DNA of 62,819 nt, filler included, from Hausera hauseri (lineage: Eukaryota), in assembly GCA_046269625.1 (NCBI GenBank). It is 12 parts of 12 records of this genome, joined end to end, with 100 filler letters (N's around TTAATTAATTAA, not from the genome) between each part and the next. Parts side by side here need not be neighbours in the genome. Positions count along the whole stretch, not along the records: positions 53,927 to 58,727 come from JBJURY010431141.1; 11 more parts are not named here. The stretch is one strand, 5' to 3'. The position numbers were made by a program, and so were the translations under genes. This document shows, piece by piece, positions 1 to 62,819 of this stretch (positions within the stretch are counted from its first letter, which is position 1; the number at the start of each line of letters is the position of its first letter). The notes beneath the pieces were generated by a model. It had not been told where the DNA came from. It saw only the letters and a list, made by a program, of their open reading frames with translations, and did not search any database.

Positions 1-889
1 ATGGCCTAAATGTGATCCATGTTTATGTAAAAAATCCTCATACTTCGATGTCTCGCATGTTTGACATTGAGGACACATAATATTTGACTCCGTAATACTG
101 CTGACCACTCGGCATTATCTTTGTTGGCGACGATGATTGATGGGATGTCGAAGGCAATAATTTCGATCTTAGTTCAATAGATAATTTTCTTTTTGACTCG
201 CCTTGGAATTGGTTTTGGTGTTCTCTGTGCTGCTGATAAAATTCCCTATATGGTATATTATCTTGAGAACGGCATATTGGACATATAATTCCATTGTTTG
301 AGGAATAATAGATCTGCATCTTATGACATTTCTCTGCATCTTTGTGCTGGGTATTGGCACAATACTTCACATACTTGTTACGCTAGAAAATTAATTATAA
401 AAATCAATTAACGAAAACAATACTTACCTATTCATTAGTTTGATTATGTGGTTTATATTCGTGTATGACATACATTTAAAGTTATTATTTAACATGTTTA
501 AAGTTCGCAATACCAACTATTACATATAATAAAGTTTGATATACTGTTTCTTATTCCATTATGTTAGTATATATTACAAACATTGATTTAACATCTAAGA
601 AATTCAAAGACATACATACATATCGATATTTGTCGAAAGTATTTGTCTAAAACCACATCAAAATTTATGTCTTCAAAGTTCACACGTACATAGAAAATCT
701 ATTTTTCTTCACTGTGCGTTGATGATGATGTTTAAAAACTGCCCGAAACACATCCGTAATCAGCAAACGACGCCCGATCGATTGATACCAATTATGTTTA
801 ATTTCAACGAACTTTTTCCACCCTTACACGATTTTAGAGTTTTTCGGTCTTTATTCCGTTTCTGAGCGGGTTATTTTAATTCGGACACC

Positions 890-1416
890 GGTATCGTATA
901 GCCCTCGCCATGCGCTATCGTTCGGTATACGACTCAATGAAGGATTCCATCATCGGTGCACACACACGGGAGCGTGCACCGCCATCGGTGCATTATGCAC
1001 AGTTCATTCCCGTTCCGTTCGGCTAGTCATCGGTCGAACCTTACAGAACCGTTGTCCGTTGGTCAATAACGCTTCCACTGTCGTCAGAAACCATATGCTG
1101 ATCCTGCGCCACTTTTTGCCCATCCCCCACGGGGCTTCCTTTCATCTGACGGACTTCGCACCTTCACCGTTCAATGCACCATGCCCGCCCCATCATTTCT
1201 ATGTGCCACGCATGACCGTGCACCATTTCTTTGTAACATCCGCTTTTTGTAAACTTCCCGTACTTCCGGGGTGCACCGTGCACCGTGCGTTTTTTGACAT
1301 CCACGTCACCGAATCTACCAAGCTACTACCTTTTTGCGCATGAAGCACGCTTCGTACTGCTACCGCGGGGTGCGGGGGGAGGGGAGGTGGCGCAGGATTG
1401 GCATTTTTCCACTACT
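890..1416. mobile_element. Probable Maverick/Polinton terminal inverted repeat region ending in ACTACT
   Basis: GC-rich non-coding tract with repeated GTGCACC motifs and a G-rich run. It ends in ACTACT (1411-1416, reverse complement AGTAGT, a known Polinton terminus), and gypsy RNase H coding sequence starts at the next base. Confidence 0.6.
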
Positions 1417-2880
1417 GGCGTCGACGAACCATTAGAATTTTACTCCAGGAAACTCAACCAAAAAGTCGTTACTCAACATTTAACCGTGAGATACTCGCCA
1501 TAGTTGTGGCAATAAAACATTTCAAACACCTACTTCTCTCGTCCATTCGTTATTCAAACTAACCACAAGCCTCTCCCGCATATCATGTCGCTAAAACAGC
1601 CATCACTGAGGCAAGAACGACATATATCATCTGTCTACATTCAGTTTTGTTTTATAATACATCTCAGGCACAGATAATTTGGTAACAGATTTTTTATCGA
1701 GATCGGTTGGCTTTATTACAGTTGAGCCCATATTCTCATCCGAAGTCTTAAAGGCCAATAAACCGTCTGCTGACTTCCTTAGCTCTTTCAAATCCTTAGA
1801 AATCATTGATGGCATTGCTTTTGATACATAGAATTGCGGTAATAAAAAAAGCATTCTAACTCCACCTTTACAAAAGCTAGCCTTCATACGCATTCACTCC
1901 ATCATCCTGGTTTGAAAGCAACCTTTCGCCGCCATCAATGCGCAAAGATGTACATGGCTGGGTCAAGGAATGCGTAGGCTGTCAAAAATACAAAATCAAC
2001 AAACACCTTAAACCGCCGCTTTACCAATTCACCTGTTCATCACGTTTTCATACGGTTTAACGTGATTTCGTTGGCCCTTTATCTTCTGAAAACGGATATC
2101 AATATATCCATACTATGATGGATCGTGTTTCTCGCTGGCCTGAAACCGTTCCTCTTCATTTAACGAACACTGATTCAGTAGCCGACGCGTTTAAAAATCT
2201 GGATCAGTCGTTTTGGTTTCTCCACGTTATATAATAACGGATCAAGATCCACAATTTGAATCTTAACTCTTCAACTCACTTGTTAAACGCTTGGGAATAT
2301 CCCATTTCCATACCACACCATATCATCCTTAAGCGAATGGCCTCCTTGAAAGATTCCATCGAACAATAAAAATTTCTTTAAAAATCTTGGCTTACAATCA
2401 TCGTAATTGGACGTCCATTCTACCATTTGTTCTACTAGGATGGCCAACACACCGGCAAACACTACCGGTTGTGCTCCAGCCGAGGCACTCTTTGGCACCC
2501 CAATTCGGGCTTTATTTGAACTTTCTGATCTCGACGACAACCCGACAGACGAAAGCATTCGTGCAGCACAATCTCACTTCGTCGAGGTCGGCTCAAACTC
2601 GTTCTGTCATCTCCTTAACAACAGCAAATTATATATGCCGAAGGATTTATACTCCGCCAAGTTTGTGTGGCTAAAGGATCAATCGCCTTCGGGTTTTAGA
2701 CTTTAATATGTTAGCCCATACAAACTGCTGAATCTCTTATCTTATACAGCTACCATCTTACGCCAAGATAAACCTTACCACGTCCACATTTTGAATCTGA
2801 AGCCCGCTTTCTTCATTGATGACAATTTGGATGCCATTTCTACCTCCAATTCAAACTCAAGTCCTATTCCTTCCGATTTT
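1417..2880 (+). mobile_element. Ty3/gypsy (CsRn1-like) pol remnant: RNase H and integrase, many stops and frameshifts
   Basis: GVDEPLEFYSRKL; CVGCQKYK zinc-binding part; MDRVSRWPE; TDQDPQFES; NGLLERFHRTIK; WTSILPFVLLGW. Collinear with the copies at 4223-7860, 43380-45858 and 49860-53826. Confidence 0.9.
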
Positions 2881-2913
2881 CTAAATGACTTTGCGCCGTC
2901 ATTCTTTATACTA

Positions 2914-3300
2914 TCATGTTGTTGCAGAACCAATGAGTCCACCCAGTAATGACGTGACAACCGGTAGAATTGCACCAAGGAATCCGCCGTCTTGCTGGTC
3001 GTTTACTACGGACGTTTTACTTTAGTAAATTCCGCTTCCCACTACCAATGTCAACGTGACCCACAACGATAATGTACAAAATGTCCATCAAATCATCTAC
3101 AACAAACCGCGGGAATGATCGTAGCATGTTTCGCTTATGTCTCGTAGGTGCCTTGAGCAAAGCAATAAAGTACGGCTGACTACGTTTGAATCGCATTTTT
3201 TCGGACGTATTGATGCTGATAAGACGTAGTTGTTTATAACCGTTGCTACTGACAGTAATTTGCCTCTAGTTGTTCGAAGCACAGAATCGATTAATCGCTT
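2914..3300 (-). pseudogene. Small Maverick/adintovirus virion-type protein remnant
   Basis: C-terminus reads DQQDGGFLGAILPVVTSLLGGLIGSATT*. This GGFL-hydrophobic tail is typical of small Maverick ORFs next to the ATPase. Confidence 0.6.
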
Positions 3301-3439
3301 GACTGTAGAGGCGGTTCATTTTGATACACGTTTCTTGCCGGACACCTGCTTGGTAGGTTTACGTTTAACAATTGTTTTTCGGAAATTCTTCATTTTATCA
3401 CAATCACGTCGTCGATTTTCGAATTTGTTTATAGACACA

Positions 3440-4044
3440 CCTTTCTGACTGAAAATGTCTGTTCGTACGCGCATGTCATCGGGACACTTGTGTAAAGTCG
3501 ATAAACAATTATCCGTGTGGATCGGTCGTAGCATCATGATTGCATCTATCAAGTAGGCTCGGTTGTGAGGAAATGCTAGTCGTGCAACATAATCGATGAT
3601 AGTCTGAACACGGGCATTTTTGAACAACACCAAACATTGTACGTTTAGATTTCTTCTTCGATGCTGTACGTCCTGATGGTACGTTTTGCGTAATGAAAAT
3701 AACCGGCACACCAGGGTGTCGTGTAATCTCCGTGAACAGATTGTTGAAGTCCGATTGTTTCGTGGCTTCCTGAAATAAATCATCGATTACAATTGCCACA
3801 GTTGCGTAATCATTCAGACCAGTTCTCATCAGACCCATTAATAACCGTTATCGATTTTAATTTACAAAATAATCGATGTATCAAACCGGACTCACCATCA
3901 TTACCAACACCCTGATACCAATAAATATAGTGGTACCGTGGTGAATGGGACATATCACGGTAATTTTACAATGGTTTACAAAAAGTGCGTTTTACCACTT
4001 CCACTGGGGCCTACAATCTGGAAAATTGCATTCTGCAGCTTCAT
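3440..4044 (-). pseudogene. Maverick/Polinton A32-like DNA packaging ATPase, disrupted
   Basis: ATG at 4044 gives MKLQNAIFQIVGPSGSGKTHFL* (Walker A). Further on are IVIDDL (Walker B), FTEITRHPGVPVIFITQN (motif C) and, after a frameshift, RNLNVQCLVLFKNAR. Confidence 0.85.
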
Positions 4045-4122
4045 CTAATAATAATAATACAACCTTTCTTCACATGATTTGTTTATAATCGTGTTACACG
4101 CATATAAATAGCTATAGTATAA

Positions 4123-4222
4123 NNNNNNNNNNNNNNNNNNNNNNNNNNNNNNNNNNNNNNNNNNNNTTAATTAATTAANNNNNNNNNNNNNNNNNNNNNN
4201 NNNNNNNNNNNNNNNNNNNNNN
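4123..4222. other. Artificial contig linker (44 N + TTAATTAATTAA + 44 N), first of 11
   Basis: Same 100-bp spacer with stops in all six frames also at 8893-8992, 13022-13121, 18860-18959, 24854-24953, 29768-29867, 34803-34902, 39360-39459, 45859-45958, 53827-53926 and 58728-58827. A plain N gap lies at 62064-62275. Confidence 0.97.
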
Positions 4223-7200
4223 ATTGAGGTCCAGCCACGATTGCTATTCGCCAGGATATTCAAGGAAATTTTCATGGTACGGTGAAATCTTTCAAGAAGG
4301 CCGTTTGCTTGGGGATGGTACGGTATTGTGTGGAAATAGGCTATCCCGAAGCGATTTACAGGACATTTAAAAAGATCAGATTCAAATTACGTACCTTTGT
4401 CCATTATGATGTGACGTGTTAAACCGAAACGGCTGATTCAGATGTTTATAAAGGCATCTGCTACTGAATCAGTGTTGGTTGTTCGAAGAAAAAAGGCTTC
4501 AAGCCAACAAGAAGCGCCATCCATCATAGACAAGATGTATCGATAACCGTTGTAGGATGGTAAGGGACCGACAAGATCCAAATGAACGGTGTTGAAGCGC
4601 GATGTACAAGGGAAGTGGTAAAGTGGCGGTTTGAGTTGTTTATGGACCTTATATTGCTGACATGCTACGCATTCCTTAACCCAGACTTGTACATCTGTAC
4701 GCTTAGTTGGCCGAACAACATGGCGCTGCAGTAAGCTAAATGTGGCCTTTGAACCCGGATGATAAATAGATTGAAAGTGAGTGAAAGCTGTCTTTTGTAA
4801 CGATGGCGCAAGAATGATTTTCTTATTAGTTAAGTTGGATGTGTTGTAAGCAATGCCATCGATGATCTCAACAGATATAAAAGCCTGGAGAATATCAGAT
4901 GATGGCTTATTACTTTTTAGGATTTCATAGAAAATTGGCTGAACTGTAATTCAGCTCACCGATCGCGACAGAATATCTGCTACCAGATTTTCGGTGCCTG
5001 AGATATATTTCATAGAAAAACTAAATGTCAACAGATATGATATATGTCATTCTTCTCTGGGTGATGGCTGTTTAAACGTCAATATATGTAGCAGAGGCTT
5101 ATAGTCGGTTTGAATGACAAATTGACATAATAGAAGCAAATACTTGAAATGCTTTACCACCAGAACTATGACTAGGAGCTCACGGTCGAATGTTGAGTAT
5201 TGACTTTCTGGTTGTGTAAATTTTCGTGAAAAGAATTCTAAAGGCTCATCGAAACCGTTGTATATTTTGTGTAATATCGCACCAGTGGCTGTGGTTGAGG
5301 CAGCGGTGGTTAGTATGAGTTCCGCGTTGAGTTCTGGAAAAGCCAAGATTTAAACGGTTTTAGACCTCCATGAAGGCGACAAAATTGGTTTATTAGAACA
5401 GGAGTCTAGTGGATTAGTTGTCTTTTCTTTCTGGATGACAGGTGTGCGAAAGGTGACGTTAGTTCAGAGCAGTGTGGCACGTATTTTTGTACAAAATGTA
5501 GTGTCCCTAGAAAACTCCTCATGTCGGTGATAGTCGTTGGTAATGTGACATTCTTAAACTGTTGTAAGCGATTAGGCTGAGGAGAATGACCATTGGGAGT
5601 AATTATGTGGCCTAAGAACTTGACGCCTTTGTGGAAGAAATTACATTTGAAAAAATTAATTTACAGGTTGCTTTGATGCAATCTGTGGAAAATAATTCGG
5701 AGATGCCCATGATGTTGCTTGATGGAGGTGGAAGCGACTAATATGTCATCTATGCACGGATGAGCAAACTCAAGAACTGAAAGAACGGTGTCAATGTAAC
5801 GTTGAAAGTTCTGAGATGTGCTACATAGGCCGAAAGGCATGAAAATGTATTCATAAAGGCCAAATGGTAGGATGACAGCAGTTTTTGGAATGTCATCAGG
5901 CGCAACAGGAATTTGATAATAGGCTTTATGCAGATCAATGATAGAATATGTATTGGTGTTATTGAGGCTATGGAGTATGTCCTTAATGAGGAGCAATCGA
6001 TAAGCATCTATGATAGCCAGGTTGTTTACTTGACGATAATTGCCACATGGCAATAGAGTTATTACCTTTCTTTGATACTACATGAAGTGGTGTAGCCAAA
6101 GGAGAATTTTATCTCCGAATGATACCAGATTTTTTAAATTCATTGAATTCCTGTTCCCCAGCTTTACTTCTGAGAGGAAACAACGGTCTGACCTTTTGTT
6201 TGCTAGGCTTCTGATGTTCTGTTACTATGTGATCATAAGTTGAGGATGGAGGCTTGAAACTGATGTCGCTTTAAAGTATACGAAAGTGATTCGTTGTGAT
6301 GTACCATTTAAGATCGGAGTCTAGAGGCATCGTCGTAGGAAACAGTTGCAGTAATTGACGAAGACCAACAGGCATTGCCACTGTCAACATTCAATTTGAA
6401 TTTCTGTTTTAAACTAGATTTGTTATTCTCATTCATAACTGAAAGAATACTAACATTATTGAAAGTTTTATCAATAGTTGACAAGGTGTTCAATATATTT
6501 ACAGATGAGTTCAATGAATTACTTGCTAGATTGCCTGTGAGACATTTGATTGGATTTGCGATCGAATGCATACGCAGCAGACAGCCGTATTTACAGTCAA
6601 CTAATAGATCATGTGCCGCCAGGAAATCTGAGCCAATTATTGATGATTTTATGTTAGCTATGAAGAACTTCCAAACATACTTGTCTGCTAAGTTGTATAA
6701 GGTAAAACGTAGCTTTGTGGTGTCAACAGTGTGCAAGGACTGAACACTAGCTGTGAAGAGTTGAGGCGAAGAAAAATTGTTGGACATTGCTGCGAAAGAT
6801 GGCGGTAAAAGCGAAAAGGCGGCTCCAGAGTCAGTGGGAAAGTCAATATTTGATGAATCGTCAGAGAAGATTGCAGCTTTCAACAGAAAGACTGCAGAGG
6901 TGGTATTAAGACCACCAGAAGAATGCAATGTATTTCTTGTACCAGAATGTGCCGTGGAATCTGGCGGCCTTATTAGTTTTTTGAGGGGTTTTGGTAAAAT
7001 GAAGGAGAAAAAAGGAAGATATTTATTTTTGTAATGTTTTCAACCAGGCACATATGATCTGGCTTTTGACTGATACTTATTATGGTAGATGCAAATAGGG
7101 ATGTCCACAGAGTATTGTTTGCTGTAGAACCTGCAGCCAAAAAAAGATTTCCTTGCATCCTTTCGAAACCGCTTGTGATAGATGCAAGTCATACGTCCCC

Positions 7201-7860
7201 CAGGAGATGTGGATCAAGGAGAATGTCTTAAAAGACTTCGCTCTCTTGAAGGCCTGGTTTCACTACGCCGAGTCCCATTAATATTGTTTACTTCGGTGGT
7301 AATGGCCGAAACTGAATGCTCTAATGTGTCAAATTGTTGTTGCATTATTTGCAATTGCTGGGCAAAAATGTGGTTTCTATATTTGGTGTGTATGGTTGCA
7401 GCCGCAATTGGAAGAGAATTATTTGTGTGGAGGATTTCAAAGGACTTATCGGACATTATGGCCAGTTTTTAATAGCCGTCCAATCGTTGAAGATGGTGAG
7501 CAAGGCTCCAATAGAGGCGGGTAAAGACGACAAAAAGTAACGACGAATTAAGTCCGCGTTATTTGTACGCGTTACGCCTAAGGCACTAAGTTGCAATATT
7601 GCAGTTTGGAGAAAGTCGGATAGCTTTTGGTTTCTCATCGCATGATCATTGAAGTACTTTTTGTATCATTTTTTCTATCGATGGATCCGTGATATGGAGT
7701 ACAGACTCAAAGAGTGTTTCAGATATCGAGGATTGGAACAGTTCGGAGATGTTATTGATCTGCTGCTTGATGCTAGCAGGCAGTAGAATTAAGACTGTTG
7801 GCTAGCACAAAAGAGTAAGTGGAATTGGTGGAATTGGAGCCATGGTCTACTGGAACTATT
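4223..7860 (-). mobile_element. Ty3/gypsy CsRn1-like element, decayed gag-protease-RT-RNase H-integrase
   Basis: Gag with C-x2-H knuckles (CIYHKRF, CIYHNKY); protease-like PTDSGAAFSLLP and IIGSDFL; RT MPFGL and CIDDILV; RNase H EPLEFFSRK...YSTFDRELL; integrase motifs at 4300-4700. Confidence 0.9.
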
Positions 7861-8992
7861 TTTATCAATAAAAATATCCACACAAGGTATATTTGGCGAG
7901 GCTCGTTGTTTTCTTTCTAACATTAAAATGAAATTTGCATATAATAAATTACATTAATACGAACTGATAAATAATGCAAAACTACAGGAAAGTTGTGTTT
8001 GTCATTCGAAATTCCAATCATTTAAAAAATAAATTATTTTTCTATCATGCATTATCCATATTAACCAAAAAATCTGTTATAAATTTTACCAACATTTTAA
8101 GGAAGTTGCGCTGGTGCAACTTTTTCCATGTGGGTTCATGCGGTGGTCCAGCTACCATAAAGGCTAGCCTGCACCTTCCATATTTCATCTAAATTATATA
8201 ATGTCCCCCTCTCTATACATCTGGCTATAATACAAAAGAAAAATAATAAGTAAAATAAAATCATTAAATTTCAAAAATAACAAAATTTATTTTTATAACA
8301 AAATTTAGTAATAACAATGGAACGGCTATTTTAATTTAATTAATCAATAAAAATTTTAAAACCTGATTCTGCTGCATTTCCTAATTCCCCGGTCATTCTT
8401 CCTGATTCACCTTCCGATCCTCCTAAGACGTCCTCACCATATATTTGATTTTGTTGATTCATATTGTGCCTGAAGGAATTAATAATACAATAATTCTAAT
8501 TAAATATCAAACCTTACAATGAATGAGAATGGTTTACCAACAAGATCCAAGGAATAGAATAATCCCGATTAATAGCTGCTTGGAAATTAAACTTCACTGA
8601 ACGGAATTGATCCTTAACTGTTATGATAACTGAAGAAGATATTACTAAAATATAACAAACTTAAAACGTGTTACCTGTCAAACTGATATCTTCTCCACAA
8701 AATCAAGATCGTAAAAATTTGCAAAATTCTCCAAGTCTGTCGCGAAAAATAATGTGTTCGTCCAAAATCAGCGGTCCTCGCGGAAAAAATACTGTGTTTC
8801 GCAAAATTTTTATAAGTTATGTTTTGTGGTCATTTGGACGCAGCTTATATAGTATTTTGGACGACCATTATCGTTAATCAAATCTGGAACGANNNNNNNN
8901 NNNNNNNNNNNNNNNNNNNNNNNNNNNNNNNNNNNNTTAATTAATTAANNNNNNNNNNNNNNNNNNNNNNNNNNNNNNNNNNNNNNNNNNNN

Positions 8993-11400
8993 CAGCTGTT
9001 TGACCGATTAAAGCAGGCTCATTTAAAAATCAAATTAAAAAATGTGAATTTGATAAAAATACTGACACTTTCCTCGGACGCAGTGTCCAGTAAAGAAATT
9101 TAACCTGATCCTAGAAATGTAGAGAAACTCAAGAAACTAAAACCGTCTAAATGTCTTAAGGAATTACAAAGGCTACTAAAAATGGCTCATTATTATAGAA
9201 AGTTTGTATATAATTTTGCAAGTATAGTCAAACCACTAATAGAATTAACTAAGAAAGAAACAACGTGGAATTGGGAAGAAACACATCAGAGAGCAATCGA
9301 GGTCTTAAAACAAATCCTTACTTCACCTACAATATTACAATTTCCCGATTCCAAATATCCCTATATAACAATGACCAATGCCACTGGTTACGCTATAAGA
9401 GCAGTCTTAGGACAATCGGTTCCTGACAGACCACGTGAAGGAATACTAGTATGTTTCAGTAAAACATTAAGTGAAACACAACGTAGATGGTCAACAATTG
9501 AGCGAGAATGTTATGCGATAGTATATGCTCTACGATATTTCAGATATTTTATAACCGGACAAGAAATAATTCTATATAGTGATCAAAAACCTTTACAATG
9601 GTTAATGAAACAACGGGACACCAGGCGAAAACTAATGAAATGGGCTGCAAAAATCCAAGATTTAGAAATCTCTATAAAATACCGACAAGGAAAAGCAAAC
9701 GCCAATGCTGACTTTCTATCAAGACTTCAGGAAAGTGACATCCATCAAGACTATAACGATCACATCAACCCCGATTACGATGATTTGCAGGACTTAAAAG
9801 AATATTATTCGCAAAAAGTCCATCCAAGCATACCCAAAGCAACACAAAAGAAACGTACAAAGGATACACACCAACTCATAAGTATGATTATTCAAACATT
9901 TAACAAAGATAATCAACAAAATACAAAACAAAGTGATTACAAAAATCCGTTAGTGGAAGACTTCTTATACGAGCATTACAAAATGATTGATTTAATTCAG
10001 ACCATGATAGAAGAAGTAGACAATGCAGAAGTCAACGCAGCGATGCACATATTCCTAACCATACCAATTACACACCAAGTTATAGCCAAAGAACAAGCAA
10101 AGGATAAAGAAATACGTAGAATCCGTAACAGTCTAAACAAAGAAGGGAGCAAAAATAAATATAAAATAGATAAGGGAAATATCTACTATCAGGAAATTGA
10201 AGATTTACTCATGGTTGTGCCGAAACACATGCGCGCAAAACTTTTATTACATTATCATGACGTACAACTCCGCGGACATCGAGGCTATAAAGCTACACTA
10301 GGCAGACTTAAACAAAAATATTACTGGTCAAAGATAGCAGATGATGTAAAAGATTGGTATACAAATTGCCAAGTTTGTTCAAAAAGAAGGGGAAATTTCC
10401 AAGTAAGAAAAACACCATTGAAACCAGTACCAGTTTTAGCATCACCATTCGCTGTTATAGGTGTTGATATAGTTTGACCATTACCAACTACTGCTAGAGG
10501 AAATACTTGTGTACTTACAGCTATTGACTACCACTCAAAATTTCCAATAGCCATGCCAATGATAAACCAAACCACGGATGTTATGGCCAGAAGATTGGTC
10601 GACGACGTAATATTCGAATATGGAGTACCGATGACAATGATATCTGACAGAGGAAGTAATTTTTGCAGCGAACTTATGGAAAAAGTAATGGCAATACTAG
10701 GAGTTAATCATAAATTTACATCGCCCTACCACCCACAAGCCAACGGCGCGGTAGAAGCTTTTAATAAACAATTTTCAATTATGATATCCAGTTACGCATA
10801 CGATCACCCGGCTGATTGGGATCTATATATAAAACCCTGTGTATACGCTTACCGACAAAGTCCTCATACGACAACTGGAGAATCACCCTTCTTTTTATTG
10901 TATGGCAGATGAGATATTATGCCAATCGATTTAGAATATAGACTATCACAGTCACAACTGATGGAAGAACCCGATTACGCAACAATCTTACAGGAAAGAT
11001 TACAAGAAGCATAAATCAGAACCTGATTAAAAATTAAATATCATCAAGAAAATTACAAGTATCAAAATGATAAAAAAGCAAAACCCCATGTATATCGAAT
11101 TGGAGACTTGGTTAATATATTAGATAAGACCTGTAAACCAGGCAAAAGCCCAAAACTGAAATTACCATATAAAGGACCATACAAAATACTACAAATGACT
11201 GAATCAAGTGTAGAACTACAGAATTTGTCCAATCCTAAAAAACTCCTGGATGAGTGTGCAACGATGCAGACCAGTAGCTAAAGAACGCAAATTAGAACAA
11301 ACACCACCCTGTAAATATCCATTAAGGAACAGAATACAGTCGGAAGATAAGAATACGATGATGATATTCAGAGACGACGGTTCAAACAACACAGTAACCA
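8993..11400 (+). mobile_element. Ty3/gypsy pol remnant (RT thumb, RNase H, integrase, GPY/F motif), a different family from the CsRn1-like copies
   Basis: YYRKFVYNFASIVKPL; WSTIERECYAIV; GKANANADFLSR; GHRG...YYW...CQVC; ISDRGSNF; YHPQANG; KGPY. TGA at 10475 replaces the Gly of DIVGP. Confidence 0.93.
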
Positions 11401-11417
11401 CACACATTAACCAACTT

Positions 11418-13021
11418 CTATGCATCTTGTCTCAGTCCTGCAAATTGTAATTTATCGATTTTAATCCATTGCTCCGGAGGGAGGTTACTATCCAAAGGTT
11501 GACCAATCCTTCTATTCCAAGCTCGTTTTACTTCTTCCACCCCGCTAATAAATTCTCGTCCTTCTACATTTATATTGTAATGTTTATAGATTTTCAACGC
11601 TCGGCTAGCTGCCATATAGTCATGGTGTTGAGATTTCCCTGGGGTAATCAAGTCAGGAATTGTGTAGTATACTTCTTCACAACTTATCATTATCAAGAGT
11701 TTATCCAATGGAGTCAGTGTATTGAAATCCAATTTTAAATCTTCGCATGCTATTTTTACTATAGGTCTATATTGTTCATCTTATATTCCGCACTTTTCGT
11801 GATATTTACTAAGAAAATCTCTTAGCTCTATTACACTGTTTATGGGCCCCTTAATTAGTTGTTGGGCACGATTGATAAGTTCTGGAGTAGCTAACAGGAA
11901 ATTGTCCAGTCCACGTCGATTTGCTGCTTCTCTGGTTAACGGGAGTGGTGTCAGATTTTCCCTTTCCGTGGAGGTAATTCTGCGTAATTTAGCTCGATTG
12001 ATTTAGCTTCTTTACGTTGTATTTGCTCGATAAAGTCTGTTCCCATTAACCTAACCTTATTAATCTTTGGTAGACTTTTGGTTTCATCTGGCTGGTATCT
12101 TTTAATTTCTTCCCTTACGAGTTTGATATTTTCTTCTGCTTCTTCCAATTTCTTACTTTTAACTGTGTAGCTTGCAGATGTTTGAGGCTCATTTGTAATT
12201 TGCATTCCTACTAAGTCGGGGCTAATGGAAGTTGTTGATACGAGTCTTGATAAACCTTGTAGGGAATTTCGTGGTGGTTTCTGCGGAATACCTTCTAGGC
12301 TAGACACCGAATATATGTCCATGTTGGCTATTGAGGGTAAGGTTACTTGACTTCTTGCGTGGTCATTCGAGGAGAGATTATCTGTTTCCTCGTCATCACA
12401 TGTCATACTGCTATGCAACATATAATATACAGATATTAACACTAATACGATGGTACTACTCCATGTGTTGGTCGCGGTATTGGTTGAAGTTGGTTTGGCG
12501 TCCGTGCATTTAAATATCATGAGTAATATCAAGGTTATCAAGGTTGTAGTAGACGACTTAAAGGGATTTCCGAAAATCGTCGGAGAGGTATTAGTTGAAG
12601 GCATTTCCATTATTTTGTTCGCATTATTTTCTGGGATATTGTGGATTCTGTATTCTGTTTGGTCGTTTGCTTTAACGTAATATAATTTAACGAGGGTGGA
12701 ACAGTCTCTTCTACTGGTGCGAACCACATTGATCATTAGTTTGAGGTTTTGCGTCTTGGTATCCTTCGCAGTTGAATACAATTGATCTTCCAATAACTCA
12801 GTTCCACTCCTGACTATTTGTATAGTACATCTAAACCAATAATAAGATCAGAATATGAATCTTGCGGATTGGCGTAACAAGTAGCATCAATATATCCTGT
12901 AGTTAAATCCAATTTTCCATACGCTTCAGGTATATAATGAGTAATTCTTCTACATAATCGTAAATTAATGCGGGTTTATGGCGTGGTAGGATCAAGTTCC
13001 GCATTAACATACTGACCATAT
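11418..13021 (-). pseudogene. Long antisense ORF (broken into 11951-12793, 11418-11732 and flanks) with a retropepsin-like start and hydrophobic segments
   Basis: The reading can be followed across a few stops and frameshifts. It starts YGQYVNAELDPTTP*TRIN...DLIIGLDVLYK and has hydrophobic stretches TTLITLILLMIFKCTDA and STIVLVLISVYYML. Confidence 0.5.
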
Positions 13022-13121
13022 NNNNNNNNNNNNNNNNNNNNNNNNNNNNNNNNNNNNNNNNNNNNTTAATTAATTAANNNNNNNNNNNNNNNNNNNNNNN
13101 NNNNNNNNNNNNNNNNNNNNN

Positions 13122-14427
13122 TCGGCATATTCACTAATAAGTTGCCGTGCGCTATGCCAACCGGAAGATTTGAACTCCACTGAAAGTCGCCATTGTCTCC
13201 CGGAATACTGCCAGACCATACTTGTGTTTTTGAACGTCCTATAAATGCTGTTAAATTGTTAACTTGGCAGATGGCTTCAAAATTATCCGGGATGCCATGT
13301 TTGTCGGACAGTTCAATACTGGGCACCGTTTTGGTATTTTCGTTAAACCAATTGGTTAGGGTATTGGGCTCATAGGTATAATAAGCTCTTAAAGCTTGAT
13401 CATTGGTTCTAAAGTGCGTGCCAGCAGCACCCGGCCCTAATGCCCATAACCGATCAGGTCCGGCGAATAAATAATTAAACGTGGGTGGCCAGTCTCTATA
13501 AAACAACTCCACTCGATCTTGACCGGTAAAATTAGGTAAATGCTCTTGAGTCGTTATAGTCACTAAAAGATTGGTGATCACAATATTAGCGATGGTTAAG
13601 GGACTTAAAACGCCATTCACGTTTAATTTGATTAAATTGCCAATGGGATATTTGGTGGCGTCAAATCCTGCCAGCGGTATAAACGAGAAATGGGTATCAT
13701 CTATGCGATTAAACGCATTGGCTTGACGCTCTTTAACAAAATCAACCACTTCTTGTAAGGTTGTCCCATCCCACGATAGGATTTTGTCTACGCCGTTGCA
13801 AATCAGTAAGGCTTGTTGAAAGTAAGCGCACCTTGGAATACACCCTACTGATAAATTGTTTTGCCAGATTTGCGTCATGGTTTGATTGTCAAAATCATAA
13901 CAATAGAGTGTTCCGGTTGCGACCCAAATACTTTGTACTTGAATAACCCCTATCAGAAATACTGAACCCATTAAAATAATTGTTACCGTCTGATTGGCTA
14001 TCGTTACCGCTTGAATTTGGCTTTTTAGCGTGTAATTAATGCCATTAAAAATATAAATGACTTTAACAGGGGTGTCGGCTTGATAGTTGTTTGGGGTTTG
14101 GCTATCAAACGTTAAAATGGTTTGTCCATTCACTACCGGGTTTTGTATGGTCACATCATTATTAAAATACTGCGTATAAAAAATAATTTGTTTACCGCCG
14201 GTTGGCTTGGTAAAGGAAAATGACTCTAAAATGGTGGCTTCAGGATTGTTTATTAAAGCTATTTCTTGGGTTCCATATCTTACTTGACCACTTCCTAACG
14301 GTGTGGGTAAGATGTTTTCGAGCAAATAAGCAAATTGTGATGGTAGTATTTCCGGTGCAATGAATTGATTCATTCCTTCTCGTGGCATGGGAAATTCAAT
14401 CACATCATAATTACCTTCTTGAAACAT
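13122..14427 (-). CDS. Phage structural protein, probably head-closure/tail-nozzle (P22 gp10-like stabilisation protein), 3' truncated by contig end
   Basis: Intact ORF over 430 aa, rich in beta strands, directly after the adaptor-like gene in a portal-scaffold-capsid-adaptor operon. Confidence 0.6.
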
Positions 14428-14430
14428 CCG

Positions 14431-15069
14431 TTACACCTCAGAGAACGTCGAGTAATATTTTTGCCCAGAAAGTGAGACTAAATATGACATCAATTCAGTT
14501 TTACCTTTTTCCCACCTGTTTAAAGCAGTTTGCATTTTAACCCCATCTCTAAACGCTCCTTCACCTTGAAATAGGTAATAACAAGTCCCATCGATTAAAA
14601 TAGGGTGATAAGGCAGTGGATAAGGGATGTCTGGTTCTAGCGTATTAAAAGTCAAAGGCCTCGGCTCTGGGACATACCAAATCCCAATAACACCACTAAA
14701 CAGCGGATAAACGTTAATATGATTATTAAAATAATACCAAGCACTAGGATAGGTAGCCGTTTTGATAACACCCGGATCTGACTTTTGGATTTCATCTAAA
14801 CTGGTTGGCTCTAAGGATCGGTTTAATATCGTCTCGTACACCTTTCTAAAAGCAAAGGGTGTTTGATTTAATGGATTGACAATGCCATTAACGCAAGGTT
14901 GCTGTTCGTTTAAAACCATCACATTTGGATTTAGGGAGGCGGTTTTTCGGATCAGTTCCCAATGCGCCAAATTAAGATATTGCAAAAAAACAGCCAGCTC
15001 TTCAGGAGCAGGATTATCTAACCCTACTCCTAAAAGACTGACATTATTTAAGATCTCATTCACCGTCAT
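14431..15069 (-). CDS. Phage head-tail adaptor protein
   Basis: MTVNEILNNV...YLNLAHWEL N-terminus and EPDIPYPLPYHPILIDG motif resemble podovirus adaptor proteins. Start overlaps the upstream stop at 15069. Confidence 0.7.
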   Translation of the reverse strand: MTVNEILNNVSLLGVGLDNPAPEELAVFLQYLNLAHWELIRKTASLNPNVMVLNEQQPCVNGIVNPLNQTPFAFRKVYETILNRSLEPTSLDEIQKSDPGVIKTATYPSAWYYFNNHINVYPLFSGVIGIWYVPEPRPLTFNTLEPDIPYPLPYHPILIDGTCYYLFQGEGAFRDGVKMQTALNRWEKGKTELMSYLVSLSGQKYYSTFSEV

Positions 15070-15554
15070 TACTGATTGCCCAGCACCAATAATGCCAAGA
15101 CAAAATCACCGGCGGCTAATTGATTAGTCGCATTGGTTGCAGCATCTTTTAGATAGAGTGCCGAGCCATCTGCGGATACCCGCCAAGCAATGGAAGTCAC
15201 CTGAGCCGCTGCTGCAATATAGAAATTATCTATAACACGGTTCCAACCTGTTCCGGGATTGGGCGGGGCACCGGCACCACCACTCCCAGGACGATAGACT
15301 TCAAACGTTAAGACATCCTTGATAATGGCTCCTGAAAATTGTGCAATCAAACAACCCGCCGTGGGTGTGTTGGCGGGTTGCGCATTATCTTGGGTCTGCC
15401 CTGCGTTATTGCCAATATCTCCTGCGGTTAAATTGCGACGAATAACCTTCAAGACATAATCTTCACCGCTGGTAATCGGTAAAGTATTGGCAATGGTCAT
15501 TGCCCCTTGCGGATTAATCGTATTGGTAACAGGTGCATATCGTAAAATAGCCAT
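15069..15554 (-). CDS. Phage hypothetical structural protein (possible capsid decoration protein)
   Basis: Directly downstream of the major capsid gene; strong RBS (AAAGGAGA) before ATG at 15554; rich in Ala, Gly, Asn and Thr. Confidence 0.55.
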   Translation of the reverse strand: MAILRYAPVTNTINPQGAMTIANTLPITSGEDYVLKVIRRNLTAGDIGNNAGQTQDNAQPANTPTAGCLIAQFSGAIIKDVLTFEVYRPGSGGAGAPPNPGTGWNRVIDNFYIAAAAQVTSIAWRVSADGSALYLKDAATNATNQLAAGDFVLALLVLGNQ

Positions 15555-15570
15555 GTTCTTTTCTCCTTTA

Positions 15571-16746
15571 TTAAGCAATTCGAGCAAATGAATGGATCAC
15601 GCCATGCTCGATTTGAGTTAAACCGGCTGGCAACATGTTCGCGGCTTGATAGCTTGGAAACTGGATCATTTTTTGACCACGAATTTCACAAGCTGCCATG
15701 GCAACGTTAAAACCAAAATCACGTCGTTCCATTTCAAACCAAACCCGCTCACCCCAAGCAATTCCAAACGCTTGTGCGCCTAATAATAAGTTCCAAGCGG
15801 ATTGAAAGCCGCCGCTAGTGATACGATAACGGGCTAATTCAGGTGTTTCATAAACCAGAATACCATCCACCATCCCGCGATAACGGGCACCACTGATCCC
15901 TTCGGGTTGATCGCCATTTTGAATCACGCCTCGATACATAAATTGACTCCAATCTGGATCTTTACAGAGCGATAAATAAGAATTGGGATCTATCAAATAC
16001 ACATACAGCTCTTCTGGGAAGCCTCGTTTGGTTTTAAGCTCAATCGGCCTAATTTTAGCTTCAGCTTCAAAGACATCAGGTGCGTTACCAGAAATAGCGT
16101 ATGTCTTTAACATGCGAATATGGCTAACATTTAAGCCGTTTTGATTATAAGCCGTGCCCGCGTTCATGGCGGCGACAATGGCATTAATGTTGGCGGCATT
16201 ATTCCATTGTGCACGGGTTGCGATCGGCCCGTTTAAAGCACCACACGCTAATGCCCTATCATAAGAGGGGATCTGTGCTGCGGGATTATAAGCACCACCC
16301 ACATTGGGTAACCCACAGGCATAGTCTAAAACAGCCTTGATCAAATTGCGTTTTTGCGCATTTAAAAGCAAAGGGCGCAACATATCAAAGATGTCGACTG
16401 GCGTTAACTTGCGTACAAACGGCACCCCTTGCAAGCCATCGACAAAGCGTAAGGGATTAATTTGGATCTGATCGTAATAAACCGTCGTGGTTTGCTCAGC
16501 ACCCGCGGCTTGATCATAACCCACGATTGGATTGGTATAGTTAAGCTCTTTTCTAAAAGGTACCCGAATAGAGCTGCCATCACCATTCAGCATTTCAAAT
16601 ACTTGAATGGCATCCTCTGGAGAAGTACCAATAAAAACACTTAATGGCGTTAATCCTAGATATTCTTCAAAATATTTTTCACGGACATCAATAGGGATCA
16701 GGCCTGAGTCAAAGGCATTAGGAACTGCGGCGGTATAATTAGACAT
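15571..16746 (-). CDS. Phage major capsid protein (N4-gp56/DUF4043-like)
   Basis: About 390 aa; ATG at 16746 with RBS AAAGGGTGA. Motifs GMVDGILVYE, NLLLGAQAFGIAWG, ERRDFG and EHGVIHSF resemble this family. Follows a scaffold-like gene. Confidence 0.8.
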   Translation of the reverse strand: MSNYTAAVPNAFDSGLIPIDVREKYFEEYLGLTPLSVFIGTSPEDAIQVFEMLNGDGSSIRVPFRKELNYTNPIVGYDQAAGAEQTTTVYYDQIQINPLRFVDGLQGVPFVRKLTPVDIFDMLRPLLLNAQKRNLIKAVLDYACGLPNVGGAYNPAAQIPSYDRALACGALNGPIATRAQWNNAANINAIVAAMNAGTAYNQNGLNVSHIRMLKTYAISGNAPDVFEAEAKIRPIELKTKRGFPEELYVYLIDPNSYLSLCKDPDWSQFMYRGVIQNGDQPEGISGARYRGMVDGILVYETPELARYRITSGGFQSAWNLLLGAQAFGIAWGERVWFEMERRDFGFNVAMAACEIRGQKMIQFPSYQAANMLPAGLTQIEHGVIHSFARIA

Positions 16747-16944
16747 AGCGTCACCCTTTTCAATCAAAAAGTTAAAACAACGTAACCCACTGCTGAGTTA
16801 CAGGCTTTTGTTTTGACTTTCCTGAAAGGGGACGAGCATGCTTGTTGGTAAGAGGGTAGCGGTTAGCAGGCCTCTTTAAAACAAATGTTTCTTCCTGTCA
16901 TCAGAAAGTTGAAGCTTAAGATCAGGCCGAAGTTCGGGTAGATC

Positions 16945-17886
16945 TTAACTTCCGTATAACTTACCTGACTTGGCTCTCTCAAAAATACCTTTTAGAGAAG
17001 TTTCTTTTTGCTCCGGGGCATCTTTGCTGCCGCCAGTCGGTAATGTATACGATTTTGAAGGAATATATCCTTCTTCTTGCTGCTGTTGATATTTTAAAAT
17101 TTGTTTCTCTTGTTTGTCAATAGTTTTTTGCAAGGACTCTATTTCTTGTTGGTATTTTTTCTTAAAATTTCTTAAGCTGCCGGCCTCTTCAATATCGCCA
17201 TAGACTTCTTCATAATAGTTTTGTCCTAAGGCAATCATCTTTTTAGCTAATTTTATCGGCTCTTTTTCCAGTTTTGCCAATTCGGTCATTGCTTCTTCAA
17301 TTTCTTGGCGGCTAGCATCTTCTAAGAACAAATCAAACGCTCTAATTTTTTTATCTAACAATGGATCGAGATCTAAAAGCCCTTCTTCTATTGATTGCCG
17401 AATTTTATGAATGCCTTCATTGCCAATTCTAAATAATTTTTGCAGCGGGTTATCTTCTTCAATTTCAGCGGCGAGCGCATCATGGGCGGCATCATTTAAT
17501 AAAACACTTGCTTCTGCTTCATTTAAAATACCATCCTCCATATATTTGTTAATTTTCTTTGGAGTGTTTTTTAATTTTTGCGCAATTTCATTATAGGCCT
17601 TTTGCGTGCCTTTAGTGCGTTTTTTTAAAGTCTCTAGTTCAGCCTGTAATTCATTGTCTGATATAGCGTCTTTGGCAACGGCATCTTTTGAGTGTTTTTT
17701 AATTGAATTGCCTTTTTCCTCCTCAACCGCTTCATGGGGAGCGGCTTGCTTTAATTTCTCAGTGGCTTGAGTATTTTGTATCTTTTTAGCCTCTGTTCCG
17801 GTTTCAACGCCTTTAGATTTTTTTAAAATGTTGGCAATCGGTTGTAAGGATGGTTCGGCATCATTAGGATTTGTTTCTGGTTGCAC
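16945..17886 (-). CDS. Putative phage capsid scaffolding protein
   Basis: 313 aa, highly charged and coiled-coil-like, between portal region and major capsid gene. Confidence 0.6.
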   Translation of the reverse strand: MQPETNPNDAEPSLQPIANILKKSKGVETGTEAKKIQNTQATEKLKQAAPHEAVEEEKGNSIKKHSKDAVAKDAISDNELQAELETLKKRTKGTQKAYNEIAQKLKNTPKKINKYMEDGILNEAEASVLLNDAAHDALAAEIEEDNPLQKLFRIGNEGIHKIRQSIEEGLLDLDPLLDKKIRAFDLFLEDASRQEIEEAMTELAKLEKEPIKLAKKMIALGQNYYEEVYGDIEEAGSLRNFKKKYQQEIESLQKTIDKQEKQILKYQQQQEEGYIPSKSYTLPTGGSKDAPEQKETSLKGIFERAKSGKLYGS

Positions 17887-18226
17887 TTTGCACCTCCAAA
17901 AGTTGTCGATAAGAAACTAAGCAATCAAATAAGTTGCCTGAAAAATCTGAACTGGCATAAAGTAAATCACCCGGCTCTAAATAAAGAACACTGCCTTTTA
18001 AAATGTTTCTAATTTGATAAGGATCGACTTGTCCTTGTTTTAAAAAATAATAGTTTTTGCCATCTTCACGTAAGATGGTCATATCAACTAAAATGGGTTG
18101 ACTAATGGTGTTGGTAATTTGCACTTCATCGATAATACAACCATTTTGCGAGCCAAATACTAACGTCGGTGTGCTATTCACTTCAGAGGTGCTATACAAT
18201 TTAAAATTGACTTGCATGTTTGACAT
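17864..18226 (-). CDS. Phage hypothetical protein (about 120 aa)
   Basis: Likely ATG at 18226 right after the portal stop (MSNMQVNFK...); contains VLYLEPGDLLYA; overlaps the next gene. Confidence 0.6.
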   Translation of the reverse strand: MSNMQVNFKLYSTSEVNSTPTLVFGSQNGCIIDEVQITNTISQPILVDMTILREDGKNYYFLKQGQVDPYQIRNILKGSVLYLEPGDLLYASSDFSGNLFDCLVSYRQLLEVQSATRNKS

Positions 18227-18227
18227 G

Positions 18228-18859
18228 TTACACCATTCCAGGCGCCGCTGATGGCGCAGGGTTAATCGGATTAACCGGGGTGGTTGCTTCAACCGGCGTG
18301 TTTGTTTGAGCTTGCTCTTGCCCGATGGCTCGCATCTCCTCTGCAATTTCTTTATAATCTCTAATTTTTAACCGCTTAAGCAGACTTTCCGATTTCATAA
18401 TTTCTAATGCATTGGGGTTGGCAAGCAGATTTTGCAATTCCATTTGCTGTTCTTCAAGGCTGCTATCAAAATCGGGGACTTCTTCTACATAAATGGATAA
18501 CGGTAAAGTCCGCACATCATTAAACCTAACCTTTTTACCATCGACTTCTCTCACCATATTGAGTAATATGACTTCTGTTTCTTCGCCAGTCAGTATTTGC
18601 GATTCTATAAATTCATCACCACTGCCTTGCAGCAGTTGCAAAAACATTCTGCCTTCCCGTTTTTTCATCATCTTTAAATTATCAAAAGCAAATACTTGAT
18701 TGCGCACCGAATTGATTTGTCGGTTCTGAATGGCTACACCACTGGTCGCATTGGTTTCTTTACCTAAAGCATCATTATAAATGCCTGACACTTGCTGTAA
18801 TTCATTATCCGTGCGCTCTAACATCTCAAATTGTCCCGGAGCAAGCGCCATATTACTTT
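18228..18859 (-). CDS. Phage portal protein C-terminal part (P22 gp1-like), 5' truncated
   Basis: ELQQVSGIYNDALGKETNATSGVAIQNRQ...FDNL matches the P22-type portal pattern. Confidence 0.85.
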
Positions 18860-19542
18860 NNNNNNNNNNNNNNNNNNNNNNNNNNNNNNNNNNNNNNNNN
18901 NNNTTAATTAATTAANNNNNNNNNNNNNNNNNNNNNNNNNNNNNNNNNNNNNNNNNNNNATCATTGACGATGGAAATTACTAAAATTATGACGAGCCCAT
19001 CATTCATCAATCCGTGATGGACCTTGTCCACCGGCTTGACTACATCACGTAGTCTCCTCACAACTGACGAAAGCTCATCAGAATTCCCATCTTCTCTATC
19101 AAGAATCAAATACCAATTCTATCGAATGGATGCAGATATAACGCAGATAATCTACTGATCACTTTCTTTAATATTCTGATAATATTTATTTAGCCTTTCT
19201 GCAGATGGCCAGACGCGACGTACAGACGAAACAACCTCAACCAAATACTACGTGGCGTCGAGGACGTCTCCGCCAACTACTTGCACGGTGTCGAGTCCAA
19301 CTCCACCCGCACACAACATCGAGATCACCTCTGTCAACCTATATTTATTAAAAATAACCTTCTTATCTGAAGTTGTTGTTTCTCCGCGTTTTCACCAGTT
19401 GTTTTATCGACTGCATTAGAGTACGTGTATTGTACGGCCTATACAAGGCTTTTGCCCAATGCAGGACCTCTAAACACACCATAGATCAGCAGTCGACGAC
19501 CACGGTATAATTTACTCGCCCAGAATACCTAAGCCAAACGAA

Positions 19543-22500
19543 ATGCAATCGATATTTACTCGACGCCATGAAGCACGAAATCTTCGAACCTCAGATGTTC
19601 AACCGACGGTTAGAAACCAGAGAGTGGAAAACGCGAATGAAACAAATAATGCACTATACCCAATTGGGGAGTTAAGACAGATGGTCGAGCAGCCAGTTGA
19701 GACCACTGAAGTTCCCATTAACGGTTACAAGGTGTCTACTATACGACAACCCAAGATAGCACCAAGCTATTACGGTACAGTGATCGAAGGCAGGCCCTTT
19801 GCAAAGATTGAATTGGAAGATTGGGAGGTTTATGCACTAATAGATACAGGATCTGAAATATAACTGATAAAATATGATTCGATACCACAATTCCTACGAA
19901 AACAATTATATCCACCTCCTACGACGGACCCAGGAAGCATTGGAGCTTTCGGACAATCATCAAAAAGTAAATTTCGTTGGAAACCAGAAATTCACATAAT
20001 GGGACAAATTTTTCATCACGAATTTTCAGTAATGGAGCAACTAACGGATGATGTAGTGTTAGGGTGTGACCTATTGAGGCAACTACCTAATATAGCAATC
20101 GATTTCAATGCAGGTAAACTGATAGAACTTGGCCCAATAAAAGGAGTTAAAACCACTAAGGACAGAAAATTTGTAGAAGTGTGGATTCCAGTGGACAAAA
20201 CCATACCACCCAGAATAGAAATCCTAATATATGCTCAGATACGTCAGGACGACGATCAGCCAGTATATTTTGAACCAAAGGTATCGCTTGATCCTAACTT
20301 TGTACTCAGCAATGTTTTGACAAGAGTATCAACTGGCCGTGTGCCAATCAGGATAGCCAATAACGCACCAATTTCGATTAAATTGTATGCCAATACCACT
20401 TTGGGACACACGTATAGAATATCATCCATCACTGTCGAAGAAAAACCATATAAAGGCGCCGAATTTCCGCCCCACGTGGAAACTAAGTTTTCACTAGAAT
20501 CATATTGCCGATTCTACGAATTACTTTGTAGCTATAGCTCGATTATCGCAAGAGATGAAGAAGATATTGGACGAGCCAAAACCTTAAGGCTTACAATTCC
20601 GATCAAGAAAAAGCTTGGATCTAACGACAAAATAGACTTAGAGGATAAAAAGATGCCGAAATGGTATCCCCCTCCACACTCGCTAAGACCAGAAATAACC
20701 AAGGAAGTTGAACGAATGTTAAAGGCCGACATAATTAGACCTAGCTATAGATCTAGGTATTTACTTATGTTAATGGTTAAGAAGAAGGGTACCAGTAAGC
20801 ATCGATTTTGTATCGACTATCGAGCATTAAATACGCTTATGATTAAAGATTCCTTCCCGTTACCCTCAGTAAAGGAAGCTTTGGATAGACCTTCTGGAGC
20901 TAAATGGTTTACTACGCTCGATTTGCAATCTGAATATTGGAAAGTAGAAATAGAAAAAGAAGACCGTTACAAAACGGCGTTTAAGACTCACGAAGGTATA
21001 TACGAATTTAATGTTATGCCATTTGGGATAACTACCGGAGCAGCCATCTTCACTCGGATGATGAACAAAATGCTAATGGGACTAGAACACACGTTCGCCT
21101 ATTTGGACGATGTCATGATTGCATCGAAAACGGAAGAGGATCATATAAAGGATATTAAAGGTACGCTCATGAGATTAGAGCAAGCTGGATTAAATCTGCA
21201 TCCTAAAAAGTGTAAATGGGCTCAAAATGCTGTGTCGTACCTTGGACATATAGTTGGGGAAGGAGGATCAAATCCGGATAAGTCGTTGTTAAGTAAAATA
21301 TCGGATAGCATGGAGCCTAAAAACCAAAATAATTCAGGCATTGGCTAGGATTATGTGGACATTACGCCACTTACGTACCAGAAAACGCAAAGATAAATGC
21401 ACCCTTGTATTGTTTATTAAAGATAGGGATTAAATGGAAGTGGACCGATGTTGAACAAAAGACCTTTGATGAAATGAAAAAAATTCTAATTAGCGAACCT
21501 GTTTTAAGATATCCCCATTTCAACCTGTCGTTCATAATCAAAAAAGACGCCAGTAAGGAAGGTATCGAATATGAACTGGCCCAAAAACGAGAATACGAAG
21601 AGTTGGAACACCCAATTGCATACGGGGGACGTTTTCTGAAGAAAGCAGAAAAGAACTATTCTGTTACGAAACTAGAAACATTAGCGGTAAAAGAAGCACT
21701 GCGACATTTCAATGTATATGTCTATGGACAAAAGATCATAATCGTTACGGATCATGACGCAGTTACGACTTTGAAAGGTAAAGCGAATAATTCAACTTGT
21801 AGGCTCAACAGATGGATTGAGGAGATATAGCGATATAATGTCGAGTTCCAATACAAGCCCAGAAGTAAACATGTTGACGCTGATGCATTATCGAGACTTA
21901 AAACGAAAACAAGCACAGTTGCAGTAATGAGAAAAGCTCACCTTGAAGACTTAGTAGAGAGACAACGGATTCTCACGCTGGATAAGGCACTAAAAATTGC
22001 TGTTGAACAAAGAAAAGATCGGGTTATACAACAAATTATCGAGTCCATAGAGACCAACGTAACACCAAAGGGTCATCAGTTACGGAAACACTTATGACGA
22101 TATGGTCACAAATACTGCGTAGTTGGAGATTTTGACCGCGAAAATGTGTTATATTACGAACGAAAGGAACGGAAACTAGTTGTCATACCGAAAGGACTAC
22201 GAACGGAAGTACTCATGGACGAACATGATTCTTATTTGGCTGAACATATGTCGTGGAAAAAGACATTAGAAAGGATTTAAAAAAATAATATTGGCCAAGT
22301 ATCTATATCGACGTGAAAAATTGAATAAATGATTGCAAAGTATGTGCAACCAAGCAAAAAAAGTAAAGAATTACGTCGCCGAGCTCAAGTCTATCGATGT
22401 GCCCGATAGACCGATGCAAGCAATGTCTATGGATATTGTAGGACCCTTACCTACAACCCACAAAAATAACAAATACATTTTGACGTATGTAGATCGATTG

Positions 22501-23230
22501 ACCCATTTCGTCGAACTTATAGCACTATTAGACCAAAAGGCCGAGATCTTAGCAGAAGCGGTAGTCCGGAAGATTATTTGCAGATACGGGCCACCCGAAC
22601 AAATACTGACAGACCGAGAAAGAAACTTCAAGAGTGAACTGTTTGAGAAAATTACCAAGATTTTTGAGATCGAAAGATTAACTACTACAGCTTACCACCC
22701 CCAATTTAATGGAATGATCGAGAGAATGAAGGCGACCGTTATACGAATTCTATCGACAGTAGTCTAGAAGGATCAGAAAGATTGGGACGAGTTCTTAGAA
22801 AGCACAAAGTTTGACATTAATACAACTCTACATACTGCGGCAGGATTCACTCCATTTTTTTATGATGTACGGTAGAGAAGCTGTACTGCCTACTAATTTG
22901 AGATTGATTCCATATACAACTAGAACGGAAGATTTAGAGCAGAATTTTGTCGAAGTAGTACAATCAAGATTGCACAGGTGTTGGGAAATAGCCAAAGAGT
23001 TATCTAAAGAATACCAGGAACAATTTAAGAAACAGTATGATAAGAAGGCTAAACCACATAAACTAGAACCCGGAAATTGGGTTTACGTACACTACCCAGT
23101 GGCGAAGAAAGGCACATCTCTTAAATTTACTAGAACCGGTAGAGTACCGTATGAAGTCATTAAGATTAAACCGACCACAGTCTAAATAAATAAAAACGGC
23201 AAGGAAGAGGTTGTTTCGATTCAGAGAACA
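19543..23230 (+). mobile_element. Ty3/gypsy pol (protease, RT, RNase H, integrase) with scattered stops
   Basis: ALIDTGSEI; VVLGCDLL; RFCIDYRALN; VMPFG; YLDDVMI; HPIAYGGR...NYSVTKLETLA; MDIVGPLP; TAYHPQFNG; GRVPYEV. Confidence 0.95.
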
Positions 23231-24541
23231 GTGAAGACGGAAATAAGACCGGATAAACGCTATAATTTGCGTTCAAATAAGGTTAATAAAGAAAAGAAAA
23301 CATCGTCAATAGTGACCAGACCAATATCGTATGTGCAGATAATCCTGGCCTTAACGTTAATCGCTTCATATATATCAACTGCGAAATCGATCGCTCAGAG
23401 CGAAAAACAAAGTGATATCCAAAACTTAGAGTCACTTAGAGTACGCGATATGGATTGGAGAAAGCCATGTGCATGGTTTGAATGAAGCAAACCTATTCGA
23501 AGCTACGTAAAATTTCAAATAATATTTGTGACCAAGCACACGATGAAAATATGTGATTTTCCGTATGGAGTTCATAGGAGATGTTGTAGTTTGGACTTTG
23601 GACAAACCTACGGATACAGTTTTCAAATGTTTTATTCTTATAAATTCGGGACGAGATAATTCGAAGCACCGATCCAGTTAAAAGGCTCTTAGACTACAAT
23701 ATTATCGGAATTCGTAAGGACGTAAAGAACCAGTGCATTCGAATTGAGACCAAAAGCAGACTACCAGAAGACAAGGAAATCTCTGTCCAATTTACGCCAC
23801 TGAACACTTCAATTCCTAAACCAGGATACTGTTCTTTGGCCAAACGACGTCCTATTGTGTGTTGTGCACTGCTATTAGGACAAGAATATTGGTTGCAATT
23901 CGATCTGTACGATATATATCCCGGAGAACCAAGTATGTATTTAAGAGGATATCGCCCAAAGGATGAAATATGGAAGCTTCCGCTCCCAACCACTACGGAA
24001 AAACCGTCCACGACTCCGAGTACAACTCGAATTACTACGATTGTCACTTCGGACAAAATGCCGGGAAACATACCGGTTAAGATTTTAGCAAAGTGATAGA
24101 ATTTTATTTTACGCTGAAAAAACGTTGAATCGAGACGTCAAAATTGAGTGTCGCACCCTGTACACCAACCAAGTTTTGATCCTGAAAAAGAATAGTCTGG
24201 AGGCCGTATGCAGGTCATTACGGCCTCAAAATGAGTATATAGTCAGAATTACCGCGAAAGGTAAGAACCCCAAAACTTTTACAGTACGAACTCTTGGCAA
24301 TAAAGTTGAAGTAATGCTATATAAAGATATCAGCACTCAAAATGTATTTACCACGGAAAGTTCTACTGAGCCGAGTAATTTACCGATAATAGCTATATTT
24401 AGTTTGTCACTTTTCGTTCTGGTCATAACAACAGCGATGATTTTTCTAGTTTCCAAAATTTGTAGTAAGCGCGGTAAAAATCGAGAGGGAGATAAACGGG
24501 AAAAAGGGCACCGAGATGGACCTTATGATAGCATAACCTGA
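23231..24541 (+). pseudogene. Integrase-fused type I membrane protein (signal-like segment, Cys-rich FN3-like repeats, Thr-rich stalk, TM, basic tail)
   Basis: Same frame as the integrase C-terminus. Contains ISYVQIILALTLIASYISTAKS, CC motifs, PTTTEKPSTTPSTT, CRSLRPQNEYIVRITA and TM LPIIAIFSLSLFVLVITTAMIFLV. Homologous to 40300-41824. Confidence 0.75.
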
Positions 24542-24642
24542 CAACTACAGATCGGGTTATCCTATCATTAGACAGAGAAAATGTTTTGTTTCAAAACGAT
24601 GATCTGTCTTAGGATTAATCTTTATTTTTATTTCAGCCAAGT

Positions 24643-24853
24643 ATGACCGAGAAGGCGAAGATTTCATCAGTCAGTTCCGATTTCGATATCGATAATTTCT
24701 TGCAGCAGCACATCACTGTCCTGAAGCCATTATCTAAAAACCTGTACCGACAAATTGGAGAAAATTTGAAAAGCCAGAATTATGTAGAATTCAAACATGA
24801 GAGTAAAATACCGAACGGACTAAAATGGGGTTTAGAAGAGAATCGACTGGTCC
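24643..24853 (+). CDS. Conserved orphan ORF of the gypsy element, after a splice-acceptor-like site; truncated by contig end
   Basis: Pyrimidine tract + CAG at 24620-24636. IDNFLQQHITVLKPLSKNLYRQI aligns with IDDFLQ-YGTVLIPKSKGIYRRI at 40129 (minus). Confidence 0.65.
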
Positions 24854-24953
24854 NNNNNNNNNNNNNNNNNNNNNNNNNNNNNNNNNNNNNNNNNNNNTTA
24901 ATTAATTAANNNNNNNNNNNNNNNNNNNNNNNNNNNNNNNNNNNNNNNNNNNN

Positions 24954-26015
24954 CATGAGTATTTACGTGGTGTTGCCGTGCAAAATTTGTCCGACGACTT
25001 GTCCGAACAATTTAGCCAGTGAATACGTCGTAGATTGGAACAATCCTTTAGATTTATCTGCTGAAAATGGAGGTTGCACTGACGGAATTTAACTTTTCCT
25101 ACGTGCCGTTGACATTGAAAGTTAGTATGAAAATAACGTACAAAAAGACTGTTACTGAAACCAAAACACGTTCTTGTCCTCTGACACTTACTAACAATAA
25201 AATAACTTGTGTAGAATCGGCCATATGCACGACCAAAGCAGGTTCCGGTTCACACAGAAAAATCGGTGTTTATGTTTTAGAGGAAAACTTAGTTTTTATT
25301 GCAAATTTTTAACTTACTGTTACCTTTGAGTCTTCTGAGATGGCGCAGAAATTTGCATTCAAAAATACAGAGTAAAAAGGCAATCATATTAAAAGTGAAT
25401 ATATTGTTCCTCCAAGATTAACTCTGATATATTACCATACAACGGTGAAATTTACCTATACAACAGGAAGGGTGTCAACATCATTCGTCTCTATTGGAGA
25501 CACTGTCTATTGTGAATCTCTAGCACAACTATGTCAACACTTTTTCAATCAAAAGTACAAGGCGATATTTAAAGGTTTTTGAGTCAGATGCAAATGTGTA
25601 CGTTAAGTTTGAACTGGCTAAGGATATTGTCCACATTTCATTGGACAAAGCTTTGGCCATGGTATTACGTTTTGAAAAACTGTGGTTTGAGACATCATAT
25701 ACGAAGACACGAGCAGCGGTGACAAATGTTGCAACACTCAAACCCAAATTGAAAACGGGACTAAGTCAAATGTACATTTACTTGAATGTCACCGTACCGG
25801 TACTCCATGCAATTTATCCGGAAATCAGCAGATATACTGCCTGCGACAATGTTACTGTAAAGCTCAATAATCCAATGTACCTACACGTGATATCTACATC
25901 TATAAACAATGTTGAATTGAATATCCGATGTGATTCGTGCTACCTTATTGAATTATCGTGCGGTACCACAACCAGTCTAACTCTTCATTTCTGTCGAATC
26001 CAACAACATGATTGA
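24954..26015 (+). pseudogene. Maverick/adintovirus minor capsid (penton-like) protein, frameshifted
   Basis: N-terminus YVVLPCK...PNNLASEYVVDWNNPLDLS / MEVALTEF and C-terminus MYIY...NPMYLHV...INNVELNIR...LTLHF match the Maverick penton pattern. Confidence 0.8.
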
Positions 26016-26319
26016 TTCCGGAATCGTATCCATTTACAGTAAACCGCAGCAGGGCGGTGAACTGGCGTATTTCGTCAGTAAACAGTACGGCTCTGTATGG
26101 TTGCGTACATTGGCACGTTTAGCATTTCCGGTGTTGAAGCGTGTTAGTGCCGTGGCAGCAAAAACCGCAAAGGATGTACTATATGAAAACAAGTCGATTT
26201 TACCATCACTGAAGGAACACGCATTGTGGGAAATAAAAAGCGTTACACCGGGAGTCGTTGAATCAGTCAAAGGAACAATTCGCTGGCAGTGGCTTGATAA
26301 GAAAACGTGGACGTGGTAG
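26008..26319 (+). CDS. Small Maverick/adintovirus core or membrane-active protein
   Basis: QQGG...KQYGSVWLRTLARLAFPVLKRV...KTAKDVL amphipathic pattern; lies between penton and major capsid genes. Confidence 0.65.
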   Translation: MIDSGIVSIYSKPQQGGELAYFVSKQYGSVWLRTLARLAFPVLKRVSAVAAKTAKDVLYENKSILPSLKEHALWEIKSVTPGVVESVKGTIRWQWLDKKTWTW

Positions 26320-26374
26320 ATCAGTTAGCTTTTCAACTATAAACAAAAGTCGTCGTCGTACGATTTTCGATTGA

Positions 26375-27580
26375 TTGACTGACAGACAGACAGACAAGTG
26401 GCACCTGCAAAATCCGAATTGTGAATATTTGACAAAGCGGCGCTACAAGTCGTTATTTACAATGTGGCATTTGAAGAAATCTGCCAAGAAATCGGACAAT
26501 AAATACATGGATTTGAACGATACTCTACTCTATTTAAAAGTCATTGATAAAAAGGACGCGTCAACGGTTTGCACTGCAACAGACACTGTCACACCGGCCA
26601 ATTACCTTTTCCTCACACTGTTTCAGGAGGTTTTATTGACTCTGAACAGCGTCAAATCGAAGGCAGTACCAGTCTATACAGTATCAAAGCACTCATTGAA
26701 ATGGCTCTAAATTATAGTACTGACACGAAAACGACTTATTTGACGAAAACCATCGGATATGATGCCACAGCGGCAAACCGTCAGGCATGGGTGACAAAAT
26801 CAAAAGCGCTTACAATGTGTGGACCGCTGTACTTTGACTTTTTTGATCAGCCGAAATACCTACTGCCCGGTGTTAAAGCCATAATTTGGCTCAAACGCAG
26901 CGACAATGTCTTTTGTTTGAAAACCCTTTGAGAATCTCAAACCCATACTGAAAATTACTGAGACACGATTATACGTACGTCGAATAAAGGTAGAACCGCC
27001 TGTGCTCGTGGGACATCAATTGGGCTTTGAAACACAAAATGCCTGTTACCCGATACAACGCGTAGAACTCGTCTTTTACACCACACTCAAAGGTTCAGCA
27101 ACGTTTTACAAGGACGCACTGTTTGGCGACATGCGATTGCCGAAATTTTTACTCGTCACATTTCAAACGACTGTTCAACAAACGGACAGTTATACCGCCG
27201 ATTCGGAAACGTTTACCCATAGCAATGTGAATTACATCAGTTTGGGTCGGAATGCGAATTTTGTTGAGACGTACAAACAAGATTTTGAGTCTAATGATTA
27301 CGTTTGCACATATATGTAATCTATTGTGTTTAACATGGGTTTGCTCAACAAAAACATTAACAACTGCATATTGATGGATCTGTTCAAGTCCACCTATCCA
27401 TTTTTTACCTTCGTGTTGGCTCCGGATTATGACCTTGAACAGATTCAACTACCTTAGCAGGGAAACCTACGACTGGAGGTTCACTTTGCCAAAGCGTTGG
27501 AGCAATTTACAGTGATGTACATTTACGGTAAATTTGATGCCGAGGTTGAAATAACGAAAAACGGAACCGTCGTTGTATAA
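26375..27580 (+). pseudogene. Maverick/adintovirus double jelly-roll major capsid (hexon-like) protein, frameshifted
   Basis: YMDLNDTLLYLKV; ANYLFLTLF; LIEMALNYSTDTK; FFDQPKYLLPGV; YPIQRVE; LPKFLLV; GNLRLEVHFAKAL; YGKFDAEVEITKNG. Confidence 0.9.
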
Positions 27581-28216
27581 ATAAAATCCGCTCTGTCTCA
27601 CCTTCTCTTCTTCGTCGTCGTACTATAAAATAATTTATTACTACTATTGCTATTATACTTAATTCACATTTCGCTCCACCGAGCTCAGTCACAACGGAAA
27701 ACTGCTCTTGGGCGTGAAATTTCGTGGCGTATTTCTACTGGACTGTGTGCCGCGTGATTTACAACAAAGTGGCGGCTTTACTGTAAATATTTACACTTCA
27801 TCGTTGCCCGGCAAACATTGGATTGCTGTGCACGTCCACCATCCGACCAACGTCGTATTCGATCCGCTCGGATTTTTCTAGCCGTCATTGCTAGTTTCTT
27901 AAATTGAACGGCATTCGTCATACCGTGTTGAATATAATCGAGTTCATTATCAACATCCAATGACTATACTGTGTGGACATTACCGCATATTGTGGCTTAC
28001 ATTACAATCACTTTTGTGAAAAAAACGTTTTCTCTTTTGTGAAATATGTTTTTTTGTTATTGATGCTTTTGGTTTGCGTGCGTAATTAAATTCCGTTACG
28101 ATAACCGATTATCGGTTTTTGTTGATTTTGTAAGCAAAAAACAGAGTGAAACTAGACATTTTACAATAATAATGATGACGATGATTTTGAACGACGTTTT
28201 TCACCGACTTACAATC

Positions 28217-29010
28217 GTCTGATCGTGAGGCGGCTGGAATATGAAATACTCAACTACTGATGGGCTACGTGCTCAACCCATTTACACAGCCAGCAGACTT
28301 GAACAGTGGGAAATTTTTACCCTTTGAAAATTTCCCATCAATTTTTCCCCATGTTCTCATGGTCAGACCGCGTTGAAATTGTGTGCATTCGACTCACCGA
28401 CATTCATTTGACATTGGCACCAAACATTGCGAAATTCGTAACTCGTATCTCGTTTCTCGTAGAACATTTCCCGTTTTGCTTCTTTTGTATCTAGCGCCGC
28501 CGGGTTACATTTTTGACTGTCGCCACGCTATGAAAATTTTCTCGCCTCATCGAGCTCTACCGATTTCCATCGGTAACAAGTGCGACACATGACATGTGCT
28601 TCCGGCTGGGGAGGGGTCTTCCGACCAAAATGTGAAATGATCAGAATTGCGAGATAGGTGGGGAAAACTTAGTCTGAGGTCGATCTGAGCACTTTTGGGA
28701 AAGTGAGCACGAACCCTCACTTCTACCTACTACACTGATTTTGACTTACACTTTTAACAATGCATCTTTTCGCTTCGTTTGTTCGTACGGTTGCCGATTT
28801 CACCTGGATCCTTTGGTCTGATCGTGAAGCGGCTATAACATGAAATGTTCAACTACTGATGGACTATGTGCTCGACCCATTTCCACTGCTGTTTGACTTT
28901 TGTAATAGGAAATTTTCCCAGTTTAAAATTTTCCCATCGATTTTTCCCATGGTTCCATGTTCTGATTGAGTTGCATCCGTGTCCACTGGATTCGCCAACA
29001 TCGATTTACG
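28217..29010 (+). repeat. Two diverged direct repeats of about 195 bp (28217-28410 and 28816-29010)
   Basis: Shared blocks GTCTGATCGTGA-GCGGCT, TCAACTACTGATGG-CTA-GTGCTC-ACCCATTT and AAAATTT-CCCATC-ATTTTTCCCATG. Confidence 0.8.
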
Positions 29011-29059
29011 TTTGGTACCCGCATAAAATTATATTTCCTCGATCATTCTTCCGTATTTA

Positions 29060-29574
29060 AATATTATTTGGTTCCTGACCAACACGATTACTAGTCGGAT
29101 CCAATAAATCTCGCACTTCTTCTTTATACACTTCAATAAATAAAGAGGTAACTGTGTACTTTAGTTTGTCTTTATTTTCCGAAATAATTTAAAAATTTAC
29201 TTCTACAGCTCTTGGGACAATTCCTTTCTCTTCATCTAATACTTCTTCTTGATTAAAAGTTCCCATTGTGTACGTTTTTCCAGAACCCGTTTGCCCGTAA
29301 GTGAATATTGTAGAATTATAACCTTCAAATATGTTATCCACCAATTCTTTATCACAAGTTTTAAGATTTCTTTCTGGATAGATTTCGGACTAAACACACC
29401 ATCAAGTGTAAATTCACGATCCTTCCCAACGATTATTTGTTTGAGATCTTGTAAAATTTTAATGCAAGATTCTTCGCCATTCAACTTTTCTTTGGGCAAT
29501 AAAGGTCGAACCCGTGTGACAACCCTGACGTTTGTTTCAGCGACCGATGGATCAATCATGCAATTATAAAACAA
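29060..29574 (-). pseudogene. Kinesin-4 (KIF7/KIF27-like) motor domain N-terminal fragment, frameshifted
   Basis: VRVVTRVRPLLPKEK...IIVGKDREFTLDGVF; other frames give [23 protein letters not shown] (P-loop), GIVPRAV and FIEVYKEEVRDLLD. Confidence 0.85.
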
Positions 29575-29867
29575 TAGTTTTGTAAAGACTGTCTAACAAC
29601 CTTCCAACCATGGCTATTCTCGCTCTCCCAGTTTTCCGAACCCTGCCAGAGGTCATGTATTCATTATTTTGCACTCTGTTTTTATATCACGCACACTCAT
29701 TCAACCATTTTAACCTTTAATAACCCGATTTTTAACAACCAGTACACACAGTGCAACCAACCATGAANNNNNNNNNNNNNNNNNNNNNNNNNNNNNNNNN
29801 NNNNNNNNNNNTTAATTAATTAANNNNNNNNNNNNNNNNNNNNNNNNNNNNNNNNNNNNNNNNNNNN

Positions 29868-31033
29868 CCTATATGAGGCACAGATTACATACAGTTCTAT
29901 TATGATCACAAACATTTTTTAAGTCACTTCGCATCAAAGTCAACGAAAACTATCTTCAATACATAATATAATCTTGATGCATGTGCTTCGAAATATGGTG
30001 CTTCCAATTATGCTGCTGGATCTGGTGCAGCAGCTGCGAAGCATATTAGAGAATTGAAACTCGCGGCCGCATCAAATGCAGAGGCTTCAAAAAAAGTCAA
30101 AGACAGCGGCCACATAAACAATGCTGATGGCTAAGATTCCAATAGGGCCTTCAAGACTAGAATAATCAGAATGGACGCAAAAGTCGCACGAAAAGCTGAT
30201 ACGTGAACCCGGGGTGAGCCAATATAATAAGAGCGGATGGATTCTGGCAACCATCAAGAGATTGATTGTGCATGTGCACAAGTATTCTCCAATGCGGGGT
30301 AGTTCCTATATTCAACTTCCAGAATGGATCGTAAAGAAAAGGGCTTTCATCAATGTCCTGAATAATGAAAAGTGTTTCATGTATGCCCTTCTATCAAAAC
30401 TCGTACGGGATCAACATAATCCTTCACGAGTTTGGCAATATAGCGATATGCAGCACAACTATGACTTCCAATGTATCAAGTTCCAACATCCAGAGATGGA
30501 ATTAAAAAATTCGGAAGACTGAACAATATATCAATCAATACCTTGAGATTGAATGAGGAGGACAAATTCTATCCCCTACAAATATGTGATGCTGAACTGG
30601 AAAACCATTGGGATCTGCTCCTACTAGATGATGTGAAAAGAGGTATTTCATCTGGATAAAGAACTTTAAACGTCTAGTTAAATCCAAATTTACGAAACAT
30701 AAGGAAATAATCGAAATATGCAAACGATGCTTGCCCAATTTCAGCCTCAATTTAGTTGTGGAGAAGCTGAATGAGCACAAGATGTACAGAAACAACAATT
30801 ATTGTATCAGGCCAGATTTTCCTAAGGATGACTACATTGAATTCAATAAGTTCGAGAAAAACCTTAAGGTCCTAATAGTTATCTATTGCGACTTTGAGGA
30901 TATTCTGCATCCATTTCAGAGTTTCAGTCCTAATCCCCAACATAGCCGCACAACGGCATACCAATATCATGAGCTCTAATCATATTGCATGCATGCCGAA
31001 GGACTGGACAGTGAACTATATCTATTCAGGGTC
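29868..31033 (+). pseudogene. Maverick protein-primed DNA polymerase B, N-terminal remnant
   Basis: SGWIL...YSPMRGSSYIQLPEWIVKKRAFINVLNNEKCFMYALLS; VIYCDFEDIL (Exo I); YQYHEL. Confidence 0.85.
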
Positions 31034-31199
31034 ATATGTTACCTACATTCATTATCTATATTACTAGCATATTACATGTATAGTTCCTGCAGATTACCCA
31101 TATATCCTGCCTGTATTTCATACCAAATACATTCTATCTATATAATTCCTATATCACATACATACTCCCTGTGTATTACCTGCATATTACTCACATTAG

Positions 31200-31590
31200 C
31201 TAAATATTACTTGTATTTTACACACATACACAGATATATATATATATATATGATCTATACATTTTCCCAAGTTAGTTGCATTTTACATGCAGAGACAAGC
31301 ACGCAGACATATATCGTAATCATTCATTTGTCAGGTTACTTACATTTTACATGCACAGACAAGTACAAACACAAGCATACAAACATATATCTGAGCTATA
31401 CCTTTTCTCAGGTTAGTTGAACTTTACAAGCACAGACATGCATATGACACCATATGTCTTAATCATTCATTTCTCAAGTTACTCGCATTTTACCCACCCA
31501 CACACAAACATGCACACACGACTTATATTTGAGCCATTTCTTTCTCAAGTTACACCATTTTACCCACACACACATATATATACATTATAA
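31200..31590 (+). repeat. Degenerate CA/TA-rich minisatellite (about 65-75 bp units)
   Basis: Recurring TTT(C)TCA(A/G)GTTA...CATTTTAC(A/C)...CACAGACA blocks, about five to six copies. Confidence 0.7.
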
Positions 31591-31799
31591 AAGTGCTTAG
31601 CCTTATGCCGAAGTAGTATTGTTATGAAATAAATGTGTTATGAAATTAGTTGGCCTTATGTACATAGTATTTACTTAGTTTTATTTGGCCTTCTCCTACA
31701 TCCCACATTACTTGATCAAGAAGACAACACGATATTTCTATACAACATTTATTGATCAAAGAATAACAAAGAATAACAATATGTACATAGTTACAATAA

Positions 31800-34700
31800 T
31801 TCCACATGCCCGTGAGGTAGTGTGTGGATTCCATTGCTGAGGATCTGCCTCTTGCCGTCCATCCAATCTAGGCTTTTTTTCTGTAAGGTAACAATTTGGA
31901 TGTTATGATCCCTAGATTGGATCCTTTTCATTTCCGACAATATGTAAGTCTGTTCCTACAGAACTGTCATATAGTCTTGAAAATTGGTCTTCTTGGCCAA
32001 TGTAGTCCTTTGAACCCATATTGCCAGATTCCTTATTTAACTACATATGTCTAGGGAAAAAATCGATATTATTGCCCTATTCACCTCGGCTTTGAATTTC
32101 CCAAGGACCTTTTTGATGGCAATTGAATAAATGGGATGATCCTTCGGATAGTCCGAAGTATCCATATCCACTGGGCAAAGTCCTTATAAATGTACTCTGT
32201 ATGGGTCTCGGGATTGTTGAATTGCAAGGGCGTTTTCAGCATATGAATGCTGACCATGTTCTCCGCATATATGGTGCTGCTGTGAAAATTGCTGCTTGGC
32301 AATGTGCTTCTTTGCCCGCTTGCACTCAGAGACCAGTTGTTACGTAGCTTGAATTGAACCTTCTCAAAGTCGTTTTTAGCATTGGTCCGTACCTTCCTAT
32401 TAAGATCTATGTGCGGCTGCAGCCAGTTGAACTAGCTGAACTGCAGGGTCCGATGGATCTTAGTAATACGTTGTCTATTTCTGACTGCCTGCTGGAGATT
32501 TATGTAATGGACTACATACCTCTCCCTACTATCCAGATGGCAGAGCAGCTTTCTATGCTTTCCATGTGGTGGAGGCTTGAACTCAGGGAGGAAAGGCAGC
32601 AGTTGATACATTGCATGGATAGAATCCGGATATTCCATATCCATCTCCAGTATGTATGCCGTATCTCCTGTGGGATCCAGGTCCAGCGCAGTGATGTTTT
32701 TAGGATGCTCAAACCACTTGAATTTATCATATGGCAACGGGGCGCTCATTGCCCATCCATACAAGTTGTTGGCATCTAGGTATGATATCTATGAGGATTC
32801 CTTGGATGGATCATACTGGGCCACATATTGTTGTTATCCTCGCAATACCGATGAATGGCCTGGCATATTCCGCCTCTAATGCCTCTCTCAATAATAAGGA
32901 TCATGTCGTAATCCTTTATGATCTGGAGCCTAATACCCGTATAGCGCTGCATAACAGCCCATCTCATCACTGGAGCCGTAAAGAATTAGCTCGATCCAGT
33001 GCATGACTCTTCATCGTAACATCCCTGAAACTCTCGAAGACATCCATCAGAAGCAGACCGTCCGTCTTGAGGTGTATGTCGCTGTATTCCCCTAATGTTC
33101 GGCATTGGAATGCATACCAGACGTTATGGGCATGCTGGTGGTCCTCATCACTTATATGGAAATCTGAGAGGATATTGTAAAAGTCCTTCGTGGCCGGCAA
33201 TGAGGTCTTATCCAGAGTTTCCCACGAAGTTATATAGTCATAGGGAAACATGCCTTTCTTTTTGACGGGGTCAAATGTAGTGGAAAAGAACGGCTTTGTC
33301 TCCTTGAGTTCTTCTGCAGGGAGATTCTTCATTAAACTGTCAAGTGAAGACGACATGAGACTAAAACTCTCTGTGAAGTGAAGCCTGGTTTCCCAACATG
33401 CTTGATAAATATGATGTATTTTTCCTCACTGTTGGGGATCACATCAATGTTTCCTTTACTGGTGCTCAGTTCTCGAACAATGAAATGGAAATCTAAGCCA
33501 CTGAGATTATGGAACACTGCAGGCACATATGTACATGTTTTGCAACGTAGATTTAGTTGTAGCACGACGCGCCCCGATATTTGCCTGTAAAATTGTAATG
33601 ATTCCTAGTTTTATGATTCTCCTTAGTGAATGATTTGGAGCACAAGTGACACGCTGTTGTCTTGCGCCATTCTTTTTCTTGCTACTTCAACATGTTCATT
33701 GTATCCTTATGCTGCTGCTGCTGATATCTGCAATACTATGAGCCATATCATCAAGTTGTTTCATGAAATGAGCTACTGTGCCTGGACCCTGAATAGATAT
33801 AGTTCACTGTCCAGTCCTTCGGCATTCATGCAATATGATTAGAGCTCATGATATTGGTATGCCGTTGTGCGGCTATGTTGGTGATTAGGACTGAAACTCT
33901 GAACTGGATGCAGAATATCCTCAAAGTCGCAATAGATAACTATTAGGACCTTGAGCTTCTTCTCGAACTCCTTGAATTCAATGTAGTCATTCCTAGGAAA
34001 ATCTGGCCTAATACAATAATTGTTGTTTCTGTACATATTGTGCTCTTTCAGCTTCAATACAGCTACATCGCCGCTGAAATAGGAAAAGAATTGTTTACAT
34101 GTTTCTATTTGTCCATGATGTTTCGTAATTTTTGACCACACTAGCCGCTCGAAGTCTTTAATCCAAACATAATGTTTCTTTTATCCGTCGTCTAGTAGGA
34201 GCAGATCGCTATGATCTTCCAATTTAGTATCACATATCTGTAAGGGATAGAATTTGTGCACCTCATTTAATTCCAAGGTATTGATTGATATATTGTTGAG
34301 TCTTCCGAATTTGTCAATTTCATCTATGAATGGTTAGAACTTGATACATTCGAAGTCATAGTTCTGCTGCACATCCTTATATAGCCAAACACATATTGTC
34401 ATGATTATGGACATTGACATGCCTTTTTATTAGTTATTCAACCAGAGAACTAAATATATGAACTGTTCCGCATAGGCGAATACTTGTGCACAGGCACAAT
34501 CAATCTCTTTATGGTTGCCAGAGTCCGTCCGCTCTTCTTACCTTGGCTCTGCCCGGGTTCACAGATCAGCTTCTAGTGCGACTTTGCATCCATTCTGCCA
34601 TGTTGATATTTTCCAATGTGGGTCTATTTTTAGTCTTGAAGGCCATATTGGAATTTTCGCCATCAACATTGATATACGTGGACTCCAGTTTCTTACTTTC

Positions 34701-34802
34701 TTTAAGGGCTTTGAGATCAGCCATGCTGTCCTGAAGAATTCCCTCTGTCTCCTCCTTTTTGTATGAGAGGAAATCTTGGATGGTTGTTGTAGCAGTTGCC
34801 AT
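31800..34802 (-). pseudogene. Maverick protein-primed DNA polymerase B, near full length but decayed
   Basis: VIYCDFED; endonuclease-VII-like CHLC...TGKYRGAS; VFHNLSGLDFHFI; KKGMFPYDY; LGEYSDIHLKTDGLLL; GIRGGI; DANNLYGWAMS; KKVLGKFKAE; C-terminal GIHTLPHGH. The YxDTDS motif appears deleted. Confidence 0.92.
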
Positions 34803-34902
34803 NNNNNNNNNNNNNNNNNNNNNNNNNNNNNNNNNNNNNNNNNNNNTTAATTAATTAANNNNNNNNNNNNNNNNNNNNNNNNNNNNNNNNNNNNNNNNNN
34901 NN

Positions 34903-35050
34903 GGTAGATCAGGAGCGAATTGGCAGTAAGAACCACCAGCTCATGACCATCACCTCAAAAAAGAAAGCACTGGATCCCTCTGACGATAAACGACACTGGG
35001 TTGATAAAAACCATAGTGTCGCCTATAGACATTATTCATTGCTTATGTAA
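34903..35050 (+). pseudogene. Maverick pPolB extreme C-terminus
   Basis: SKNHQLMTITSKKKALDPSDDKRHWVDKNHSVAYRHY*, followed by AATAAA. Confidence 0.8.
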
Positions 35051-35089
35051 ATAAATTTTTATTTCTTATGCTTTTCTCATTAAGGGGAA

Positions 35090-35357
35090 TACCGCTTTGT
35101 TCCAGGGTAGGACTTTCTTCAAGGGTAGGATTTTCTTCCAGGGTCAGACTTTGTTCCGGGGTGAAAATAGTGAAACCCATTTGGCCCCAATGATTTCTGA
35201 TTGGTCCTCTACTTCTATTGGCTTACTTCCTTCCCCCCGATGAAGTGTCCTCTTCCCATTCGACAGTTTCCCTTCCCATCGATGACGTGTTCTCCTCCTA
35301 TTGGCTTCCTTCCTTCCCTGGGGTGGGTTTGGGGCGAAGTCCTCCCTTCCAACTACT
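35090..35357. mobile_element. Probable Maverick terminal inverted repeat ending in ACTACT
   Basis: Short internal repeats (AGGGTAGGA-TTTCTTC twice, CTATTGGCTT twice) and a G-rich patch, then ACTACT at 35352-35357, just downstream of pPolB. Confidence 0.6.
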
Positions 35358-36033
35358 TTCATTTATTGATGACAGCGGTTTGGGTATATGCATCGGTTGG
35401 TCATAGTCCTCATTGTGGGTGTATATACGTTTTTGTTGGATTGCTTCCACAACATATATACAGTTGGTTGAAGAAGAAATTGCAAAAGACAATAATTCCA
35501 CCGAAGTAATAGTAATAATTACACTACAGTTATTGAGTAGTTTGTAATTAATGTCAAATATAGGATCGCTATAGCTGATGTTGACAGTTAATTTGCCACT
35601 AGCGGAATGAATAGCTATAATGTCGAATTTTTTGAGTTTATCGATAAGGATTAATTGTGATAATGAATTGGTGATGTCGGTTGATGTTTGTTGTATACAC
35701 CTTTGTCTGGAATATAGTTGGAATTTCTCAGACTTTAGGTTATTTGGGATAGCTGTTTGATTGAAAAAAATATGAAACAATTGGTCTACACTTAGGTAGG
35801 ACGGTAATGCGTCGTAAAAGTTTGTGAATTAATATAGGGCTCCATTTGCAGTCTTAATACAAAACATAATTATAAAAGTTTATTTACACTAATTAAATAT
35901 AATTTACACAGAAAAATAACATGCAGTACTATATAAGCATAAATTATATACAATGGTCATAAGATGAAGAACTTAAATGATTAAGAATAAAGGTAACAAT
36001 AATATACATAGCCACGATTTTTATCCCTTTTAG

Positions 36034-38989
36034 GGTGATATTGGGGATCAAGGTGAACAAGGTCCAGTGGGTATCAAAGGATTTATTGGAAGTATCGGTG
36101 ATAAGGGAAACAGAGGTGATGAAGGCTTGACTGGAGTATTTGGGATCAAAGGTGAAAAAGGGAGAAAAGGAATACGTGGACCTAGCGTCACAGGACCATA
36201 TGGCGATCCAGGCAATATTGGTGAAACAGGTTTATCTGGAAAAACAGGAGATCAAGGCGAGAAAGGTGAAATCGGTATTTTATATAACGTTATTTTATAT
36301 TGGTGATATTTCTAAATTTGAGGTAAAACTGGTAGAACTGGAAGATATGGTAATAAAGGTGAACCAGGCAAGCCAGGAACTAAAGGAAATATTGGAAGAA
36401 AAGGCAGCATTGGAATAATTGGCCTTAAGGGTAAATGGCCTAGAGGGACATATAATTTATTCCTTTTTCAGGAGATAAAGGAGATCCTGGTCCTATTGGA
36501 CCTAAGGGCTTTGATGGAGATAAAGGAGCCGAAGGAGATTTCGGGTGGATTGGGGGAAAAGGTCAAAAGGGAGAAACCGGTCTGTGTGATAAAAGTAAAA
36601 TTGGCGGCCGTGGAGCCACCGGTGCCGATGGTGTTGAGGGAGTTAAAGGCGAAAAGGGATTACCTGGTATTACGAATTTGAACTTTAAATAAGATGATTC
36701 ACTTGTAGGAATACCAGGAAAACATGGTTACAAAGGGAAAAAGGGTTCTTCCGGTATTGGTCCTACTGGTATTGATGGAAATTCTGGACCCAAGGGAGAT
36801 AAAGGGAAAATAGGTTAATTAGATTATCAAGTTTGATCATTTATTTCTAAAAAGGTACAACTGGCCCACCTGGAGACATAGGTAATAAAGGTGATGACGG
36901 TTCGACGGGTTTTCCTGGTTTACGCGGTGACGAGGGAGAAAAGGGTAACAAAGGAATTATGGGAATAGAAGGGAAAAAGGGAGTAGTAGGGAGTTTAGGT
37001 CTGAAGGGTCTGCGTGGTAATAAAGGTACAATAGGTGATATTGGTCTTTCTGGTCCTTTAGGAATCAAAGGAAAAAAGGGATATTTTGGCTCACCTGGAG
37101 AAAATGGTGATCCCGGTTTACGAGGAAATATAGGGCTTAAAGGTGATAAAGGTTTACCTGGACCCATAGGTGATAGTGGTCCTGGATTTCCTGGGGATAT
37201 GGGTGATAAGGGTGATGTGGGAATAAAAGGTGTGAAAGGTGAGTTTGTTGATTCATACACTAGGGGCATTAAAGGAATGAAGGGTGATAAAGGAAAACCT
37301 GGTGAACCTGGGGACCAAGAGGGACAACAAGGAAGCAAAGGTGAAAAAGGTCGTAAAGGATTTTCTGGAAGACCGGGTAGGAAAGGTAGTAAGGGACATA
37401 AAGGCAACAAAGGTGAAAGAGGAACACCGGGTCCACCGACCAACTTTAAATACTTATCATCTTTCCTATTCGCATATCATAGTCAGAATTCAAATCCCAA
37501 TGAAATACGTTGTCCCGGGCAAACGCGTATGATTCATACTGGATACAGTTTTGTTATGATTGACGGAGGTGGCCAATTACATGCAATGGATATGGGTAAG
37601 CGGTTTGACTAATTTGATCTTGGTAATTTGTTATTTTTACAACAGTGTGTGTACAGTCAGTTCGCATTAGATGGATAGAACAAGCCTTTTTAAAACTAAA
37701 ATATTGATTTATCCACTTAGCTTGCTATCCCATGACATACACGTGCATCATATATTTTAATTACATTAAACGATCCTTAGGTGGTAAATACTAATTCTAT
37801 TTATATTGTTATTACTGCTATTCAAGTTGCTATTCAGTAAATGACTAATTTACATTTAAATAAGCTACTTGGCAACTCTCTGCCAACTTTGAATATATTT
37901 ACATTTAAATGTATTTGAATATGATTTTGTGTTGGTAACGGTGTAAATTTTTATATTATTGATTAAATCATATTACGTAGTGACATAATATTATCTAGTA
38001 CGAAACACTTATTGGTGTATAAAGAATTGTTATTTTTTGTATCCAAAGGATTTTTATGCAAAAAGCTTGTGACTAGCCAGGTATAAATACCTGGTCATTT
38101 TTGGTAGAAACACACAACAAAATTTTGCTATCGTGTATTGTTATACTTCGATTTCAATTTGTTCTCTTAGTGAGTTTTAGTCATTTTATGATTATCATTT
38201 TTTATTCATTTTCAGAAATATTATTTTATCGTTTTGCTCTATCTTGTTTTTATTCTAAATAAATAAATAAATAAGTAACTACTAAGTAAGTGGAAAACCA
38301 GCCGTCCAGGTCGAACCCTACCTGACGGCAGCCCGTCTAATTCTAAGTAAAAAGCGAGAGCCAATTTACAACCTTAGTAAGTAAAGTAATCACAGGCCCA
38401 CAGCCTACTTGCCCCAGACACACAGACATAGGATAGCTTAGGTAAGGTCCTAGAGTCTGTCATATTTTTGTGTACTTGTCTCACTGACAACCAGTATCTA
38501 TTTGCAAAGTTTGTACGAAGAATATGATTTTAATACACTATTCAAAGCATTTATTTATGATGTGTTCGGTTTATTGTAAATGTCGATAATTGTATAGAAC
38601 AATTGAGACATTGTTCAAAAAGGGATTCAGTAATTTAGTGTATAAAAATCGATTTTTGTTTGTTAATATATAATTGCATTATATATTCAAATATAGGTTC
38701 TCCAAGTTCCTGTTTAGTCAGATTTTCCATCATGCCGTTTGCTCAATGTCAGAGAGATGGGTCTTGTGGAACAGGAATAAGATCTGATAAATCTTTTTGG
38801 TTAACTTCACTTGAACATGCTACTAACGCCCCCATAGATGTTTCAAAAGTACCCAATAGATTATCTCGATGTGCAGTTTGTGAAAATCCCACACAACCGT
38901 TTGCATTACATTCCCAAACAAAAGACTTTGGTGATATTATATGTCCGACTAACTGGACCAAATTATGGCAAGGATACAGTTTTGTTATG
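36034..38989 (+). CDS. Type IV collagen alpha chain, 3' part (Gly-X-Y region and NC1 domain), spliced
   Basis: Exons 36034-36274, 36323-36430, 36472-36666, 36709-36813, 36855-37595 and 38697-38989 join through GT-AG introns into a continuous Gly-X-Y frame. NC1 motifs: FAYHSQ...CP...GYSFVM...MDMGSPSSCLVRFSIMPF...SFWL...SRCAVCE...ALHSQ...LWQGYSFVM. Alpha-chain type not assignable. Confidence 0.95.
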
Positions 38990-39459
38990 GTATTCAAAAT
39001 TTTATTTTTTGTTATATTTTACAAAACAATGTGGGATTCATTTTAATCATGGTTATGTTGAATGAAACAAGATTATATGAAAAAAACATATATTACGGTT
39101 ATAACACTTTACAACCCCATATTCCTGTATCAGAATTCGATGAACTTTTACCCACATGTGGAGAATTGATATATCTTTTCAAAATAAATTTCAAAAATGT
39201 CACCTTACAAATCAAAAGAAGATCATATGTAGCTGTATTATGTAATATGCATGATACTGTATGTTTTGTAATATAATCAACAAAAATCTCTCAAGTGTTC
39301 TATAACTATGAGTTGTACTACAATATACATCTACAGTGACTCAACAGTCTACAGTACAGNNNNNNNNNNNNNNNNNNNNNNNNNNNNNNNNNNNNNNNNN
39401 NNNTTAATTAATTAANNNNNNNNNNNNNNNNNNNNNNNNNNNNNNNNNNNNNNNNNNNN

Positions 39460-40129
39460 ATCTCTGTTCCATTTCTCTCTCTGACAGATATCTCGATGGG
39501 TATTCCATATCCATCATCTCCTCTGCCACAATTTATCGCCATAATTCTTATATTACGTCCATCTTGGACTAATCTATACGCTTGCTTATGTTCGTCTTTT
39601 TCTTCTTCTGTTGGGGTCTGTTCAAATTCTAGAACCGGCAAACCTAAGTTGCAGTTCTCTTTATAGGTCACTTCGAACATCAACTTGACAGGTAACGCTG
39701 CTACTCTAAATTCTAATCCGTAGTCAATGGTTTCTAGACCTCGTCCGCTTATTTTAAACGTACTGAATCTATATTGGCGCCCTTCGTTTCCGTCCCATTG
39801 TTGATTTTTAATTCTGTAATAAACTTCCCCGTCTGCCAAGTGTATGAATACATTTTCTATTCTGATCATTTTGCTCTGGATTAATTCTTTCAGGTCATAT
39901 GACTTAGCCTGGTTATTATCTCTCATTGCATATAGCGAAATCATGCGATTATCGTCGGTATTAACTTTAAGATCATTGGATATGTTGGTTACTTTTCGGT
40001 ACACTATGTGTGTTTCGGTCCATAATGCATCTTTAATTCTTCGGTATATTCCTTTTGATTTGGGAATGAGGACTGTTCCGTATCTTGCAGGAAATCGTCG
40101 ATCCTAGGTCGGCTGCTCGTACTTACCAT
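39460..40129 (-). pseudogene. Conserved orphan ORF of the gypsy element (one frameshift), truncated by contig end
   Basis: ATG at 40129 follows TTTTCTTTCAG; homologous to 24643-24853; continues as the 198-aa ORF ending at the linker. Confidence 0.65.
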
Positions 40130-40299
40130 TCTGAAAGAAAATACAAAATAAGGGCAATCCTAAAACAAAGTATTGTTCGAAATTTGAACCAATTCTTTGT
40201 TTAATGATGAAATAACCCGATTTGTCGTTGTCAGAATATTTCATCATTAATTTCATTCTGTGGTACCATTACCCTTACTTCCCTCTCATAGATTTTGGG

Positions 40300-41824
40300 G
40301 CGTTTATTGTATCAATTTTTGGTAATCAGTCGACAAAACGCATTTAAGATTATGAGAGCGAACGCTGATGTTCCAATAATTGATATTAACGACAAAGTTG
40401 TCGATTCAGTTAAACTTTTATTTAAATCGTAGTTGTCAACTCATCCTCTGTTCCATACTCATTCAATGATTTCATTGAGACAATTTCGTTTAAGGTTCGT
40501 ACCGTGAACGTTCTGCTTTGTTTATTCTCTGCGTCTACTTGTATAATATAATCCATTTCAGGCTTTAAGTGAGTACATTTGATTCTCTCGCTACATTTTG
40601 TCAATATTACTTTTTGTTTATTATATAATGTTCGGCAACTTATTTTCACGTCGTAATTCAGTGCCTTTTCTACTACAAAGGTTATTTCACGCTGAGGTGT
40701 CCAGTGTTTTACCGGAATTATTTCTAGTTCTTTTTGGGCTGATTTATTTATTGAAATATTTCTGATCAGTGACGGAATAGTGGGCTTTATTTTCGCATTC
40801 GTTGTCATATTAAATAAATTTGACTTAACTGGATTTCTGAGTCGGTAGCTTCCTAAATAAATACTCGACTGGTTGATTCTAATTTCGTATAAATCTAGCT
40901 GAATTTTATATTCATATTTCTGTGGTAACTTGCAACATATTGATGGTTGTTTGACATCGATTTGGCAGTATTGTTGATTATGAGCTTGTATGTTTCCCTT
41001 CAGAAACCGTACTGAGATTACTCGACCGTTTATTAGTCGTCCTTTTGTTTTAACTTGAACACAATTGTTCTTGGGGTTCTCTGAAATACTGGCGATATTT
41101 TCTTCCAGCATTCGCTTTACTGGATCGATGGACTGGAGCATTTCGTTAGGTTTTATCCCATGATGCTTATTCCAAGCAGGAATAACTAATTGAAATTGTG
41201 GTTTTACTTCATGGATTTCAGATAATTTTGATGAATATAGCAGATAGGTAAGGTTGTAAGTATGACCAATTTCCGTGCTGCAACATTGCGCGCGCTCTCT
41301 ATGCCCGAAATCACAATGCCTTGTTTCTTTTGTCATTATATCATCTAGGTCAATTTGAAATCTTCCAGCATCGTAGTATTTTTTTGTATAATAAATCCAA
41401 CACATGAAGAGTTCGGTGAATAATATTTAATGGTGATTGACTGTAATGACGTGATATCTTTTTGTCTTTGGGTTTCTTCTAATACTGGTTTATTTTCTAT
41501 TTTCTCAATCCCATTCTTCGGCGTTACGTATCCATTCTTAAAGGTGGATTCATCATGCGGCCATTCAGCTTGTGTTTTTGGAATATAGGTGGTGATCAGC
41601 GATAGTGCTACGATTATTTTTACGTATGATATCGGTCTGGTGATAACTGACGAAGTTTTGTTTTCTCGTGGCCTTAGATTGTAATGTTTGGCTGCCCTTA
41701 TATCTGTTTTAACTACTCTTTGGATTGATACGACTTCTTCTTTGCCATTTTTATTGACATAAACCGTAGTTGGTGTTGTACGGATGATTTCATATGGTCC
41801 TTTTCCAGTACGTGTTAATTTCAA
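40300..41824 (-). pseudogene. Integrase C-terminus fused to type I membrane protein, paralog of 23231-24541
   Basis: GKGPYEII...HYNLR...RPISYVKIIVALSLITTYIPKTQA in one ORF; then CDF...QCCS, YCQ...ICCKL, CTHLKPEMDYIIQVDA and TM LSLISIIGTSAFALIILNAF. Confidence 0.75.
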
Positions 41825-43378
41825 GTATGTACCTTTTTTCGCAACTGGGTAATGTATATAAACCCAGTTTTCTTTTCCCAGATCATCAGGTTTAATCTTT
41901 TTTTCATATTATTTTTTTATTTGTTCCTGTTATTCAAGTGATAATATTTTCGCGACTTCCCAACATTTCTGTAATCTTGTCTGTAAAACTTCGGCAAAGA
42001 TTTGCTCTAAATCCTCGAGGTTCTTTTCATACGGCTTCATGCCTAGATTGGTAGGTAAGATTGTCTCTCGTCCATACATCATAAATAATGGTGTAAATCC
42101 TGTTGCTGGATGTGGAGTCGTATTAATCGCGAATTGTGTTCCTTCTAAGAATTCATCCCAATCTTTTTGGTCCTTTGCCACTACTGTTGATAATATCCGA
42201 ATAACTGTTGCGTTCATCCGCTCGACCATTCCATTACATTGGAAATAATACGCGATGGTGGTTAAACGTTCAATTTCAAATATTTTGGTAATCTTTTCGA
42301 ATAATTCGCTTGTGAAGTTCCTTCCTCTATCCGTTAAAATCTGTTCTGGTGGTCCATATCTGCAGATGATTTTTCTTACTACTGCGTCGGCTAAAGTTTC
42401 TGCCTTTTGATCTAATAATGTCACTAGTTCTACGAAATGCGTTAGTCGATCCACACATGTCAAGATATATCTGTTATTTTTGTGAGTTTTAGGCAAGGAT
42501 CCTTCTATATCCATAGACATGGCTTGCACAGGCCTATCTGGTACGTTTATAGGTTTTAGTTCTGCTACGTAGCCTTTTATTTTCTTTTGTTTTGTTGCGC
42601 AGACTTCCCATGCTCCTACCCAATTCTTTACATCAATATAGATGCTTGGCCAGTAATATTTAGTTAATATCCTTTCTAATGTCATCTTCCAAGACATGTG
42701 TCACACTAAATATGAATCATGTTCGGCTATGAGTACTTCGATACGCAATCCTTTTGGAATAACTATTAGTTTTCTCCCTTTTCGCTCGTAATATAGGATA
42801 TTATCTTGTTTTGATGCATGATATTTATATCCGTGTTTCTGTAGATGCTTTTACAGTTGTCGTCCTTTTGGTATTTGGTCGTTTTGTACGAATTCGATAA
42901 TTTGCTGAATAACCGTATCTTTGGCTTACTCAGTTGTAATTCTAATCGTCTTATCCGATATTATAGTCCTTTGTCGTTCAATCAACTGTTCGAGTTGTGG
43001 TTTCTGAATGTGGTGATTGCATTCGTTTTTGTTATTAATCTTGACAGTGCGTCAGCGTTGACGTGTTTGTTGCCTGGTTCATATTGAAATTCAATATTAT
43101 GTCGTGAAATTTCCTCGATTCAGCGATTTATTCTGCATGTCGAGTTGTTAGCTCGTCCTTTCAATGTTGTAACTGCTTTATGATCGGTCACTATGATGAT
43201 TTTTTGTCCTTAGACATAGACATTAAAATGTCATAGTGCCTATTTTACAGCTAATGTTTCTAATTCAGTAACTGAATAATTCTTTTCTGCTTTCTTTAAT
43301 GAGCGTCCTCCATAGGCTATCGGGTGTTCTAATTCTTCGTCTTCGCTTTTTTGAGGTAATTCGTATCCTATGCCGGGT
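41825..43378 (-). mobile_element. Ty3/gypsy RNase H-integrase, same family as 19543-23230
   Basis: GIGYELPQK...HPIAYGGR; KYYWPSIYIDVKNW; VDRLTHFVEL; YGPPEQILTDRGRNF; MMYGRE. Confidence 0.93.
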
Positions 43379-43379
43379 T

Positions 43380-45858
43380 GAAGACGTTTGGTGCTATCTA
43401 CTTATATTTCCATGCTATACATGTTAAATGTGACTGCGTGTTTTGTCTGCATGCGATGTGTTTGCTTGCAGAGGTTGAAGTTGGGGGAAAAATTGTCAGA
43501 TTTTGTTGTGTGTTGTGCCGTGCAAAGATGAATCAGAGTGAAGAGAAGAAGAAAGTGAAAGAGGAAGAGAGATTGTAGGAGACGGACTGTTGAAGGTGTT
43601 CAAGAGCGTCTTTAGAAGAAAAATGACTGACAAAAGGTGTAGTGGCGGATGAAGGAGGAGTGACACAAATTGGAGTAGAAATTGGAATTGTATTAGGTGA
43701 AAGAGTAGAAATAGAAAATGAAACAGAGGGAGTGGTAGATATAGGAAGAGTGATAGGAATAGAAGTAGAAGGTGTAGAATATGCTGAAGCATTACTAGGA
43801 GCAGAAAGAGGAGGTTGAACATGTGTAGCAATAGATATAGGAATAGCAGGAAGTGTGGGAGTGAGAAAAGTGGTTGACGTGTCGATTGGAGAAGTGTCAT
43901 CGACAACGAAAGTGGGCTTTAAGTTGGTAATATGCATGGTAAGTTCTTTGCTGTCTTTAGAAATAATAGCATTGTGCGAATGCAGCTGTACTAGTTTATA
44001 GGGCCCCAGATACCTCGGCTGAAAACCGCACGGCGTTTGATTTTTTAGCCATACGAATTTTGCCGAATACAAGTCTTTGGGTAAATATGTTTTGTCTTTG
44101 TGAAGTAACCTGCAGTACGAATCTTTGCTGACCTCTACGAAGTGATTTTGCGCTGTCCGTATCGTTTCATCTGTAGAAGTGTCGTTTAGGGCAATTAGTT
44201 CGAACAATGATCGTATGGGAGCTCCGAATAAGGCTTCAATAGGAGAGCATCCCGTAGAAGTAGACGGAGTGTTCCGCCAGCCGAGCAGAACGAACGGAAG
44301 AAGATACGTCTAACTAGTGTTGGACTCTGCAAGGATTCTTAGTGACGTTTTCAATATTCGGTGGAAGCGTTCTAGGAGGCCATTCGATTGGAGATGGTAA
44401 GGCGTAGTATGTATGTGATGGATCCCCAATCGGTTAACAAGGGATTTGAAGAGGTTGGATTCAAACTGTGGACCCTGGTCCGTGATGATGAAACGAGGTG
44501 ATCCAAACCTGCTAATCCATGTACGAATGAAAACGTCAGCTATGGTGTCGATGTTCGTGCTCCGCAGAGGGATGGCTTTTGGCCATCGCGAGGAACGTTC
44601 CACCATGATGAGAATGAATTGATAACCGTTATCTGGAGGACGAGGGACAACGATGTCGATATGCATGGATTCGAAACGCGATGTGCACGGAAAGTGGAAC
44701 AGTGGTGGCTTTAAATTCTTAGTTCTTTGGAATTTTTGGCAAGTCACACACTCCTTAATCCATGCCTGCACATCAGAACGCATTGACGGCCATATTACTT
44801 GTCGATGGAGTAAACGAAAAGTGTCTTTAGCACCATGGTGGTGTAGCGAATGTACGCTATTAAATGCTTGCCTCTGCAATGATGGAGCGAGAATTATTAC
44901 GGAATGACCTGGTTTGGAAGTGTCTAAAGCCACGTCGTCAACAATTGTGCAAGACTTGAAAGAATTAAGCATGTCTTGAGGTGGTTGGTTCTGTTGAAGT
45001 TGAGCTTGCGTAAAAATCTGTGAAAAATTAATCGAACTAACCGACTTAGATAAAAAATTGGCAACCAAATTATTAACCCCCTTAATATGTTTTATGTCAA
45101 AGTTAAATGTCGACAAGTATGATATTTGTCGTTCTTGGCTTGTGGAAGGATGTTTCTTAGCCATGATGTTAAGTAAGGGTTTGTGATCGGTGTGTATAGT
45201 AAAATGGCGAGTGACAAGTAGGTGGGAGAAATGCTTTAAAGCAAAAACGATGGCCAATAACTCTCGATAGAACATTGAATATCTGGTTTCAGGGGATGTT
45301 AACTTGTGAGAAAAAAATTCTAGCGGTTAATTTTCTCCTTTGTAGATCTGGTAGAGTACAGCACCTACCGCCGTGGTTGAAGCGTGTGTAGTAAGGATAA
45401 GTTCTGCATCAGGCTTGGGGAAAGCGAGAATGTCGACAATCTTAATTCCTTTGCGTAACTTTTCAAAATTGTCTACCAACTCAGGTGTCCAGCGAATTGG
45501 CTGATATTTTTTGCCACCGCTTAAGTGTTCAAATGGTGCTGTCAATTCGGAGCAATATGGTACATATTTATGTACACAGTGTAGAGTACCAAGGAAGCTG
45601 CAAATTTCGGTGGTCGTACATGGTAGCTGGATATATTTAAGGGCTTCAACTCGGTCTGATTAAGGCGAGTGGCCGTTTGGGTAAATAACGTGGCCCAAGA
45701 AGTTGATGCTTTTTTTGAAAAAATGGCATTTGTCGAAATTGACTTGGAGATTATGGTGGTGAAGGCGTTGGAATATTGCGTGAAGATGTTCCTCGTGTTG
45801 TTTGACCGAAGACGAAACGATCAGAATATCATCAATATAATGGTGCGCAAACGGAAAA
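43380..45858 (-). mobile_element. CsRn1-like gypsy pol remnant (RT end, RNase H, integrase) with Ser/Thr/Pro-rich C-terminal extension
   Basis: RELLAIVFALKHF; HTDHKPLL; WPSMRSDVQAWIKECVTCQ; TDQGPQFES; PRYLGPY; then a low-complexity S/T/P tail. Confidence 0.92.
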
Positions 45859-46908
45859 NNNNNNNNNNNNNNNNNNNNNNNNNNNNNNNNNNNNNNNNNN
45901 NNTTAATTAATTAANNNNNNNNNNNNNNNNNNNNNNNNNNNNNNNNNNNNNNNNNNNNAGTAATGAATACTACCGACTATCCAATTTGCATATTATTATG
46001 CAGAAAGGCAAGAAATTTTATCATTTCGCTTCAATCCTAGACACATAGTCAGATCAGCATATATAACTCGACTTTAAATGTCCCTATGCTATTCATTATG
46101 ATACACTATCATCAATAAGGTCAATGTATATTGACTATCCGGGTATTCACCTTGCTTACTTCACTTGTAGAGATTCCAAATTTATTTATCTCCATTATTT
46201 TCTTTAGGAATTCGATGCTACTGCTTGCTAGCCATACCACATATCCAAATATCATTGCGGATCTAAACATCATTGCTGATTTACAATTATGACGAGTTAA
46301 GTTCACCGTGAAAATTCTAATACATTAGATTACTGAATTTCTGCTTTCTCCGTTCTACTTTATGCCGAACCTGCATTGTATGACGGATATGAAGAATGAT
46401 TAATACAAAACAAATTATTTATTAAACAAATATAATATAAGAGAAAAATTTTCTTGCGGCTTGGGCATACTATTGGGTTCCGTTTATTTAGTATATTCAG
46501 TTTAGCAATTACAAAATGAATTCAAAATTTACCACTGGTTTCGTTAGACGATTCGAGTTGGTTTGAATTTTCTGACATTTGTGCGATTTCTAATACTATT
46601 GTATTGCAATTTGTTTTGTTTTCCTTGATATCTTCGCGCCTATTTCTTGAATTCACTATTAACGATAGTATAAATCTTATAAACGATCAAATTTATCCAG
46701 TATAGTCAGTCCGAAAAATATCCATCGATCGGAAATAAAAAAATATCGGCAACAATATTTATAAAATTCGACAGGACCAAAAATTAATTCACTGAAAATT
46801 TCTAAAACGGAGTTAACGATTTATCAAAACTCGTAAAGGCAAAATTGCAACTGGAAAATGGACGAACCCAAATAAGAATCACACAGAATCAACGAGAGTT
46901 TGACCGGA

Positions 46909-48501
46909 TCATGTTATTCTCGTCGAACGAACATCGTCAATATTTATCATTTCAGTGCCACCTTGTGACAATCGCGTACCATAAGCATTTGAATTGAGAT
47001 TACATGATCGTGTGATTCTTGTTGTAGGAATATGAAATATTTTTTTGCTTTTAGTGGTTTTATGTTGCCAAGAGTTACTCTCCTGTGAACTTTCTGAAGA
47101 TTTTGAATCAGCGTTAACACGGAATTCTTCATTGGATATGTTGTCCATAAGAGACGAATAATTGCTACTATTCATAGTATTTTCATCGAAATTTGCACAA
47201 TTGAATTTAGCTTCATTTTCGGAATCAACTTTCATTCGGTCGATTTTGGCATCATTCGATTTTTCATTTTTCAAGAGACCATTTTCGCGGATTTTTTAAT
47301 AGGTAATCCAGGACTTTTGCACAATTGCTTTATTTTCTTCTCCAGTTTATAAAAATATTGCTTATTGGCCTTGAAGTTCAATTCAGGATTATTTGAAAGA
47401 ATATCACATAATACAACACTGCAGTCTTTAATTGATTCCGACTTGCCATTTTCCTCGTCGTCAACTGAATCATGGTTATCATCATGGTCTTCAACGTAAT
47501 TATAAAGCTCTTTCTCACCGTTATCTGCATCTAAGTCAACAGTATAATCCGAAGTATCCATGGTCCTTGAAGCTAAATTAATCCCCTTCGAATTTTTTAT
47601 ATTTTCATCGTCTGAATTATCATCTGAATCGCCATTTTCAAACGTTACTTTTTTCTTCATCTTCAAACTTCTCAATTCTTTAGGTTTACATTCTTCATTT
47701 TGGGAAAACATTGATAAACTATCTCGCAGATGTTTTGCTTTGACCATTAATATTTTATTTGTATTTGATTCGTTGTGCGCCGGTGACTTTTTGTCGACTA
47801 CAAAATCTTTTCAAACTCAAATATGATGCAATCGTCTGGATTTTTACCAGCACAAATGATATCGTTGTTACCACTTCGACATTCGCTTATGCTCATTTCA
47901 GGCTCATTTTCAACATTCATTATTGCCAGTTTTCATTGTGTCGTTCGTTCTCAATCTAATTTTAATAATTACTATATCAATTTCTTTATCTTTGTCTGCA
48001 ATTTTTATAGGTACGCTTTTCAAATCATTAACTTCGTCAGAATTTAACCATGTTATAAGTGACTCCAATGACCGATTGAATTTTGACAAAACATTGAACT
48101 TATGTTCCTTTTGCTTTTGACTTAACAATTTCTGATTCGAACCAATGTCGCCGCCAGTGCTGCTATTATTTGTCACCGATGTATCAGTACAAACGTTTTG
48201 AGCTGTTTGAATCTGTTGCAATTCACGCATTATTCGTTTCCGTTTGTAATAAACTTCATTAATGCTCTTGTACGTTTTAATTAAATAAACGGATAATTTC
48301 CTTAACGGACTCAATTCCGGATCTCGCAAACGAGACATAAATGAAATTCGATAGACGAATATCGGAATTCATGTTATATAAACCATGGCCAGTGATGGAC
48401 GACGAATTAACAACATTCGGATGATGAGATGAGAAATAATCCGGTGTTAAAATTGATCCACTATTAAGCGGTGGATAATAGTAAACTGACAAAATTGGCA
48501 T
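46909..48501 (-). pseudogene. DYRK1/minibrain-like N-terminal fragment followed by frameshifted acidic low-complexity coding sequence; no kinase domain seen
   Basis: RDPELSPLRKLSVYLIKTYKSINEVYYKRKR closely matches DYRK1A [32 protein letters not shown]. Adjacent ORFs 47271-47747 and 46909-47274 lack kinase motifs. Confidence 0.65.
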
Positions 48502-49067
48502 ATCTCAAGAATTTTCATCCTTGGTGTGGCACGAAAAATTTTTAGACATTTTCTGACACCAAATATTAGAGAATTTTAATCATACAAGCAAAATCGTAAT
48601 GTAGTTTAGATCCCTTCTCGTTGCGGCAAGTCTCCAAAACTTCTAAATTCATACGTGTAAATATGTTGAATGCGCACGATTGTTAGCAATAGAGAAGGCA
48701 GTTCGATATTCACAAATAAATTTCGTGAGTGCATAGAGAAAGTAAAAAAACTGCGAAGATCTAAATTCTGAAATAAAATGGCCAATTAACTAATTCAAAG
48801 TTTATAAACATCACTAAAACTATTTATTGAATATTTAAGCAACATTTTTGGCAACAATTAATTTTTTGTAAATAAAAGTTAGTGAATTCGGCACCATCAA
48901 ATTTGCCCGAATAGCATATGGTACTGATCACCGTGAAAATCAACGACAAATATAACAAGAAACAAAGAGAATTGACAAAAACAGGGCATAAAAAAATCTA
49001 CACAGGCAAACAGCATCCAAATTGCACCGAACTTAAACGTTTCGACGATTCCCACGTTGACATTTGT

Positions 49068-49724
49068 TCAGTTATATACAATGGAAATGTTACGCTTTCT
49101 TCTCGATACAGAAAAATAAATACAAATCAAAGCAAAACTTCGACAGTTCTTAGAAATAAACTGAAAACGATCGAATAGATAATTTTTTATGTTTTCGATG
49201 CTAAGATCAATGCATTTATATCCTTGAGAAAAGAGACTAGATGATGTTATATTAACGGTATCGATTGCGTAACCCAGTATGTTTTCAGTTATACAACTAC
49301 TTGATTTGATAATAATAGATTGATTGTTCTCTTTTAATATCTTAGTCACACTCTTAAGATCCTGTGGAATAAAATTGTCCAGCATAATAATAACGCGGCA
49401 TACCGAACTTCTTTGAGTCATTTATTGCGTATGCCTGGGATAATACACTAATAAACAAAATAAATCCGATGTAAAATAGAATTGGATTAAAGAGAAAAAT
49501 AATATTCCAACAGTAGTAATAAATTTTTCTAGACATTGATCACAATCATTATTGAATATTTCTATTATTTCCACGATATCTAATAAACCCACTACTCCTT
49601 TCAATGTGATACAGGCTCTTGTGGCAAATTTGTGTATGTCTTCTGTGGATAGTTTTTCTCTTTGATTGGCAAAGTTTAAATCTCTGAATAAACTAAGCAG
49701 TCTGAGTAAATCAAAGTCGCCCAT
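49068..49724 (-). pseudogene. Unidentified coding-like region in three overlapping frames
   Basis: Chained ORFs 49422-49724, 49354-49536 and 49068-49421 suggest one broken or spliced gene; no recognisable motif. Confidence 0.25.
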
Positions 49725-49859
49725 TTAACATCCTAGTTTTAAACAATATCTAATTTGATAATTTCAAAGTAACAGCATTGCAAAGCATAATTTCGATTTT
49801 GACGTCATACATATAAAGTGGACCTTCTAATGCTAACTTGAAATTTGTGAAATTGGACT

Positions 49860-52800
49860 TCAATCGTAGTTCTTTGAATTCTTTCGAGGTGGAAGATCTG
49901 GACCGGCCTATGGACCCGACGCGGAGGCAACGGACGCCTGGCGTGTCCAACCAAATGGGCCAGAGGACGCCGGCCGCTGTGGGCACCATATCATCCCCCA
50001 GTGGCAAATTGAAAACTATAAAAGGTACAAGAGACAGAGAAAAAACCGCAAAACGAAAAGGTGTCTGTGTCAGCTGATCTTAGTGTGAACAAGACGGTGG
50101 ATGCCTTCTATCGATTTTTCCATGCTATACTTGCTAAATATGACTCTGCGTGTTTTGTTTTTATGCGATGTGCTTGTTTGCTGAGGTTGAAGTTGGGGAA
50201 AAAATTATCGGATTTTGTTGTGAGTGTTGTATCGTGCGAAGACAAATTAGAATGAACAGAAGAAGAATGTGAAGGAGAAAGAGAAATAGTTGAAGACGGA
50301 TGGTTGCAGGCATTCAAGAAGGTGTTAGAAGACGGAGAAATAATAAAAAGTGTAGTGGCGGATAAAGAAAGAGAGAAAAAAGTTATAGTAGAAGTTGGAA
50401 TAAAATTGTGTGAAAGAGTGGAAGTAGTAGTGGTATTGGAAAGGAAGAGATATAGGGATAGAAGTAATGAAAAGAGGAAATTGCGAAGCGAAAGTGAAAG
50501 GGGTAAAAGGCGATGTGTGAGGCGAAAGGGAGAAAGAAAGCGCAGAAGAGAGAGAAAGAAGACGGCGAAAAGGTACAAAACGGAAGAGAGCAAGAAGATG
50601 GAGAAGGCAAAGGAGAGTAGTTGGAAGGTGGTATGCAAGAGGTTGGAATGACGAAAGGGGTAGATGGCGAGATTGGTGAAGTCAAAGTGGTATTTGATGG
50701 AAGAAGTACTGTAAAAGGAGACAGCAGGTTGTTGTGAGGGAATGAAAGAGGTGTGAAAAGTTTTGAAGGTGCAAAATCGGATGGAGAAAAAGAGGCTGAA
50801 TTGTGAGAAGAATTTGAAGTAGAAGTTTTTGGAGAAAACGTAGGGGAAAGTGGATTGAGAAGTTGAGCAGAGATAGGAGGTGAATTGTTAGATTGCTGCG
50901 CGTCATGTGAAGATGTTGGTGGGGAAATGGCTTCGATGAGAGATGTATCGTCAATGAAGAAAGCCGGTTTAGCGTTGTTGATGTGAACGGTTACTTCTTT
51001 GTCGTCTTTGAGGATGATGATGTTGCGGGAGTGTAACCGAATTACTTTGTAAGGGCCTACATACTGAGATTAGAAACTACACGGCGTGTGATTATTTAAC
51101 CAAACTAACTTGGCAGTATATAAATCGTCGGGTATGTAGGGTTTATTGCCGTGTAATAGTCTACAAAATGAGTCTGCTAATCTCAACGAAGTGTCTCTGT
51201 GCCGCTTGTATGGTTTCGTCTGTAGGAATATTGCCCAGCTCCGTCAGTTCGAATAATGATCTGATGGAAGTGCCAAATAATGCTTCGGCAAGTGAACAGC
51301 ATGTAGAAGTAGATGGTATGTTCCGCCAGCCAAGCAAAACGTACGGAAGGAGTGTGGTCCAACTGCGATTGGACTCAGCAAGAATTTTGAGAGACGTTTT
51401 CATCGTTCGGTAAAAGCGTTCGAGAAGGCCATTCGATTGAGGATGATATTGTGACGTGTCAATGTGGTTAATACATAGTCGATTGACAAGCGCTTTAAAC
51501 AGGTTGGATTCGAACTGTGGACCTTGGTCCGAAATGATGTGGCGAAGTGATCCAAACCTGCTAATCCAAGTGCGGATAAAAACGTCTGCGATGGTCTTTG
51601 TGTTGGTACTCGGAAGTGGGACAGCCTCTGGCCATCGCGAGAATCGGTCCATCATTGTGAGGATGAACTGATGACAGTTGTCTAGGGGTAATGGGACTAC
51701 AAGGTCAATTTGAACAGATTCAAAACGAGACGTGCAGGAAAAATGAAATAGTGGTGGCTTTAGGTGCTTAGTAACTTTGTATTTTTGGCATGCCGCACAC
51801 TGTTTAACTCATGCTTGCACGTCAGCGTGTATCAACGGCCATACTACTTGGCGCTGTAAGAGTCGAAAAGTGCCCTTGGCACCAGGATAATGCAACGAAT
51901 AGATGCTGTTGAGTGCTTCTTTGTTAAGCGATTCAGAAAGGATGACTTTGGGATTATTAGGTTTGAAGGTGTCAAAGGTCACACCGTCGATGGTTTTGCA
52001 CGATTTAAAAGATTTAAGGATGTCAGGAGGTGGCTGGTTTTGCTAATGTTTGGATTGAGGGAAAATTGGTGTAAAATCAATCGAGCTGACCGATCGGGAC
52101 AAAAAGTCAGCTACTAAATTGTCGACTCCGTTTAGGTGCTTAATTACAAAATTAAATGTGGATAAATACGATATTTACCTCTCCTGACGTGGAAAAGGCG
52201 ATTTCACGGTGAGAATTTGAAGCAGGGGCTTGTAATCCGTTTGTATTGTAAAATTTCGTGCAGTTAGTAGATGTTTAAAGTATTTTACGGCAAGGACCAT
52301 TGCAAACGACTCTCAGTCAAAGGTGAAATATCTTTGCTCTTGTGCCGTGAATTTTCGAGAAAAGAATTCCAATGGCTCATGGGATCTATTTCTGACTTGA
52401 TGGAGGAGAGCACCTGCAGCTGTTGTGGATGCATCCGTAGTTAAGAAGAGTTCTGCATGGGAGTCTGTATAGTCCATTGAATAGGCTGTTTTTTCTTGCC
52501 AGAGCTTAATGATTCAAATGGAGCGCTTAGAGTGGAACAGTGCGGAACGTACTTATGGGTAAAGTGCAAGGTTCCGAGGAAAGAACGCATCTCTGTTAAT
52601 ACACGTGGTAGCTGAATGCTTTTGAGCTGTGTGGTGAGCTCTGGCTGAGGTGAATGTCCGGAAGAGCTAATAACATGTCCTACGAAGTTGACCTTATGTT
52701 TAAAAAAGAAGCATTTGGCGAAATTAATTTGCAAATTGTTTTGGTGCAAGCGCTGGAGGATTTGACGTAAATGTTTGGGGTGTTGTTTCGGGGAAGATGA

Positions 52801-53826
52801 TGCAATTAGAATATCATCAATATAGGGATAAGCAAAGTCTAAACCTGGTAGGACTGTATCTATATGCCTTTGGAAGGTCTGAGAAGCGCTACGGAGTCCA
52901 AAAGGCATGAAGTGGTATTCGAAAAGCCGAAAGGTGTAATGACAGTAGTTTTCGGAATATTTGCTGGAGCCACAGGAATTTTATGGCATTCTTTGTGCAA
53001 ATCAATGCAGGAGAAGATGGTTGCACCATAAAGCCTGTGAAGGATATCGTTAATTAATGGTAGAAGGTAGGTATCCATTGTTGTTATGGTGTTAAGTTGG
53101 CGGTAATCACCATATTGGCGAAAAGTACCATCTTTTTTAGAACCACATGTAGTTGTGAAGACCACGGGGATTTGGATCTTGTGATGATTCCTGATCTTTC
53201 TAGTTCGAGAATATCAGCCTCCACTGCCCGTCTGCAACTAGGCGATAGCGGACGGACCTTTTGACGTATTGGTCTCTGATATGCGGTTACTATGTAATGA
53301 AAAGTGGATTGAGGTGGTACAAATGATTTGTCCTTCTGCAACAGACGCGTGCAAAAAGACAAAATGTATTGTTGTAGATCAGAAGGCAACGATGAAGAGT
53401 TATCAAATGGTGTCGATGCATCGTGATTGGATGCAGTTGAGGTATGAGTTATAGAAAAGGTGTTATGACTGGTGGTATTTGGTGCAGGATGTTTGTGTTG
53501 AAGATGGTGTTGGCATCTGTGCTATTAGTAATAGGTGCCATGCAGTTGGCAATATCGTATTTGTCACCATAATAAAAATTTCTGTACAATAAGTGATTAT
53601 GAAAATAATTTAAATCGGAAGACGTTTTTTTCAGTATCGACTTGCTGGACGCGATCGCCGGGGTGGTCACCGAAATTTTGCTAATTTTGTTAAGATTATT
53701 TTTGCATTTTAAGGAACATTGTTTGCAATCTACAAGTAAATTGTAGTGGGACAAAAAATCTGAACCCAATATAGGTGTGCATACATTGGATACTGTAAAT
53801 TTCCATGTGAGTGTGTTTGGGAGGTG
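49860..53826 (-). mobile_element. CsRn1-like gypsy element: protease end, RT, RNase H, integrase, S/T/P-rich tail, polypurine tract and start of 3' LTR
   Basis: GSDFL; GDYRQLN; MPFGLRSASQTFQR; YIDDILI; MDRFSRWPEAVP; YVGPY. On the minus strand the purine tract GGGGGATGATA (about 49989-49999) is followed by TG and a GC-rich LTR-like segment. Confidence 0.9.
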
Positions 53827-53926
53827 NNNNNNNNNNNNNNNNNNNNNNNNNNNNNNNNNNNNNNNNNNNNTTAATTAATTAANNNNNNNNNNNNNNNNNN
53901 NNNNNNNNNNNNNNNNNNNNNNNNNN

Positions 53927-56106
53927 ACAACGATAGGTTTGGTTTCCGATAGGTATTGACCATATTGTTCTAACGCGTAGACTATCGCAAGTAATTCACG
54001 TTCAATCGTTTAATAGTTTTTCTTATGTTTTCTTAGCTTCCTTCCTCCAAACGATATAGGATGTTCTTGTCCTTGATCGTCCTTTTGCGACAAGACAACT
54101 CCAATTCCTACTTTGCTTGCGTCCGTTGCTAAGAAATATGGTTTGTTTAATTTGTACATCATTTTGCTGCTTTTGTAATAATGATTTCTCTTGTCCAGTA
54201 ATACTCCATATAGCTGCTATGACACCTGGTTTATTTATAGATTCTTCTTCAATTTGATCTACATCCTCCGGTATTCTCGACATATAATCTGCATTAGCAT
54301 TAGCTTTTCCTATTTTGTATTCAAATTTCAGATTATATGGTTGAAGCAACATGGCCCATTTCATTAGTCGACTATTTGGATTCTTGTGATTTTTCAACCA
54401 CTGTAGGGGTTTATGATCAGTGTAAACAACAATACGTTTAGTTTCTGATAAATACTGGCCATATTGTTCTAAAGCATAAACTATCGCAAGTAATTCTCGT
54501 TCAATTGTCGAGTAATTCCTTTCATGCTTTCTTAGCTTTCTTCCTCCAAAGGATATAGGGTGTTCTTGTCCTTGGTCATCCTTTTGTGACAAGACAACTC
54601 CAATTCCGACCTTACTTGCATCCGTAGCTAGAAAGTATGGTTTTGACATATTTGGGTACGCTAATATAGGTGGGGCTAACAGGTTGTCCTTTAACTGTTG
54701 GTAGGCTTTTTGACATTCCTGGGTCCAAATGGGTTTAGAATTTTCTTGTAGCAATGAGTGCAACGGTGAAGCTATTTGTTGATAATCTTTGACAAATTTT
54801 CGATAATAGCCGGTGAGGCCAAGAAACTTTCGAACTCCTTTAACCGTTTTTGGGACTGGGAAATCTTGTATTTTGTTTATTTTACCAATCTGAGGACTAA
54901 TGCCTTCTTGGCTTACTGTGTGGCCCAAAAAGTCTACTTTAGTTCGAGCAAAACAACACTTTTTTAAACTGATTTTGATCCCTAAAAGTGCGCATCTCTC
55001 CAACATGTCTTTGAGATGTTCTTTGTGCTGTTTATAGTTAGTTGATGCAATTATTACATCATCTACATAGCACATTATATGTGGCGCATCCATCGTAATT
55101 ATATCCATAGCAGTTTGGAATGTTGCTGGAGCATTTTTCATTCCAAATGCCATCCGGTTAAATTCATAATGACCGTCTGCAGTTACAAAAGCTGTCTTTT
55201 GTTTATCCTCTTCTTGAACTTCTATTTGCCAAAATCCTTTTTGTAAGTCCAATGTGGTGAATAACATTTTATCTTTTAACTTATCTAATATTTCATCGAT
55301 TCTAGGTAACGGATAGGTGTTATCCACTGTTACCTCGTTCAGAGCACGATAATCTACACACATTCTAATAGATCCATCTTTCTTTTGTACCATCACAATA
55401 GGTGCTGCCCATGGTGAATTACTTGGTCGTATTATATCGTGTTGTTTCATCTCAGCTATTATTTATTTTGCTCTTTCTCTCTTGTCATAATTGAGCCTGT
55501 ATGATCTATTTTTAATAGGGGTCTCCATTCCTTGTTTTAGTTTGATTTCATGCTTAATGACTGGTATTATTCCAATATCATATTCGTCTACGGCAAGTAC
55601 ATTTTCGTATTGGTGCAATGTTTTTATTATGCCTTCTTTCTCTACATCCGTTAATGTACTATCTTTTCCAAACAAATTATCATCATTCCAATTAATAGGA
55701 GTCTTGACGAGTTTTGTTATTTTCTTATTTTTGTTAAGATGGCTTTCCAATTTATTTATTGACTCGTTTTCTAATCGTATCCCGATTTCTTTTCGTGGGC
55801 TGTATCGTTGTTTTTCCATGAATTCTAACAATTCCTGTACGGTAAAAACAATATTTTCTGTTGCGTTATTGCCAATATCTTTTATGATATATAGATAGGC
55901 AATTCTTGTGCCTTTTCTCAATAATTTTGGTCTATTGGAAGTATTAGCTATTCGAACAATTACTTGTTGTTCACGAATATTGTCAATCGTATGCGCAGTC
56001 CATAATTCATTTTTATTCATGAAGTTTACATTTGGTTCAATGTATACACTTCCTTCGTCTTGACCCTCTACTACAGCATTAAGCACAACTTCTGTCCTGG
56101 CTGGTA
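53927..56106 (-). mobile_element. Ty3/gypsy pol (inter-domain beta region, RT, RNase H) with a partial second RNase H copy
   Basis: SPWAAPIVMVQKKDGSIRMCVDYRALN; YVDDVII; FLGLTGYYRKF; TDASKVGIG; YSTIERELLA; NANADYMSR. One in-frame TAA at 55463-55465. Confidence 0.95.
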
Positions 56107-58727
56107 TTAGTACATCTTCTTTAATAGATACGGTGTCTTTTTTCTCTTTCTTAATTTTTTATATGGTTGAATTTGTTGAGTTTCCAGATTTATACACATA
56201 TCTTTCAATTTTGCTAGCGCATCACATCCAAGTATAGCCTCAGCTACTAATTCATCGGCTATTCTAAATTCCTGTTCAAATTTTTGATTAAGGACTTTTG
56301 TCTCACATTTAATTAAATCTTTCACTTGTACCTTAGTTCCAAACGCTCCGACGTTTGTGATATCTTCTGTGGGTTTTTGTAACTTTTTCTTCAATTGCTC
56401 CGGCAATTGTTTTCGTGAAATCATTGAGGCTGATGCTCCTGTATCGATTATTGCAGTGATGGGGTATCCATCTATCCAAATTACCGTTCTGGGTATTACT
56501 TTACCTCCGTCTATACTGGTTATCAACGCTTCTTTTGGGGCTGATGGATAAAACATGAGCTTCATATGCTTTGGGTCATAATTGTCTACATCGCTTGAAC
56601 AATGTATATCTATATATTCATTAGGAATAAAATGTTGCTGTTCCAAAGGATATTCATGCCACCTTCTCTCTTGCGGAATATCTGACAATGAGGTTCGTCG
56701 TTTCTTACTTCTAGCAGTAATTAAACTCCACGTTCTTTTAGTATCTTCAATCGGTTTAGATTTCTTCTCCTTTGTCCTCTTTGGTAGAGGTTTATTTTTA
56801 TCATTATTATCATCTTCATCTTTTTCATCCTTATTCTTATTTTTCTGTTTCCATTCAGCGTCCTTCTTAATCAAAAAGCAACTAGCTAGAAATGGAATCA
56901 GTGCATAAATAATCCTCCATGTACATCCAACGGCTTGTTTAATACCATATCTTTTAGTTATCATGGTCAATATCGCTTTTACAAAGGCGAAAATATAAAA
57001 TCCTAACCATCCAGAATTGAATTGACCAAACCACATGTACCATCCCCATGCGGTTGCAAATATATCCTTAGCTATTTTCTTTGCATACTCCGGTCCCATC
57101 AAATTTTCCCAGTTAGCTTTACCCGTATGATCGGCTAACACTTTCATTGCCATCTCTGTTAGAACCTTCTGTCTCTGTTGAGGGAACATCATCATTCTTC
57201 TGTGATTTTCCATATCTTGTTCAGAGTACACGCCCATTTTTACTAGGTCTGTTAATGGCTTATACGTTTGTTCAGTTTTTAAATTGATTAAACTAATCCT
57301 CCGGGGTGGCGTAATCTGCTCCTTCTTAGGCATCCTTATCCACAAGTTGTCGCTTAATCGAAATGCTGGCGACATAGTGTATGTGCAATTTTGATGTACA
57401 TATGGTTTCTCCATCGGATCTAATAATATACGAGTAATGGGTTGTAAGAAACGCGGCTTTTCTTTGTACCAAACAGGTAGCTCCATAGTGCAATCAGTGG
57501 TTGGTCGTAATTTGACAGCTACCTTGGTACACTCGAAAGTTACAAGCGTTTCACCCATTGTTCGAGCGAATTTGCCTTCTGCATCAGGAGATTCAGCTGG
57601 ATCCTTTATTATTCCGTCCGTTATTGCTGACAGATATATCCGATTTCTGATTATCTCCCTATTCAGTTTACAATCATTTAATATTATCTCTCGATACATG
57701 GCATAGATGTTTTCCTGCTGAAAGTGATAAATAAAATCAATTTTGTTGTCAAAATAAAGATGAGGCTTCACTTCCGATTTATCAATCTTCCTTTTGGCTT
57801 TTATTACTTCTGTTGTAGATAAGAATATTCCTTTATAATTTGTTCGAAATACTGTGTGATCACATCTTCTAGTGTCACTCTCCAATTTAAATCTCATCCC
57901 ATCCCGAGGGTTTGCTGAATATACTATGGTAGGAGTTTCAATCATATCTGATACCCGATCTAATCTGCTCTTAGATATCTCTTCTTTGTACATCCGTCCT
58001 TTTGTTTCATTAAACTTTCCTACTTTCAGTAGAACTAACTGACATTGATCTCGGTCAACTTCATATGACATGATTGATTCTCCAGTGTCACATTCTTTAT
58101 TATAGTAATCACATTCGGGAAATGTCATCATCTTTCCTGAAGATAATTCAAAGAGGGCATCGTATTCTCTCAACTCAACTTGATAATCTTCAATAACCAC
58201 TATATTATCTAAAATTTCACCATTAATATTATAAGATTCACCTTTACAATATCCCGTCTTATCGATTGTCCCAGCCACAAAAATTCTTTTATTAATGATT
58301 TTTCCTTTCTGAGCTTTCAATCTAATATTACCAATGCTAATCTGTTTTGTCACAAAGGCCTCTATGCACATTCGTTTACTTATAGGAAGTGGTTCAAATG
58401 GAGTAGTTGGTTCGACTATTGCAGAATTTCGATACCAATAACCACAAATGAAATAAAAATGATTTTTCCGAACAAAACATTCCTTCACTTTAGTCTTTAC
58501 AAACTCTGATTCCTGATAGACATAATATTGTTTTTCGGATATCGTAGTCAATGACGCTGGATTAGCAAATGGACATTTTTCTAAGTCCAACAAGGAATAT
58601 ATTGGGCCTTCTTTAGCTTGGCTACAATCATAAGCAATAATTGAGAGTGCTTTTGGCATCAGGCTAAATAAAAGAAGTATAGGTATAACTTTAGTTAGCC
58701 ATGATAAATCAAAATCCGGTTGTTGAT
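56107..58727 (-). CDS. Chuvirus-like (class III) envelope glycoprotein fused in frame to retroviral aspartic protease; ORF open to contig end
   Basis: Upstream frame reads QQPDFDLSWLTKVIPILLLFSLMPKALS|IIAYDC. The AYDC...SLLD..KC start, Cys pattern, GETLVTFECTKVAVKLR...CTMELPV...FLQPITRIL, GVYSEQD and C-terminal hydrophobic region recall chuviral G. Then AIIDTGASASMI and ILGCDAL (protease). Confidence 0.8.
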
Positions 58728-59299
58728 NNNNNNNNNNNNNNNNNNNNNNNNNNNNNNNNNNNNNNNNNNNNTTAATTAATTAANNNNNNNNNNNNNNNNN
58801 NNNNNNNNNNNNNNNNNNNNNNNNNNNAAAAATGCACTTGCTGATATAGTAATTTGACCAAAATTAAAACAAAATTGTTCTTTTCTCGCTGACCATTCTG
58901 TGTAGTCTTCATATATGAATCCATGTTCAATTTCTCCAGAATTACCACATAAAATAATTCTCACGCGCTTCTCTAGGGTATTATGTATGCTTATATACAT
59001 TCAAAGACGTACTATCTGGACTTTCTCGTTGATATTTTCGATCAGGATAATCATAACTTTGATGAGAATTGCTGCACCAACTCATGTTAAAATCCATTTC
59101 GTTTTTTAGCACATTGCTACTTTTGTTTACCACACGATATGGCTTCATATGACGGGGATAACCAATAAGTACCAATTCGCCCAATCGGGGATGAAAAATG
59201 AGTACCAATTTCGATTCACCCAACTGTCAAATTGACTTTTATTTTAACGCATTAACTTAATTAAGTGGGAAGGATGGTTTGCTCCAGAATGCCCATTTT

Positions 59300-59630
59300 C
59301 CCACTACTCGAACAATCTCAGCAGTCCAGTAGCAAATCATTTTTTGATAGCCTCAAAAAATCACTGTGAATCAGTTCACGACGAGTAACACATTTTGTAA
59401 CGAAAGCTAATATTTTGGATGAAGAGAAATTGATCGAAGATGCAAAGGAAGATGCAACTGAAATTAATGAATACTGTACTAATGAAAAATTGAGTATCAT
59501 TTTGTTTTTAATAATGACCAAAGTAAATTTGAGTGCGAAATGGTTTGTGATCGTACATATAAAAGAATAGGTACTAAACATGTACAGTCTCTAGTTGTTG
59601 ATAAGAATTTAATTTCACATTCTTTTATAC
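59300..59630 (+). pseudogene. pogo/Tc1-mariner superfamily DDE transposase fragment
   Basis: ISSRRVTHFVTK...DEEKLIEDAK, then FNNDQSKFECEMVCDRTYKRIGTKHVQSLVVDKNLISHSF, like the N-x-DQ first catalytic motif of CENPB-HTH pogo-like transposases. Confidence 0.6.
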
Positions 59631-62063
59631 GCTTCTTGAAAATGTGACATTTGGCGAAATTAATCTTCAGGTTATGCTAGTGTAAACGTTGAAAGATTGA
59701 TCTGAGGTGTTCCTGGTGTTGTTGGGTTGAAGAAGAAACGACTAAAATGTCATCATTATAAGGATGAGCATAAGAAAAATCAGAAAAAATAGCATAGATG
59801 CGGCGTCGATAGGTCTGTGCAGCGTTCCTCAGACCGAAAGGCATGTGTAGATATTCATAAAGGCCAAAAGGAGTGGTCACGGCTATTTTTTCGATATCCT
59901 CAGGTGCCACATGAATTTGGTTGTAGGTTTTGGCTAAACCAGTGGTAGAATAAATTGTGGTGGAATTGAGACGGTGTAAGATATTCTTAATGAATAGCAG
60001 CGAGTATGCATCCATTATGGTCAAAGTGTTCAACGGACGATAATCACCGCATGGTGTAAAAGTTCCATCCCTTTTTTGCACGACATATAAAGGCGACGAC
60101 CATGAGGATTTGGAGCGATGTACTATGCCGGAGCGTTTGAGATCTAGAAATTTGGTTTAAACGGCCTGTCTATGACGCGAAGATAATGGACGCATTTTTT
60201 GGCGATAGGTCTTTGATGTTGTTACAATGTAGTGAAAAGTGGTATTTTCTGGCGTAAAAGACCTATCTTTTTAAATTACTCGAGAACAAGATAAGTTAAT
60301 TAATTGCTGCAGATTTGCAGGTAATTGTGAAAGGTTTGGTGAAAGCAGGGCTGTTTTATCAGTAACTGTTGCAATTTGGACGTTATTTGGTGATTTAAAA
60401 TGAAGTGGTATTGAATATAGGATTGCAGTATTAAAGATGATATTGTAGGTTTTGGTATTATCTAGTGATTTGGCAGTGGCGATAGAATCACGCTCATCGT
60501 CGTTCAATCGTCATCAATGTTTTTCTTCAATAATTTACAAAACAAATGACCATCAGTTGAAATGGTATCAACTTGATCGATTTGCTCTTTGTTGTATCCA
60601 CTTGTTAAACAACGTTGTTTGCAATTAACAAGGAGGTTATCGTGTGATAGAAAGTCGGACTCTAAAGTGGCTGTTTGGACGTTTGCAACAGTAAAATACC
60701 GTTGTTATTTTGATATTTTGGTGTGCAAAATCGGCATCAATGATGATATTTTTGTACTTTATCAATAAATCTGTCATGGTAAAAGCAGAACAACAATCGT
60801 GCGGGCGAAGACGACCGACCTCTGGGTACGGAGCGGGTGCGATCGGGTCCAAAACCCTTTCGTTGTGTCATAGAGATTTCATTTAATCTATCGTTAGTAT
60901 TATTAAATGTAGTATGTATGGTCGCGTTTTCGGCTCGCAACTGTTATATTTGGTTTTCTAATGTGTTATCCTTTGTTGTAAGCGCTGCAGAAATAATAAG
61001 TTGTTTGTTTAGGTGTAAAATTTCGTAGGCTTTTATCTGAAAGTTCAGCTAGTTTTTCTAGCGTCGTTGGTTTCTCGACGACGGTAAGCAAGGCCCTAAT
61101 TTGACTGGGTAAAGCGTTAAACCAGTAAGTTCTCAAAAGGTCAGGGTTGTGTCGTGTGATGACACCCAAAGTTTGCAGATTATTCAATAAGGTGCGAAGA
61201 ATGTCGGATTGCTTTTGGGTACCCAAAGCGTTATCGTTGAAGAAACGTTGAATTATTGTACCTATGGATGGTTCGGTGAGTTTGAAAATTGCATTTTACA
61301 GCTGTGTATATGGATTAGCGTGTTGGAATATCTCGAGTAGATTGTGTATAGGCATTTTGATGTTGCCAGGTAAAAGAAATAGAAGGCTGTTGGGCTTAGC
61401 CAGAGACTGGGTAATGTCAGAAGATTGCAGATAAAATTGGTGGAACTGTAACCAAGTTTTACTGGAATCTTGGTTGTCAGTAATAAAGTCTGTACATTTG
61501 GAAGATGCTAAACGTGTGTTGAAAGTTGAAGGAATAGTGCTAATAAGAGTGATGGCATTGGAGGATGTAATGGAAATTGTTGGTTTTGTAAGATAATTAA
61601 CATGTATTGATTTACTAGTAAGTTTGCCAGTGGTATTTATTGTTGGAGACGAGTTCATGCCGCCACAGATGCGAGTGTATATGGAGGTAAATAAGGAGTA
61701 AAGAAAAGTTTAGAATTTCAGAGATAGGTATGCTAGAGCCGTTGTGTGTGATATAGAAATTGGATGAGCAAATAAAAGTACAGGTGGCGTTGTAAATGTC
61801 TGTAGTGTTTATGTACGATGTTTTAATTGTGTAGACATGTTCATTATTTAAAAATAGAAAAGGGAAAATGGGGTGAATTTATAGCCAGGAGCGTGTAGTG
61901 AGGCCCAGGCGAACGATGTCGTCCAACCGCCTGGCCTAAGGCCGGCGACCGGGAAAACGTTCCCACCGTCACGGACCACAAATTTCGGAATGATCCCAAC
62001 CCATTCGGCGAGTTCGGCTGGATAAACAGAGGCTATCATAGGCGTTTTCGGTTTTATGTTTGG
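59630..62063 (-). mobile_element. CsRn1-like gypsy element 5' half (leader, gag, partly deleted protease, RT)
   Basis: Gag LLRTYWFNALPSQIRALL...LAELSDK; CFYHDRF knuckle; RT CGDYRPLN, TTPFGLYEYLHMPFGLRNAAQT, YNDDILV; GC-rich leader or LTR-like stretch 61880-62063. Confidence 0.88.
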
Positions 62064-62275
62064 NNNNNNNNNNNNNNNNNNNNNNNNNNNNNNNNNNNNN
62101 NNNNNNNNNNNNNNNNNNNNNNNNNNNNNNNNNNNNNNNNNNNNNNNNNNNNNNNNNNNNNNNNNNNNNNNNNNNNNNNNNNNNNNNNNNNNNNNNNNNN
62201 NNNNNNNNNNNNNNNNNNNNNNNNNNNNNNNNNNNNNNNNNNNNNNNNNNNNNNNNNNNNNNNNNNNNNNNNNNN

Positions 62276-62819
62276 CCGTTTTACTCGGTACTGTAATGGC
62301 AAATTTATAACTGTGAACAGTAAGAATGACAGATTCAAACATGATTGGTGTCGTAGGGGAATTCGCATCGACCACTACACTGTTAAATTTAATTAATGAT
62401 TTTTGAGGGTTGATAGTGGTCACTAAACTTGATAGGGTAATTAGGCTGTTTAGAGCCATGATGAATTCACGCATTCGTAACATTGAAACACTGGAAAGTT
62501 GAACAATATACAGTTTTACTTTTCCAGAACTAAAGAGGATTAGAACTGAATCGGATGTTGTGTTGATTGTAACCGTTGTATTATTTATAAATTTGATATG
62601 CGTGAAGAAATCATTAAACACGGCAAGAGCACTTATTAAGGTACAACCCGATTCATCAGCAGTGGAATCGGAACCTGGACCAAGTTTTGTTGAGAAACTA
62701 GCAGCGATAATGGTTATCGTGTTTGAACTAAATACCCTTATGGTGTTAGTAACAAAACTGAAAAGTTGAATGTCGTGATCGTAATTAGCGATTGTAAAAC
62801 GAAAATGAGTTAAAATGTT
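62276..62819 (-). CDS. Open reading frame fragment, possibly a degenerate RNase H-like fold
   Basis: Frame appears open across the segment. SFSTKLGPGSDSTADESG...ISAL...VTINTTSDSVLILF loosely follows RNase HI spacing. Confidence 0.25.

Follow-up and report, generated by a model that had tools for sequence, protein, structure and literature searches.

A Ty3/gypsy element of Hausera hauseri with a fibronectin-III-like membrane protein gene, predicted alternative hairpins at its stop codon and a possible read-through extension into a RING protein

Read-through of stop codons in retroelements is known at gag-pol and, once, at pol-env junctions. In the retrotransposon SIRE1, the env-like gene was reported to be expressed via stop-codon suppression (PMC2829016). 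Among viruses, type II UGA read-through with a 3' stem-loop has been described for alphaviruses and for furo-, tobra- and pecluviruses; their known stems begin 7-12 nt behind the stop, while leakiness is associated with the contexts CAR-YYA and CAR-NBA, published behind UAG and not behind UGA (PMC3159437). A 2026 review of read-through in animal viruses uses the word 'retrotransposon' 0 times in its main text (PMC13517186). Errantiviruses are Ty3/gypsy elements with an env of the F type or the gB type, and both 'fibronectin' and 'splic' have 0 occurrences in the main text of the report describing them (PMC13524379). In bdelloid LTR retrotransposons, an additional ORF3 was found to encode a catalytically intact DEDDy exonuclease (PMC5408684).

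The window, i.e. the whole stretch of DNA analysed here (62,819 nucleotides from assembly GCA_046269625.1), is composed of 12 unrelated contigs with N spacers between them. The contig at 18960-24853 (+) carries a Ty3/gypsy pol, and the closest solved reverse transcriptase to it is that of Ty3 (E 1e-39); by its order PR-RT-RNase H-integrase and its Ty3-like reverse transcriptase, the element is a Ty3/gypsy LTR retrotransposon. The contig at 39460-45858 (-) contains a copy of a second subfamily, present from the integrase onward, with 70% identity to the plus copy over 1.8 kb. Both copies are broken by stops and frameshifts and are cut by the contig ends inside the downstream ORF (at 24853 and 39460); they would be dead relics of the read-through design proposed below. 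The coordinates are collected in Table 1. A different gypsy family, located at 43375-45858 (-), adjoins the second copy at about 43374 and is probably a nested insertion; its 3' end is repeated at 50091-50427, within 50091-53826 (-).

Table 1 Features of the two element copies and host gene pieces, in positions of the window
Feature	Position	Strand	Evidence
Ty3/gypsy pol (PR-RT-RNase H-integrase), disrupted by stops and frameshifts	19474..23308	+	RVT_1 E 1.6e-35; ORF map
Hydrophobic, signal-peptide-like stretch sharing its frame with the integrase C-terminus	23309..23365	+	hydropathy 1.7 over 19 aa; also in minus copy
Membrane-protein ORF, split in two by a frameshift near 24090; short tail behind fibronectin-III-like ectodomain and transmembrane helix	23644..24538	+	
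Transmembrane helix, plus copy	about 24395-24451	+	TM hydropathy 2.65
Hairpin 1: 20 pairs, UGA atop the 5' arm, 10-nt C/A-rich loop	24522..24571	+	z -6.46; 18/20 paired
UGA stop of membrane ORF and 12-nt spacer, context UGA-CAA-CUA	24539..24553	+	
Hairpin 2, predicted complete once a ribosome masks the stop	24554..24621	+	z -3.0 to -3.4; masked fold
Hairpin 2 core, 7 pairs, 2 two-sided changes	24570-24576 with 24603-24609	+	
Candidate splice acceptor (U-rich tract with TTTCAG), which also encodes the hydrophobic part of the linker	24621..24636	+	
5' part of downstream ORF, cut by contig end, out of frame with UGA	24643..24852	+	
Second-copy integrase	41933..42700	-	rve E 1.8e-12; 84% identity to plus copy
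Second-copy integrase C-terminus, in frame into signal-peptide-like stretch and ectodomain start	41348..41908	-	ORF map, hydropathy
Second-copy membrane ORF: two modelled fibronectin-III-like domains; transmembrane helix in other frame, break near 40415	40330..41426	-	
Hairpin 1, second copy, enclosing UGA 40233-40231	40201..40250	-	z -6.82; 19/20 paired
Hairpin 2, second copy, starting 12 nt behind UGA	40152..40218	-	folding
U-rich tract, TTTCAG (40136-40131), ATG 40129, donor-like GTAAGT (40126-40121)	40121..40151	-	
Second-copy downstream ORF, frameshifted near 40082, cut by contig end	39462..40129	-	
Host gene pieces: collagen IV; presumed DYRK-like kinase start; kinesin motor exon	34903-39359; 47913-48368; 29239-29592	+; -; -	

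The host is an animal, as judged from its collagen IV exons in the window, which are separated by short AT-rich introns, and from a kinesin motor exon; another host piece is, judging by a motif, presumably the start of a DYRK-like kinase. The segments 3319-3847 (-), 25524-27316 (+) and 29868-34802 resemble fragments of the Maverick/Polinton genes for packaging ATPase, capsid and protein-primed polymerase, and they gave no significant Pfam match; 30180-31033 and 33785-34585 are inverted copies. A phage structural module (portal phrog_156, major head phrog_334) occupies its own contig at 13122-18859 (-), and it possibly comes from a bacterial associate of the host. Two ORFs of 298 and 120 codons at 11421-12847 (-), the first with hydrophobic segments, lie behind a gypsy integrase (9104-10909, +) in antisense orientation to it; neither Pfam nor PHROG gave a significant match for them. 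Finally, a Ty3/gypsy element at 54026-58725 (-) encodes a fusion glycoprotein of the Monjiviricetes type (Pfam E 2e-80), which is encoded together with the protease in a single 872-codon frame preceding RT; this order of env before pol has been reported for nematodes, bryozoans and flatworms (PMC13524379).

In the element studied here, the integrase C-terminus is followed in the same frame by a signal-peptide-like stretch; next comes the ectodomain, with a transmembrane helix and a short tail behind it. The hydrophobic stretch may well function as a signal peptide. The membrane ORF of the plus copy is 38-45% identical to that of the minus copy. A partial model of the latter, of low confidence (pLDDT 48) and covering all but the first 100 residues, gave fibronectin type III arrays as best Foldseek matches (E 7e-6) and VIA Z values of 7-8 against fibronectin III folds. 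The Pfam fn3 match of the second-copy ORF (E 0.002) was below the cut-off, and an atlas match to fibronectin III (0.88) is a lead only. Relatives of the membrane ORF were found in 0 of 542 cases in a word-index protein search, and a PDB sequence search gave nothing significant. By these searches and the partial model, the protein looks more like a receptor or adhesion molecule than like an errantiviral fusogen of the F or gB type.

The first-pass annotation of this DNA had drawn attention to a conserved block behind the membrane ORF. The 23-nt motif of this block is indeed present exactly twice in the window, at 24538-24560 (+) and 40234-40212 (-), where 0 were expected from 100 shuffles with up to 3 mismatches allowed. 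With 21 of 23 nt, the block is better conserved than the flanking coding DNA; the best 23-nt windows in the membrane and orphan ORFs have only 15-18 conserved positions. The sequence TGACAACTA is also found out of frame at 40438, and hence the motif alone is weak. The description of the block as non-coding is probably not correct: in both copies it starts at the membrane ORF's own UGA, which is the TGA in CTGACAAC, and its peptide in the UGA frame occurs in two natural proteins, P0001 and P0002. The context of the stop in the minus copy is UGA-CAA-CGA; in both copies there is a C at +4 and a hexamer of the CAR-YYA / CAR-NBA type. The conserved bases of the block are explained by two covarying hairpins around this stop.

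Hairpin 1 was matched by 0 of 200 shuffles in both copies. Across both strands of the window, 18 or more of 20 pairs occur at its two sites alone, and these rank top of 82 and of 96 sliding windows. Of its cells, 92.5% are paired, compared with 25-47.5% when the arms are slid, and 3 two-sided changes separate the copies; for hairpin 2, the values are 96.2% and 27-58%. When the stop and 9 or 12 nt behind it were masked, both copies refolded in such a way that the freed arm extends hairpin 2, with a stem from +13, and the refolded hairpin is thus predicted to begin exactly 12 nt behind the UGA in both copies. The predicted start of this stem, which shows paired changes, falls in the published range of 7-12 nt behind the stop, with covariation from two sequences only; compared with column shuffles of these two sequences, the covariation of hairpins 1 and 2 was not significant (62 and 143 of 500). 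A search of Rfam gave 0 matches. A DNA palindrome acting as a protein site was rejected, because both copies retain a U-G pair and folding is stronger for the sense strand (z -6.5/-6.8, compared with -4.5/-4.7), and a -1 frameshift at the stop was rejected, because no slippery heptamer is visible before the hairpins.

The distance from the UGA to the downstream frame is 104 nt in both copies, which places the downstream ORF out of frame, and a second stop is found at the same linker codon, 11, in both (TAG and TAA). This closed frame, together with the second stop in both window copies, is the main result against read-through. The base of the second stop in the minus copy is paired in hairpin 1. 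Among the three sense frames of the linker, residues are best preserved in that of the UGA (BLOSUM 22, compared with -7 and 8); the third-position excess is small (7/5/10). It was also found that the peptides encoded downstream are homologous, as had been claimed, with 16 of 46 residues identical (E 1e-8); their differences by codon position are 18/18/29 and pN/pS is 0.60. The ATG at 40129 does not open a single ORF of 220 aa, since only 37 codons follow before a stop and the stretch of 206 codons lies in a different frame; the dash in the IDDFLQ-YGTV alignment of the first-pass annotation conceals a frameshift near 40082. What survives of the accessory gene proposed there is a conserved protein-coding region behind the membrane gene, while its start at the ATG behind the AG was not borne out.

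An unfiltered protein search among 1.84 billion representatives yielded 3 matches, two of them true relatives of the downstream protein, namely P0001 (870 aa, 48% identical, E 1e-45) and P0002 (333 aa, 41% identical, E 1e-41). Each forms a single-member ENA cluster, and the two may be paralogues from the same assembly. The third match, P0003, is a bacterial Ig-repeat protein and was dropped as unrelated. Word-index protein searches with the orphan gave relatives in 0 of 154 proteins near its length and 0 of 797 longer ones. Among metagenome contigs a related locus was present in 0 of 107 stretches, and among viral contigs there was no related locus, the one match being of 16 residues (L002); the DNA motif had 0 viral matches and 1 metagenome match (L001), the latter without tblastx similarity to the element.

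Both relatives start inside the linker and continue unbroken into the downstream ORF. From these protein sequences, the downstream frame is open from linker codon about 11-16 onward, as opposed to the closed frame of the window copies. Over their first 30 residues, P0001 and P0002 agree with the plus copy in its UGA frame (16 and 0 of 1000 shuffles, respectively) and in neither of its other frames. The N-terminus of P0001 also matches the UGA frame of the minus copy (3 of 1000). For P0002 this frame gave a chance-level result (266 of 1000), and its match to the minus copy is confined to the part behind that copy's break (19 of 1000). The chance that the stretches of both relatives are stop-free is about 0.05. 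The two differ from each other by one whole codon inside the U-rich tract. Presumably their genes likewise have the UGA, the hairpins and the element context.

The orphan had been considered to be of unknown function. This is still true of the first ~240 residues, the portion in the window, for which no known match was found in Pfam, PHROG, atlas and PDB searches; it does not extend to the 870-aa relative, which has DnaQ-like and RING domains. A single-sequence structure model of the window orphan reached a pLDDT of 30, and PDB sequence searches with it and with P0002 gave nothing significant. Residues about 246-345 of P0001 match the exonuclease domains of DnaQ (E 1.3e-4) and PolC (E 4.5e-4) as well as the PHROG exonuclease phrog_192 (E 1.1e-4); the RNase_T match (E 0.012) was below the cut-off. 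The last 40 codons of the second-copy downstream ORF reach into this domain. In P0001, P0002 and the minus copy, Exo I reads A-x-N and not the catalytic D-x-E, and in Exo II of P0001 the Asp is replaced by M; judging from these residues, the domain is probably a pseudo-nuclease. A C3HC4 RING was identified at residues 747-790 of P0001 (Pfam zf-C3HC4, 30.8 bits against a cut-off of 21, E 2.6e-7), from which ubiquitin ligase activity might be expected. It occurs in one of the two relatives, P0002 ending at 333 aa, and in neither of the truncated window copies.

The state of other copies was assessed in two DNA runs, of which both were aligned as contigs. The internal stop of the plus copy is missing from about 99% of the aligned depth (85,882/86,489 and 1,332/1,350). 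Length variants were found in other copies at the frame breaks of both window copies: at the break in the minus-copy linker, about 60% of the depth in both runs has another length, and the length variant at the plus-copy break is common in one run (74/97) and rare in the other (33/1,444). For the internal stop of the minus copy, no row lacking the stop was seen among the 40 listed of 896. The open frames of the relatives, the 99% of depth and the length variants suggest that the stops and frame breaks of the window copies are lesions. The summed contig depth at the block is 92,641, as against 847-20,026 in neighbouring bins outside 24544-24655, and is higher in both runs, a weak sign that many subfamilies share the block.

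The reading that we favour is programmed read-through, alone or together with splicing, giving a membrane protein with a long cytoplasmic extension; its probability is put at roughly 0.6. Most ribosomes would stop at the UGA, and the product would be the membrane protein with its short tail. A fraction of them would continue through the linker of roughly 35 codons into the downstream ORF, thereby adding a long and probably cytoplasmic extension. In the idle RNA, hairpin 1 would hold the UGA. A ribosome arriving at the stop would open the 5' arm of hairpin 1, the freed 3' arm would re-pair into hairpin 2, and hairpin 2, lying 12 nt behind UGA-CAA where the mRNA enters the ribosome, would stimulate read-through. 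The fusion would then be a ubiquitin ligase that is receptor-like, anchored in the membrane and produced at a set low ratio. Read-through gives no explanation of the U-rich tract. More tentatively, with the odds against it, this Ty3/gypsy family could encode a switchable ubiquitin ligase of its own at the cell surface. To the cytoplasmic tail of a captured, receptor-like fibronectin-III protein, a two-state, ribosome-triggered read-through of the stop would add the pseudo-nuclease and the RING, and the overlapping acceptor could make these domains available in soluble form as well.

The U-rich tract is the starting point for a different explanation, in which the downstream ORF is expressed from RNA spliced at TTTCAG. 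This sequence and the ATG behind it had been placed correctly in the first-pass annotation (24631-24636 and 24643; 40136-40131 and 40129), but the ATG is 7 nt behind the AG in the plus copy and 2 nt behind it in the minus copy. With a pyrimidine tract and YAG, the site has the form of a strong acceptor. T makes up 13 and 14 of the 18 nt before YAG on strands that are only 24-25% T, the site ranks 2/165 and 1/118 among YAG sites by pyrimidine count, its tract is the most U-rich on these A-rich strands in both copies, and it is stronger than the two host collagen acceptors of the window. Splicing could occur in cis, with an AUG brought in from an upstream donor, or in trans to a spliced leader, provided that the host is a flatworm; flatworm leaders have been reported to end in AUG and to be found in LTR and LINE loci (PMC12582326), and the ORF3s of LTR retrotransposons are typically spliced (PMC5408684). 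The hairpins would then regulate access to the branch region, hairpin 1 leaving it open and the full hairpin 2 hiding it, and the same switch that is proposed for read-through could gate splicing, as the full hairpin 2 is predicted to hide the bases just upstream of the tract. The codon phase of the AG is constant in three of four lineages (F-S/R before V-S); P0001, however, has A-K and not S/R at this place. No start codon is conserved behind the acceptor, the Met residues of the relatives being at 1 and 55 and at 1 and 68 and none behind the AG position. Moreover, the pyrimidine tract of an intron needs no frame, yet the relatives are open in the UGA frame upstream of the AG, and a structure centred on the stop with a fixed 12-nt spacer would be left unexplained. 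Splicing on its own is regarded as rather unlikely, and it could coexist with read-through. Apart from the hexamer GTAAGT at 40121-40126 (-), 4 nt behind the AG, neither copy has a GT(A/G)AGT on its sense strand. This hexamer codes for the V-S that both relatives retain, and a micro-exon or donor at this site is possible.

The hairpins might also be a cis-element unrelated to the downstream protein, either a shield against nonsense-mediated decay or an export or packaging signal, with an internal AUG in the linker starting the downstream ORF. Pyrimidine-rich elements behind retroviral stops have been reported to protect against decay, but so do read-through elements themselves (PMC6277124). 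For both relatives the called start falls within the linker, though at different linker codons, and the minus-copy linker is without an ATG. The high depth at the block in both runs would fit such an element, again as a weak sign; as a whole, this explanation is judged improbable. The TG with which the motif begins could suggest that a 3' LTR starts at the block and that the downstream ORF is captured cargo. This reading is very hard to sustain, since the purine tract that should adjoin the TG is absent, hairpin 1 covaries across the supposed boundary and the same ORF follows in all four lineages. A purine run at 39482 followed by TG was considered as a primer tract and rejected, the surrounding sequence coding on in both relatives.

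If read-through holds, a receptor-like membrane protein that is not fusogenic has its tail continued into a RING protein. Such an accessory design would resemble that of complex viruses which remove host surface proteins. A hairpin that encloses the stop and has to be melted before the stimulatory hairpin can form would be a compact and directly testable RNA switch. In the literature searched, with most subscription journals outside its range, no gypsy element with a fibronectin-III protein, a read-through in the env tail or an exonuclease-RING ORF was found. As reconstructed from dead copies and two proteins without context, the architecture appears to be new, and read-through to a gene behind pol has already been reported for SIRE1.

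In comparison with type II viral signals, the locus has the same stop, a C at +4, a spacer of 7-12 nt, a long stem, a variable loop and paired changes, and the spacer of Sindbis is, as reported, likewise 12 nt. It differs from them in the sequence UGA-CAA-CUA/CGA, where a tobamovirus-like hexamer stands behind UGA, in the second, competing hairpin that holds the stop itself, and in its retrotransposon host and membrane-protein upstream gene. The analogy with SIRE1 would be that an LTR retrotransposon gets to a gene 3' of pol through read-through; SIRE1, however, is a plant Ty1/copia element whose stop separates pol from env, whereas here the membrane ORF follows the integrase in frame and the stop is behind the transmembrane helix. 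With errantiviruses the element shares a membrane glycoprotein gene behind pol in a Ty3/gypsy setting, but its product is modelled as fibronectin-III repeats and not as a fusion protein. The bdelloid ORF3 is similar in that it, too, is an additional 3' ORF of a metazoan element of the Ty3/gypsy type and has a DnaQ-like fold. The bdelloid ORF3s keep their catalytic residues, are RNase D-like and are separate ORFs; in the protein described here, the first acidic residues are missing, the best match is of the DnaQ/PolC epsilon type, and a RING follows.

Follow-up and report, generated by a model that had tools for sequence, protein, structure and literature searches.

A chuvirus-type fusion glycoprotein in frame with the protease of a damaged, likely Burro-like Gypsy element

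Introduction

Gypsy elements that carry a fusion glycoprotein ahead of, and in frame with, their polymerase genes have been described from planarians. Excerpts of the 2019 report on Burro1-4/GYPSM1, giant Gypsy elements found in Schmidtea mediterranea and in further members of the Dugesiidae, give the domain order as Gag, a Ubi/SUMO-like domain, BCL2, an in-frame Env, protease (PR), a dUTPase-like domain, reverse transcriptase (RT), RNase H (RH), and integrase (IN), with the Env between gag and pol homologous to mononegaviral glycoproteins (PMC6431247). Burro proper is over 25 kb long, with an ORF of ~4,900 aa (ORF1, 4,873 aa) that includes MATH, Smc, and BIR extras (PMC6431247, excerpts), and Schmidtea transcribes BURRO1 and keeps it under PIWI control (PMC8532177, excerpts). 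In its available portions, a 2026 catalogue records Ty3/gypsy elements with a gB-type Env and the order GAG-ENV-POL in nematodes, bryozoans, and flatworms, where they are not monophyletic; it states the entry mechanism of gB-type errantiviruses to be unknown and cites a 2022 nematode study for the NERV elements, which form an independent clade there (PMC13524379). Chuvirus G has also been captured by BEL/Pao elements of mosquitoes (PMC7642597, excerpts).

Here we describe an element of this kind in a stretch of 62,819 nucleotides from the Hausera hauseri assembly GCA_046269625.1 (hereafter the window). What the contig holds is very probably a damaged fragment from the interior of a Gypsy element, with fusogen and protease in one frame, likely of a Burro/GYPSM1-like lineage, the intact members of which would make a membrane-threaded polyprotein.

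Results

Setting of the contig

Small contigs, each some 4-8 kb long, make up the window, and spacers of 100 bases (N44-TTAATTAATTAA-N44) separate them; sequence past a spacer is therefore not to be read as neighboring. The Env-PR element sits on a contig of 4,801 bases, 53927-58727, a length that leaves no room for flanking LTRs, and the contig end next to the spacer is genuine. On the contigs placed beside it are further pieces of Gypsy elements, exons of collagen IV, and one phage fragment. Divergent exons of a collagen IV gene with C4 domains, at 36300-39000 (+), serve best among the window's sequences as a host marker and identify the host as an animal, the phylum not being given by the exon; the Atlas assigns them to the C4 family only, and comparison of the exon with 12 candidates yielded no homologues. 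A separate contig carries a phage head module, 13122-18859 (-), made up of a P22-like portal (E = 1.8e-25), a capsid protein (PF13252; E = 1e-13), and an SU10 adaptor; the module probably derives from a symbiont or contaminant, and no relatives of it were found in the genome contigs searched. Two further frames, 25524-26012 (+) and 32970-33425 (-), had no Pfam match and resemble, by eye, fragments of a Polinton penton and a protein-primed polymerase. Rfam returned no matches.

One frame joins a class III fusogen to a retropepsin

A single frame on the minus strand, 56107..58727, runs through 873 codons without an internal stop and is open on its 5' side, where its first codon abuts the N spacer; the chance of 872 stop-free codons at the local composition is ~2e-31. 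The sequence-only reading of the window had described an uninterrupted frame open to the contig end, consisting of a signal-like segment, a Cys-rich ectodomain starting with IIAYDC, a membrane region, a charged linker, and a DTG protease, and each of these elements proved correct. In translation, a signal-like hydrophobic segment occupies about aa 5-36 (58642..58701 for aa 10-29; Kyte-Doolittle peak of 2.15) and ends in A-L-S before IIAYDC. The fusion ectodomain and its membrane-proximal region (aa 30-569; 57022..58641) open with this motif at aa 30 and contain 14 cysteines through aa 448. Two hydrophobic segments follow, the first of which is the likely transmembrane anchor (aa 570-593; 56950..57021) and the second of which includes Arg and Pro (aa 599-622; 56863..56934). 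Beyond them, a charged linker that is poorly conserved among the sequences compared (aa 623-745; 56494..56862) leads to a retropepsin-type aspartic protease (aa 746-842; 56203..56493) with its DTG at 56445-56437, which matched Pfam RVP with an E of 9e-11 and the FIV protease with an E of 0.005. The 873-codon frame contains two N-glycosylation sequons and no furin site of the form R-X-K/R-R.

Judged by profile matches and a predicted structure, the glycoprotein is a class III fusogen of the chuvirus/herpes-gB type. The Pfam family Monjiviricetes_fusion (PF24664) spans aa 15-659 with an E of 2.4e-80, and the Atlas places Env with PF24664 clusters at a score of 0.95 and a recognition value that is low. 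Against the PDB, phmmer with the single protein returned proteases only, and an Env profile matched gB weakly (E = 0.017). The AlphaFold2 model, built on an alignment of 114 sequences, has a mean pLDDT of 91.1 and displays the features of a gB/G-like fold, namely a long central helix (48 residues, aa 293-340) and an extended β fusion domain. When this model was compared with the PDB by Foldseek, all 38 rows among the matches listed were herpesvirus gB (best E of 2.9e-12, TM ~0.4), and in BFVD the best matches were glycoproteins of chu-like and related negative-strand viruses (E = 3e-34, TM up to 0.70). By both alignment and model the ectodomain is complete, with every conserved Cys present. 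The structural comparison with chuvirus G and herpes gB that had been proposed as a check thus found similarity to class III fusogens and, together with the Pfam and Atlas assignments, upholds the earlier call of a chuvirus-like fusogen.

The fusion recurs among relatives

Searches at E up to 0.001 gathered 953 representative relatives, 27 of which, picked mainly by length or rank, were scanned with Pfam. In 13 of the 27, a fusion protein and an aspartic protease lie in a single chain, at 26-37% identity to the window frame; RT is also present in six of these 13 relatives, a Gag marker lies N-terminal of Env in six, and two (P0003, with a length of 3,181 aa, and P0024) have the full Gag-Env-PR-RT-RH-IN in one chain. 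The sibling P0005, 85% identical to the window frame over aa 2-346 including the residues before the signal, continues in frame for 780 residues upstream of Env; these residues begin in capsid-like fashion and include a zinc knuckle, and they gave no match to a MATH domain at E up to 1. This zinc-knuckle Gag answers the question, raised from the sequence alone, of whether gag shares the frame: the proposed order gag-Env-PR-pol holds, with gag supplied by the sibling. Gag with CCHC knuckles is in frame 5' of Env in P0005 and five other relatives, and is not found on the window contig.

Between Gag and Env lies a helical insert, a profile of which (six relatives including P0005) matched Bcl-xL with an E of 2.8e-5; Bcl-2 family proteins account for 59 of the 60 rows among the matches listed, the top row being a designed helical repeat protein matched via four weak repeats. 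Single-sequence Pfam matches of the relatives to Bcl-2-like domains fell under the cut-off (E of 0.00096-0.055), as did ubiquitin-like signals in P0005 (ubiquitin, E = 0.031) and P0003 (UBX, E = 0.0061).

An Env tree (FastTree) built from 53 of the 132 eligible sequences unites the window copy with 17 relatives in an 18-member clade (support of 0.98), apart from the stand-alone glycoproteins, most of which are only 22-26% identical to the window Env by phmmer. A protease is present in 13 of the 17 clade relatives, and the other four sequences stop at or before the anchor region. In its RT-RH region, the window copy shares 44-50% identity with the six relatives that carry both Env and RT, and 34-40% with four RT fragments found elsewhere in the window. 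The tree of RT sequences, proposed earlier as a check, is poorly resolved internally (bootstrap of 17-49) and places a window element in which no Env was detected (19864-21345) among the Env bearers. Searches of metagenome and viral contigs for related loci gave 72 and 2 pattern matches, respectively, none of which was confirmed. On these sequence comparisons, the fusion of Env to PR is a family trait and no accident.

Several of the relatives P0002, P0006, P0008, P0009, P0010, P0014, and P0017 have at least two tandem protease-like domains, the C-terminus of P0002 consists of ankyrin repeats, and AT-hook-like GRP[KR] motifs occur upstream of Env in five relatives. P0011, a Gypsy Env-Pol polyprotein, carries the label hypothetical protein in a metagenome bin assigned to Flavobacteriaceae and is likely mis-binned eukaryotic DNA.

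Other Gypsy elements in the window

A related Gypsy element at 18960-24853 (+) comprises PR, a dUTPase-like spacer, RT, RH, and IN; a fusion protein was not detected within 800 bases upstream of the protease, and the element may have lost or replaced Env. At 23100-24600 (+) and 40200-41600 (-), the integrase is followed by a signal-like segment and a Cys-containing ectodomain of ~300 aa without a Pfam match, to which the protein at 23100-24600 (+) adds a C-terminal membrane segment. A similar membrane protein follows integrase in P0003, P0009, and P0011, and these proteins may represent a second surface protein of the Burro-like lineage. A different lineage of Gypsy elements, decayed and lacking Env, is represented at 4223-8892, 43536-45858, 50383-53826, and 59584-61709 (-).

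Pol is damaged in the window copy

Downstream of the protease, the sequence-only reading had seen a standard gypsy RT-RNase H. Both domains are present on the minus strand in one frame, 55462-54026: a Gypsy-type RT at 54914..55390 (Pfam RVT_1, E = 2.5e-38) and RNase H at 54335..54649 (Pfam RT_RNaseH, E = 1.9e-38). Added to that description are a spacer, a duplication, and an absence. A weakly matched, dUTPase-like spacer lies between PR and RT (55835..56140, minus strand); its profile, with the window sequence first, matched only dUTPases in the PDB (5 of 5 matches, best E of 0.024), and a Pfam scan of the spacer by itself returned no match. In the expected position of integrase is a second RNase H fragment of sibling-copy origin (53927..54144, minus strand; 83% identical to 54643-54426), at which the contig ends, and integrase is absent from the contig. 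Two interruptions affect this region: a shift between the PR frame and the downstream pol frame within an A-rich stretch (56110..56160, minus strand), which comparison of frames and run contigs marks as a likely lesion, and an in-frame stop at the start of RT (55463..55465, minus strand). With a frameshift, a stop, and no integrase on the contig, the window copy as assembled is unable to make RT.

A family of many diverged copies in which pol and apparently Env are maintained

Three public runs (X1-X3) contain the stretch; no RNA source is listed among them, which has no bearing on expression. Short contigs matched at 85% likeness numbered 20,665 in X1, 2,722 in X2, and 614 in X3, most of them 85-95% alike, totals that are not a copy number, and X1 may be the source sample. 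Run contigs cover 30 of 30 bins of the window contig in each of the three runs, and no piece among those listed spans the linker from anchor to protease. Many diverged copies therefore exist, with Env and pol both present.

Variants among these copies fall largely at third codon positions in the Env-PR frame (14 of 16, p = 1e-5) and lean the same way in the pol frame (12 of 21, p = 0.02), counts that rest on 38 of the 40 sites listed out of 991. Env is apparently under purifying selection on this small sample of sites. At the codon of the pol stop, 8,466 of 8,491 summed X1 depth differs from the window copy, so that the stop is private, or nearly so, to that copy. Its absence from nearly all sibling contigs, with the third-position lean, indicates that pol is maintained in the family. 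The contrast drawn earlier between a glycoprotein frame without stops and a pol with lesions accordingly stands for the window copy and gives no hint of domestication.

These observations bear on a reading in which the lineage is correctly assigned but Env is no longer infectious, having been turned to intracellular particle assembly or co-opted by the host. Such a reading would fit the intact Env-PR frame beside a broken pol in the window copy and the description of errantiviral gB-type entry as unknown in the available text of PMC13524379. We consider it unlikely, given that pol is kept in the family, that the family has many copies, in contrast to a domesticated gene, and that the ectodomain is complete with its conserved cysteines.

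The shift after PR could itself be functional, a programmed -1 shift that sets the ratio of Gag-Env-PR to Pol: the change is -1, an in-frame heptamer A AAA AAG lies at 56143-56137, and a length difference at the site is seen in part of the X1 depth only. Yet length differences at the site occur in contigs of X1, X2, and X3, four further such heptamers lie within the frame, no stimulatory structure was found downstream (z of 0.32), and six of the six relatives with RT read from PR to RT in one frame, which makes programmed shifting improbable. A likely lesion remains our reading of this site.

The second hydrophobic segment and the proposed topology of the polyprotein

A signal-like segment precedes the conserved [AGV]-[YF]-D-C start in 20 of 21 sequences, and the remaining sequence begins just ahead of the motif; in full-length relatives, this segment is internal to the polyprotein. 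In 19 of 20 sequences, the second hydrophobic segment scores below or close to the first; the window copy differs in that its second segment is slightly the stronger (1.78 for the second and 1.63 for the first). The second segment contains Pro and usually a basic residue in polyprotein members and occurs in stand-alone glycoproteins too. From these features, aa 599-622 are likely a membrane-associated helix at the cytosolic surface and not a second crossing, a reading that would place the protease and Pol in the cytosol on the tail of Env.

Discussion

The arrangement described above suggests how intact members of the family might be processed. One long polyprotein would be translated, and its internal hydrophobic segment would serve as a signal that threads the ectodomain into the ER, as internal signals of similar kind do in the structural polyproteins of alphaviruses and flaviviruses. 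Signal peptidase would likely cleave ahead of the conserved start (predicted cut before x-x-[AGV]-[YF]-D-C), leaving the Gag-Bcl-2-like part in the cytosol, tethered via the leftover signal helix. The same cut helix might also hold the Bcl-2-like domain at the membrane, in the manner of tail-anchored Bcl-2 proteins. Transfer would halt at the anchor (aa 570-593), so that linker, protease, and Pol would hang on the cytosolic tail of Env. At the membrane where particles bud, Pol would then be collected by Env trimers and Gag, and there the protease would release capsid, RT, and integrase. Fusion of the particle with another cell would fall to the gB-like trimer, and the element would probably pass in this way from soma to germline or stem cells. 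A signal-peptidase cut and a cytosolic protease, both proposed in the sequence-only reading, are plausible and fit the sequence. No description of the processing or topology of such a polyprotein was found in the literature searched, subscription papers lying outside the search, and the words "polyprotein" and "bcl" have no occurrences in the available text of PMC13524379, where processing is not treated.

Taken to its full extent, the model would describe a compact, heavily amplified, infectious Burro-like retrovirus, possibly of a non-planarian host, that makes one membrane-threaded polyprotein, packages Pol via the tail of its fusion protein and not as Gag-Pol, and keeps the producing cell alive through a Bcl-2-like domain on the cut signal helix. 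We put this forward tentatively, as a possibility that we would not yet bet on. Were the inferred processing true, retroviral assembly would have been solved in a manner unlike Gag-Pol packaging, and the elements might move between host cells.

As to lineage, the flatworm elements listed as Platyhelminthes C1a errantiviruses (Smed_errantivirus_1-6) share with the window family an Env of HSV/gB type as well as the order GAG-ENV-POL (PMC13524379, available portions). Compared by eye with the six Schmidtea rows of this group in supplementary file 3 of that work, Env domains I-II matched at 8 of 8 cysteines (Cys 84, 95, 121, 161, 206, 213, 229, and 289). A first motif search of the file gave no match, since it covers domains I-II only; the motifs YQES and VYQE, searched for across the whole file, nematode C2 rows included, occurred in Schmidtea rows alone. 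The window element belongs to a family distinct from Smed_errantivirus_1-6, likened to them by eye.

NERV elements, which are Gypsy/Metaviridae, likewise place Env upstream of pol (as reported in part in PMC13524379), and the same domain order could have been reached in NERV or another independent GAG-ENV-POL lineage of nematodes or other hosts, rather than in the flatworm one, given that such elements are not monophyletic and that the window identifies its host only as an animal. On the other side, the eight nematode C1 Env rows are clearly unlike the window Env by eye, as are the 10 bryozoan rows, and both sets are without its motifs (PMC13524379, supplementary file 3; C2 rows were outside the by-eye view), while the Bcl-2-like insert and the dUTPase-like spacer agree with the description of Burro in excerpts of PMC6431247. 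An origin outside the flatworm lineage therefore has little probability. Sacco et al. (2022) are said to describe NERV with a continuous gag-env-pro-pol frame. Least credible of all is a one-off chimera or misassembly in which an endogenized gene for a chuvirus glycoprotein became joined to the protease of a Gypsy element, for although the contig is short and fragmented, its 3' end is visibly chimeric or duplicated, and its Env-PR linker is not spanned by any single independent contig among those listed, the sibling comparison meant to expose such an accident found the same fusion in nearly half of the relatives scanned, with Env and RT indicating the same relatives and run coverage agreeing.

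BEL/Pao elements with chuviral G share the PF24664 class III fold but carry the glycoprotein after pol, as illustrated by P0134, in which DUF5641 precedes the glycoprotein. The window RT is of Gypsy type, and an assignment to BEL/Pao is ruled out by an Env that precedes PR and an RT-RH nearest to Gypsy-type polyproteins.

Burro is the nearest described system. Shared with it are an Env with mononegaviral fusion homology in frame between gag and pol (gag being seen in siblings), many copies, a BCL2-like and, on signals below the cut-off, possibly a ubiquitin-like domain ahead of Env (in siblings only), a dUTPase-like domain between PR and RT (a weak match in the window family), and a Gypsy-type PR-RT-RH on the contig, with IN in relatives only. 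This likely lineage call is a match of domain order and of sequences viewed by eye. The window family is apparently far more compact: P0005 has 780 aa from the start of Gag to Env, without a MATH match, and the full relative P0003 has 3,181 aa compared with the 4,873 aa of Burro ORF1. Burro proper, as a giant element, was rejected on this ground, judged on P0005 and P0003 only. Each testable feature of Burro but its giant size was found, and we have therefore filed the family as compact and Burro-like, not as Burro.

The novelty that the sequence-only reading implied for an Env upstream of PR-Pol does not hold, that architecture having been published for planarian Burro in 2019 (PMC6431247) and in the GAG-ENV-POL catalogue of 2026 (PMC13524379); the Burro-like family itself is likely one new family of it. 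The family is many-copy, with an Env apparently under purifying selection. The metagenome proteins reveal that polyproteins of this type make up a broad clade: Env and protease share one chain in 13 of them, and several are shorter than Burro.
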